Below are positions 1 to 64,000 of a DNA stretch of 64,000 nucleotides, piece by piece. The notes below the pieces were generated by a model. That model worked only from the letters and a program-made list of their open reading frames with translations. It was not told the origin of the DNA and searched no databases. Positions within the stretch are counted from its first letter, which is position 1. Each line of letters starts with the position of its first letter. The stretch comes from Eledone cirrhosa (taxonomy: Eukaryota): NCBI GenBank assembly GCA_964016885.1, contig OZ024741.1, forward strand, positions 397,668,001-397,732,000, given 5' to 3'. The translations under genes and the position numbers were made by a program.

Positions 1-1469
1 CGTAAAAGTTGGCGTCCATCAGGGCTCTGTTCTCAGCCCCCTACTATTTATTATTGCCCTTCAGGCTATAACAGAGGAGTTCAAGACAGGCTGCCCATGG
101 GAACTCCTATACGCAGACGACCTGACACTCATAGCGGAATCAATGGCCGAGCTAGAGAAGAAATTCCAAACATGGAAGCACGGCCTAGAGTCAAAAGGAC
201 TTAAAATTAACCTGGCTAAGACCAAAGTTCTAGTTTGTAGGAAAGAAAACAAGGCGGCGGTCCCTTCTGGGAAATGGTCGTGCTCGGTATGTAGGAAAGG
301 CGTAGGTAGAAACTCCATCTTATGTCCTAAATGCAAAGTATGGGTGCATAAAAGATGTAGTGGGATCACAGGTAAGCTAACTAAGAACATAGACTTTACA
401 TGTGGCCGGTGTTCTGGTGCAATAAGTAGCAGCAAGTGCCCACAAAATACTAGCTCTTTCAATTGCGCAGAGGGTTCTATAGAAATAGTGGACAGCTTCC
501 GTTACCTGGGCGATAAAATCAGCAGTGGGGGAGGGTGCTCTGAAAGTACTGTAGCTAGAGTCAGAACTGGTTGGAAAAAGTTCAGAGAGCTTATACCACT
601 ATTAGCTGCTAAAGGGTTCTCCCTAAAAATGAAAGGCAGGTTGTACGATGCCTGCATACGAACAGCAATGTTGCATGGTAGTGAGACCTGGGCATTGTGT
701 GCAGAGGATATACGCAGACTAGAGAGGAACGAAGCTTGCATGCTCCGCTGGATGTGTAACAGTAATATACGTGAACGGCAAAGCATAAACGAACTAAGGA
801 AAAAATTAGAGATAAGAGGGATCAGATGTTGTTTACTCGAGAGAAGGCTGCGTTGGTATGGACACGTGATGCGCATGAAAGTCGATAGCTGTATTACAAA
901 GTGCAGGGCAATAAAGATAGACGGTAGCCACGGAATAGGCAGACCTAGAAAAACATGGGATGAGCTGATAAACTCCGACCTCACACACTTACACCTCTCC
1001 AAGACAATGTCACTGGACCGTGACCTTTGGCGGTACTCAGTAACAGAGAAGACCCGCCTTGCCAGTAGGCATCTCTAACAAAATACACCCCGTCCCGCCA
1101 CCACCCCCACCCCATCCACACCACCCCGTTCTATGTAAAGTTATGTTGGTGCCGCGCCATCCAGGCCGAAACAAATGAGATCGTGTAGGTGTCACGACAA
1201 AAAAACACACAGTCCACGCTGTAATGTGGCCGTGTAGGCAACACGGTAAAAACCTCCCAGACCCACACTGTAAATGTGGTTGGTGTTAGGAAGGGCATCC
1301 AACTGTAGAAAACCTGCCAGACAGTCCTATGCGAGCAAGACAATCACTCTTGCCTCAAGTGGGACTACCCCCGTCCAAACCCATGCAAGCGTGGAACACG
1401 GACGTTAAACGTTGATGATGATGATGATGATATATAAACCCATGCAAGCGTGGAAGATGGACGTTAAAC

Positions 1470-1500
<31 letters not shown>
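1..1500 (+). mobile_element. RTE-clade LINE, 3' part (copy A; continues upstream of window)
   Basis: RT motifs HQGSVLSPLLF and LLYADD; RTE C-terminal LRWYGHVMRM and GRPRKTW; 3' UTR ending in CCATGCAAGCGTGG hairpin plus (GAT)n tail, with the tail duplicated at 1437-1500. Confidence 0.95.
2..1078 (+). CDS. RTE ORF (RT C-terminal half with C4HC3 PHD-like insertion)
   Basis: Frame open from base 2 (VKVGVHQGSVLSPLLF...) to TAA at 1078; colinear with ORF 58937-61921. Confidence 0.9.
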   Translation, partial: VKVGVHQGSVLSPLLFIIALQAITEEFKTGCPWELLYADDLTLIAESMAELEKKFQTWKHGLESKGLKINLAKTKVLVCRKENKAAVPSGKWSCSVCRKGVGRNSILCPKCKVWVHKRCSGITGKLTKNIDFTCGRCSGAISSSKCPQNTSSFNCAEGSIEIVDSFRYLGDKISSGGGCSESTVARVRTGWKKFRELIPLLAAKGFSLKMKGRLYDACIRTAMLHGSETWALCAEDIRRLERNEACMLRWMCNSNIRERQSINELRKKLEIRGIRCCLLERRLRWYGHVMRMKVDSCITKCRAIKIDGSHGIGRPRKTWDELINSDLTHLHLSKTMSLDRDLWRYSVTEKTRLASRHL

Positions 1501-1502
<2 letters not shown>

Positions 1503-1568
1503 ATATTATAAAGTAAAATGACAAGAGGCCAAATATATTAAGTTTTCTTAATAGTTTATTCCTGCAAA

Positions 1569-1624
1569 CACTATACACATTTCAGTAGCCAGATTGCGTA
1601 AGAACCTGGTGACATCTTCAGGTG
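1569..1624 (-). ncRNA. minimal type I hammerhead ribozyme motif
   Basis: Reverse strand reads CAC-CTGAAGA-stem II-GAAA-TGTGTA-TA-GTG. Confidence 0.7.
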
Positions 1625-1936
1625 TATATTGTGTAATAGATGTATACCAACAGAATGATGGTAAACTCATTCCAAGAGGCTTTAAGGAAAAAAGCAAAGA
1701 AAAAACAGAAGAAAAAGAAGTGTGTTTATGTTTTTGACCCAGAGCCAAATGTTCTTATAATGACGTCATCTCTGAGATGACGGGGCACTATAACAACATG
1801 CTGCTTCATTTGTCTCTGGGTCAAAAACATAAACACACTTTTTTTTCTTCTCTGTTTTTTCTTTGCTTGTTCCCTTAAAGCCTCCTTGGAATGGGTTTAC
1901 CATCATTCTGTTGGTATACATCTATTACACAATTTA

Positions 1937-1992
1937 CACCTGAAGATGTCACTGGGTTCTTACACAACCTGGCCACTGAAATGTGTATAGTG
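1937..1992 (+). ncRNA. minimal type I hammerhead ribozyme motif
   Basis: CAC-CTGAAGA-tgtcactgggttcttacacaacctggccact-GAAA-TGTGTA-TA-GTG; stem III looks like CpG-decayed ATGCGCAT. Confidence 0.7.
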
Positions 1993-2206
1993 GTTGCAGT
2001 AATAAATAATCAAGGAAATTCAACATATTTGGCCTCCTGTCATTTTACTTTATAATATATTTGACTCCGTTCCTGCACCACCAACATGATTCAACATCAG
2101 AGATGGATGAGTTGCTTAATGTTGAGTGCTTTTCTCATATTATATCATGGTTAATATTGCAGAATGAGCAATTCTACCCAGTGGTAAACCACTAAATTTA
2201 AACATA

Positions 2207-2267
<61 letters not shown>

Positions 2268-2269
<2 letters not shown>

Positions 2270-2838
2270 CAAAGTGCAGGGCAATAAAGATAGACGGTAG
2301 TCACGGAATAGGCAGACCTAGAAAAACCTGGGACGAGCTGATAAACTCCGACATCACACACTTACACCTCTCCAAGACAATGTCACTGGACCGAGACCTT
2401 TGGCGGTACTCAGTAACAGAGAAGACCCACCTTACCTAAATATATAGTAAAACCTACTCCAGCCAGTAGGCATCTCTAACAAAATACACCCCGTCCCACC
2501 ACCACCACCCCCACCCCATCCACACCACCCCGTTCTATGTAAAGTTATGTTGGTGCCGCGCCATCGAGGCCGAAACAAATGAGATCGTGTAGGTGTCACG
2601 ACAAAAAAACACACAGTCCACGCTGTAATGTGGCCGTGTAGGCAACACGGTAAAAACCTCCCAGACCCACACTGTAAATGTGGTTGGTGTTAGGAAGGGC
2701 ATCCAACTGTAGAAAACCTGCCAGACAGTCCTATGCGAGCAAGACAATCACTCTTGCCTCAAGTGGGACTACCCCCGTCCAAACCCATGCAAGCGTGGAA
2801 CACGGACGTTAAACGTTGATGATGATGATGATGATGAT
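2268..2838 (+). mobile_element. 5'-truncated RTE 3' fragment
   Basis: Near-identical to 895-1430; (GAT)n tail; flanked by (TA)n. Confidence 0.92.
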
Positions 2839-2851
2839 ATATATATATATA

Positions 2852-3024
2852 TGAAGGAACAATGGACTTTCATCAAAACAGACTGAGGAGACAATGTTTC
2901 CATTGGTCTTTCCAATTGCTAATACTATCTATCGGTCGCAACTCCAGGTAGAAGGAGCAACGTGAAATAAAGAGTATTGCTCAAGGATATAACGCATCGC
3001 CTGGTCTGGGAATCGAACTCACAA
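2852..3024 (-). mobile_element. tRNA-derived SINE, 5'-truncated (same family as 62685-62903)
   Basis: B-box-like GAGTTCGATTCC on minus strand, CCTTGAGCAA core, tail shared with the 62685 copy. Confidence 0.75.
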
Positions 3025-3418
3025 AGAAATATATATATATATATATATATTTCTTTTCTTTTTTTCCCTGTCTATCAATCCATCCATTCATACACCTATC
3101 TCTCTCTCTCCCATTTGCTCCTCTCTCCTCTCTCTCCCCTCCCCTCATTCCTCTCTACCTCCCCCATCCATATCACCCCCTCCACCACCACCCTCTCTCC
3201 CAGTGTCCAGTTATTTCTGCCATAATGTGGTCATTGACCTAACTTAGAATTATCAACACTCAACTGTTCAACTTCAGTCAATAAACCTCCTTTATAACTT
3301 GTTTAGATAATCATATGACAAAACATAAATTAATATTATAGACAAACACATACTTTCAATTTACCCTTACACATATATGAGTGTGTGTATACACATACAT
3401 ACATACATTATATATATA

Positions 3419-3525
3419 TCCCGCCGAGGTTAACTTTGCCTTTCATCCTTATGGGGTCGATAAAATAAAGTACCAGTAATACACTGGGATAATTGCTGGC
3501 CTTGTGCCAAAAGTAGAAACAATTT
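3419..3525 (+). mobile_element. SINE fragment with Nin-like central domain
   Basis: CCGAGGTTAACTTTGCCTTTCATCCTT..GGGGTCGATAAAATAAAGTACCAGT, repeated at about 12118, 24048, 29117 and 55550. Confidence 0.7.
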
Positions 3526-3543
3526 ATATATATATATATATAT

Positions 3544-3748
3544 AACGAAGGAAATGTGGTAAGGAACCAGGTGGACCATAACGCACCAAAGTACTCAATA
3601 CTTAGGGTAGTAGAGTGGGTAATAGGAACAAGTAAGACCCCAACGGCTGAGCTCAAGCCGTTTCGACGGCTAATTCTGGACTGATTCAGTCCAGAATTAG
3701 CCGTCAAAACGGCTTGAGCTCAGCCGTCGGGGTCTTACTTGTTCCTAT
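3544..3748 (-). mobile_element. fold-back 3' end of a putative Penelope-like element (hammerhead 3' half)
   Basis: Near-perfect palindrome about 3622-3748 centred near 3685; carries GAAAC-GGCT-loop-AGCC-GTH; homologous to 21521-21700; (TA)n on both sides. Confidence 0.65.
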
Positions 3749-3914
3749 ATATATATATATATATGTAGGAGGTGAGTTTTATTGTAGTACAATAAAGCAA
3801 TGCAGATATCGGATAAGAAGCACTCTACAGTTTGTAGGACTGGAGTATACATAATATATAAGATCAAAAGATGGTTAAAAGAGTTCCATGTATTTTATTA
3901 TGCGCATTTCAAAA

Positions 3915-4261
3915 CTGACACCAATTCCTTCACCTATTTTGGCTCCACTTCCACCTCCTTTAAAGCTCGTCTTTATAATCATCATTCGTCTTTTAAATAC
4001 CAACTTAAAAGAACCAACACGGCTCTCTCAGAACTCATATGGTCCTTGAAAGACAGAAATATTAAATATAACATCTCTTGGAAAAAGGTTTCTTCTGCTT
4101 CTCCATACTTGAACAGTTCTCTATCCAAGACTTGCAATCTCTGTCTAAATGAAAAATTTACCATTATATCTAATTTAGATTCTATAATAAATATACGCAC
4201 TGACTTGTTTTCTCTCTGCTTGCATAAATTCCACAGAACATTCCATAAAGTATACAGCTAA
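3915..4261 (+). pseudogene. GIY-YIG endonuclease C-terminal fragment of a Penelope-like element
   Basis: YFGSTSTSFKARLYNH..TALSELIWSLK..ISW..CNLCLNEK..INIRTDLFSLCLH; the N-terminal part of ORF 3800 derives from the inverted pLTR and flank. Confidence 0.85.
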
Positions 4262-4704
4262 TATCCAATACTTTATCAATTTAGAATCCTTTTCTCGAAG
4301 GCACATATATATATATATACTTCTTTAAAAATATACCCATCTTTCTACCTTATTTCAAAGTTATTTATTATACATTATATAATACTTGTTACTCATTCTA
4401 TATCACTCCTATTTATCACTTCCCTTTCTTCCTTTTCCTTTTCTTTTCTTTTTCTTTTAATTTCTAACCCCTAATCTGTACCTTTTCTCACTGTGCCTAA
4501 CATAGAAACAATTATTACACAATACAATATATTCTTACTTTATATCACCTTGAAAAAATCTTTCGTAAACATAAACACATTTTTTTGACGTTAGATTATT
4601 CATCCTCAATTCATTATTTTTTTCTCCCTTTCATCTAACTTATTCATGCTCATCTCACAATATATCCTTACTTACATTACTTTTGTTTTTTTAATAATAT
4701 ATAT

Positions 4705-4865
4705 CAACATTTTCTTTCCATCGCACATATTATTAAACCCTTAAATATTATTCTTAATACATATTAACATTTTCTTTCCATCGCACATATTATTAAACCC
4801 TTAAATATTATTCTTAATACATATTAACATTTTCTTTTCATCGCACATATTATTAAACCCTTCAA
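4705..4865 (+). repeat. about 60-bp tandem repeat, about 2.7 copies, inside PLE 3' UTR
   Basis: AACATTTTCTTTCCATCGCACATATTATTAAACCCTT recurs at about 4707, 4766 and 4826. Confidence 0.85.
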
Positions 4866-5216
4866 TATACAAACCTTAACTTTACATTATTTTTCTCTTC
4901 GTTAATTTTCAAATTCTTTTAATTTATACATTATCTTCCAACGGTTTTTCAACCTCTCTATGTAAAACAATACATTTTTCTCAGTTATAAAAGCTATATC
5001 TCTCTCTCTATCACCCATCTCTCCTCCTATCTCATCCTTCCTCATTATACTCCTCCTCCTCCACTTTTTACTCTCATCTCCTCCTCTTTTTCACCCCCCC
5101 CTTTTTCCTCTTTTTTTTTTTTCCAATATCACACATCAATCTAAAACTACTTTTCATATGTTGATTTAAAACTGCACTATTCACAAGTGTTTTTTAACCT
5201 TCATATCATGTCTTCC

Positions 5217-5287
5217 TATTTTATCTGATGAAAACACAAATATTATTGCATGATGATATTTGTTTTTGAAATGCGCATAATAAAATA
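5217..5287 (+). ncRNA. type I hammerhead ribozyme
   Basis: TATTTTAT-CTGATGA-long stem II-GAAA-TGCGCA-TA-ATAAAATA; perfect 8-bp stem I, palindromic stem III ATGCGCAT. Confidence 0.88.
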
Positions 5288-5315
5288 CATGGAACTCTTT
5301 TAACCATCTTTTGAT

Positions 5316-5371
<56 letters not shown>

Positions 5372-5377
<6 letters not shown>

Positions 5378-6190
5378 GATATTAGATAAATGGAAACTAT
5401 ATTTATAAAACCATATTTATTCTATTATATATATTTCAAGGGTACCAAAACTTTAGTACACTCTCCTCAGATAAAATACAAAGTTTGTTTTATAAATATT
5501 GACATATCCAGGAAGGAGATCTTAACGGTTCAAGTTTTTCCTGGATAGTAAAAGGAAAGTGAGGAAAAGTCAAATATTTCAAATTATTAAGATGAATATG
5601 CAAATGAGGTTGAGGTATAGGGCTGAAAAAAAGCGTTATTTTTAGACGCTAGGTAGATTTAAATAATTATTAGGATATATATATGTATGTGTAGGAAGAA
5701 GAGAGAGAAAGAAAGAAAAGCTTGTATTTACGTGAATTTAAAAAGAATTAACAGTTTGTAGGAATGGTGATATATGATTCCAGAATTTAAAAAAAATATT
5801 TAGCTATATTATGAGTTATAATATTATATATATAATCAATTAAATTATATGAAGAATTATGGTTGTAAGTACATTTTATCTTATTATATTGCAACAGGTT
5901 GTAAGTATATAAATATCTATATAGATTAATAAGTGTGCAAGTATAAGTATTATTGGTGATATTATAGAAATAAAACACGTATTAATTGTTTACATTTCTA
6001 ATATGAGTTACGAAAGATGTTGATTTTACATTTTACATAGATATTTAAGAAAAAGACGTAATTCAAATTCGAGTGCTTCGAATCAGTTATAAACATATAT
6101 ATTTGTTGAATTACCAACAAATTAAATATCCCTTTTGCTTATATATATATATGGATTTTAGTCTTCAAATTTATTATTATTACTATATAT
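5372..6190 (-). mobile_element. hammerhead-bearing Penelope-like non-coding element (family B)
   Basis: Homologous to 10785-11070 and 11258-11540 at both ends; (TA)n flanks. Confidence 0.7.
5418..5478 (-). ncRNA. type I hammerhead ribozyme motif
   Basis: Reverse strand TATTTTAT-CTGAGGA-gagtgtac..ggtaccctt-GAAA-TATATA-TA-ATAGAATA. Confidence 0.75.
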
Positions 6191-6228
6191 ATATATTTAA
6201 AAGAATAGAGGTGTAACACACGAGTTAT

Positions 6229-6712
6229 GATATATTGGTAAAAGGGAAAGAAAATGCTGACAAATTGTACCCAGTGAAAAATAGTTAAATTAGTAATAGT
6301 ATTGGTTAGTATTCAGTTTTGGTTTTAAGTTTAAAGACTTATTTTTCAGTGACTTCTCAATCAGCCGAGACAAACCTACATTTGGCGCAAAATCAATTTT
6401 TAACATTCACATGACCTCTATCTACCGACCAATCAAAATTGTTTTGACCACAAGAATTTTTTCATACATCTGGAGCCACTTTTTTTTACATAAAACAGGT
6501 AGAATTTCCAAAACTAATCAGATTAGAGCAAACATCACGGGCGCTCTATCTCAAAATTATTTTTGAAAAGCATTAGAAATGCGCAACCGGTAAAACTTAA
6601 AACCAAAACTGAATACTAACCAATACTATTACTAATGTTTACTTATTCCTAATTAAACTATTTTTCACTGGGAACAATTTGTCAGCATTTTCTTTTCCTT
6701 TTACCAATATAT
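6229..6712. repeat. inverted repeat of about 105-120 bp arms with about 260-bp spacer, TA-flanked
   Basis: 6229-6333 pairs with 6593-6712 (one indel). Confidence 0.85.
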
Positions 6713-6720
6713 ATATATAT

Positions 6721-7126
6721 ACATGGTCACTACTTTAAAAACGATAGCGTATGGTCTTCTAAATGTTTTTAATTAAACATACGGTATATTGCTGAATATA
6801 CTATACATACATTCATGTATACATCGCTATTTCAGAGCACCAATCCTAATACCTAATTTTTGCTGGACCGGCAATCGCTCTGTATAATCAGCTCCTGATT
6901 ATTACTGGAATTCTATAAGAATCCAGCTTCTATATTTTCGGCGAAAGCAGGGGAGTACGTGGCGCTGATGAACGCCAACCAGCGTGAAACAGACTGTCAG
7001 CTTCTCTCCCTTCTTTCGCCGAAAAGAAGTAAGTGACATAGTCACTACTTTAAAAATGATAGCGTATGGTCTTCTAAATATTTTTAATTAAACAGACAAT
7101 ATATTGCCAAATATACTATACATACA

Positions 7127-7130
<4 letters not shown>
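6721..7130 (+). mobile_element. retrozyme-like / partial tandem pLTR unit of about 316 bp
   Basis: About 95-bp direct repeats starting at 6721 and 7037 bracket a hammerhead; (TA)n both sides; no ORF. Confidence 0.7.
6935..7025 (+). ncRNA. type I hammerhead ribozyme with extended stem I
   Basis: CTGATGA-ACGC-caacca-GCGT-GAAAC-AGACT-GTC enclosed by TTTTCGGCGAAAG..GGGAG / CTCCC..CTTTCGCCGAAAA; one mismatch next to the cleavage site. Confidence 0.85.
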
Positions 7131-7570
<440 letters not shown>

Positions 7571-7790
7571 AAATTTGAAAAAGTGTCCTTTATAGCTAGG
7601 AGCACACAATGAATCAAACACAGTGAGCAAAGACAATGGAAAAACGAACTGTGGGAGATCATCATGGTTTTGGTTCTTTAAGGTCAATACCACTAGAACC
7701 AGTGCACAAAACTTCATGCCAAACAGTGGCTGAAGAAGTAAAGATGCAGTTGTTCATTTATCTTATATAGCTTTTTGTGTTGATACAATA

Positions 7791-7835
<45 letters not shown>

Positions 7836-7844
7836 ACAGACACA

Positions 7845-8125
7845 CCATGTGATAGTGGTTAGAGTGCTAGGCTCGTGATCGTAACATTGTGAGTTCAATT
7901 CTAAGGCTAGGCGGCATTTTGCCTCCATGAGCAAGATATTTTATTATATATGTAATTCAAGGGGCAACCTTGTCACATATTGTGTCTTGCTGAATCTCCC
8001 TGAGATCTACGTTAAGTGTGCATGTGTCTATGGACTACTCATGCGCTTTCACATTAATTTCATGAGCAGGCTGTTCTGTTTATTAAATCAACTGGAGTGT
8101 TTATTGTAGGAAACAACGGAGGAGG
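7845..8125 (+). mobile_element. degenerate tRNA-derived SINE
   Basis: A-box-like TAGTGGTTAGAG, B-box-like GAGTTCAATTC, TGAGCAAGA core. Confidence 0.6.
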
Positions 8126-8157
8126 CTTATATTCACTTATCTCTGTATATCTTGTTT

Positions 8158-8800
8158 AGTGTGTCTCAACAGTAAGAAGTACTCAATACCCCCCTCCCCC
8201 CAGTCTGTCATGTCTTACTAGCTCTATACAGACGTCTATTGTGTTTCAACAGTAAGAAGTACTCAATACCCCCCCCCCCCCCAGTCTGTCATGTCTTACT
8301 AGCTCTATACAGACGTCTATTGTGTTTCAACAGTAAGAAGTACTCAATACCCCCCCCCCCCAGTTTGTCATGGCTTACTAGCTCTATACAGACGTCTTTT
8401 GTGTCTCAACAGTAAGAAGTACCCAATACTCCCCCCCCAGTCTGTCATGGCTTACTAGCTCTATACAGATGTCTATTATGTCTCAACAGTAAGAAGTACT
8501 CAATACCTCCCCCCCCCCCAGTCTGTCCTGACTTACTAGCTCTATATAGACGTCTATTGTGTCTCAACAGTAAGAAGTACTCAATACCCCCCCCCCCCCA
8601 GGTCTGTCATGGCTTACTAGCTCTATACAGACGTCTATTGTGTTTCAACAGTAAGAAGTACTCAATACCCCCCCCCCCCAGGTCTGTCATGGCTTACTAG
8701 CTCTATACAGATGTCTATTGTGTCTCAACAGTAAGAAGTACTCAATATCCTCCCCAGTCTGTCATGACTTACTAGCTCTATACAGACGTCTATTGTGTCT
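8158..8800. repeat. about 80-bp minisatellite, about 8 copies, with variable poly-C
   Basis: TGTCTCAACAGTAAGAAGTACTCAATA-Cn-AGTCTGTCATGGCTTACTAGCTCTATACAGACGTCTATTG. Confidence 0.95.
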
Positions 8801-9107
8801 CTGCTTTTAGAAGTACTAGAAACCTGACCTAGTCAATCATGGTTTACTAATTCTATACGGACGTTTAAATAAAATAACTAAAATAAATATAAGTGTTATT
8901 TGAGAAGCTGTAGAAGAAGGGTGTGGTGTGTCACCACTTCCTATTTCCTGCTCCCTCTAAAATTCCTAAATTTCTTGCTCTTTATCAAGTAACAATTACA
9001 GGGAAAACTGAAAGAATTCTAGTTTATTCTCAGGAGACTTTCCTTCTAATTCTTGCAACCTTCCTTCTTTGGCTGTCATGTCAACTATTGCAGATATGGA
9101 TTACTCA

Positions 9108-9650
9108 CCACACCACCACCAACACATTACCAGCAACACACCACCACACCACCACCACAACAACAACACCAGCACAACTGACACCACCACCACCACAACA
9201 ACAACACCAGCACAACTGACACCACCACCACCACAACAACAACACCAGCGCAACTGACACCACCACCACCACAACAACAGCAACAACACCACCAGCACAA
9301 CTGACACCACCACCACCACAACAACAACACCAGCACAACTGACACCACAACACCACACCACCACCGCCAGCACCTCAACCACACACCACCGTCTCCATAA
9401 CCCTGCCCCACCTACCACCACAACACAACTCCCAGTGCAACAGACAACACCACCACCACAACAACAACAACAACACCATCAAAGCAACACCACCATTACC
9501 ACAACAACATCAGCACAACCACTACTACTACACAATACCACCACCACAACAAAAGCAGCACAACCACTACTACTACACCACACCACCACCACAACACCAA
9601 CACCACCACCACAACACCACCACCAACACCACTACACCACCACCACTACT
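9108..9650. repeat. (CAC/CAA)n low-complexity tract with about 39-bp subrepeat
   Basis: CCAGCACAACTGACACCACCACCACCACAACAACAACA repeated. Confidence 0.9.
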
Positions 9651-10159
9651 AATCCCCAAAGTTGCAGATGGTGAAATCTATACAAGGTTATATAGAAAGA
9701 GACAAAGTAAGAAAGAAAGCAATAGAGAGAGAGTGAGAGGGTGGGGGTCATTTAATCAATGTTTCTTTTGTCTCCTACAAATTAAAAAGCTATTCAATGT
9801 GAGACTCAGGTAAAGTGTTGGGGATCAAACCTGTCTTAAATATATTTTATAACAAGTTACACAATAATGGAAATATGACAACAAAAAAAGATAAAAACAA
9901 AATTAAGTAATGAAAAGAGAGAAGGAAGGTGTAAAGAAGGACAGATCTTGCTGTATAGGGTTAGGGTTAGAGTTAGGGTTTGAGAGGAAAAGGAGGGAAA
10001 AGAAAGGACTTTTGGACCATGGAAAAGAGGGAGAGGATGATAGTCTCTGCCTATGGCAAGGTGGTTTTTCAGCTGCGAGCCAGGGACAAAACTTCAAAGG
10101 CATTTCTGCAGACAGTGGCCAGCAACACCTGCTCTTTAGTTTTTAAATAAATATCTATA

Positions 10160-10350
10160 TAAGGTGGTCGTGTAGGAGACATGGTAAAAAGGCTCCCAGT
10201 CCACACTGTAAATGTGGTTGGTGTTAGGAAGGGCATCCAGCTGTAAAAATCCTGCCAGAGACACAGTCTCCCAACCATTCCTGCATCAAATGGAACAAAA
10301 CCGTCTCAGCCATGCTAGCGTGGAAGATGGACGTTAAACAATGATGATGA
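10160..10350 (+). mobile_element. RTE 3' UTR/tail fragment
   Basis: GTGGTTGGTGTTAGGAAGGGCATCCAGCTGTA..CCATGCTAGCGTGGAAGATGGACGTTAAAC-(GAT)n. Confidence 0.85.
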
Positions 10351-10784
10351 CCCTATCAGTACACAGAAGAAACTCCAGAGTAACAGGACTAAAACTTCAC
10401 CTTAATATATATTAATCTCTACTATGGTATTGAGTAGACATTCTCACCACCTTCCATATTTATAAGTAGTATTATATTACAGGTCCATATGAGCAAGATA
10501 TGACCTCCTGACCCGACTTGTCTCATAATGTGTCAACCTGTCAAACCCATGCAAGCGTGGAAAAGGACCTTAAATGATGATGATATATACATATATGCAT
10601 TGTTTAACATCCATATATATATACATATAATGTTTATATATATGTTATGTATTTCCGTAGAAATATATATATAGTTATGTAATAAACAAGATAATTATTT
10701 CATTTACCAGTTTCTTGAAAGTAAATATATATATATTTCAAAAGTAATATTTCAAAAGTAAAATATATATGTATACATATATGT

Positions 10785-11070
10785 AGAGGTTATATTTAAT
10801 TTGTTGGGATACAACAAGCAAAATATTTTTATAACTGATATAAAGCACTCAACAAATTATTGGAGTAAATATACAATATATTAACAAATGAAGATTCCAA
10901 CCAGAATGGTTGCATTTTTTAAGGGTATGTCAATATTTATTTATAAAACTAACCTATATTATATTTTATCTGATGAAAGCGCACTATAGTTTACTTTGGT
11001 GGCCCTTGAAATATGTATAATGAAATAAATATGGTTTTATAAATATAGTTTCCATTTGTTAATATATTGT
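10785..11070 (+). mobile_element. family B hammerhead element
   Basis: Reverse-complement match to 11258-11540. Confidence 0.75.
10962..11027 (+). ncRNA. type I hammerhead ribozyme motif
   Basis: TATTTTAT-CTGATGA-aagcgcac..gtggccctt-GAAA-TATGTA-TA-ATGAAATA. Confidence 0.8.
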
Positions 11071-11257
11071 GTGTACACATATATATATAGAGAGAGAAAG
11101 AAGGGACCATATATCCTTAAAAGATAAGGACTAGCGTCCGAAATGTTAAGATCCTCTTCCTGCTATATCAAGCGTTAACCTAATATATCCCTTCCATATA
11201 CTGTACCGATTGTGTTGTTATTTCTGTTTACCTTTTACATATATATATATATATATA

Positions 11258-11540
11258 AATAAATGGAAACTATATTTATAAAACTATATTTATTTTATTA
11301 TATATATTTCAAGGGCAACCAAGGCAAATTATAGTGCGCTTTCATCAGATAAAATACAGATTTGTTTTATAAATAAATATTGACATACTCGGAAAAAAGA
11401 CAACCTTAATGGTTGGAGCTTCCTGGATAGTGTATTTACTCCACTAATTTGTTGAGTGCTTTATATCAGTTATAAAAATGTTTATCTTGTTGAATCCCAA
11501 CAAATTAAATATAACCTCTACATATATATCTTCTACTTTT
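11258..11540 (-). mobile_element. family B hammerhead element
   Basis: Homologous to 5372-5550/6070-6190 and 10785-11070. Confidence 0.75.
11291..11356 (-). ncRNA. type I hammerhead ribozyme motif
   Basis: Reverse strand TATTTTAT-CTGATGA-aagcgcac..gttgccctt-GAAA-TATATA-TA-ATAAAATA. Confidence 0.82.
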
Positions 11541-11630
11541 GAATTGTTATGACTCCGGACAAAGTCTATTGAGTTTTTCTATTGAGAAGCACAAAAAGCA
11601 AACATATTTGATATGTTTTGATTCCTCACA

Positions 11631-11697
<67 letters not shown>

Positions 11698-12084
11698 GCA
11701 ATAGTTTGGTAAAGATATCCAAAGTATAGAACAACTGAAGTTCGAGGACCAGTTTTAATATATATATATACAGAGAAAGAGAAAGTGTGTGTGTGTGAGA
11801 GAGAGAGAGTGAATGAGTGAATGAGTGAGAGAGAGAGAGAGAGAGAGAGAGAAGGAGTGTATAAACAAAATAAGAAACGGGTGGAAAGAACATTACACTG
11901 AATTCTTAACTAGATGACACTAAGTATTTCTTACAGAGACGAGATCACATGTCACTAATATCTACATAGAGATGAGATCACATGCTGTGAGTAAAGACAG
12001 ATGCTACTAAATAGGTTACCACATAACATCAACATTAGACACTAATCAGTAAAGTCTAGGAGTCTAGTGCTTGGCTTGCTAGTA

Positions 12085-12905
12085 TTTAGTTGACATCTAC
12101 AGTCTGTGTTCAAATCCAGCCGAGGTTAACTTTGCCTTTCATCCTTCTAGGGTCGATTAAATAAAGTACCAGTTAAGTACTAAAGACTAAGTCTGTCTTG
12201 AACGTGGAGGCTGATCAAGCCAGTGCTTATCCTGGTTTCTGTGGACTCCCACCTGGACATCACGCCAGTCCATCACAGGGTTAAACCCCCAGCTATTTGC
12301 TGGTACTCATTTTCAGTTGAGTATACTGGAGCAACGTGAAATGAAGTGTTTTGCTCAAGAACACAATACGTAACCCGATCCAGGAATTGAACCCACAACA
12401 TTATGATTGTAAGTCCAATACACTCACCACTAGGTCACATGTCAGTTAAGTACCAGGGTTGCTTAAATAAAGTACCAGTGAAGGTGCATGGCCTAATGGT
12501 TAACATACTTGACATACAATCATAATGTTGCCTGTTAGATTCCTGGAGAAGCTGCGGTGTTGTGTTCTTGAGCAAAACACTTTATTTTATGTTGCTCCTG
12601 TACACTCAGTTGAAATTGAGTACCAACAGTAGCTGGGGAGTTAATCCTTCAATAGACTGGTGTCCTCTCCAGGGAGACTCTTGTACTCTCAGTCGCTTAA
12701 TGCCAAGGAAACTGGGGAGAAGCACTGGCCTGATGAGCCTCTGGCTTAGAACGAACAGTTAAGTAATGGAGTCAGTTAAGTAAAGTACCTGTTATGTATT
12801 GGGTCAATTACATAAAGTCCCAGTTAACTACTGGGGTTGATATAATCGACTTTTTCCCTTTCTCCCCCAAAAATTGTTGACCTTGTTCCAATGCTAGAAA
12901 GAATT
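12085..12905. mobile_element. nested cluster of tRNA-derived SINEs
   Basis: Nin-like domain at 12105-12180 interrupted by a minus-strand SINE (about 12200-12440) and a plus-strand SINE (about 12480-12760). Confidence 0.65.
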
Positions 12906-13107
12906 ATTTCTTTTTGGTTAAGAAAATCATTATTAGTGGAAAATAATCTAATGAAATCATTTCTATTTTAATTAATATCATTTATCTAGTGTTAGAAATC
13001 ATACATTTGTTTTACTGTTTCAATTTTGGTATAGTTGATTCCTGGTATCAATTAGTTATATTAAAGTACATCACAGCTTCTTTAATATACAGTATTTAAA
13101 AAATTTA

Positions 13108-13478
13108 GAATTGAGAGATCACAGCTCCAATATTACAGACACGTAGTTAGAATGTCTCAGGAAAGAACTGCTAGAAAAATAGAGTGCATAACTTGGAGAT
13201 CAGAGAGTCTCTCCTAGCAAAGCTGCTATCTCTCTGAAATTGAGAGATCACAGTTCCGATATTATGGACATAAGGGTTAGAATGTCTCAGGAAAGAATCG
13301 CTGAACAGATTTTACAGGCAAAATCAACCAGCAGGAAATCCAGGGGTAGACCCTCAGCAAGATGGTTCGATAACATCCATAAGCTTGGCTGGTCTTGCTT
13401 GGGGATCCAGCCGGATCAGTTGGAGATGGTTGCTTCCGACAGGACCCGTTGGAATAAGTGGGCAAAGAAGAAGAAAAA
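13108..13478 (+). mobile_element. RTE-like LINE C-terminal fragment, (GAA)n-tailed family
   Basis: VRMSQERIAEQILQAK..SRGRPSARWFDNI..DRTRW; second copy at 34700-34945 (-). Confidence 0.75.
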
Positions 13479-13939
13479 ATGTGTGAATAATAAAGGGCAA
13501 ATTCCTTGAGTTAATAATGACACCACTATGGAGTTGACTGACCTGTTAAAAATAGCAGTGAAATCTCATCAAATTACACTTTACTGTCTTTAACAAAAAG
13601 GAATGAGTCATTGGACAGTGTAGTCCTATCAAGGTTGAGGGAGTTGTGGGACACCCTATTGACATATGGCATTTCTAGGGCATTTTTAAACCTCACAGAG
13701 CCCATCTCCTCTTCAGGTCTGAATATAGGAGATTTCTTCCAGAGGATAGAGAGGGTGAGAGAATAGAAATGAGAAAAAGATATAGAGGAAGAATCGTCCC
13801 CAGTACTAGACTGGTACTTTTTTATCGACATTGAATGAATGAAGAGCAAAGTTGACCTCAGAAAGTAGAGAACCAAAATACCATAAAACATTCTATCCAA
13901 CGTTCTAACAACTCTGCTATTTTGCTGCCTTTAGTGTAA

Positions 13940-15239
13940 ACTAGCAGAATGGCCCGGCGTTGCTCAGGATTCTAAACATAGATTGGCATGTTTATCCCTC
14001 CTTTCTGAAACAGTACAGAGAAGTATGGAATACCTCGGCCTCAGGATGGTGTCTACATTTTCTTCTTATAAAAAACATTCATCGTAGATTACCAGGGGTT
14101 TTTTTCCGTGCAAAGAAAATCAATACTTTATCGCAAAATATTTTGTTTATATTTTGTTATTGTGTATGTAAAAATATCTGTACAAGAATATATAATTATA
14201 TATATGATGAAGGACTAATTTTATTCATATGTAACCCATGTGCAACCACGCAGCGCACCATTTTTCATATATTTATATTTTTTCCTCTGTCTGTTTCTTT
14301 CTTACTGCTTCCCTTTTCTCTGTATCTCTCACCTTCTTTTTACCCTCTCTGCCAGTCACTCTCTCTCAGCTGGCCTCTTCCTCACACTTTCACTCACTCA
14401 CTCTGCTTCTTCCCCTCTCTCACTTCCTCCCGTTTGACCTGTGTGAAATCCTTTTCTCGCTCACATCTCACCCAGGTTGGATGGTCTTTACCTCTCATCT
14501 ATGATTTCACCGAGCTTAAGTTCATAGATATCACGGACTTGTCTCTTCTCTTCCTCTCTTTCCGTTGCATTACCATCTTTGTTTGTTTACATGTCTCGCT
14601 CACTTCACCCTATTTTACTTGTCCCAATAACTTTCTTGAGTTATTGCTTGCACCAACCAGAGGTATATGATCTTTAAAGCGAAGAAATACCAATGAAGGT
14701 TGGAAGATCACTGATGAAGGACTAATTTTATTCATATGTAACCCATGTGCAACCACGCAGCACACCATTTTTCATATATATATTAAACTAACAGATTAAA
14801 GTTTAAGCAAAGAATCGCTGCTTTCACCCTTAACAGGATCTTCTGAAACTAAAAAAATCAATCTGTGAACGCAGAAGTAAATATTTCAAAAAACGTTACA
14901 CACTATATATATATACACACACACTATATATACATATATACACACACACACATATAGCGTCATAATGTTGTAATGAAGACAGCCAGACATACTGACAGAT
15001 ATTATAAGGGCACAACGTTATATCTATGTATCTATCTAAAAAGAAAGACTAAGAATGATAGAGAGAGATCGCAAAATTGCCTAATACGCCTAGGGCATCG
15101 AAAATTTGAAATATCTTTGGCTCAAAACACTCACAAGACCATAAGTATTACATGTGTAAAGTTTGAAAACAATCGGTTGGGTGGTTCTCGAGTTTTAGGG
15201 AGACAGACATACAGACATTCTTTTTTTATATATATAGAT
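13940..15239 (+). mobile_element. Helitron/Helentron-like non-autonomous element with internal insertions
   Basis: 5' ACTAGC..CCCGGCGTTGCTCAGG; 3' GAAAACAATCGGTTGGGTGGTTCTCGAGT..ACAGACATACAGACA..TTTATATATATAGAT, resembling DINE/HINE-type ends. Confidence 0.55.
14203..14783 (+). mobile_element. TA-flanked insert with about 70-bp terminal direct repeats (pLTR-like)
   Basis: TGATGAAGGACTAATTTTATTCATATGTAACCCATGTGCAACCACGCAG at about 14205 and 14713. Confidence 0.6.
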
Positions 15240-15774
15240 GATAGAATCATTTAAATGTTACTGTCACTTGCTCCTGTATTTATAGTTTGATCACTTCTTA
15301 CCCCACCCCACCCCTCCACCGGACGTTGTGTAATGTGATAACATTACACAACGTCCGGTGGTGGGGTGTGGTGTGGTTTTGGGTTGTGGTGGTAGTGGTG
15401 ATAAGATAATAATGGTGATGGTGTTGATATTAGATGACAACAGTAGTTGTAGTATTGATTAAATAATTGTTGAAATGATAATAAATGTAACACTTGATAT
15501 GAATAATATCTATTATTTCATTGGCCAGTTTGAAACTAGGTTATCTCCAGACATATAATCATTATTGCCTGCAATATGGCTGACCATCAGAATAAACAAA
15601 TCTACAGATATATATATGTTTTAGCCAACAATTTTACTGACCATCAGAAAAATCTACAGATATATATCCCATGCAATATTACTGGCTCTTAGGCATTAAT
15701 GGTCAAAGTAACCAGAAAAAATATCATCTCGATATCAGATTTTCCTATACAGGAGTTTAATATTGATGTCGCAT

Positions 15775-15943
15775 GAAGGCGCATGGCTTAGTGGTTAGAG
15801 CATTGGGCTTGCAATCAAAAGGTTGTGAGTTCAATTCTCGGACCGGGTGATGTGTTGTTTCCTTGAGCAAGACATTTTATTTCACATTGGTCCAGTTTAC
15901 TTAGCTGTAGAAATGAGATGATAGGACTGGGGTCCCTATCATT
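15775..15943 (+). mobile_element. tRNA-derived SINE, head and core only
   Basis: TGGCTTAGTGGTTAGAGC..GAGTTCAATTCTC..CCTTGAGCAAGACA; same family as 18128-18457. Confidence 0.8.
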
Positions 15944-16070
15944 AAATCACCCAAGACACCTCCAACGAGATATACCTTGGAGGAGGCCAGCTAAACCTGC
16001 ACAGGTGTGAGCTGTCACACACACACACATAGGTGTGGGTTGTCACACACACACACATAGGTGTGGGCTG

Positions 16071-16104
<34 letters not shown>

Positions 16105-16741
16105 GTGTGAGCTGTCACACACACACACACATAGGTGTTAGCTGTCACACACACATAGGTGTAAGCTGTCACATACATAGGTGTGATCTGTCACACACAA
16201 ATTTGATGTTTATAGTTAATGAAAGGGTTGACCTGTTTCCTACAGTGTGGCTTAGGGGCTGCAGTCAGCTTCTTCCGATATTACAAATCTGAAAAGACAA
16301 TCATCCTCATCATCATCATCATCACCATTTAATTTCCATTTTTCTATGCTAGCATGGGTTAGATGTCCTGTTGTGAGATAAGTCAGATCAGGTGATCATG
16401 TCTTTCTCATACAGAACTGGTTCTGGTTCTGGTTACTATGTCCAAGTCAGACAGGTCAGGGGCAACATCATACATACTCATCATCATCATCATTGTTTAA
16501 TGTCCACTTTCTCTGCTAGCAAGGGTTGGTTCATAGACCAAGTCAATAATGAAGAGAGGCTACTAACCTCCCAGACAGGCCAGGTGTCTGCATAGAATTA
16601 TTTTAAGATTATCCCTCTCATTAGAATGGCTAGTTTAACATTGCCCTTCATTTTTGGCAATTAAATATCCCTCAAACCAATATCACCATGAAACTATTTT
16701 GATTTAAGGAAAGTAAGGATTTGAGTCAGGGGTTGTGTTGG

Positions 16742-17380
16742 GACCCAGTACACTCTCTAAAGTGGTAGTGTTGGTGACATGATAAAATACACCCAGTACA
16801 CTCTGTAAAGGGGTAATGTTGGTGCCATGATGAAATATACCCAGTACACGCTGTATAATGGTAGTACTGGTGTCACAATAGAATACACCCAGTACACTCT
16901 GTAAAGGGGTAATGTTGGTGCCATGATAAAATACCCCCAGTACACTCTGTAAAATGGTAATGCTGGTCCCACAATAAAATACACCCAGTACACTCTGTAA
17001 AACGGTAATGCTGGTGCACAATAAAATACACCCAGTACACTCTGTAAAGTGGTAATGCTTGTGGCATGATAAAATACACCCAGTACACTCTGTAAAGTGG
17101 TAATGCTGGTGCCATGATAAAATACACCCAGTACACTCTGTAAAGTGGTAATGCTAGTGCCACAATAAAATACACCCAGTACACTCTGTAAAGTGGTAAT
17201 GCTGGTGCCATGATAGAAGTACATTCTGTAAGATGTTAGGAAAGGCAAGAAGTCATAGAAACCAAGCCAAATAAGGAAAATATGAACGAAATGAGGTCGC
17301 TCTGACCTGTCTGGTTTCTAAGCATGATAATCCATCCTACCCATGTCTGAGTGGAAGTTGGATGTAAAAATGATGATGAT
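16742..17380 (+). repeat. 48-bp minisatellite (about 10 copies) derived from RTE 3' UTR, followed by degenerate RTE tail
   Basis: CACCCAGTACACTCTGTAAAGTGGTAATGCTGGTGCCATGATAAAATA units, then GTTAGGAAAGGCA..GGATGTAAAAA-(TGA)n. Confidence 0.85.
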
Positions 17381-17817
17381 GATGATGATGATGGTGGTGG
17401 TGATGATGGTGAGAGTGGTGGTGGTGGTGGTGATGATGATGTTGGTGGTGGTGGTGATGATGGTGAGAGTGGTGGTGGTGGTGGTGATGATGATGGTGGT
17501 GATGATGGTGAGAGTGGTGGTGGTGGTGGTGATGATGATGTTGGTGGTGGTGGTGGTGATGATGGTGGTGGTGGTGGTGGTGATGATGATGGTGGTGGTG
17601 GTGATGATGATGATGTTGGTGGTGGTGATGGCGATGATGGTGGTGGTGGTGGTGGTGGTGGGGTGGTGATGATGATGTTGGTGGTGGTGGTGGTGGTGGT
17701 GGTGATGATGGTGGTGGTGATGATGATGATGATGATGTTGGTGGTGGTGGTGATGATGGTGGTGGTGGTGGTGATGATGATGATGGTGGTGGTGGTGGTG
17801 GTGGTGCTGATGGCGAT

Positions 17818-17848
<31 letters not shown>

Positions 17849-17972
17849 ATGATGGTGGTGGTGATGGTGGTGGTGGTGGTGGTGGTGGTGGTGATGGTGG
17901 TGGTGGTGATGATGATGTTGGTGGTGGTGGTGGTGATGGTGATGGTGGTGGTGGTGGTGGTGGTGGTGGTGA
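17370..17972. repeat. (GGT/GAT)n trinucleotide tract
   Basis: Direct inspection. Confidence 0.97.
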
Positions 17973-18127
17973 TTAGAAGAGTAGGAGTTGATGACTTTTT
18001 CAGACTCTCCCTAGACCGATGTGGTTGATGTTCAGTTTAAAAATCTTGGGAACGCTGTCTTCAAGGAAACACACACACACACACACACACACAGACAGAC
18101 AGACACACAGACACACACACATATATA

Positions 18128-18457
18128 TCATCATCATCATTTTACGTCCACTTTTCCCTGCTTGCAATTGTGGGACGGGAACTAATTCTGGCTTGATTTC
18201 TACAGCTGGATGCCCTTCCTAACACCAACCTCATTTACAGTGAGTGCTGGGTGCTTTCTTTTACCATGGCACCTCGACGACCACTTTGCAGTGGAATGAT
18301 AGGGACCCCAGTCCCTATCATCTCATTTCTACAGCTGAGTAAACTGGAGCAATGTGAAATAAAGTGTCTTGCTCAAGGAAACAACACATCACCCGGTCTG
18401 AGAATTGAACTCACAACCTTTCGATTGCAAGGCCCATGCTCTAACCACTAAGCCATA
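18128..18457 (-). mobile_element. full-length tripartite SINE (tRNA head, central core, RTE 3' tail)
   Basis: A/B boxes, CCTTGAGCAAGACACTTTATTTCAC core, GTTGGTGTTAGGAAGGGCATCC and (GAT)n tail shared with RTE. Confidence 0.88.
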
Positions 18458-18576
18458 TATATATAACATCATCATCATCATCGTTTAAAGTCTATCTTGC
18501 GCGCTAGCATGGGTTAGACGGGAGTTGTCCCAATTTGAGGCAAGATTGGTCGGGTGACCGTGTCTTGGTCGTATAG

Positions 18577-18644
<68 letters not shown>

Positions 18645-19031
18645 ATGGGTTGTTCCATTACATGAAAGAGTGATTGAGTTGTGTTTAGTGGGAGGAAGTG
18701 GAGGGTGGAGTGAGGAGGGGAGATATGGTAGAAATAATGAGAGAACCTGGCCTGGCAGGTGATCCTGGATAAAATGGTTATATTTCTCCCTCTCTCTCTC
18801 TCTCTCTCTTTCTCATCCTCCCACTCTCTCTCTCTTTACCCCTCCTCTTTCTCCCCCTCCCCCTCTCTCATAAATAATATGCCCCTTATTTGAATTCTGA
18901 AATGAAATAATTCATATAATCTAATATCTCTTTTATCCCCCCCCCCCACCTCATACCCCCACATAATGGTCTGGCAGGGGGTTCTGAGTGGAGAGAGAAG
19001 ATAATATATTCACACACACACCATAACATAC

Positions 19032-19042
<11 letters not shown>

Positions 19043-19062
<20 letters not shown>

Positions 19063-19290
19063 ACATGTTTAATATAGAAATGGCTTCTACAGGGCTAGAA
19101 GCCATTTCTATATTAAACATGATGTTTACAGGGCTTCCTGATGATTTCTCCGGAATTAAACAGTTCTAGTCCTGTAGGAGCCTTTCTACATTAAATATTT
19201 ATACTCTGCTTTGTATTGAGTACCTTACTTACTGTGGTTACTCCCGATTGAACCCAGGATAAACTACGGGTACAAGCCGAAGCTGAAGCA
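19043..19290 (+). mobile_element. fold-back element with degenerate hammerhead (family C)
   Basis: Palindrome 19046-19121; TACAGGG..CTGATGA-tttc-tccg-gaat-TAAAC..CCTGTA at 19127-19176; homologous to about 20700-20872 (-). Confidence 0.6.
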
Positions 19291-19309
19291 TATAGATAAT
19301 ATTCCCCCA

Positions 19310-19600
19310 CCCTCCTCCCACTGCAAAGTGGTCGTGGAGGTGCCACGGCAAAAAAGCACCCAGCCCACACTGTAAAAGTGGACGTGTAGGCGCCACGGAA
19401 AAAAAGCACCCAGCACTCACTGTAAATGAGGTTGGTGTTAGGAAGGGCATCCAGCTGTAGAAATCAAGCCAGAATCAGTTCCTGTATGAGCAAGACATGG
19501 TCAGCCGACCGGGCACTGCCCACAACAGGACAACCCGTCTAACCCATGCTAGCGTAGAAGACTGGACGTAAAACGGTGATGATGATGATGATGATGATAT
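19310..19600 (+). mobile_element. RTE 3' UTR fragment
   Basis: 48-bp units plus GTTAGGAAGGGCATCC plus hairpin and (GAT)n. Confidence 0.85.
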
Positions 19601-20083
19601 ATATATAGTAATAATAATAAATGTGAAGACTATATATATATATATACCATTTAAGTCAGTTTGATTACCAATGGAGTGATTCCGCGGAATTAAAATTCTA
19701 AAGCTAATTTTCCAGTCTGGCCTTCTGTTGTTATATATACACACACACATATATATATATCAATTAAAAAGTTATTTATCTCTAATACTTAGACATCCCA
19801 ATGAAAGGATAAGATACACTGAGAAGTAATTAAACTTGAGCCAAATCTTGATAAGTGAAATTGACTTTATTTAGTCAGTCTAGCTTATATCTCCCCAAAT
19901 CAAGATTTTGGCTTAAGTTTAATATACATGTGGGTGTGTGTGTATAGTAATAATAATAAATGTGAAGACTAAACTCCAAAGAAGGCTCGATAAGGATAAA
20001 TATATATCAAATAAGGGTGAAAGCAGCGATTCTTTGCTTAAACTTTAATCTGTTATTTTAATAAATATATATATATATATATA

Positions 20084-20655
20084 TACCTAGGTGATCAGAT
20101 TAGCATGGGAGGGGATGTTCCAAGGTCATAGTATCTAGAATAAGGACAGGATGGAAGAAGTTTAGGGAGCTGCTTCCTCTGTTGACAAAGAAAGGTTTCT
20201 CCCTGCGTACGAAAGGACGGTTATATGATGCCTGTGTGAGATGCGCGGTGCTGCATGGTAGTGAGACATGGGCAGCAACTGCAGAGGATATGCGACGGCT
20301 GGAGAGAAATGAAGCAAGCATGCTCCATTGGATGTGCAATGTCAATGTGCGTGAACGACCAAGCATAGGGATAAGTTGTGGTGTGCAGGAAAGAAGACTG
20401 AGATGGTATGGATATGTGATGTGCATGGAGGATGACCACTGGGTAAAGAAGTGCCAAGAAATCCCAGTAGAAGAAAGACGCAGTAGAGGAAGACCACGAA
20501 AAACATGGGCGGAGGTGGTGAGAGCAGACCTCAGATCGCTGAAGCTCACGGTGGAGATGACGCAGGACCGTGACAAGTGGAGAGATGTGCTGAATAGGAC
20601 CCGTCCCACTCTTGCAAGCAGGGAAAAGCGGACGTAAAATGATGATGACGATGAT
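20084..20655 (+). mobile_element. 5'-truncated RTE of a related subfamily
   Basis: ORF 20182-20637 GRLYDACVRCAVLHGSETW..RLRWYG..GRPRKTW; hairpin plus (GAT)n tail directly after the ORF. Confidence 0.9.
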
Positions 20656-20796
20656 ATATATATATATGCATGTATATTAAACTTAAGCCAAGTGTGTTTG
20701 TGTGTGTCCTGGATTCAATCAGGGGTAACCACAGTAAGTAAGGTACTCTATACATTAATAGAGTGTAAACATCATGTTTAATATAGAAATAACTTC

Positions 20797-20847
20797 TACA
20801 GGACTAGAACTGTTTCATTCAAAAGAAATCATCAGGAAAGCCCTATA
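20797..20847 (-). ncRNA. hammerhead-like motif (family C), non-canonical around cleavage site
   Basis: Reverse strand TATAGGGCTTTC-CTGATGA-tttc-tttt-gaat-GAAAC-AGTTCTAGTCCTGTA inside a fold-back 20774-20870. Confidence 0.55.
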
Positions 20848-20917
20848 GAACCCATTTCTATATTAAACACATTATATATATATATAAAGCGGACATAAAA
20901 TGATGATAATGATATAT

Positions 20918-21218
20918 ATCATCATCATCACCGTTTTACGCCCGTTATTCCACGCTAGCATGGGTTAGACGGGTTTGTCCTGTTATGGGCAGTGTCTGGT
21001 CAGCTGACCTTGTCTTGCTCATACAGGAACTGATTTTGGCTTGATTTCTACAGCTGGATGCCCTTCCCAACACCAACCTCATTTACAGTGAGTGCTGGGT
21101 GCTTTTTAGCCATGGCACCTCCACGACCACTTTGCAGTGGAATGATAGGGACCCCAGTCCCTATCATCTCATTTCTACAGCTGAGTAAACTGGAGCAATG
21201 TGAAATAAAGTGTCTTGC
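20918..21218 (-). mobile_element. 5'-truncated tripartite SINE
   Basis: Matches 18128-18370. Confidence 0.85.
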
Positions 21219-21267
21219 AAGGTAATATCCGTAGTGGTATAGCACTCAGTCCATGGGACAAGTTAGA

Positions 21268-21511
21268 TAGAAGTGGTTACACAACAGTTAGTTCACCATA
21301 CCGAGAACAATTGTTTCACCTTAGCGGATCTTCAGCTCGGGATGTGCATGGTTATAGGAACAGGAAGGACAACCATACGAACGCGCATGCGCAGAAACCC
21401 GGTCACTTCACACAGGCAATACTAGACTGCGTGCGAGAGGTGTAAGGGAGATAACTGCAAAAGTCCGAAAGTTCTATGTATGGTGAACTAACTGTTGTCT
21501 AACCACTTCTA
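21268..21511 (-). mobile_element. short Penelope-like pLTR element with inverted terminal copy
   Basis: 21268-21301 is the reverse complement of 21478-21511; contains a hammerhead. Confidence 0.75.
21301..21340 (-). ncRNA. compact type I hammerhead ribozyme
   Basis: Reverse strand CCGAG-CTGAAGA-tcc-gctaa-ggt-GAAA-CAATTG-TT-CTCGG; 5-bp stem I, palindromic stem III, GUU site. Confidence 0.88.
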
Positions 21512-21520
21512 TATATATAT

Positions 21521-21700
21521 ATAGGAAAAGGTTCAGGACCCCGACGGCAGAGCTCAAGCCGTTTCAACGGCGAGTCCAGAAATAGCCGTCAGAACGGCTT
21601 GAGCTCTGCTGTCGGGGTCCTGAACCTTTTCCTATTACCCACTCTACTACCCAACTCTATGGTCCACCTGGTTCCTTACCACACTTCCTTCGTTTTATAT
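21521..21700 (+). mobile_element. fold-back PLE-like 3' end, same family as 3544-3748
   Basis: Palindrome 21521-21635 plus shared tail TTACCCACTCTACTACCC..GGTCCACCTGGTTCCTTACCAC. Confidence 0.65.
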
Positions 21701-21740
21701 ATATATATGTATGTATATTCTGGCTTGATATATATATATG

Positions 21741-21789
<49 letters not shown>

Positions 21790-21815
21790 ATGTATATATG
21801 TATATATATATATAT

Positions 21816-22462
21816 GTCAGGTCACCAGTTGGTGCTACTGGTAACATGTATCCCAGTACAACCTGTCTCATGGTCGGGTCGTTGGCGACTAAACTGGCAA
21901 CCCCACCAAGGTTTCTTGGTGAGGAGGGTGACTTTGGACATCCTGCAGGACTAAAAACAAAACCTGTCAAAGGGCAAAGGAGCTCTTAAGAGTTAATGGC
22001 AATCCAAAATCACCGGGAGAGATGACCCCTTAGCCTTTGTCACCGGGAGAGATGACCCCTTAGCCTTTGTCAAGGCAGAATTCTAGGTGAAGGAAAACTC
22101 TGATATAACACCTGCAATCCTGATGGTATCCAATGATGTTGACTTGTTCTTCTTTTTGGTAAATATCATCTTGGTTAAGAGAGTGAGACTGACTTTGTGC
22201 AGTGCCTTTGCTCACAATAAAAGCTTCACGGCACAGGCATTGCTTTATATCTGGAGATCTCTCTGCACTTGTCGTCACATGGTACCATGGACCCAGCACT
22301 ATGTGTCAATAATTGTCACAGGTGTAGCATTTGTACCTACCAGAGTTTTCAAGTCGCTGGCTGAACTAAAACATCACACTCGTTCAGCGCATCGGAAGGG
22401 GTTCTCCTACATGGATATAAAGTAGTGGCCATACTCGAAAACGAGTTGGCAGCCACCACCAT
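21816..22462 (+). mobile_element. bipartite (internally deleted) non-autonomous RTE-like element
   Basis: 5' part resembles RTE 5' UTR (GGTGAAGGAAAACTCTGA); 3' part encodes a broken C2H2 finger CSIC..FKSLAELKHHTRSAH plus hairpin CTCGAAAACGAG and (CAC)n tail; TA flanks. Confidence 0.55.
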
Positions 22463-22869
22463 ATATATATGTATGTATATATATATATATCCAACCGATA
22501 AGGTACATATTGAGTGTAGCTCTCTAGTTTAGGGAGACAACAAAGAAGACATTCTTCTTCTTCTTCTTCTTCTTCTTCTTCTTCTTCTTCACCCCCCCCC
22601 CTCCTACTCCTTAATTATCTTCTCCACCCCCACCCCCTATGTGATCTGAAACTATAATCAAAGCTGACTTCAATATATTCAGTTAACACAAGACAACTGC
22701 TATTTCCTCACCAACCATGTCTTCTTCAGCTTGTGGCTTTAAAAAACATGTTTTTACACAATTCAACCTTAACAGCAGCTAAAGAAAAGGCCATCAAGAT
22801 ATTGTATTATATTATAGTTGTATATATATATGTATTATATATACAACTATTGTATATATGATGTATATA

Positions 22870-23968
22870 TGACGTCACAATAAAAAGCACCCGGCCCACA
22901 CTGTGAAGTGGTCATATTCATGACAACAAAAAGCACCCACACTGTAAAGCGGTCGAGTAGGTGGCATGATAAAAAGCACCCAGTACATAGTGTAAAGTGG
23001 TCATGTAGATGTCACAACAAAAAGCATCCAGTCCACACTGTAGAATGGTCATGTAGGTGTCATGCTAAAAGGCACCCAGTCCACACTGCAAAGTGGTCAT
23101 GTAGGTGTCACAATAAAAGGCACCCAGTACATAGTGTAAAGTGGTCATGTACGTGTCACAATAAAAAGCACCCAGTCCACACTGTAAAGTGGTCATGTAG
23201 GTGTCACAATAAAAAGCACCCAGTACACACTGTAAAGTGGTCGTGTAGGTGTCACAATAAAAAGCACCCAGTCCACACTGTAAAGTGGTCGTGTAGGTGT
23301 CACAATAAAAAGCACCCAGTCCACACTGTAAAGTGGTCGTGTAGGTGTCACAATAAAAAGCACCCAGTCCACACTGTAAAGTGGTCGTGTAGGTGTCACA
23401 ATAAAAAGCACCCAGTCCACATTGTAAAGTGGTCGTGTAGGTGTCACAATAAAAAGCACCCAGTCCACACTGTAAAGTGGTCGTGTAGGTGTCACAATAA
23501 AAAGCACCCAGTCCACACTGTAAAGTGGTCGTGTAGGTGTCACAATAAAAAGCACCCAGTCCACACTGTAAAGTGGTCGTGTAGGTGTCACAATAAAAAG
23601 CACCCATCCACACTGTAAAGTGGTCGTGTAGGTGTCACAATAAAAAGCACCCAGTCCACACTGTAAAGTGGTCGTGTAGGTGTCACAATAAAAAGCACCC
23701 AGTCCACACTGTAAAGTGGTCATGTAGGTGTCACAATAAAAAGCACCCAGTCCACACTGTAAAGTGGTCATGTAGGTGTCACAATAAAAAGCACCCAGTC
23801 CACACTGTAAAGTGGTTGGTGTTAGGAAGGGCATCCTGCCATAGAAACCAAGCCAGAAACAGTTCCATATGATCAAACCATGGTCATCTGATCTGACTTG
23901 TCTCACAATGGCACAACTTGTCTAACCCATGCTAGCATGGAAAAATGGGCATTAAATGATGGTGATAG
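22870..23968 (+). repeat. 48-bp minisatellite (about 20 copies) continuous with an RTE 3' tail
   Basis: AAAAGCACCCAGTCCACACTGTAAAGTGGTCGTGTAGGTGTCACAATA units run directly into GTGGTTGGTGTTAGGAAGGGCATCC..CCATGCTAGCATGG. Confidence 0.95.
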
Positions 23969-24047
23969 TATATAACTATTATATAATTTTTGTATATATG
24001 ATGCATATATGTATATTTACAACTACTGTATATATAATGTATGTATA

Positions 24048-24234
24048 ATTGTTTCTACTTTTGGCACAAGGCCAGCAATTATCCCAGTGTATTACTGGTA
24101 CTTTATTTTATCGACCCCGTAAGGATGAAAGGCAAAGTTAACCTCGGCGGGATTTGAACTCACACCATAAAGGGCCGTAACTCTTTGCTGCAAAGCATAG
24201 TGTCCGACCTTCTACCGATACTGCCAATCGACCA
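24048..24234 (-). mobile_element. Nin-like domain SINE, near full length
   Basis: tRNA-like head with GAGTTCAAATCC, Nin-like core, tail GGCCTTGTGCCAAAAGTAGAAACAATTAT. Confidence 0.8.
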
Positions 24235-24466
24235 ATATATACAACTATTGTATATATGATGTATGTATGTATACTATATTCAACTATTGTATATACAATG
24301 TATGATGTATAATATATACAACTGTTATATACATGATGTATGCATGATGTATATATGTATATTTTATACAACTGTTGTATATATGATGTATATATGTACA
24401 ATATATACAACTATTATATAATAGTTGTATATATATGATGTATATATGGTGAGGTTAAACATAGAG

Positions 24467-24549
<83 letters not shown>

Positions 24550-24929
24550 TTGTTTTGCAAGGTGTTTTATATGAAATCATGTGTTGAAACAAATATTGTT
24601 ATACTTGGGGAAAACCAACCAAACAGTGTGTTCTGTTATTATTTCTGGCAACATTACAACAATATGACCCTCCCCAAGTATAACTATGTATGTATTGTTG
24701 TAGTAAAAGTGCTATAGTGTTTACAATGTTGTCAAAATACTGTGGTTTGTGAAAACAGAAACAATCTTGAACAAAACTCTAAGTAGCCACTTAGTTGTCA
24801 GTAATGTCTGGAAGGAAAGTCATTGACACCAGGGATACAAAAATAAAATATTATTAAAGTACTTAGAGAGAGAGGGAGGATGAGAGTGAGACAGAGAGAA
24901 TGGGAAGGGGAGGGGGGGTAGAGTGTTGT

Positions 24930-25230
24930 ACTGCCACAGACATATTGTATATGAAGTTCTTGCCACCATTACCACCTCCACCTCATCCCTACTCATTGCT
25001 ATCTGAGCAGGGTTGGCAAGTGTAAGCCCCATGGAGTGGACTGACTTGTCAAACTTGTGGAAGTAGAGACTTCTGGTGTTCTTGGCACCCCCCACCCCGG
25101 ACCACTTCCCTACTCACTGCCATTGAGCCCTGCCAGGTGGAGTGGCTCTTCCAATGTGTCTCCCTTGCCATCCTCTAAGGCAAGGTCTTCTCCACCCTGT
25201 TGACTAGGACTACGTGACAGACTGACCCTT
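24930..25230 (-). mobile_element. very degenerate LINE C-terminal fragment (RTE-like)
   Basis: GC-richer patch encoding SVHSMGLTLANPAQIAMSRDE, reminiscent of RTE termini. Confidence 0.35.
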
Positions 25231-25557
25231 AATCTGTATTGGTACATTTGAAGACAGTTACACCAATGATGTTTTTCACTGAATTTTGGTCAGAATCTTG
25301 CTACAAATACGTTTATTTCTCAAGTCCACTCAGCTGTATAAATTCATATTGCAATGTGGCCTGGGTACTTTTTACTGTGACATTGAAACAACCACCTTAC
25401 AGTGTGAACTGGGTGCTTTTTGTCATGTCACCAATGTAACTTAATTATGGTTCTTATATAAAATTATGATGGAATGTTTTTAGATAAATATATACACTTT
25501 AAAACAAACAGTTTTGTATTGTAAAACCTGGGCCAATTTCAGGAGATATGGTATCAA

Positions 25558-25862
25558 AACAGTTAAAAGACTGTTAAACATATTACATATAACCAATAAA
25601 AAAAACTGCTAAAAATATTACATAGAACTGTTAAAAGGGGTTTCATAGAATTGATAAAAAGGCTTTCATAGAACTGTTAAATGACTTACATAGAACTGTT
25701 AAATAACTTATATATAACTGTCAAATGACTTATACAGAACTGTCAAATGACTCATATACCATTGTTGAAGGATTATGTATAACTATTAAAAGGGCTTACA
25801 TAAAACTGTTAAAAGGGTTTAAATATAACTGTTAAAAGGGCTTACATAAAACTATTAAATTC
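25558..25862. repeat. degenerate about 22-bp tandem repeat
   Basis: AACTGTTAAAAGGGCTTACATAG-like units. Confidence 0.75.
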
Positions 25863-26454
25863 CATGACATTTCTCAGGTTTCTCTCTGCCCCATATGGAC
25901 TCCCCTTGTTTTTAAATATAATATATGTATTTGTATAGAAAATATATTTAACAAATATAGTATTGTTTGTTTTTATGTAGTAGTGTAGTTAATATGAAGC
26001 ATTGTGAAATATGTTGCAAAAAAAACGATTAATTTTCTTTCATTTGTCATCATTTGCCCACGTATTTTTCTACTGTATTGTACTGGCTTTAAAAATAAAA
26101 ACTATCAGTCTTTTACTACATAAAATATGTATTTGTATAGAAAATATATTTAACAAATATAGTATTGTTTGATCCAACACACCAGTGACTCCTTCAAATT
26201 CTTGTATAAGTAATAAAAGTAGAAATCCAGTATGTGACTCTCAAAAACACAACAAAAAACATCTGAGAGTGGGTTATAATGGATCATAATACTATCTTTG
26301 TTAAATATTTATTATATACAATGACATATTTTATACTTGAACAAAGCATTATTAAATATGACTGATAGGTTTCAGAAAGCTGGTACAATGCAATAGAAAT
26401 ATATAAAGGGTAAAGGCTGACAAATGAAAACATTACTTTGTGTGGTTTTATTTG

Positions 26455-26780
26455 TCATCCTTTCCCTAGCCGCAACCTGGTGCAGTCTGTGACTAACCCA
26501 GGTTCTGCTGCACGTCGGGCTGAGGCGGCTAAACTCTCCAAATACCGGTCGCTCTCCGACAGGTTTGCGGTTGTACCCTTGGCAGTGGAGACTTCTGGTA
26601 TCTTCGGCCCTAGGGCTACCTCCCTACTCACCACCATAGGCGCTGAGCTGGCCAGCGCAGGTGTGAGCCTGACGAGCTGGAATGGCTTTTCCAGGCGTCT
26701 CCCTTGCCATCCTCCGGGGAAACGCCTTCTCCATTCTGTCTACCGGGGCTGTGGGGAGACCACCAATATGATTTTCTGAC
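26455..26780 (+). pseudogene. CRE-clade non-LTR retrotransposon, restriction-like endonuclease C-terminus
   Basis: GSAARRAEAAKLSKYRSL..FAVVPLAVETSGIFG..LLTTIG, then in a shifted frame WLFQ../LAILRGNAFSIL. Confidence 0.78.
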
Positions 26781-26868
26781 TTGTCATTTTATCAGTCAGA
26801 TGTTTTTAGACATCACCCAGTTAATTATGATTCATTCTGTGCTGTATAGACTTTGACATTTCTCCCAC

Positions 26869-29025
26869 CTTGTACCAGCTCTCCAACACACATTGTACCA
26901 GCTCTCCAACACTCATTGTACCAGCTCTCCAACACACATTGTACCAGCTCTCCAACACTCATTGTACCAGCTCTCCAACACACATTGTACCAGCTCTCCA
27001 ACACTCATTGTACCAGCTCTCCAACACTCATTGTACCAGCGCTCCAACAGTCATTGTACCAGCTCTCCAACACTCATTGTACCAGCTCTCCAACACTCAT
27101 TGTACCAGCTCTCCAACACTCATTGTACCAGCTCTCCAACACTCATTGTACCAGCTCTCCAACAGTCATTGTACCAGCTCTCCAACAGTCATTGTACCAG
27201 CTCTCCAACACTCATTGTACCAGCTCTCCAACACACATTGTACCAGCTCTCCAACACTCATTGTACCAGCTCTCCAACACACATTGTACCAGCTCTCCAA
27301 CACTTATTGCACCAGCTCTCCAACACTCATTGCACCAGCTCTCCAACACTCATTGTACCAGCTCTCCAACACTCATTGTACCAGCTCTCCAACAGTCATT
27401 GTACCAGCTCTCCAACAGTCATTGTACCAGCTCTCCAACACTCATTGCACCAGCTCTCCAACACTCATTGTACCAGCTCTCCAACACTCATTGTACCAGC
27501 TCTCCAACACACATTGTACCAACTCTCCAACAGTCATTGTACCAGCTCTCCAACACTCATTGTACCAGCTCTCCAACACTCATTGTACCAGCTCTCCAAC
27601 AGTCATTGTACCAGCTCTCCAACACTCATTGTACCAGCTCTCCAACACTCATTGTACCAGCTCTCCAACACTCATTGTACCAGCTCTCCAACAGTCATTG
27701 TACCAGCTCTCCAACACTCATTGTACCAGCTCTCCAACAGTCATTGTACCAGCTCTCCAACACTCATTGTACCAGCTCTCCAACACTCATTGTACCAGCT
27801 CTCCAACACACATTGTACCAGCTCTCCAACAGTCATTGTACCAGCTCTCCAACACTCATTGTACCAGCTCTCCAACACTCATTGTACCAGCTCTCCAACA
27901 GTCATTGTACCAGCTCTCCAACACTCATTGTACCAGCTCTCCAACAGTCATTGTACCAGCTCTCCAACACTCATTGTACCAGCTCTCCAACACATTGTAC
28001 CAGCTCTCCAACAGTCATTGTACCAGCTCTCCAACACTCATTGTACCAGCTCTCCAACACTCATTGTACCAGCCCTCCAACACACATTGTACCAGCTCTC
28101 CAACACTCATTGTACCAGCTCTCCAACACTCATTGTACCAGCTCTCCAACACTCATTGTACCAGCTCTCCAACACACATTGTACCAGCTCTCCAACACTC
28201 ATTGTACCAGCTCTCCAACACTCATTGTACCAGCTCTCCAACACTCATTGTACCAGCTCTCCAACACACATTGTACCAGCTCTCCAACAGTCATTGTACC
28301 AGCTCTCCAACACTCATTGTACCAGCTCTCCAACACTCATTGTACCAGCTCTCCAACACTCATTGTACCAGCTCTCCAACAGTCATTGTACCAGCTCTCC
28401 AACACTCATTGTACCAGCTCTCCAACAGTCATTGTACCAGCTCTCCAACACTCATTGTACCAGCTCTCCAACACATTGTACCAGCTCTCCAACAGTCATT
28501 GTACCAGCTCTCCAACACTCATTGTACCAGCTCTCCAACACTCATTGTACCAGCCCTCCAACACACATTGTACCAGCTCTCCAACACTCATTGTACCAGC
28601 TCTCCAACACTCATTGTACCAGCTCTCCAACACTCATTGTACCAGCTCTCCAACACACATTGTACCAGCTCTCCAACACTCATTGTACCAGCTCTCCAAC
28701 ACTCATTGTACCAGCTCTCCAACACTCATTGTACCAGCTCTCCAACACACATTGTACCAGCTCTCCAACAGTCATTGTACCAGCTCTCCAACACTCATTG
28801 TACCAGCTCTCCAACACTCATTGTACCAGCTCTCCAACACACATTGTACCAGCTCTCCAACAGTCATTGTACCAGCTCTCCAACACTCATTGTACCAGCT
28901 CTCAAACACTCATTGTACCAGCTCTCCAACACTCATTGTACCAGCTCTCCAACACACATTGTATATCAGCTCTCCAACACACATTGTATATAAGCTCTCC
29001 AACACACATTGTATATCAGCTCTTC
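26869..29025. repeat. 23-bp minisatellite, about 93 copies, with higher-order duplication
   Basis: TTGTACCAGCTCTCCAACA(C/G)(T/A)CA; rare variants recur 481 bp apart (AGCCCTCC at 28071 and 28552). Confidence 0.97.
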
Positions 29026-29116
29026 TTCATAATTCCACTTTCAATACCTTCTTTGCATCTCTTTTTAACCTTTCATAATTTCTTTGGGTCATTTCAAAGT
29101 TGTGTTATATGCAACA

Positions 29117-29308
29117 GGGCGGTGGTTTGGTAGTATCGGTAGAGGGTCGGACGCCATGCTTTACAGCATAGAGTTATGGCCCTTTGCGTTCTGAGTTCAA
29201 ATCCGCCGAGGTTAACTTTGCCTATCATCCTTACGAGGTCGATAAAATAAAATACCAATAATGCACTGGGTAATTGCTGGTCTTGTGCCAAAATTAGAAA
29301 CAGTTATA
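29117..29308 (+). mobile_element. Nin-like domain SINE, full length
   Basis: Reverse-complement match to 24048-24234. Confidence 0.8.
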
Positions 29309-29327
29309 TGTAACATACATACACACA

Positions 29328-29608
29328 CAGGGCTGGATTTAATGGGAGGCAAAGGGGAAAATTGCCCCAGGGCCCCTGCAGTGGGAGTGAGGCACCAGCA
29401 ATGGTCATAGCAATTTATTTGTGCCCCCAGCTGGACTTTTTAGTTTTAGGATGGTTAAAATTTTTGAATTTAATACCTGTATATATAACTTTTCAATTCC
29501 AATTAGTTGTGCCAAGCTAATTTTGATATGTATTCTAATTTTTTGTGTATGAAGGGGCCTCCCAAATATGAAGTGCCCCCGGCCCCCCAAGGCCTAAATC
29601 CATCCATG
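29328..29608. mobile_element. hAT-like MITE
   Basis: Imperfect TIRs CAGGGCTGGATTTA / TAAATCCATCCATG; internal GC-rich GGCCCC motifs. Confidence 0.5.
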
Positions 29609-29648
29609 CACACATATATATTTCAATTTAAAATAAATTACACAAATT

Positions 29649-29877
29649 TTAACCCTTTAGCATTTACATTACTCTATATTTACTATTGTATTTTCACGGT
29701 AAACACTTTATCTCACATAATTATTTCTCACACTATCGAATCTATGGGATCTTGATATTATTTATTTTGAGAACATTACCTCAACATCGGTATGAGGGGC
29801 TGGTTATGGCCGGTTTGAACAGAAAGTGGTGAGAGAATTCTGGCCAGATATGGCCGGTTTAAATGCTAAAAGGTTAA
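29649..29877. mobile_element. piggyBac-like MITE
   Basis: TTAA-CCCTTTAGCATTTA ... TAAATGCTAAAAGG-TTAA; three more copies in the window. Confidence 0.85.
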
Positions 29878-30343
29878 GCTGTCAATTTTTTTTCTCCACA
29901 CAACCAAGCCCTCAATTAAATAACGAACTAGATTTAAAATAGGTTTTGAATCCATTTCAGTGGTGTCTGACTGTGTTAGTGACACAATAACATTCATGAG
30001 ATAGAGATAACATTTTATTACCATGGTCTTCTTCTCTTCTTTTTTGCCCATTTATTCTTGAGAAGGTCACCAGGAAGAAGTGTGTCTTTCATTAGAAATG
30101 TGGTAATGAAAGAGTTAAAGTGTTTATATTTATCTAAAACTCTTCCATCATATTTTTATGTAAGAACTTTTATTAAGTTATGTTCCAAATATGGGATAAT
30201 TAATTAGATTACTAAATCATTTCAAATTCTTGTTTATTTTTAAAATCATTTACAAATCATCATCATTAGAAATATGGTAACGAAAGAGTTAATTTTCAAT
30301 AAAATGCTTTAGTTTCTATATTGTTCTGGTTTTGTCATTGCAG

Positions 30344-30451
30344 GGAGGCTTTGCACGATGTTACGAGCTGATTGAATGCAATACAAATATAGTTTATGCT
30401 GGAAAGATCATTCCACATTCACGGATAGCAAAGGGAAATCAAAAACAGAAG
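30344..30451 (+). CDS. PLK2/3: internal coding exon of a polo-like kinase (PLK2/PLK3-like), kinase subdomains I-II
   Basis: ttttgtcattgcAG|GGA..AAG|GTAAGT; 108 bp, phase 0/0; GGFARCYELIECNTNIVYAGKIIPHSRIAKGNQKQK matches the recalled PLK2/3 pattern GGFA(K/R)CYE..VYA.KIIPHSRVAKPHQREK. Confidence 0.93.
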
Positions 30452-30580
30452 GTAAGTACGCATTTCTGAAATTGTATCAGCAGAATTGTTTGTATTGGCA
30501 ATACGAGAAATCTGTTGGCTTATTTACAATGTTGAGGGTCTGAGGGAGGTTGTGGTGATTTTTATATCATCTTTAAGATT

Positions 30581-30622
<42 letters not shown>

Positions 30623-30794
30623 TATATATATATATATGTGTGTCTGTGTGTATATACATGTGTGTGTGTGTATATATATATATGTGTGTGTGCGTGTGTG
30701 TGTATGTGTGTGCATGTATATATATATATATATATGTATGTGTATGTATATATATGTATGTATATATATATATAAATATGTATGTATATATATA

Positions 30795-31165
30795 TCATCG
30801 TTTAACGTCCCTGTTCCACGCTTGCATGGGTTTGGACGGGGGTTTTCCCACTTGAGGCAAGAGTGGTTGTCTTGCTCGCATAGGACTGTCTGGCGGGTTT
30901 TCTACAGCTGGATGCCCTTCCTAACACCAACCACATTTACAGTGTGGACTGGGAGGTTTTTACCGTGTTGCCTACACGGCCACATTACAGCGTGGACTGT
31001 GTGTTTTTTGTCGTGACACCTACACGATCTCATTTGTTTCGGCCTGGATGGTGTGGCACCAACATAACTTTGCATTGAAGGGGGCGGTGTGGATGGGGTG
31101 GGACAGGGTTGTATTTTGTTAGAGATGCCTACTGACTAGTAGGTTTTACTTTGTATTTAGGTAAG
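30795..31165 (-). mobile_element. RTE 3' fragment
   Basis: Reverse-complement match to 2408-2820. Confidence 0.9.
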
Positions 31166-31182
31166 GCGGGTCTTCTCTGTTA

Positions 31183-31248
<66 letters not shown>

Positions 31249-31599
31249 CATGTATGTATATCAGTCGACTGTTCAGGCAGGATATTGATCTCTATAAAGT
31301 ATTTATTTAACAGCAGGATTCAGCCATCCTCTTAATCCACTAAGCTACAGTTGAGCCAATAAAGAAACCAGTATATGGTCATTCAAACCTTTGATCATTT
31401 AGATCTCTCTATCTTCTCTCTCAAAGAGGTTGACCTAGGGCTAAACAACAACAACACAACTGAGCTTTGTGTGTTCAATCTGTTGCAGAAGTAGTCGAAA
31501 AAAAGCTGGTGATGGTTATTTAAAAAAAGAGTGATTATTTTTATGAGTGGATGGTATGGGTGGGTGGTGGTGGTGGTGGTGGTATGAGTGGGGGAGGGG

Positions 31600-31960
31600 T
31601 ATATGAGGGGGTGCTGAAAATTTCCTGGCTTTAACCCTTTAGCATTTAAACTGGCTGTATCCGTTCAGAATTCTTTCATGTGTTTCTGTTGAAACTGGCT
31701 GTAACCTGCCGCTCATACTGACGTTAAGGTATTGCTCTGAAAATAAATAATATCAAAATCTCATAGATTTGATATTATGTGAGATAAAGCCTTTACCAGA
31801 AAAATACAATAGTAAATATAGAGTAATGTAAATGCTAAAGGGTTAAGACTATTTAAAAGGCCTAGTTGGAGGCCCAAACTTCTGGGTTCTTTTTATAGGG
31901 ATTGGAAAAACTGAAGGATTGCTGCAATAAGTGTGTGAATCTGAGAAAGGAAAGGAATAT
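31600..31960 (+). mobile_element. mariner-derived MITE remnant interrupted by a piggyBac-like MITE
   Basis: TA-TGAGGGGGTGCTGAAAATTTCCTGGC TIR-like end; GLEKLKDCCNKCVNLR resembles a mariner C-terminus. Confidence 0.6.
31631..31846. mobile_element. piggyBac-like MITE
   Basis: TTAA-CCCTTTAGCATTTA ... TAAATGCTAAAGGG-TTAA. Confidence 0.88.
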
Positions 31961-32341
31961 CTTCTTCTTCGCCCAATTATCCCTGAGATGGTCATTGGAG
32001 TTGACCTCAGGTAGATCTTAGGTAGAGCTCAGGTAGAGCTTCAAATAGACCATAGGTAGACTTCAAATAGAGCTTTAGGTAGAGCTCAGGTAGAGCCTCA
32101 AATAGACTACAGGCAGACTTCAAATAGAGCTTTAGGTAGAGCTCTGGTAGAGCCTCAAATAGACTACAGGCAGACTTTAGCTAGACCCCTGGTAGAGCTC
32201 CAGTCAGACTTGATTTCCAGAAAATTGAATTTGAAGTTGAAGGGGTTACTAAAAAAAACATAAAGAAGAATATACTTGGTGAGACAAGGGCCTTCATTTC
32301 AGAGACAGGAAGTTTTAAAATCAGAGATAATATGTTTTTGG

Positions 32342-32437
32342 TAACAGCAACAACAACAACAGCAGCAGCAGCAACAACAACAACAGTAGCAGCTGCAACA
32401 ACAACAACAACAATAGCAGCAGCAACAACAACAATAG

Positions 32438-32475
<38 letters not shown>

Positions 32476-33034
32476 ACAGCAGCAGCAACAACAATAACAA
32501 TAGCAACAACAACTACAATAGCAGCAGCAGCAGCAACAACAACAATAGCAGCAGCAACAACAACAACAACAATAGCAGCAGCAGCAGCAACAACAATAAC
32601 AATAGCAGCAACAACAATAACTACAATAGCAGCAGCAGCAGCAACAACAACAATAGCAGCAACAACAACAACAACAACAATAGCAGCAGCAACAACAACA
32701 ATAGCAGCAACAATAGCAGCAGCAGCAACAACAATAACAATAGCAGCAACAACAACAACAACAATAGCAGCAGCAACAACAACAACAACAATAGCAACAA
32801 CAACAACAATAGCAACAACAACAACAATAGCAGCAGCAACAACAACAATAGCAGCAACAACAACAATAACAGCAGCAACAATAGCAACAACAACAATAAC
32901 AGCAGCAGCAACAACAACAACAATAGCAGCAACAACAACAACAATAACAGCAGCAACAATAGCAACAACAACAATAACAGCAGCAACAAAAACAACAATA
33001 GCAACAACAACAACAATAACAACAACAACAATAA

Positions 33035-33077
<43 letters not shown>

Positions 33078-33187
33078 AACAACAACAGCAACAGCAGCAG
33101 CAACAACAACAACAATAACAGCAGCAACAACAACAACAGCAGCAGCAACAACAACAATAGCAACAACAACAATAACAGCAGCAACAA

Positions 33188-33225
<38 letters not shown>

Positions 33226-33255
33226 GCAACAACAACAATAGCAACAACAACAACC
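32342..33255. repeat. compound (AAC/AGC/AAT)n trinucleotide tract
   Basis: Direct inspection. Confidence 0.97.
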
Positions 33256-34454
33256 TTCACTCAGAAATCTCCCAGCAGACATTACTAAACTACCCACACC
33301 CATACATTTACTTTTCTCTCAAGAATGTTCCTTTTTACCTACACCCCTTCCTCCCTATTGCCTACCTGTCTCACACTACTCCCCCTTCCTCTCACTAACA
33401 CTACTCCCCCTTCCTCTCACTAACACTACTCCCCCTTCCTCTCACTAACACTACTCCACCTCTTCCTCTCACTAACACTACTCCTCCTTCCACCCAGCTA
33501 CCTACCTATCTACCTGTCTCCCTTCTTACAAATCCTCCTGCTAACTTCTCTAAATATACCCACCTACAACTCTCCCCACCCACCCTAACTAAATTAACAA
33601 AATAGGGGAAAAGGAACAAATGTTTACTGCAAAAAATACAAATCCCCCTCCTTCCCTGATACACACAACACCCCCGTACTCCTCCCCCTATACAAATTAC
33701 CCCCAACCTCTGACACTCCCTATCCACCTCTATGCAAAAAATACAAATTACCCCCCCCCCCCCCCTCCTCCTCCTCCACACACACACATCGTACCCCCCC
33801 CCCCCAATACAAATTACCCCACTCCACCCTGACACCCCTTATCCACCTCTATGCAAAAATACAAATTACAACCCCCCCTCCACAACATCCCTATCCAACC
33901 CCTGGTGTAGCACTAAAAGTTACAACAGGTAACTGCGCATTGAACCTAATGAATCTGACCCCTGGCCCCTGATTCCCTGGCAATGTTTTCTGACACTGTA
34001 ATAACACAACCAGGTTCTCATATGATAAAAGAAATAACACTATGGTTGTGTTTAGGGGTTGTTTTATTGTTTAGTTTCTATCCTGTGTCCCTTAAAATCC
34101 TAACAAGGTCCCCCCTTATTGACTGACCTGTCATCTGTTACTGTGTAACATATAGAAAGATATTGTCTTAGTAAAGATAATAGAAACTACCAGAAAGGTT
34201 TGTTAGGGGCTGTTGGTTTGTGTTGTTAATTGTTGGTTTTCACTGATCACTTCCTTTTTGTCATAGAAACCTCTGCTGGTCCCTCACAGTTTCCTCTGTA
34301 AAATCAGGAGGAGTGTATCCTGTCTATGGAAGTAGTCCACCCCCCACCCGTGTGGTAGAGTGGCTGAGATAGTGGATGTTGCTGGCTGTTCTCTGTGTCA
34401 ATGTATTTGCCACTTAGTCAACAGGATGTGAAGACTAGCCAAGAGAACCAATTA

Positions 34455-34945
34455 GATGATGATGATGATGATGATGATGATGCCTGCTTCTTCTTTCTCT
34501 TTTCTTTTTCTTCTTCTTTCTCTTTTCCTTCTTTTTCTTTTTCTTCTTCTTTCTCTTTTCCTTCTTTCTCTTTTTCTTCTTCTTTCTCTTTTTCTTCTTT
34601 CTCTTCTTTCTCTTTTTCTTCTTTCTCTTTTTCTTTTTCTTCTTTCTCTTTTTCTTTCTCTTTTCTTCTTCTTCTTCTTCCTCCCCCCTCCTCCTCCACC
34701 CACTTATTCTTGAGAGGGTCATGGGGACAGAGTACTCAAACACTCCCTCTAGCAGGTCCTGTCAGAAGCAATCATCTCCAACTGATCTGGCTGGATCCCC
34801 AAGCAAGACCATCCAAGCTCATGGATGTTATTCAACCATCTTGCTCAAGGTCCACCCCTGGGTCTCCTGTCAGTTGGTATTGCCTGTAAAATCTGTCCAG
34901 CAATTCTTTCCTGAGACATTCTAACCTTGTGTCCATATTAGATAC
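34455..34945 (-). mobile_element. RTE-like C-terminal fragment with expanded (GAA)-rich tail
   Basis: 34760-34940 is the reverse complement of 13262-13445. Confidence 0.75.
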
Positions 34946-35282
34946 TATTGACATCAAATACCTACACAAAATTCTTGGCATCAGGTGGGATGACTTCATC
35001 ACCAACAAAGAAGTCTGTCAATGAACCCACCAACAACATGTGTCTAACTTCCTGTGTGTTGGTTTGGCAGGTTGGGACATGTCACATGACTCCCAGTTGA
35101 GAGACATGCTAATCAGGTCCTGTATTGGTACCCCAAAATGAACTGGCGACAAACAATCGACAGGGACCTGAAACCTGTCAGCCAAATTTGGATTGATGTA
35201 ATGATGGATGTATATGACCGTGGTCACTGGAGCACTTTGGCTGCCTCATATCTCAAGAAGTGGAAGTTTCTAATAAGTTTAA

Positions 35283-38050
35283 ATATACACCTGAGATATA
35301 CCACCTAGACTGGGGTACACCTGAGATATACCACCTAGACTGGGGTGGTGTACCTGAGATATACCACCTAGACTGGGGTACACCTGAGATATACCACCTA
35401 GACTGGGGTATACCTGAGATATACCACCTAGACTGGGGTACACCTGAGATATACCACCTAGACTGGGGTACACCTGAGATATACCACCTAGACTGCGGTA
35501 CACCTGAGATATACCACCTAGACTGGGGTACACCTGAGATATACCACCTAGACTGGGGTACACCTGAGATATACCACCTAGACTGGGGTACACCTGAGAT
35601 ATACCACCTAGACTGGGGTACACCTGAGATATACCACCTAGACTGGGGTATACCTGAGATATACCACCTAGACTGGGGTATACCTGAGATATACCACCTA
35701 GACTGGGGTACACCTGAGATATACCACCTAGACTGGGGTATACCTGAGATATACCACCTAGACTGGGGTACACCTGAGATATTCTACCTAGACTGGGGTG
35801 GTGTACCTGAGATATACCACTTAGACTGGGGTATACTTGAGATATACCACCTAGACTGGGGTGGTGTACCTGAGATATACCACCTAGACTGGGGTGGTGT
35901 ACCTGAGATATACCACCTAGACTGGGGTATACCTGAGATATACCACCTAGACTGCAGTGGTGTACCTGAGATATACCACCTAGACTGGGGTACACCTGAG
36001 GTATACCACCTAGACTGGGGTATACCTGAGATATACCACCTAGACTGGGGTACACCTGAGATATACCACCTAGACTGGGGTACACCTGAGGTATACCACC
36101 TAGACTGGGGTACACCTGAGATATACCACCTAGACTGGGGTACATCTGAGATATACCACCTAGACTGGGGTGGTATACCTGAGATATACCACCTAGACTG
36201 GGGTGGTGTACCTGAGATATACCACCTAGACTGGGGTGGTGTACCTGAGATATACCACCTAGACTGGGGCACACCTGAGATATTCTACCTAGACTGGGGT
36301 ACACCTGAGATATACCACCTAGACTGGGGTACACCTGAGGTATACCACCTAGACTGGGGTATACCTGAGATATACCACCTAGACTGGGGTGGTGTACCTG
36401 AGATACACCACCTAGACTGGGGTATACCTGAGATATACCACCTAGACTGGGGTGGTGTACCTGAGATATACCACCTAGACTGGGGTGGTGTACCTGAGAT
36501 ATACCACCTAGACTGGGGTGGTGTACCTGAGATACACCACCTAGACTGGGGTACACCTGAGATATACCACCTAGACTGGGGTATACCTGAGATATACCAC
36601 CTAGACTGGGGTGGTGTACCTGAGATACACCACCTAGACTGGGGTGGTGTACCTGAGTATACCACCTAGACTGGGGTACACCTGAGGTATACCACTTAGA
36701 CTGGGGTACACCTGAGGTATACCACCTGGACTGGGGTACACCTGAGATATACTACCTAGACTGGGGCACACCTGAGATATACCACCTAGACTGGGGTACA
36801 CCTGAGATATACCACCTAGACTGGGGTGGTGTACCTGAGATACACCACCTAGACTGGGGTGGTGTACCTGAGTATACCACCTAGACTGGGGTACACCTGA
36901 GGTATACCACTTAGACTGGGGTACACCTGAGGTATACCACCTGGACTGGGGTACACCTGAGATATACTACCTAGACTGGGGCACACCTGAGATATACCAC
37001 CTAGACTGGGGCACACCTGAGATATACCACCTAGACTGGGGTGGTGTACCTGAGATACACCACCTAGACTGGGGTGGTGTACCTGAGATACACCACCTAG
37101 ACTGGGGTGGTGTACCTGAGTATACCACCTAGACTGGGGTACACCTGAGGTATACCACTTAGACTGGGGTACACCTGAGGTATACCACCTGGACTGGGGT
37201 ACACCTGAGATATACTACCTAGACTGGGGCACACCTGAGATATACCACCTAGACTGGGGTACACCTGAGATATACCACCTAGACTGGGGTGGTGTACCTG
37301 AGATACACCACCTAGACTGGGGTGGTGTACCTGAGTATACCACCTAGACTGGGGTACACCTGAGGTATACCACTTAGACTGGGGTACACCTGAGGTATAC
37401 CACCTGGACTGGGGTACACCTGAGATATACTACCTAGACTGGGGTATACCTGAGATATACCACCTAGACTGGGGTATACCTGAGATATACCACCTAGACT
37501 GGGGTACACCTGAGATATACCACCTAGACTGGGGTACACCTGAGATATACCACCTAGACTGGGGTGGTGTACCTGAGTATACCACCTAGACTGGGGTACA
37601 CCTGAGGTATACCACTTAGACTGGGGTACACCTGAGGTATACCACCTGGACTGGGGTACACCTGAGATATACTACCTAGACTGGGGCACACCTGAGATAT
37701 ACCACCTAGACTGGGGTACACCTGAGGTATACCACCTAGACTGGGGTACACCTGAGATATACCACCTAGACTGGGGTACACCTGAGATATACTACCTAGA
37801 CTGGGGCACACCTGAGATATACCACCTGGACTGGGGTATACCTGAGATATACCACCTAGACTGGGGTACACCTGAGGTATACCACCTAGACTGGGGTACA
37901 CCTGAGGTATACCACCTAGACTGGGGTATACCTGAGATATACCACCTAGACTGGGGTACACCTGAGGTATACCACCTAGACTGGGGTACACCTGAGGTAT
38001 ACCACTTAGACTGGGGTACACATGAGGTATACCACCTGGACTGGGGTATA
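35283..38050. repeat. 30/33-bp hairpin-prone minisatellite, about 90 copies
   Basis: CCTGAGATATACCACCTAGACTGGGGT(GGT)GTA/ACA units; variant blocks recur in the 3' half. Confidence 0.97.
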
Positions 38051-38132
38051 ATATCTACTCTTCCCCCCTGCTGCTACCTTTCTTTACTTGCACTATTTAC
38101 ATTTTTTTTTTTTTTACTTTTTCATTTTATTT

Positions 38133-38342
38133 GTAACACTTTAGCATTTACACTGGCCACATCCGGCCAGAATTCCCTCTCCTCTTTCTATTCAAAGCGG
38201 GCCGGCCATATTGATATTGTTAAGGTATTGTTCTCTAAATAAATAACATCAAAATCTCATAGATTCGATATTATGTAAGGTAAAGCCTTTACCACAAAAA
38301 TACAATAGTAAATATAGAGTAATGTAAATGCTAAAGAGTTCA
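38133..38342. mobile_element. degenerate piggyBac-like MITE
   Basis: Homologous to 31631-31846. Confidence 0.75.
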
Positions 38343-38829
38343 TATGCCAACATTGCTGAACTGTAGGTTTCTTTTATTTTTAAATAGATTCAGTTTCTAT
38401 CCTGTGTCCCTTAAAATCCTAACAAGGTCCCTTATTGACTGACCTGTCATCTGTTAACAATAACTAAAGCATCTGTTATTGTGTAACTAACATATAGAAA
38501 GATATTTTCTTAGCAAAGATAATAGAAACTACCAGAATGATTTGCTGGAGATTGTTTTGTTGTTTTTGACTGACCTCTTCCTTTTCTGTTATTATTGTTT
38601 CTGCTTATAATAAAGTAATTTGTGTAATAATAGCAAGCTATTTATATTTTCTTTATAAGTAGTCCTTAAGTGATGGTTACCCAATCTAAACAAACGGTAG
38701 GGGATTAAGTACACTACTAAATAATTAAGAAATGTTTTCCTTAACCTTACCAAGCCTTGAATAGCATTCATAGCATTATACAGAAAAAAAAATATTAGTG
38801 TGGTTTAGCTTGTATAAAATTAAGGAGAT

Positions 38830-40012
38830 ATGTCAGATCAGGCCTCTGCTAGTGGTACCATATAACCCAGTACAACCTTCTACATGGTCAGATCAGGCCT
38901 CTGTCTGCCACTTGTACTATGTAATCCAGTACAACCTGCTTTGTGATCAAGTCAGGCTTCTGTCTGCCACTTGTACTATGTAATCCAGTACAACCTGCTT
39001 TGTGATCAAGTCAGGCTTCTGTCTGCTACTTGTACTATGTAATCCAGTACAACCTGCTTTGTGATCAAGTCAGGCTTCTGTCTGCCAATTGTACTAAGTA
39101 ATCCAGTACAACCTGCTTTGTGGTCAGGTCAGGCTTCTGTCTGCTACTTGTACTATGTAATCCAGTACAACCTGCTTTGTGGTCAAGTCAGGCCTCTGTC
39201 TGCCACTTGTACTATGTAACCCAGTACAACCTGCTTTGTGGTCAGGTCAGGCCTCTGTCTGCCACTTGTACTATGTAATCCAGTACAACTGCTTTGTGAT
39301 CAAGTCAGGCTTCTGTCTGCCAATTGTACTATGTAATCCAGTACAACCTGCTTTGTGGTCAGGTCAGGCTTCTGTCTGCTACTTGTACTATGTAATCCAG
39401 TACAACCTGCTTTGTGATCAAGTCAGGCTTCTGTCTGCCACTTGTACTATGTAATCCAGTACAACCTGCTTTGTGATCAAGTCAGGCTTCTGTCTGCCAA
39501 TTGTACTAAGTAATCCAGTACAACCTGCTTTGTGGTCAGGTCAGGCTTCTGTCTGCTACTTGTACTATGTAATCCAGTACAACCTGCTTTGTGGTCAAGT
39601 CAGGCCTCTGTCTGCCACTTGTACTATGTAACCCAGTACAACCTGCTTTGTGGTCAGGTCAGGCCTCTGTCTGCCACTTGTACTATGTAATCCAGTACAA
39701 CCTGCTTTGTGATCAAGTCAGGCTTCTGTCTGCCAATTGTACTATGTAATCCAGTACAACCTGCTTTGTGGTCAGGTCAGGCTTCTGTCTGCCAATTGTA
39801 CTATGTAATCCAGTACAACCTGCTTTGTGGTCAGGTCAGGCTTCTGCCTGCCACTTGTACTATGTAATCCAGTACAACCTGCTTTGTGGTCAGGTCAGGC
39901 TTCTGTCTGCTACTTGTACTATGTAACCCAGTACAACCTGCTTCATGGTTGAGTGGTCAGTAACTAAACTGGTTCTCCCATCAGACCCTGGTCTGGTCAA
40001 ACCCAGTTCAAC
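38830..40012 (+). repeat. 59-bp minisatellite (about 19 copies) derived from the 5' end of the 21816-type element
   Basis: Units end in CCAGTACAACCTG; the last unit continues TTCATGGTTGAGTGGTCAGTAACTAAACTGG, similar to 21853-21897. Confidence 0.9.
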
Positions 40013-40259
40013 AGCGCAAAAAGAAAAGAGCTGTAAAAATGGCATCAAGTCTTTACTGTTTTGTATTCTAAACAACTACTCTCTCCCTCTCTTTGTTTTT
40101 CTCTTTCTCATTTTCTCTCTCTCTTTCTCTTTCTCTCTCACTCTCTCTCTCTCTACTGTGTTGTACTCTAAACACAGTCCCTCTTACTCTCTCTCTTGTA
40201 TGCTAAACACCTACTCTCTCTCTCTTGCACTCTCTACTGCATTGTAATTTAAACACCTA

Positions 40260-40297
<38 letters not shown>

Positions 40298-40302
40298 TTA
40301 GT

Positions 40303-40845
40303 TAGAGGTGGGGAACCTTTTGAAGTTGAAAGGCCACATTAAGTTACTTGTAATATAATAAGGCCGTATTCAAGAAACCATAATTATAAATTCTTGAAAT
40401 TCTGATAACCACTGGTGTACTAAATCCCCACAGGTTCTCACCAACCAACCTGGGGTGATAGTGGCTCCAGTCAAGCAGGAATTTAATGTACATTCTAGAA
40501 ACAATTAGAACTAAAACATGAGTGTATTAAGTACTGAAAGGGTTCTTATAATCTACTAATTTTTAGATTCTAGAATCACATTAGAACTAAAACGTGAGCC
40601 TTTAAAGTACTGAAAGGGTTCTTATGATCTACTAATTTAATTCTGGCTGTCTGTCAGTGTTGATTATTTCATTGTATTTTCTTTTACTCTTTGGTATTTA
40701 AAACACATTCATCTTATGGTTTAAATTAAAATAAGAGATAGACAAAAATATATTAATAAAAATTTTGAATTTGTTGCAAATTTTTTATTTTTTCAAAAGG
40801 CTGCACAGAATGGCATAAAAGACCACAGGTTCCCCATCTCTGGTT
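40303..40845. mobile_element. hAT (Charlie-like) MITE
   Basis: TIR pair AGAGGTGGGGAACCT / AGGTTCCCCATCTCT. Confidence 0.65.
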
Positions 40846-40997
40846 TAGTCTAGTGTTAAATGTGGTCTTTTGAGATGAAGTCATTAGTTCTCTCTCATAT
40901 CAATTCTTCAAATCTTTCATATTCTAACTTTGAAAGAAAAACTATTTTTACAGTTGTAGGTAGAACCTACTGGAGTGGGGAGTATGGTATTGACCAA

Positions 40998-41160
40998 CAG
41001 TGCTGGGTTTACCATTGTTCTTAGGTGTGCTCTAGCACAGGGCCCTGTTGTTTGGGGGGAGGCATCTTCCTGCCAAAAAAAAATTTTATGATGAATTTTT
41101 CAGATAAGAGGCCTCATAACTTAACTAGCGCAGGCCTCATTTGTCCTAAATCCGGCACTG
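40998..41160. mobile_element. hAT-like MITE
   Basis: CAGTGCTGGGTTTA / TAAATCCGGCACTG TIRs; 8-bp TSD-like TTGACCAA / TTGACTAG. Confidence 0.7.
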
Positions 41161-41169
41161 TTGACTAGA

Positions 41170-41922
41170 TCATCATCATCATCATCATCACCGTTTTACG
41201 TCCGTTCTTCCACGCTAGCATGGGTTAGACGGGTTGTCCTGTTGTGGGCAGTGTCTGGTCGGCTGACCATGCCTTGCTCATACAGGAACTGATCTGGCTT
41301 GATTTCTACGGCTGGATGCCCTTCCTAACACCAACCTCATTTACAGTGAGTGCTGGGTGCTTTTTCGTGGCGCCTACACGTCCACTTTACAGTGTGGGCT
41401 GGGTGCTTTTTTGCCGTGGCACCTCCACGACCACCTTGCGGTGGGGGGGGGGGGGGGGGGCATATTGTTTATATGCTTCAGCATGTACCCATGGGAGGTC
41501 GGGTACCCTGTATTACTGCGTGACGCCAGAAGTCACGGTCGTGTGTCATTGACTTTGAGAGGTGTAGTTGGGTAAGGTCGGCTTTTATCACCTCATCCCA
41601 AGTCATCTTGGGTCTCCCCACTCCGCGGTTTCCATCAACTTCTAGTGCTCTGCATCTTTTTATGCAGCTGTCATCCTTCATACGCATCACATGTCCATAC
41701 CAGCGTATGTCCATACGCATCACATGTCCATCCTGCACGCAGCATTTGATTCCTCTTATGCTCAGTCTCTCTCTCAATTCATTTATGCTTTGTCGTTCAC
41801 GTATATTACTGTTACACATCCATCGGAGCATGCAGGCTTCGTTTCTCTCTAATCTCCGTAAGTCTTCCACCTTCAGCGCCCAGGTCTCACTACCATGCAA
41901 CATCTCACTACCATGCAACAAT
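41170..41922 (-). mobile_element. 5'-truncated RTE (third subfamily)
   Basis: MLHGSETWALKVEDLRRLERNEACMLRWMC..GRPKMTW plus 3' UTR and (GAT)n tail. Confidence 0.92.
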
Positions 41923-42029
41923 GATATGTAATACAAGTGATTACACAGCTAACATAACTCATGACACAGCTTATAAGTTGTATAAGATTTTATGTCTTAA
42001 CTAACCTTCAGAATAAAACAGCTGGTAAA

Positions 42030-42076
42030 AGAGAGAGAGGGGGGGGGGGGGTTGATAAGTAGAGACACAGACAGTC

Positions 42077-42107
<31 letters not shown>

Positions 42108-42220
42108 GAGGGGGGATGGTTGATAAGTAGATAGACCGACAGTCAGATAGGTAGATGGATAGAGAGAGAGAAGGGGGTTGATAAGTAGATAGATAGAGAG
42201 GGGGGGTTGATGAGTAGATA
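42030..42220. repeat. GATA/poly-G minisatellite (Tx1 target array)
   Basis: GATAAGTAGATAGATAGAGAGAGGGGGTT-like units. Confidence 0.9.
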
Positions 42221-42452
42221 AATTTCTATTTATTTGCCACGAGGGCATAAAAGAAGGGGACATTTACACAGTGGGGGAGTTTACATAAATCGAGTAAAGA
42301 AAAAAGGAATAACAATAATAATATAACAATAAAAAGTCCTCAAAAGGGAGGGGGCGTGTTGGGGATTGCACATACCCCCGAAAAGTGTGCAACTCTTTTC
42401 GCGGGGGAAGCCCAGAGAGGAGGCGCTCCCCCTTTCCTCTTCACTTCTTCAC

Positions 42453-45400
42453 CTACAGAACAATGTAGAGAGAAGGCCCATTTACACGGGCCATTCTCGC
42501 TTCTTTCACCCACCTTTCATAAAACTGTCTGGGACCAAGCACTTCTCTCTCCATCCTGATCCTTCTTCCGAAGTGGTATCGGAAGAAGTAAACCAGGTGA
42601 TGGCCGGAGAGAAAGTCACCCGACCTCAGACCTTTCAGGCGCGTCCACCACACAACCTCTTTCATCATGGCTATTACGCACAGAAAGACCGCCTCTGCTT
42701 CATTTCTGAAGGGAGGAGGCGGCTTGATGTTCACCACAGACTCGGCGGTTAATCGAATCGGCGCCACACGCGACAGCAGTCGTTCGACGTAGCCCCACAG
42801 ATCGGCAACGCCCGGGCAGTGTACCAGTGCATGCGCAACGGTTTCCTCGTCGCGCACGCATCTGGGACAGATCTTTTTCGCGGGATCCCTGCCCGGGCGC
42901 CCGTGTCTGTAGAGCTTTTCTCGAACGGGCAGAGCCCCCCGGTAACACTGCCAGGCTAGGGACCTCTGGAAGTTGTCCATGGGTCCCGGGCCGAAAGTTC
43001 TACCGAACAGGCTGGCCAGTTCGTCCTCCTCCATGCCTAGCGACTCTCCAAGGGTGTCGTCGCCCCTGCTAGCCACCAACCCTCTATAGAATGTCGAGGT
43101 GGATTCTCCACTGACAGTCGGGTCCGCTTGCCAGATAGCCGTGAGCGCCTGGGCACACTCGGTGTGCCAGTTGCCCAGTTTTCTCGGTCTTTGCTTCACC
43201 CAGGATTGCAGTTCGGTGAGCGAGACGAGCTGTGGGAAGGCTCGCTTCACAAACGGGGCCCACACCGGCTGACCGTTGAGGAATACTTGTAGATGCCGTA
43301 GCCTCAATGCGTGCCTACGCATCAACAGCCACGGCATACCCAGCCCTCCTTTCGAAGGGTGCTGGCAGCAGATGGATCTCCTCACCATGGGAGGCCGCTT
43401 CTTCCAGAGGAACTGGAAGAGCATGCGTTCCATGATGGTGAGCTTTTCCTTGGGGCAAGGCACGACGGTCAGGCGGTAGTAGATGACGGACGCTATGTAA
43501 GCGTTCGTCACCCCCGCCCGACCTTTCAGTGATAGTTTGCACTTGGCCCACTTCTGGGTCAGCGCAAACACCCTGCTCGTCACCTCACCCCAATTCTTCT
43601 CCACCTGGAGGTCCGGTCCGAACCAGACCCCGAGCAGCTTCACCGGGCCCTCCGTCCACCGCCCGACGACACCGTCTAACGGCATCGGTTTGCCCCTCCA
43701 CGTTCCGAGTTGCAAACCGACTGACTTGTCCTGGTTCAGCTTAGCCCCCGTCAGCCTTTCGTATTCCTCCAGTAGGGTGGCGATCGCCCCGATTTCCGAG
43801 GCGTCCGCCACCATTACTGTTACGTCGTCGGCATAGGCCGAGACCGCTTTGTGCAATCCCGGTTCCAGGGGTATGCCCCGCAGCAACTCCAACTTCCGCA
43901 GCAGTGGCTCGAGAGTCAATACGTACAGAAGGGAGAAGAGGGGGCACCCCTGTCTGATGGATCGGGTGATTTGAAACGGCTCCGAGAGGTAGCCGTTTAC
44001 TTTAATCCTAGAGTAGATGTTGCCACTGTGCATGGCAGAAATCCAGCCCCTGAAAACGTGTCCGAAGCCCGCCGCCGCTAGCACCGCATCCAGGTAACCA
44101 TGGTCGACCCTATCGAACGCCTTAGATTGATCCAAGTTGATCAGGGCCCCACCAAAGCCGGGTTCGTAGCCAACCCTCTCTATGATGTATCGCATGAGGT
44201 GGAGGTTGTCGTGAATGGACCTGGACGGGATAGCGCATGTCTGCGCGTCTCCCACCAAACCACCCACCACAAGCGCCAACCTCTTCGCCAACACCTTGGC
44301 CAAAATCTGTAACTCTGCATTCAGCAGAGTTATGGGCCTAAAGTTACTTAAGTCGTCCCCCTTGCTCTCGTCCTTCCTCACTAGCGTGACCACGCCCTTG
44401 GTCACAGAACAGGGAATTCTCCCGTTCTGTTGCCAGTTGCAATAGACAGCCTCGAGGAGTTCGGAGAACAAGACCGGCATAGCTAAATAAAGTTTGTATG
44501 GTAGACCATCGAGACCCGGGGATTTGCGTCTGCTGCATTGGCTGAGCGCTTCCCCGATTTCAGTGGCTGTGATTGGCCTTTCGCAGCACTCCGCTTCGCC
44601 GCTCGAAAGATGCGGTAGACCGTCGAGGTATGGACCGAAGTCCACATCCTCGTCCGGCCCCCCGCCACCTCCGAACAGTCGAGCAAAGTGCCTTTGAAAG
44701 GTCTCGCACATTCGCTCAGGTTCAAGGATCACCCGTCCATCCTGGTCTCGCAAAGACCGAATGGTGGATTTAATCCCACTCTTGGCTTCTGTCACGCGGG
44801 CCCAGCTAACAGCTTTGGTCCCCTCGTTTCCTAAAGCACGTATTTTACTTCGGACAACGCAGCCTTCATGCTTCGCGTCAAAGAACTGGCTCAACGCCGT
44901 TTTCGCCGCTAACACTCTGGCTACGTCTCCGCTCCTAATCGCCTCTTCTAGTTTATCTGTTAACTCCCTTTCCTTCCTATTTCTATTCGCCGCTAGTTCC
45001 TTACTGTAACCTATCGAACTTACTCTAATCTCTCTCTTTAGAGATACCCACCACCTACTGTTGACGATCGCTCCCGTCAACCACATCTTAACTAAGCTAC
45101 TAATCCGGTTTCTGTAATCTTTCTTTGTCAGTAAGGACAAGTTCATCTTCCAGTAACCGGGACCCTGTCTATGCGTTCTATCAAGGTTGACCACGCAGGT
45201 CACTAATTTGTGATCTGAATAGCCAACCATGATCAGTTCTGGACAACTAAATACGTCCCTATCCTTACTCCTAACCAAAAACCTATCTAGGTACGATCTA
45301 GATTGTCCACTGCGGTTTGCCCAGGTCCAGGTTGGCGCAGTTGGACAATCTAGTCGAAATCTATCGACCAGGTCGAATCGATCGAGTAACCCCTTGAGGC

Positions 45401-45886
45401 TGCTACACCCCCCTCTATCGGGACATGCCCCTGCATAGTCCCAACGCGCATCTAGGATTCCATTCCAGTCCCCCACTAAAAGCAGGGAACGCGACGTTCC
45501 TAGAAAAGTCTCCAGACGCTGGAAGAAGTCGGCTCTTTCCGCCCCGAAGGGAGCATAAAGACCGACCAGCCTGAAAGCCCCGCCTTCACCGCCTCCGACG
45601 TCCAGCACCAGTAATCGACCCCCCGGGTCCGAGTGAACAATCTGTACGTCGAGAGTCAGACGTTTATCCAGCAGTACGGCAACTCCCCCCCCCCCCCGCC
45701 TCCGGGTTGACAGAGAGATGCGTGCATCTCAAAGTCATCGAAGGCGGGCGCCAGCTGTCTCACGCTGCTGATCCGACTCTCGCAAACAACCATCACATCT
45801 ATACTTTGTGACCTGAGGTCACTTAGAAGCTTTGCTTGCTTCCAAGCTGAGCCCAGGCCACGCGCGTTCAAACAGCCAACTCTCAA
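42453..45886 (-). CDS. Tx1 ORF2 (APE endonuclease, RT, C-terminal CCHC); one frameshift at poly-C about 45685-45698
   Basis: LNARGL, GDWN, SYLDRF, SDH; SPGLDG, FRPITLLN, DQSKAFDRV, RQGCP, AYADD; CPRC..ETVAHALVHC. Confidence 0.92.
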
Positions 45887-45891
45887 TTGAT

Positions 45892-47752
45892 CTATTTTGG
45901 TGTTGAAAGTGAAGAAAGAAAAGCATTTACCTCTCCGGGTTGCGTAATTTCCATGGCATCAGGTGTGTTGGGTGGAGGGATGTTTTGTGATGGTGTGGGG
46001 GTACACGTGTGTGGTGGGGTTGGGGTATTTGGAGTTGTGTCAGGGAGAGGGGCGGTTATGGGGAAATCTTTCAAGAGGACGCGATTCAACGGTTTTAAAC
46101 AGGGGGGGCTCACGTCCCGTCTAAATTGTTCTTTTAAGGAACGATAAAGGTCCAGAGGGACCTTTATCATTTTTAAATGGGTGAAGTTCTCTGTTGAGAT
46201 AAAGTTTGGCCCTTCGGTCTGCACCATAGGGTTATTGTTTATTAATTTAACCAGTTTTTTGTTTTCTTTATTTATATATGTGTATTGCAACGTCTTTTTT
46301 TGTGATGCTGTCAATGTTTCGGAGAGGGGAGGCGCAGATTTATTTTTGTTTGTTGAGGGTGGGGTGTTTTTGATTGGAGTTGGTGTTTGTGTGTGGGTTA
46401 TTTGTGGTGTGCTGGGTGTGTGTTTTCTTTTTTTTCTTTTAACTTGTCTGAAGGCTTCTCCTCCTTCTTCTTCAGAAGTTGGGGGAAACTCTTCAGCGCT
46501 AGGTGGGAGGGACGTGTTGTGTGGTTGTTTTTTTTTTTGCGGGAGGGGTAGATTTGTTACTGTTTTTTTTATTATTTGTTTGGAATGGGTTTTGTGGTGG
46601 TGGTGGTAATGTTTGTGTCGTGTTTGTGGTTGGTGATGGTGGTGGTGATGTTTGTGTTGTGGTTGGTGGTGGTGATTTTTGTGTCGTGCTTGTGTTTGGT
46701 GCTGGTGGTGGTGATGTTTGTGTTGTGTTTGTGGTTGGTGGTGTCTGTATTTTGTTTGCTGTGTGTGGTATTAGTGTATTTTTGGAGGTGGGTGGTGTTG
46801 GTGTACTGTTTGTGGTGGGTGTGGGCAATAGTCCTTTTTGGGGGATACGTTTCGGGCAGTTAGCCTTAACGTGTCCCCTTTCCATGCATAAATAGCATGC
46901 TGGTCTTCTCCGCTCTACAATTATGTCTATTGGGGTAAGGTCATCCAGCCAGATGCGATCCGGGATTTGTGCTATTCTTTCGGGCCTCATTTGGACTAGT
47001 ATGTCGAGGCCCATTCCCAGGAACGCATCTCCAGTTGCCTTCCCCATTGACAGCATTGTGTCTTCGCCCATATCTATGAAGCCAGCAATAGCCCACCAGA
47101 AGTCCATTGTGGGCAGCATTGTTTTTACTTTTACTCTCTGTGTTCTTCTACCCATGTAGGAGGGATAGAAGCTATATGTTGTCGATGAGAGTGGGCTTAG
47201 GGAAAGCTTCTCCGCCGTTTCCTTGTCTCTTGTTAGGACCGAAATGCTGCCATAGAGTCGGTCCTTTCGTATGAAGAGAATATTCTTCATATAGTCTTTT
47301 AGGACTAACTCTATTTCCATTTGGCTGGGCTGTGCTGGCTTTCTTGTCTGGTTCAGTATAGTTCTGTAGAGAACTGTGCTTTCTGTTCTGGCTTTCTTGA
47401 ATTCTGGGGGGGAGTTAATGGAAAACATTCCGTTCTCCCCCAAAACAATGTGTTTCTTTGCTTCGGCCAGTTTTTCTCTGGCGGCAGTTAGGTCAATTGG
47501 TGTGTATGTAATGGATTGTTTTGTTTTCTGGGCGAAAGTTGCCCTGTTGTTATTTGTATTATTTTCTGTTTGTTTGTTTTCTGTTTGCTCATTTTCCTTA
47601 ACATTTGTTTTTTCATTTTCTTTGTTTGTTTCATTGTCTAATTTTGTTGTAATTATTTTTTGTTCTTCAGACTTGGGGGGCGTGGCAGAGCTAATGGCAG
47701 ACATGTCTGCCATCTTTTCCGCCATGCTGCCAAGAAAGAAATTTTTCGGCAA
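45892..47752 (-). CDS. Tx1 ORF1 (gag-like, zinc knuckle); frameshift at poly-T about 46530
   Basis: CYLCMERGHVKANC; Pro/Thr-rich linker; downstream frame resumes with FRQVKRKKRK and TASQKKTLQYTY, homologous to element 2. Confidence 0.82.
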
Positions 47753-47927
47753 AAATAGATATTTATTTTACCCCCTAAAAAGGGGGTAAATGCAAAAATG
47801 TTTCCCTAAAAAACAGGGGTTAGTGTTCCAAATGTGTTGCACTGAAAAATTTATCCGGTACTTACAATAGTAAGGGTAAATCCCGATGGAATAGCGGAGC
47901 CGATGTGAAGCGTGTCTTACTCTATCA

Positions 47928-48190
47928 AGATAGATAGATAGATAGATAGAGAGAGAGGGGGGGTTGATAAGTAGATAGATAGAGAGAGGGGGTTGATAAG
48001 TAGATAGATAGAGAGGGGGGAGTGATAAGTAGATAGATAGAGAGAGGGGGTTGATAAGTAGATAGATAGAGAGAGGGGGTTGATAAGTAGATAGATAGAG
48101 AGGGGGGGGGGGGGGTGATAAGTAGATAGATAGAGAGAGGGGGTTGATAAGTAGATAGATAGAGAGAGGGGGTTGATAAGTAGATAGATA
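47928..48190. repeat. GATA/poly-G minisatellite between the two Tx1 elements (about 8 units of 30 bp)
   Basis: Direct inspection. Confidence 0.95.
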
Positions 48191-48454
48191 TGTTTCTTTT
48201 ATTTGCCACTAGGTCATCAAAAGTGGGACAAGTACAAAGGGGGGAGTTTACACAAAAAGGCGTCCTCAATAAGGAGGAGGCAATAACAAAATATAAAAAT
48301 AAAATAAGATATAACAAAAAATAAAATTTATAACAAAATCCTCAATAGAGAGGAGGCGCCTTGGGGGGTCGCACACACCCCCGAAAAAAGTGTGCAACCC
48401 TTTTCCTCAGGAGCACAGAGAGGGGGTGCTCCCTCGTTCCTTCCTCTTTTCCAC

Positions 48455-51400
48455 CTACAGGCTTATGTAAAGAGAAGGCCCATTCACACGGGCCATTCTC
48501 GCCACTTTCACCCACCTTTCATAAAAACGACTGGGGTGCAGCACCTCTCTCTCCATCCTGATCCTTCTTCCGAAATGATATCGGAAGAAACGGACCAGTT
48601 GTTGGCCAGAGAGAAAGGTGCCTGACCTCAGTCCTTTCAGACGCGTCCACCATACAACCTCTTTCGCCATGGCTATTACGCACAGAAACACCGCCTCTGC
48701 TTCATCTTTGAAGGGGGGAGGCGGCTTGATCATTACAATAGACTCGGTGGTCAACCGGATCGGTCCCACCCTTGACAGCAGTTGTTCGACATAGCCCCAC
48801 AGATCGGCTACGCCCGAGCAGTGTACCAATGCGTGTGCAACGGTTTCCTCGTCGCACACGCATCTGGGACAGATCTTTTTGGCAGGGTCCCTACCCGGGC
48901 GCCCGTGTCTGTAGAGCCTTTCTCGAACGGGTAAAGCCCCTCGGTAGCACTGCCAGGCCAGGGACTTCTGGAAGTTGTCCATAGGTCCCAGGCTGAATGT
49001 CCCACCGAACAGGCTGGCCAGTTCGTCCTCCTCCATGTCTAGGGCTTCTCCGAGGGCGTCGTCGCACCTGCTGCGTACCAGCCCTCTATAGAATGTTGCG
49101 GTGGAGTCTCCACTGATAACCGGATCCGCCTGCCAGAGGGCGGTGAGCGCCTGGGCACACTCAGTGTGCCAGGCGCCCAGTTTTCTCGGTCTTTGCTTGA
49201 CCCAGGATTGCAGCTCGGTGAGTGAGACGAGTCTGGGAAAGGTTCGTCTCACAAACGAGGCCCACACCGGTTGTCCGGTGAGGAATACGTAGAGGTGCCG
49301 TAGCCTTAATGCGTGTTTACGCATCATTAGCCACGGCATCCCCAGCCCTCCTTTCGAAGGGTGTTGACAGCAGATGGATCTCCTCACCATAGGAGCCCGC
49401 CTCTTCCAAAGGAATTGGAAGAGCGCGCGCTCCATCTTGGTGAGGGTTTCCCTTGGGCAGGGCACTACGGTCAGGCGGTAGTAGATGACGGACGCTATAT
49501 AAGTGTTCGCCACCTCCGCCCGACCTTTCAGGGATAGTTTGCAACTGGCCCACTTCTGGGTCAGTGCAAACACCCTGTTCGTAACCTCCGCCCAGTTTTT
49601 CTCCACCTGGAGGTCCGGTCCGAACCAGACCCCGAGCAACTTCACCGGGCCCTCCGTCCAGCGTCCGACGACGCCATCGGAGGGCATCGGTCTGCCCCTC
49701 CACGTGCCGAGTTGCAAACCGATCGACTTGTCCCGGTTCAGCTTAGCCCCTGTGAACTTTTCGTACTCCTCCAGTAAGGTGCCGACCGCCTCGATTTCGG
49801 AGGCCGTCGACACCATTACTGTCACGTCATCGGCGTAGGCTGACACCGCTTTCCGCAATCCCGGTTCCAAAGGGATGCCCTGCAACAACTCCAACTTCCG
49901 CAGTAGTGGCTCGAGAGTCAACACATACAGAAGGGAGGAGAGAGGGCACCCTTGTCGGATGGACCGCGCGATTTTGAACGGCTCCGATAGGTAGCCGTTC
50001 ACCTTGACCCTAGAGCAGATGCGGCTGCTGTGCATAGCAGTGATCCAGCCCCTGAAAACGGGTCCGAAGCCTGCCGCCGCTAGCACCGCATCCAGGTAAG
50101 CATGGTCGACCCTATCGAACGCCTTAGATTGATCCAAGTTGATCAGAGCCCCACCAAAGCCGGGTTCGTTCCCAACCCTCTCTATCGCATGAGGTGGAGG
50201 TTGTCATGGATGGACCTGGACGGGATAGCGCATGCCTGCGCATCTCCCACCAGGTTGCCCACGACAAGCGCCAACCTCTTTGCTAGCACCTTGGCCAAAA
50301 TCTGTAACTCTGTATTTAGCAGAGTTATGGGCTTGAAGTTACTTATTTCGTCCCCCTTGTTCTCGTCCTTCCTCACTAGCGTGACTACGCCCTTGGTCAC
50401 AGTACAGGGAATTCTCCCGTTCTGTTGCCAGTTGCAGTAGACCGCCTCGAGGAGATCGGGGAACAAGTCCGGCATAGCTAGATATAATTCGTAAGGAAGA
50501 CCATCGAAACCCGGGGATTTGCGTTTGCCGCATTGGCTCAGCACGTCCTCTATCTCAGCGGCCGAAATCGGCTCCTCGCAGGACTTTGCCTCCCTGTCCG
50601 AGTGGCGCGGCAGGCCGTCGAGGTATGGACCGAAGTCCACGTTCCCAACCGGCTCCCCGCCCCTCCCGAACAGTCGGGCAAAGTGCCTTTGAAAGGCCTC
50701 ACACATCTGCTTAGGCTCAAGAATCGCCCGTCCATCCAGGTCTCGCAAAGACCGGATGGTGGATTTAGTTCCACTGTTGGCCTCTGTCACGCGGGCCCAG
50801 CTAACAGCTTTGGTCCCCTCGTTCCCTAGAGCACGTATTTTACTTCGGACAACGCAGCCTTCGTGCTTCGCGTCGAAAAACTGGCTCAAAGCCGTTCTCG
50901 ACGCTAGCACTCTGGCCACGTCGCCGCTTCTAATTGCCTCTTCTACTCTATCTATTAGCTCCCTTTCCTTCCTATTCCTATCCGCAGCTAGAACCTTACT
51001 AAATTCTATCGAGACTACTCTAATCTCTCTCTTTAGAGATACCCACCACCTGCTGTTGACGATCGCTCCAGTCAACCGTTCCTTCACTAACGTACTAATC
51101 CGATTCCTGTAGGCTCTACTTGCCGGCAAGGACAAGTTGAGCTTCCAGTAACCGGGGCCCTGTCTATGGGTTCTATCAAGGTTGACCATGCAGGTCACCA
51201 ACTTGTGGTCTGAATAGCCAACCATGAGCATTTCTGGACAACTTAAAAAGTCCCTGTCCTTATTTCTAACTAAAAATCTATCTAGGTACGACCTAGATGA
51301 TCCGCTGCGATTTGACCAAGACCAGGTTGGCACCGTCGGAAAATCTAGTCGAAATCTATCGGCCAGGTCAAATCGGCCGAGTAACCCCTTGAGGCTGTTG

Positions 51401-51885
51401 CACCCCTCTCTATCGGGACATGCCCCTGCATAGTCCCAACGTGCATCCAGGATACCATTCCAATCCCCCACTAAAAGCAGGGAACGGGACGTCCCTAGAA
51501 AAGACTCCAGACGCTGGAAAAAGTCGGGCCGCTCTGTTCCGAAAGGGGCATATGCGGCTACCAGCCTAAAGGCTCTACCTTCACCACTGCCAAGGTCCAG
51601 CACCACCAGTCGACCCCCTGGGTCCAAGTGAACTATCTGTGTTGCAAGGCCCATATGTTTTTGCAGCAGAACGACAACCCCACCCCCACCTCCGGGCTGA
51701 CAGAGAGATGCGTGCATCTCAAAGTCGTCAAAGGTGGGGGCTAGCTGCCGCATGCTGCTGATCCGGGCCTCGCAGATAACCATCACATTTATAGATTGTG
51801 ACCTGAGGTCATTTAGAAGCATTGCTTGCTTCCAAGACGAGCCCAGGCCACGCGCATTTAGACACCCTACTCTTAGCACAGCCAT
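48455..51885 (-). pseudogene. Tx1 ORF2, disrupted by a 7-bp deletion at about 50185
   Basis: MAVLRVGCLNARGL..; CTCTCTATCGCAT versus CTCTCTATGATGTATCGCAT in element 1; the two halves are ORFs 50182-51909 and 48455-50137. Confidence 0.9.
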
Positions 51886-51909
51886 GTTGGTGGTAAGGAG
51901 AAAAGGCAC

Positions 51910-53547
51910 TTACCTCTCTGCGTCCCAGGAAACGGGCCGCTCAATTTCCATGCTGGTTGGGGATGGGTTGTTGGGTGGGGTGGTGGTTTGTGGAAGTGAA
52001 GGGGCATCGGTGTGTTGTGGGGTTGGGGTGTTTGTGGTTGAGTGGGTGTCTGGGTGGGGTGAGGGGGTGAATTTTTTTAGGAGGACGCGGTTGATTGGTT
52101 TGGCGCAGGGGGGGGGGGGACCCACGTCCTCCGTGAAATTTATTTTCAGTGTTTTGTACAAGTGCATTGGGACTTTTATCATTTTTAAATGAGGTAGTCC
52201 CACAGCAGTTATAAAGTTAGGCCCTTCAGTTTGGCCCGTAATTATTTGTTATCTGTGTTCATGTATGTGTATTGTAAGGTCTTTTTTTGTGTAGCAGTTA
52301 GTGTTGTGTGACAGGGAGGGGTGGTTTGTGTGTAGTTTGTGTTCTCTTGGGGGGGGGGTTAAAGTTAACATGTGTGTCTGTGGTGCGTCTCCTCTTCTTT
52401 CTTTTTACTTGTTGGAAGGGATCTTTTTCGTCTTGCGACGAAAGAGGTTCGTCTTCCTTGTTGGGTGGGAGGAGTATGTTTTCTGGTAGTGTTTGCGGTG
52501 TGCGTGTTTTTGTATTTGTTTTGGGTGGGGAGGGATTGGGTGGGACAATATTCTGTGTTATTTTTTCACGTGTTTGTTGTTGTTGTTGTTGTTGTTGTTG
52601 TGGTGGTGGTGGTGGTGGGGTTGTTGGTTTTTGTTGTTGTTGTGGTTGTTTTTGTTGTTGTAGTTGGGGTGGTGTTGGTGTTGGTAGCAGTGTTTTTTTC
52701 TGTGTGAGCTGGGGACAGGCAGCCCTCAGGTGACCTCTATTGCCACAGAGGTAACAGGAGGGACGCCTACCCTCCACAATAATGTTGAGGTGTGTACGGT
52801 CATCCAGCATGACGCGCTCAGGGATTTGGGCGATGCGTTCTGGCCTTATTTGGGTCAGAACTTCGATGCTCGTTCCACTGAACGCGTCGCCGGATGCCTT
52901 CCCTATTGAAATGAGGTTGTCCTCGTCTAAATTGAGGAAACCGGTTAGTAACCACCAGTAGTTTATGTTTGGGGTGATGGTGGTTATCCATATCCTCTGG
53001 GTTTTTTTACCCATGTAGGTGGGGAAGAAGGTGTAGTGTGTGGACCGAATTGGCGACACAGAGTATTTTTTTGCCGCCAATTCGTCTTTCATCAATATGG
53101 ATAAACTCCCATAGAGTTTATCCTTTTGTATAAAAGTGATATCTCTCATCGCGTCTTTCAAGACTAACTGAATTTCCGCTTGAGATGGTTGCGCTAGTTT
53201 CTTTGTTTTATTTAAAATTGTTCGGAATACGACAGTTCGTAATTCCGTCTGTCTTTTTAGCTCCGGAGGTGAATGTATAGAAAACGAACCGTTTTCGCCA
53301 AAAGACACATATTTCTTGGCTTTTTCCAGCATTTCTTTTGCTTTTGAAATATCTTCCAGCACATAAGCGACTGATAATTTAGCCGTTTGTGCAAAAGATA
53401 TTTTGTTTTCGCTTTGGATTTTAGTATTGTTTTGTTTCTCGTCGTTTGAGTTGTTTTCATCTTTGTTGTTGTTGTTGTCTTTCTCGTTTGGTGTGTGGAT
53501 ACTTGTGACGTTTGTGTTGTTGTTGTTTTTGTTGTCTTTATTGTTGC

Positions 53548-53578
<31 letters not shown>

Positions 53579-53710
53579 TTCAAATTCTTGTGTAGTTGTG
53601 GCTACATCTAGTGGTCGGTCAACAGGTGAAGACAATTCTTCCTCTCTCTGACCTCTGCCTTTGGCATCTGCTGCTGTGACAGTGGCAGGGGGAAGCTGTG
53701 AGTATGACAT
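51910..53710 (-). pseudogene. Tx1 ORF1, frameshifted near the C-terminus
   Basis: CYLCGNRGHLRAAC; shift at poly-G about 52350 and a short deletion near 52245. Confidence 0.82.
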
Positions 53711-53833
53711 AGATAGACAGTCAGATAGGTAGATAGATAGATAAATAGATACAGAGAGGGGTGATAAGTAGATAGACAGCCAGTCAGATAGGTATATAGA
53801 TAGAGAGAGAGGGGGGTGATAAGCAGATAGATA

Positions 53834-53882
53834 TATTTCTTTATTAGCCACAAGGGAGCACAAGAAAAGAGGACAGAACAAA
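53834..53882 (-). mobile_element. extremely 5'-truncated Tx1 3' stub
   Basis: TGTCCTCTTTTCTTGTGCTCCCTTGTGGCTAATAAAGAAAT followed by TATCTATCT, like the 3' ends of elements 1 and 2. Confidence 0.75.
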
Positions 53883-54249
53883 GATAGACAGTCAGATAGG
53901 TAGGTAGATAGATACAGAGGTGGGGATGATAGATAGATAGATAGACAGACAGTCAGATAGATAGAGAGAGAGTGAGCAAGAGAGCGAGGGGAAAGAGTAG
54001 AGGATATGCAGCATTATTAAAAAAGCACAACATTTGTGTTACCTTTGAAAAGACACAGATGTAACAGTTAAGTAGTACCAGAGGGGTTTCTCCTACAACA
54101 ATTACTTAGAGTTTTAACAAGAACCTCTTTGTTAACCTATAACCTGATTTACACCTGTCCTAGTTTTGTGACAGTTTTAACCTGAATCCCTTTGTTAACC
54201 TTTAACCTAATTTACACCTGTTCTACCTAGTTGTCAACTTAAAACTTGC

Positions 54250-54680
54250 CAGTACACTACAATACAGTGTATTACACTGTATTGTAGTGTAATACATTGC
54301 AGTACACTATAATACAGTGTTATATACTGTATTACAATGTACTACAGTGTATTACACTATCACATTGTAATATACTATAATACACTATATTACACTGCAG
54401 TATACTGTAGCACATTATAGTATACTGTGATACATTGTAATACACTACAATACACTGTAATATACTACAATACACTGTAATATACTGTAATACATTGTAA
54501 TATAGTGTAATACACTACAATACAGTGTAATACACTTTATTACACTGTAGCACATTATAGTATACTGTGATACATTGTAATACATTGTAACACACTACAA
54601 TACACTGTAATATACTACAATACACTACAATACACTGTAATATACTGTAATACACTAATAATAGACTGTATTATACTTTG
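54250..54680. repeat. 10-bp TACACTGTAA-type tandem repeat
   Basis: Direct inspection; includes a local inversion near 54285. Confidence 0.9.
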
Positions 54681-54753
54681 TATGTATGGTCCCATAACTC
54701 CTGAGGGTATTGTAGGGATGCAGTATTGACATATGGTGTTTCTAGGGCATTCT

Positions 54754-54979
54754 TTAACCCCCTATTTACATTACTCTATATTTACTATTGCATTTTCGCA
54801 GTAAAATTTTTATCTCAGATAATTTTCCCACATAATATCAAATCTATGAGCTTTTGATATTATTTATTTTGGGAACAATACCTTAAAATAGGTATGAGCA
54901 GCCAGTTATGGCCAGTTTGAACAGAAAGAGGTGAGAGAATTTTGGCCGGATACGGCTGGTTTGAATGTTAGAGGGTTAA
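54754..54979. mobile_element. piggyBac-like MITE
   Basis: TTAA-CCC ... GGG-TTAA; homologous to 29649-29877. Confidence 0.8.
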
Positions 54980-55544
54980 ACTTGGTGGAACCCATCTTCT
55001 CTCCAGATCTTAAAACAGTAGATTTTTTTTTCCAGATAAGGATAAAAAGTAAGAGAATAGAAATGAGAAAAAGATATAGAGGAAGAATTGAGCCCAGTAC
55101 TTGACCTCAGCATGATTTCAACTCAGACAATTGGAGCAACTACCACAGAGTATTCTATCCGAAGTTCTAATGACTCTGCCAATTCACCGCCTTTTGTATT
55201 GCATTTTATTACACTGTAATACATTTTAGTATACTATAATTCACTATATTACACTGTAATCTACTGTAATACGGTGAGATAAACTTTTTCTAATCATAAG
55301 AAGATTTCATAGAAGTAGTTGATAGCTTCTGCTACCTATATGGTCTAATTATCATTAGTGTTGATGTTGATAATGATGATGATGAATTACTTCTATTGGA
55401 GAGTTTGTAAAAGAGTTCAAATAAGTTTTGTGAAGTGAAGAATAGCTGACATTTCATGTTCTTGACCTTAAATCTAAGAGTGAGGAACTTGGAGAGACTT
55501 GGTGCTTTGGCTGCTAGCTAGGAATAAATAAAAATAATAGTAAT

Positions 55545-55931
55545 AATAATTGTTTCTACTTTTGGCACAAGGCCAGCAATTATCCCAGGGTATTACTGGT
55601 ACTTTATTTTATCGAGGCAAAGTTAACCTCAGCGGGATTTGAACTCAGATCATAAAGGACCGTAACTCTTTGCTGCAAAGCATGGTGTCCGACTCTCTAC
55701 CGATACTGCCAATCCACCGCCCTAATAATAGTAATAATAATGCCAATAATAATAATTGTTTCTACTTTTGGCACAAGGCCAGCAATTATCCCAGTGTATT
55801 ACTGGTACTTTATTTTATCGACCCTGTAAGGATGAAAGGCAAAGTTAACCTCGGCGGGATTTGAACTCAGAATGGCAACGGCTGTAACTCTGTGTCAAAG
55901 CATGGCGTCCGACGCTCTACCGATACAGCCA
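55545..55931 (-). mobile_element. two tandem Nin-like SINEs with (TAA)n tails
   Basis: 55545-55722 and 55750-55931 match 24048-24234. Confidence 0.82.
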
Positions 55932-56029
55932 TTATAATAATAATGATTTCTTTATTTACCACAAGAGTTTACATAAAGGAAAACATTAAGGATGGTACAG
56001 GACGGTACAAATATGGGTTTCTGAATATA

Positions 56030-57842
56030 ATAATAAATAATAATGAAATTATTGTGTATAGTGCTCAGGTGCACTACAACTCATCAAAGGTGCATGTATA
56101 GTACATAGAATAATATACAAATGTCAGGGAAGTGAATAGTGTATGAGTCATGATATACATGTGTGCGTGTGTATGGAGGGGGAATATTAGGTGTAGTGTT
56201 GGCGAATCTCAGGAAGCATGGAAGTTTTAAAGGATGCAGTGTCTCGACAGCTAACAACTGATGTAGGTAGTTTGTTCCATGGAGGTTTTAAAGGATGCAG
56301 TGTCCTGACAGCTAACAACTGATGCAGGTAGTTTGTTCCATGGAGGTTTTAAAGGATGCAGTGTCTCGACAGCTAACAACTGATGCAGGTAGTTTGTTCC
56401 ATGGAGGTTTTAAAGGATGCAGTGTCTCGACAGCTAATAACTGATGCAGGTAGTTTGTTCCATGGAGGTTTTAAAGAATGCAGTGTCTCGACAGCTAACA
56501 ACTGATGCAGGTAGTTTGTTCCATGGAGGTTTTAAAGGATGCAGTGTCTCGACAGCTAACAACTGATGCAGGTAGTTTGTTCCATGGAGGTTTTAAAGGA
56601 TGCAGTGTCTCGACAGCTAACAACTGATGCAGGTAGTTTGTTCCATGGAGGTTTTAAAGGATGCAGTGTCTCGACAGCTAATAACTGATGCAGGTAGTTT
56701 GTTCCATGGAGGTTTTAAAGAATGCAGTGTCTCGACAGCTAACAACTGATGCAGGTAGTTTGTTCCATGGAGGTTTTAAAGGATGCAGTGTCTCGACAGC
56801 TAACAACTGATGCAGGTAGTTTGTTCCATGGAGGTTTTAAAGGATGCAGTGTCTCGACAGCTAACAACTGATGCAGGTAGTTTGTTCCATGGAGGTTTTA
56901 AAGGATGCAGTGTCTCGACAGCTAATAACTGATGCAGGTAGTTTGTTCCATGGAGGTTTTAAAGAATGCAGTGTCTCGACAGCTAACAACTGATGCAGGT
57001 AGTTTGTTCCATGGAGGTTTTAAAGGATGCAGTGTCTCGACAGCTAACAACTGATGCAGGTAGTTTGTTCCATGGAGGTTTTAAAGGATGCAGTGTCTCG
57101 ACAGCTAACAACTGATGCAGGTAGTTTGTTCCATGGAGGTTTTAAAGGATGCAGTGTCTCGACAGCTAATAACTGATGCAGGTAGTTTGTTCCATGGAGG
57201 TTTTAAAGAATGCAGTGTCTCGACAGCTAACAACTGATGCAGGTAGTTTGTTCCATGGAGGTTTTAAAGGATGCAGTGTCTCGACAGCTAACAACTGATG
57301 CAGGTAGTTTGTTCCATGGAGGTTTTAAAGGATGCAGTGTCTCGACAGCTAATAACTGATGCAGGTAGTTTGTTCCATGGAGGTTTTAAAGAATGCAGTG
57401 TCTCGACAGCTAACAACTGATGCAGGTAGTTTGTTCCATGGAGGTTTTAAAGGATGCAGTGTCTCGACAGCTAACAACTGATGCAGGTAGTTTGTTCCAT
57501 GGAGGTTTTAAAGGATGCAGTGTCTCGACAGCTAACAACTGATGCAGGTAGTTTGTTCCATGGAGGTTTTAAAGGATGCAGTGTCTCGACAGCTAATAAC
57601 TGATGCAGGTAGTTTGTTCCATGGAGGTTTTAAAGAATGCAGTGTTTCGACAGCTAACAACTGATGCAGGTAGTTTGTTCCATGGAGGTTTTAAAGGATG
57701 CAGTGTCTCGACAGCTAACAACTGATGCAGGTAGTTTGTTCCATGGAGGTTTTAAAGGATGCAGTGTCTCGACAGCTAACAACTGATGCAGATAGTTTGT
57801 TCCATGCTTCAGCAACTCTAAGCGTGAAAAAATGTTTCCAAA
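56030..57842 (-). mobile_element. CR1-like LINE 3' fragment with internal 61-bp amplification
   Basis: KHFFTLRVAEAWNKLPASVVSCRDTASFKTSMLPEIRQHYT*, then 3' UTR ending in (TTA)n. Confidence 0.85.
56217..57806. repeat. 61-bp minisatellite, about 26 copies, with 4-unit higher-order repeat
   Basis: CATGGAGGTTTTAAAGGATGCAGTGTCTCGACAGCTAACAACTGATGCAGGTAGTTTGTTC; the linked variants CTAATAACT / AAAGAATG recur at about 244, 244, 244, 183, 244 bp. Confidence 0.97.
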
Positions 57843-58074
57843 ATAACAATAACAATAACAATAACAAAAAAGGATAGAGTAAATTAAAGCACTCAACATA
57901 ATGGAGAACATCCACATGGCTGGTGCAGGAATGGAGTTAAATATTCAGGGATGGTTTACTGTTACAGTAACACCAAACTGTCAGGCCATCCTCCAACCAA
58001 AACTAACTTCTAGTTTTTATCCTCTGTTTGTGTTCACCATAGCCCTGTTGTCTTATATAACTGATTCTGCATGC

Positions 58075-58150
58075 AACATCTGATGAAATCGCCGAAGTCT
58101 TCCATCTTGATTGGATGATGAAACTGGATCATTGAAATATGTATAGTGTT
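58075..58150 (+). ncRNA. degenerate type I hammerhead motif with long stem II
   Basis: AACAT-CTGATGA-aat..att-GAAA-TATGTA-TA-GTGTT. Confidence 0.62.
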
Positions 58151-58221
58151 TTCACGCTATTAACATTTTAAAGAAAGTTTCCAGTCTATCCTTCTGTTAT
58201 TTTCCATAAGTTTATGGTTAT

Positions 58222-58541
58222 GGCTTTGCAATCGAAAGGTTGTGAGTTCAATTCTCAGACTGAGTGATGTGTTGTTTCCTTGAGCAAGACACTTTATTTC
58301 ACATTGCTCCAGTTTACTCAGCTGTAGAAATGAGATGATAGGGACTGGGGTCCATATCATTCCACTGCAAAGTGGTCGTCGAGGTGCCATGGCAAACAAG
58401 CACCCAGCACTCACTGTAAATGAGGTTGGTGTTAGGAAGGGCATCCAGCTGTAGAAAGAAAGCCATAATCAGTTCCCGTCCCACCCTTGCAAGCATGGAA
58501 AAGCGGACATAAAATGACAATGATGATGATGATGATGATGA

Positions 58542-58545
<4 letters not shown>
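58222..58545 (+). mobile_element. tripartite SINE (tRNA head, core, RTE tail)
   Basis: Reverse-complement match to 18128-18435. Confidence 0.88.
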
Positions 58546-58580
<35 letters not shown>

Positions 58581-58583
<3 letters not shown>

Positions 58584-61500
58584 TCATCATCATCATCATC
58601 AACGTTTAACGTCCGTGTTCCACGCTTGCATGGGTTTGGACGGGGGTAGTCCCACTTGAGGCAAGAGTGATTGTCTTGCTCGCATAGGACTGTCTGGCAG
58701 GTTTTCTACAGTTGGATGCCCTTCCTAACACCAACCACATTTACAGTGTGGGTCTGGGAGGTTTTTACCGTGTTGCCTACATGGCCACATTACAGCGTGG
58801 ACTGTGTTTTTTTGTCGTGACACCTACACGATCTCATTTGTTTCGGCCTGGATGGCGCGGCACCAACATAACTTTACATAGAACGGGGTGGTGTGGATGG
58901 GGTGGGGGTGGTGGTGGTGGGACGGGGTGTATTTTGTTAGAGATGCCTACTGGCAAGGCGGGTCTTCTCTATTACTGAGTACCGCCAAAGGTCTCGGTCC
59001 AGTGACATTGTCTTGGTGAGGTGTAAGTGTGTGAGGTCGGAGTTTATCAGCTCGTCCCAGGTTTTTCTGGGTCTGCCTACTCCGTGGCTACCGTCTATCT
59101 TTATTGCCCTGCACTTTGTTATACAGCTATCATCCTTCATGCGCATCACGTGACCATACCAACGTAGCCTTCTCTCTAGTAAACAACATCTGATCCCTCT
59201 TATTTCTAATTTTTTCCTTAGTTCGTTTATGCTTTGTCGTTCACGTATATTACTATTACACATCCAGCGGAGCATGCAAGCTTCGTTTCTCTCTAGTCTG
59301 CGTATATCCTCTGCACACAATGCCCAGGTCTCACTGCCATGCAACATTGCTGTTCGTATGCAGGCATCGTACAGCCTGCCTTTCATTTTTAGGGAGAACC
59401 CTTTAGCGGCTAATAGTGGTATAAGCTCTCTGAACTTTTTCCACCCAGTTCTGACTCTAGCTACTGTACTTTCAGAGCACCCTCCCCCACTGCTGATTTT
59501 GTCACCCAGGTAACGGAAGCTGTCCACTATTTCTATAGAACCCTCTGCGCAGTTGAAAGAGCTAGTATTTTGTGGGCACTTGCTGCTACTTATATCCCCA
59601 GAACACCGGCCACATGTAAAATCTATGTTCTTAGTTAGCTTACCTGTGATCCCACTACATCTTTTATGCACCCAAACTTTGCATTTGGGACACAAAATGG
59701 AATTTCTACCTACGCCTTTCCTACACTCTGCGCATGGCCACTTCCTGGAGGGGACCGCCGCCTTATTTTCTTTCTTACAAACTAGAACTTTAGTCTTAGC
59801 TAGGTTAATTTTAAGGCCTTTTGATTCTAGGCCGTGCTTCCATGTTTGGAATTTCTTCTCTAGCTCGGCCATTGATTCAGCTATGAGCGTTAGATCATCT
59901 GCGTATAGGAGTTCCCATGGGCAGCCGGTCTTGAACTCCACTGTTATAGCCTGGAGGGCAATAATAAATAGTAGGGGGCTAAGAACAGTGCCCTGATGAA
60001 CAACAACTTTTACACTAAACTCTTCACTATATTCGTTGTTAATTCTAACCTTGCTAACTGTTTCTTTATACATGGCTTGTATAGCTCTCACAAGCCATTC
60101 ATCAACACCTAGTTTTCTAAGAGCCCACCAGATAATGGAACGGGGGACTCTGTCGAAGGCCTTCTCCAAGTCGACGAAAGCTAAGTATAGGGGTTTACTT
60201 TTAGCTAGGTACTTCTCCTGTAGTTGTCGTACAATGAAAAGAGCGTCTGTGGTACTTTTTCCTGACACAAACCCGAACTGCATTTCATCTAGATCAATTC
60301 GCTCTCTGATTAGTTGCGCTATAACTTTTTCCGTGACCTTCATGACCTGGTCGATTAATTTAATGCCTCTATAGTTACTCCTATCTAGGGCGTCTCCTTT
60401 ACCCTTATAACAGTTAACGATAATGCTGCTGCGCCAGTCCTTCGGAACAACCCCATTCTGTATGACTTGGTTGACTATCCGGGTGACCATGGTGTGTCCC
60501 ACCATACCAGATGCCTTCAGCATCTCGGCAACTATTTCCGAAGGCCCAGCCGCCTTGCCTGTCTTCATATCTTTGATTGCCTTACTTATTATACTACCCT
60601 CGACTAACACTGCTGGTCCCTCTATTGGGTCGATGTGGGGGAGACTGTCTTTCTCCCATTTATTCTCCTCATTTAGTAGCCTTTCATAGTGACACTTCCA
60701 AGCTACCTTCTTATCGGCGTCGGTGATGGCAAGTATGCCGTCATCGTTAAGTACACACTTCTCCCCGACAATATCACTGTTTTCCTTGACACATTGCCTA
60801 GCAATCCTGAACACCTCACGTTTTTGGTCATCGCGTTGTAGAACATGCTTGAACTTTCTTTCCTCTGCTTCCCTTCTTGCGAAGTACACTTGTCTCCTAG
60901 CTTCCCTCCTGGCCACTTGATAGTCTTCTCTGCTTCCCCCATCCCGCCATACTTTCCAAGCCTGCTTTTTGGCCTTAATTGACCCCTCCACCTTACTGTT
61001 CCACCACCATGTTACTCTCCTCTTGCCTACAGGCCTGCTCCAGCCACAGACTTCGTCTGCCGCCGTCAGCAGGTTTGCTTTCAGGAATTCCCACAGTTCC
61101 TCTACCTTGTACGTCTCTAATTGCTCTTCCTCACTGTCGAAAGCATCAAGTAATATGCTTTGGAATTTATTTTTGGCTTTGGGGTCCTTTAGCTTCCATA
61201 TTTTTCTCCTGAGGATAGTCCTCTTCTGTTGTCTAGTACGTCTCGTCCTGACTATTAGGTCGCTAATTATCAGTCTATGTTGGGAAGTGCATTCTTCATG
61301 GGGGAGGGATTTAGTGTTTACGACAGTCACTTTGTCACGTCTTCTGGTAAGGATATAATCTACCTGGCTAGTATGTTCCCCTGATCTGTAGGTGATCAAG
61401 TGATTGTCTCGTTTTTTGAAGTTAGTGTTGCAGATAGTTAGGTTATTTGCGTCGCAGAATTCCAGGATTCTGGAGCCTTCCTCATTTCTAGTACCAAACC

Positions 61501-62030
61501 CATAGCCTCCATGGATTTCGTCGTAGCCGTCACAATGTTGTCCAACGTGACCGTTTAGGTCGCCTGCAATAATTATATAGTCACTGTCGGTTATTTGGGA
61601 GGTAGTGAGCATCAGTGTCTCATAGAATCTGTCTTTTATAGTGCCGGGCAGTCCGGATTGGGGTGCGTACGAGGATATTACTGTCACCGTAGTTCTATTG
61701 AGGACAAATCTTATTTTAATTATTCTGTCGTTCACTCTATTTACGTCTATTATCTTATCTGCCCACTTTTCTGCTACCATGATTCCTACTCCACCCAGCC
61801 CATTGTCGTTTCCCACCCAGAAAAGCTTATAGCATCGTTTTCTACCCACAATGTATCTAGCAGATCCCACCCCTCCACCTGGTCTCTTGGATACAACAAA
61901 CATCGACCTCCTTACGTTCAAGCATTTCTACAACCTCGTTAGAGCGACCCTTTAAGGTGCCTACATTCATGGTACCAAATCTGAAGTTTTGGATTGCGTT
62001 TGGGGGGTTGGAAAGGTGGGGAACGGGGGG
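58581..62030 (-). mobile_element. RTE-clade LINE, near-complete ORF, probably 5'-truncated (copy B)
   Basis: APE, RT and PHD-like finger; 3' UTR and (GAT)n tail; abuts (TC)n/(TA)n at the 5' end. Confidence 0.96.
58937..61990 (-). CDS. RTE APE-RT polyprotein; single +1 frameshift at about 61870
   Basis: True N-terminus FRFGTMNVGTLKGR..DVCCIQETRWRG lies in another frame from ORF 58937-61921; GDLNGHVG, SQVDYIL, NYRGIKL, VDLEKAFDRV, LLYADD. Confidence 0.92.
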
Positions 62031-62077
<47 letters not shown>

Positions 62078-62082
62078 TATAG

Positions 62083-62682
<600 letters not shown>

Positions 62683-62684
62683 GC

Positions 62685-62903
62685 GAAGGTGTGTGGCTGA
62701 GTGGTTAGAGAATTGGATTCGCAATCGTAAGGTTGTGAGTTCGATTCCTGGACTAGGCGATGCGTTATGTCCTTGAGCAAGACACTTTACTTCACGTTGC
62801 TCCTTCTACCTGGAGTTGCAATCGATAGATAGTATTAGCAATGGAAAGACCAACGGAAACATTGTTCCCTCGGTCCGATTTGACGAAAGTCGATCGTTCC
62901 TTG
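62685..62903 (+). mobile_element. full-length tRNA-derived SINE with non-RTE tail
   Basis: TGGCTGAGTGGTTAGAG, GAGTTCGATTCC, GTCCTTGAGCAAGACACTTT; ends directly in (TA)n. Confidence 0.85.
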
Positions 62904-62914
62904 ATATATATATA

Positions 62915-64000
62915 CAGGGTGCGGACGATATTTGTTCGCAAGATTACTGTCTAGGAAAAAATAACACAGTAGTTTTATTTTTTAAGATATATTTATCAAA
63001 CTTGGGTCAGTTTGTCTTCATGACTTGTTCTTTCGATCTCACTCGATAAACCCGCCATTGGCTTTGATGATGGCCTCAAGGCGGCCTCAGAACCGGCTAC
63101 AGGCCTTCGTCACTGTCCCCCGACTTAGGCCGCTAAAGGCACTTGTGATCCTGGCCAATCAGATCGTCTTTCGTATTGCAGCTAGATCTGTTGGTGTCTC
63201 GTTCCACTGCACCCCACACAAAGAAGTCGAGGGGGTTGCAGTCAGATGAGCTGGGAGGCCAGATGTCAGGTGAAGTATGGTCGATGAAGTTCTCTGACAG
63301 CCTGGCTTGGGTCTTTCGGCTGGTATGGCAGGGCGCTGAGTCTTGCTGCCACACGTACGACCTACCTGCAGCTACCTGGTCGATCCAGGGCTTTACTACC
63401 TCGCTCAGAACGCAGATGTAGCCATCGGTGTTCAGCTTGAGGCCCTCAGGGAAGAAGTAAGTTGGCATGACGTCACCTTGACTGCTGACGACACCTAAGA
63501 CCAATGTTGTTGCTGGAAACTTTGTCTGCATGACTCTGGGCACGTCTTTGGATGAGACAGCGAGCCACCTGTTGTTCTGGGAGTTGATCTCCTGGTCTTG
63601 GCAGAAGTTTTTCTCGTTGGAGAAAAACCACAGCATGTCTGGCTCCAGTGGGTGTTTCAACTTGTTGATCAGCTTCTTTGCGTGCTTCAGTCGCTTTTCT
63701 TGCATCACCTTTGACAGAAATTGTCCTTTCCTCATCTTGTATGAAACGTAGCGAATGTCTTCATGTACCACCAGCCTAATGAGCTTTTCTTCCACGCCTT
63801 TCTCCCTTGCAATGGCACGCATCGACTTGCTAGGTTCATTGTTGATGATATCCTGAACTTCAGCGACGAACTCGGGCGTTCTGAAGGTGTCAGATCGTCG
63901 ATCATGTGTTTTCCTCTCTGATGTTGCTTCGTAGTCAAATCCTGAATCTTCCAATTCCTTTCTGACCTTTTCCACCATTCTCCTGGTGATGCTGAGAAAG
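62915..64000 (-). mobile_element. Tc1/mariner DD37D (maT-type) transposon, 3' part
   Basis: TA-CAGGGTG TIR end at 62913-62921; transposase motifs QQDSAPCH and WPPSSSDCNPLD, with 37 residues between the second and third D. Confidence 0.92.
63040..64000 (-). pseudogene. maT transposase, inactive
   Basis: First catalytic D is N (WFFSNEK); frameshift near 63160, with C-terminus ..RLEAIIKANGGFIE* in another frame. Confidence 0.85.

What the first reader, a model, noticed from the sequence alone, without database searches (positions are those of the whole stretch)
42030..53965. Sequence-specific Tx1 retrotransposons stacked head-to-tail in a (GATA)n/poly-G minisatellite
Seen: two long elements of different subfamilies and a 50-bp stub, all on the same strand, each 3' end (GTGGC(A/T)AATAAA..GAAA) followed by TATCTA(TCT)..(C/T)ATCA(A)CCCC, and each 5' end preceded by ..CTATCT. 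Known: the Tx1 clade includes target-specific families (U2, 5S, tRNA, microsatellites). Inference: a (TATC)n-targeting APE endonuclease family, possibly undescribed. The 30-bp spacer array may itself grow through repeated target duplications or abortive insertions.
Basis: partly seen in the sequence, partly recalled or inferred. Interest (0 to 1): 0.72.

Follow-up and report, generated by a model that had tools for sequence, protein, structure and literature searches.

The report
GATA-repeat-targeting LINEs in local minisatellite
Three copies of a young, very abundant jumping-gene family, in what is likely an octopus-type genome, sit at the same step of GATA-like repeats as about 20,000 relatives do, likely because their enzyme cuts there; repeat-seeking relatives are known, but I found no report of this target, and close sister families use other targets.

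Summary
Confirmed, with corrections. On the minus strand lie a full-length element (E1), a 5'-truncated one (E2, 82% alike) and a 48-bp stub of a third subfamily: APE-RT LINEs of the L1/Tx1 group. Genome-wide, 19,690 of 30,619 family 3' ends are followed by TATCT (control 4). At 18 informative insertions the target-site duplication starts exactly at TAT (10-22 bp in 16), so TATCT is target, not tail; there is no poly(A). Full-length copies add a short target-like head, so the 5' CTATCT is partly element-derived. The 29-bp spacer occurs only at this locus and flanks the elements on both sides: a pre-existing minisatellite, not an insertion product. Sister lineages use (ATT)n, or a 72-bp satellite inside a TTAA-flanked MITE (ORF2 84% identical). 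Enzyme cleavage plus RNA-target pairing is inferred, not shown. Tx1 membership could not be tested against labelled references. No paper on a GATA target was found; Repbase was not searchable. This scan reported the same family, and both sister families, before on other DNA of this genome, and the family in another genome.

The parts
42221..47927 (-). Element E1, full-length (5.7 kb) APE-RT LINE; 5' end TGATAGAG, 3' end GTGGCAAATAAATAGAAATT, no poly(A)
   Evidence: 99.1% to a family copy elsewhere
45892..47725 (-). E1 ORF1 (about 620 aa in intact copies), frameshifted in a T run near 46538
42453..45895 (-). E1 ORF2: APE endonuclease, RT (YADD), C-terminal CCHC; frameshifted in a C/G run near 45670-45697; ATA in the place where E2 has its ATG
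48191..53708 (-). Element E2, 5'-truncated (lacks the first 261 bases), TSD TATCTAT
   Evidence: 97.9% to a family copy elsewhere
51910..53708 (-). E2 ORF1 remnant with a weak zinc-knuckle match; start missing, frameshifted
   Evidence: (zf-CCHC E 0.003, below cut-off)
48455..51885 (-). E2 ORF2 (APE-RT-CCHC), broken by a small deletion near 50186
53834..53881 (-). 48-bp 3' stub of a third subfamily (GTGGCTAATAAAGAAATA), TATCT on both sides
47928..48190 (-). About 8 x 29-bp unit TATCTATCTACTTATCAACCCCCTCTCTC, then (TATC)5; locus-specific minisatellite
42030..42220 (-). Same minisatellite downstream of E1 (29-bp and longer degenerate units)
53709..53833 (-). Degenerate minisatellite units between stub and E2
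53882..53970 (-). Degenerate minisatellite units upstream of the stub

Best explanation
These are three separate insertions of a young L1/Tx1-group retrotransposon radiation whose copies end directly on TATCT, likely because the element's APE endonuclease nicks the GATA strand at about 5'-AGATA^G-3' and reverse transcription is primed there. SHOWN: domain layout, junction motif, duplication boundary, 5' truncations, no poly(A), target-like heads on full-length copies, stacking. INFERRED: the AATAAA signal lies only 6-8 nt before the junction, so transcripts would end inside the downstream repeat. Their (UAUC)n would pair with the nicked GATA strand, and priming would skip the poly(A). The second strand is cut about 10-22 bp further on. 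Each insertion leaves target on both sides (duplication plus head), so later copies land beside earlier ones on the same strand. The host site here is an older, local TATC/C-rich minisatellite; its 29-bp block likely grew by ordinary slippage or unequal exchange.
For: Domains and catalytic residues intact in family copies; best PDB match human L1 ORF2p at E 3e-114 against R2 at 8e-38. GTGGCWAATAAA: 30,619 matches, control 465; with TATCT 5-9 nt later 19,690, control 4. With hits whose query ran into the flank left out, TATCT follows 122 of 135 E2-type and 37 of 38 E1-type ends. 49 of 65 truncated E2-type copies have TATCT within 25 nt upstream of the 5' junction, background 4.7%. In 18 informative duplications (of 102 two-ended insertions) the three bases TAT match the upstream copy 18, 17 and 18 times, the next two bases only 2 and 1 times. 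0 of 378 ends have a run of 8 or more A. Heads: L174 and L182 carry an 18-bp unique duplication followed by 11-15 extra TATCT/CTCT-like bases; L126 has 8 extra. Stacking: 23 of 38 full-length E1 and 12 of 39 E2 5' ends have another family 3' end within 150 nt. Youth: median identity 98.9% (39 E1) and 99.4% (37 E2); both ORFs open in 2 of 39 and 16 of 39.
Against: No cleavage or RNA data. Specificity is relaxed: 13 of 135 E2-type ends are not TATCT (mostly TATAT), and only 80 of 135 continue as TATCTATC. 16 of 65 truncated copies lack upstream TATCT (some are internal rearrangements). 36% of motif matches are not followed by TATCT; they include sister families. The nick could lie anywhere within TAT if the RNA reads through. 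Almost no RNA-templated bases are seen at 3' junctions (1 of 18 mismatch, plus L390), so 3' pairing is not demonstrated. No empty allele was recovered.
Confidence: 0.82

Rival explanations
1. RNA-guided targeting dominates: the endonuclease is loose, and read-through target sequence at both RNA ends selects the site, so a lineage inherits its target from the place where its master copy sits.
For: The satellite-targeting sister is 84% identical in ORF2 and 77% in the endonuclease. Its predicted specificity loop is nearly the same (NRSGTSRS against NRSGSSRS and NRSGQSRS), yet it sits at one base of a 72-bp unit in 20 of 20 first hits. Its full-length copies carry about 25 nt of canonical satellite at the 5' junction even where all local monomers shown differ (L495, L496). 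The targets share TCTAT at positions 3-7.
Against: 3' junction bases follow the local genome from position 3-4 onward (TATAT, TACCT and ACTCTG variants). EN swapping changed specificity in SART1/TRAS1 (PMC7265360, passages). The ATT families also share a similar loop, so other EN surfaces may decide.
Confidence: 0.3
2. The GATA repeat is the element's own tail, and the family seeds these microsatellites at random sites.
For: 27 of the first 100 (TATC)3 run starts on contig C1 lie directly at a family 3' end. Full-length copies carry a TATCT-like head.
Against: In non-repetitive sites the element end is followed at once by the duplicated genomic sequence, with no added units (L174, L182, L392, L018). 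Truncated copies have TATCT upstream in 49 of 65.
Confidence: 0.04
3. The 29-bp spacer array grew by repeated target duplications or abortive insertions.
For: The unit contains the target, and the homogeneous block lies between two elements.
Against: Duplications were 10-22 bp in 16 of 18 cases, and 5-7 bp for the three elements here. Units lie on both sides of each element. TATC-bearing minisatellites at other loci also flank both sides (L017, L172, L179, L375). The window has long arrays of period 23, 30, 48, 59, 61 and 81 unrelated to these elements. The unit exists nowhere else.
Confidence: 0.1
4. Passive accumulation: insertion is random, and copies survive in repeats through selection or low recombination.
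For: Proposed for Drosophila Waldo-A/B (PMC3812793, passage).
Against: Fixed phase and strand at single-base resolution, in copies about 99% identical.
Confidence: 0.02

Closest known systems
Kibi (TC)n and Koshi (TTC)n of teleosts; crocodilian Tx1 families in (TTCC)n/(TTTC)n (PMC4494074, parts 1-3 of 5 of the text read; PMC3812793, passages)
   Same: APE-type LINE with two ORFs inserting into the pyrimidine-rich strand of a microsatellite; tandem insertions around a duplicated target (described for SINEU-3).
   Different: Target is TATCT/(TATC)n. Host is likely an octopod (nearest named RT relative Argonauta hians, 67%). About 20,000 ends; relaxed core motif; several coexisting subfamilies. 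Shared ancestry with Kibi/Koshi was not tested.
Xenopus Tx1L in Tx1D, a non-autonomous piggyBac family (PMC4494074, passage)
   Same: The satellite-targeting sister family here inserts inside a TTAA-flanked CCC...GGG MITE.
   Different: That applies to the sister, not to the window's elements. No sequence comparison with Tx1L ORF2 was possible.
Human LINE-1 ORF2p (PDB 8uw3; endonuclease 1vyb; PMC1950540, passages)
   Same: APE + RT + CCHC layout, best structural-database match, 5' truncation, duplications of about 10-20 bp.
   Different: No poly(A) tail, and the target is not a T-tract/A junction.
SART1Bm, R1Bm, R7Ag (R1 clade; PMC7265360, passages)
   Same: Repeat-specific insertion by an APE endonuclease, with proposed annealing of target-like RNA to the nicked strand.
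   Different: Different clade. SART1 inserts with a poly(A) tail into telomeric repeats.

Membership tests
APE-type non-LTR retrotransposon | N-terminal APE endonuclease with catalytic residues | tested here: met
   Exo_endo_phos above cut-off; N, E, Y, GDWN, D and SDH motifs in the alignment
APE-type non-LTR retrotransposon | RT with YADD and C-terminal CCHC | tested here: met
   RVT_1 E 5.7e-22; zf-RVT E 2.6e-5 (below cut-off); CPRC...H...C seen
APE-type non-LTR retrotransposon | Variable 5' truncation, fixed 3' end, target-site duplication | tested here: met
   65 truncated and 37 full-length of 102 two-ended insertions; 18 informative duplications
L1 group (L1 + Tx1) | ORF2 closer to L1 than to other clades; separate ORF1 | tested here: met
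   L1 ORF2p E 3e-114 against R2 8e-38 (PDB holds few clades); ORF1 of about 620-630 aa
Tx1 clade | RT phylogeny with named Tx1 references (RTclass1/Repbase) | tested here: inconclusive
   The tree groups the family with Argonauta and unnamed proteins, near turtle and fish RTs and apart from plant L1s, but holds no labelled Tx1 or vertebrate L1 row
Tx1 clade | ORF1 with zinc knuckle | tested here: inconclusive
   zf-CCHC E 0.003, 18 bits against cut-off 20.8 in E2; no hit in E1 although a similar motif is visible. That this is typical of Tx1 is recalled.
Target-specific family (criterion of PMC4494074: target in more than 20% of flanks) | One target type in more than 20% of flanks | tested here: met
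   64% of all motif ends genome-wide; 90% (122 of 135) and 97% (37 of 38) per subfamily
Kibi / Koshi | Insertion in (TC)n or (TTC)n | tested here: not met
   Target is TATCT; TC-run junctions are rare (203 forward matches)
L1 clade proper | Poly(A) tail | tested here: not met
   0 of 378 ends
Sequence-specific endonuclease | In vitro nicking at the target | not testable with these tools
   needs a bench assay

The most novel reading that the evidence does not exclude
An octopod LINE radiation inherits its target partly through RNA. Transcripts begin and end inside the flanking target, so a lineage switches target ((TATC)n, (ATT)n, a MITE satellite) with little change to the endonuclease. Duplications and heads then add target with each insertion, which makes the family a main shaper of the genome's GATA arrays.
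Probability: 0.25. Interest if true: 0.75.

Novelty: new variant of a known kind. Interest (0 to 1): 0.48.

Why it matters
How APE-type LINEs choose and change targets is described as not well understood (PMC3812793, passage). Here intact, recently active sister families at 77-85% protein identity use three different targets, so swapping domains and RNA ends becomes a direct test. The family is also large: about 30,000 3' ends, with 27 of 100 sampled (TATC)3 runs starting at one. GATA-type microsatellite markers in this animal would often share element-derived flanks.

Tried and rejected
Empty-allele test: 4 runs laid on 41600-42700 gave no record spanning the junction; uninformative. Metagenome scan: 80 loci, best segments mostly 21-39% identical (one 43%); flanks not analysed. 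ESM Atlas: only generic RT clusters. The cluster-member look-up for names could not be made. LTx against wild-type L1 endonuclease scores differ by only 1-4 bits, and LR1 ranks first in one search, so this is no evidence for Tx1 kinship. The 3' GCC-N5-GGC hairpin is common, but the outer pair is broken in 40 or more of 378 ends; not claimed. A separate (TC)n family: the hits are mostly TATC subfamilies at degenerate sites; rejected. Nesting of the satellite family within TATC families is supported on 3' ORF2 DNA (AU p 0.0008, group named after the first tree was seen) but unresolved in the RT protein tree, and chimeric copies exist (L160). Primary hits were left out of the junction counts because the queries ran into the flank; the hits (1-base overlap) were kept. 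PMC1074724 (R1Bm read-through) is not held; its content is recalled only.

Full report
Observation. The region holds three same-strand (minus) pieces: E1 47927->42221, E2 53708->48191 and a stub 53881->53834. E1 and E2 are 82% identical over 4.2 kb. Pfam gives Exo_endo_phos and RVT_1 above cut-off, zf-RVT below it, and a weak zinc knuckle in E2 ORF1. Both window copies are frameshifted; the E1 breaks lie in homopolymer runs and could be assembly errors. E2 lacks the first 261 bases of its family.

Family. The window is in a 3.0-Gb genome. The nearest named RT relative is from Argonauta hians at 67%, so the host is likely an octopod. Family copies have intact APE catalytic motifs, YADD and a C-terminal CCHC. 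The best PDB match is human L1 ORF2p (E 3e-114), far above R2 (8e-38). An RT tree of 43 rows places the family with Argonauta and unnamed proteins, near turtle and fish RTs and apart from plant L1s, but it has no labelled Tx1 row. Tx1 membership is therefore likely but untested. Copies are young: median identity to one natural copy is 98.9% for 39 E1-type and 99.4% for 37 E2-type copies, and both ORFs are open in 2 of 39 and 16 of 39. The 150 best ORF2 C-terminal hits are all 99-100% identical.

Target. The terminal motif GTGGCWAATAAA occurs 30,619 times (control 465). It is followed 5-9 nt later by TATCT 19,690 times (control 4), 64% against about 0.9% expected. With the flank-biased hits removed, TATCT follows 122 of 135 E2-type, 37 of 38 E1-type, 22 of 23 and 15 of 16 ends of two further subfamilies; the E2-type profile is T135 A134 T133 C124/A11 T135 A114 T123 C91. 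The core is thus TAT(C/A)T, usually but not always within (TATC)n.

Target or tail. Of 102 E2-type insertions with both ends in hand, 65 are truncated; 49 of these have TATCT within 25 nt upstream (background 4.7%). Eighteen insertions gave non-simple duplications. The bases TAT are matched upstream 18, 17 and 18 times, the next two only 2 and 1 times. Lengths are 10-22 bp in 16, and 41 and 53 bp in two minisatellite sites. No poly(A) is seen at 0 of 378 ends, and TATCT begins 6-8 nt after AATAAA in 279 of 378. So the repeat is the target. The 5' side is different. All 38 full-length E1 copies scored are preceded by TATCT. L174, L182 and L126 show 8-15 extra target-like bases between the duplication and the element, which indicates transcripts that start in upstream target.

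Stacking and the spacer. 23 of 38 E1 and 12 of 39 E2 full-length 5' ends have another family end within 150 nt, so stacking is common and follows from target regeneration (inference). In the window each element has its own short duplication (about 5, 7 and 5-6 bp), so these are three events. The 29-bp unit is unique to this locus (7 of 7 matches), longer degenerate units flank all three elements, and the window has many unrelated minisatellites. I read the array as a pre-existing local minisatellite. No empty allele could be seen. On contig C1, 27 of the first 100 of 53,610 (TATC)3 run starts lie directly at a family end (one region only).

Sister families. Of the first 30 motif matches on C1, 11 go on as TATCT, 5 as near variants, 8 into a satellite, 4 into ATT runs, 1 into TC and 1 is a chance match. 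ATT-type ends number about 2,300 (1,138 forward matches) and form separate branches. A second sister has up to 274 ends (3 of 20 sampled were ATT-type) and an ORF2 84% identical to E2's. It inserts at TT^ACTCT in a 72-bp unit (20 of 20 first hits) inside a TTAA-flanked CCC...GGG MITE, an empty copy of which lies in the window at 54754-54979. Its full-length copies carry about 25 nt of canonical satellite at the 5' junction even where the local monomers differ (L495, L496). On 3' ORF2 DNA it nests within the TATC families (100/100; AU p 0.0008); the RT protein tree leaves this open. The predicted specificity loop (located through PMC1950540, passages) barely differs among families.

Mechanism. 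Shown: anatomy, junctions, duplications, heads, stacking. Inferred: a nick on the GATA strand at or within AGATA^G, priming aided by read-through (UAUC)n, and a second cut 10-22 bp away. Annealing of target-like RNA is proposed for SART1 (PMC7265360, passages); the R1Bm read-through result is recalled (paper not held). The share of enzyme and RNA in target choice is open.

Literature. PMC4494074 (parts 1-3 of 5 read, plus term search with 0 hits for GATA and TATC) names TC, TTC, TTCC and TTTC targets; its Fig. 3 labels and supplements were not visible and may bear on novelty. PMC3812793 (passages) lists ACAY, AC, TC, TTC and TAA. PMC13282606 and PMC8967140 (passages) report L1-Tx1 as active or expanded in octopods with no target given. 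Searches (listings only) found no GATA-targeting LINE.

Earlier scan notes. After I had reached my reading, the look-ups showed unreviewed notes on the same TATC family, the ATT family and the satellite family on other DNA of this genome, and on the TATC family in another genome. They agree but are not independent support.

Verdict. A real, base-exact, repeat-targeting LINE family with a target I could not find in print; a variant of a known habit. The spacer-growth idea is not supported.

Noticed in passing
window 54754-54979 (+): Short TTAA-flanked CCC...GGG element (piggyBac-like MITE) with one monomer of the 72-bp satellite that a sister LINE family targets; an empty target.
   Followed up: partly
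window 45892-45895 (-); L121-L159: The E1 subfamily has ATA where E2 has the ORF2 ATG (37 of 37 copies matched), overlapping the ORF1 stop (ATAG); ORF2 may start at a non-AUG codon.
   Followed up: partly
window 51905-51920 and 45925-45940 (-); 5' UTRs in L092-L120: Splice-donor-like GAG|GTAAGT or GTAAAT at the ORF1/ORF2 junction of both subfamilies, and a GTAAGT...TTTTGTAG intron-like stretch in the E2 5' UTR; no RNA data.
   Followed up: no
window 47920-47935 (-); L466-L471: The E1 5' end forms an inverted repeat with its target (TCTATC-TT-GATAGA); the satellite family starts with the palindrome CTCGTATACGAG.
   Followed up: no
window 58937-61927 (-): Unrelated 996-aa APE-RT frame with a PHD-like segment (below cut-off), an RTE/CR1-like LINE.
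   Followed up: no
L160; L028: Chimeric copy with an E2-type 5' end and another subfamily's 3' end; and a copy joining the 5' UTR to the interior of ORF2.
   Followed up: no
G000:C12:17058757-17458585: Six hits with the same open-frame length (456 aa), spaced about 60 kb or a larger step: likely a tandem segmental duplication.
   Followed up: no
L350: An E2-type copy inserted into the TATCT-like head of another full-length copy, duplicating part of it.
   Followed up: partly
window 26870-29013, 35286-38048, 38855-39943, 56217-57806: Long homogeneous minisatellites of period 23, 30, 59 and 61.
   Followed up: no
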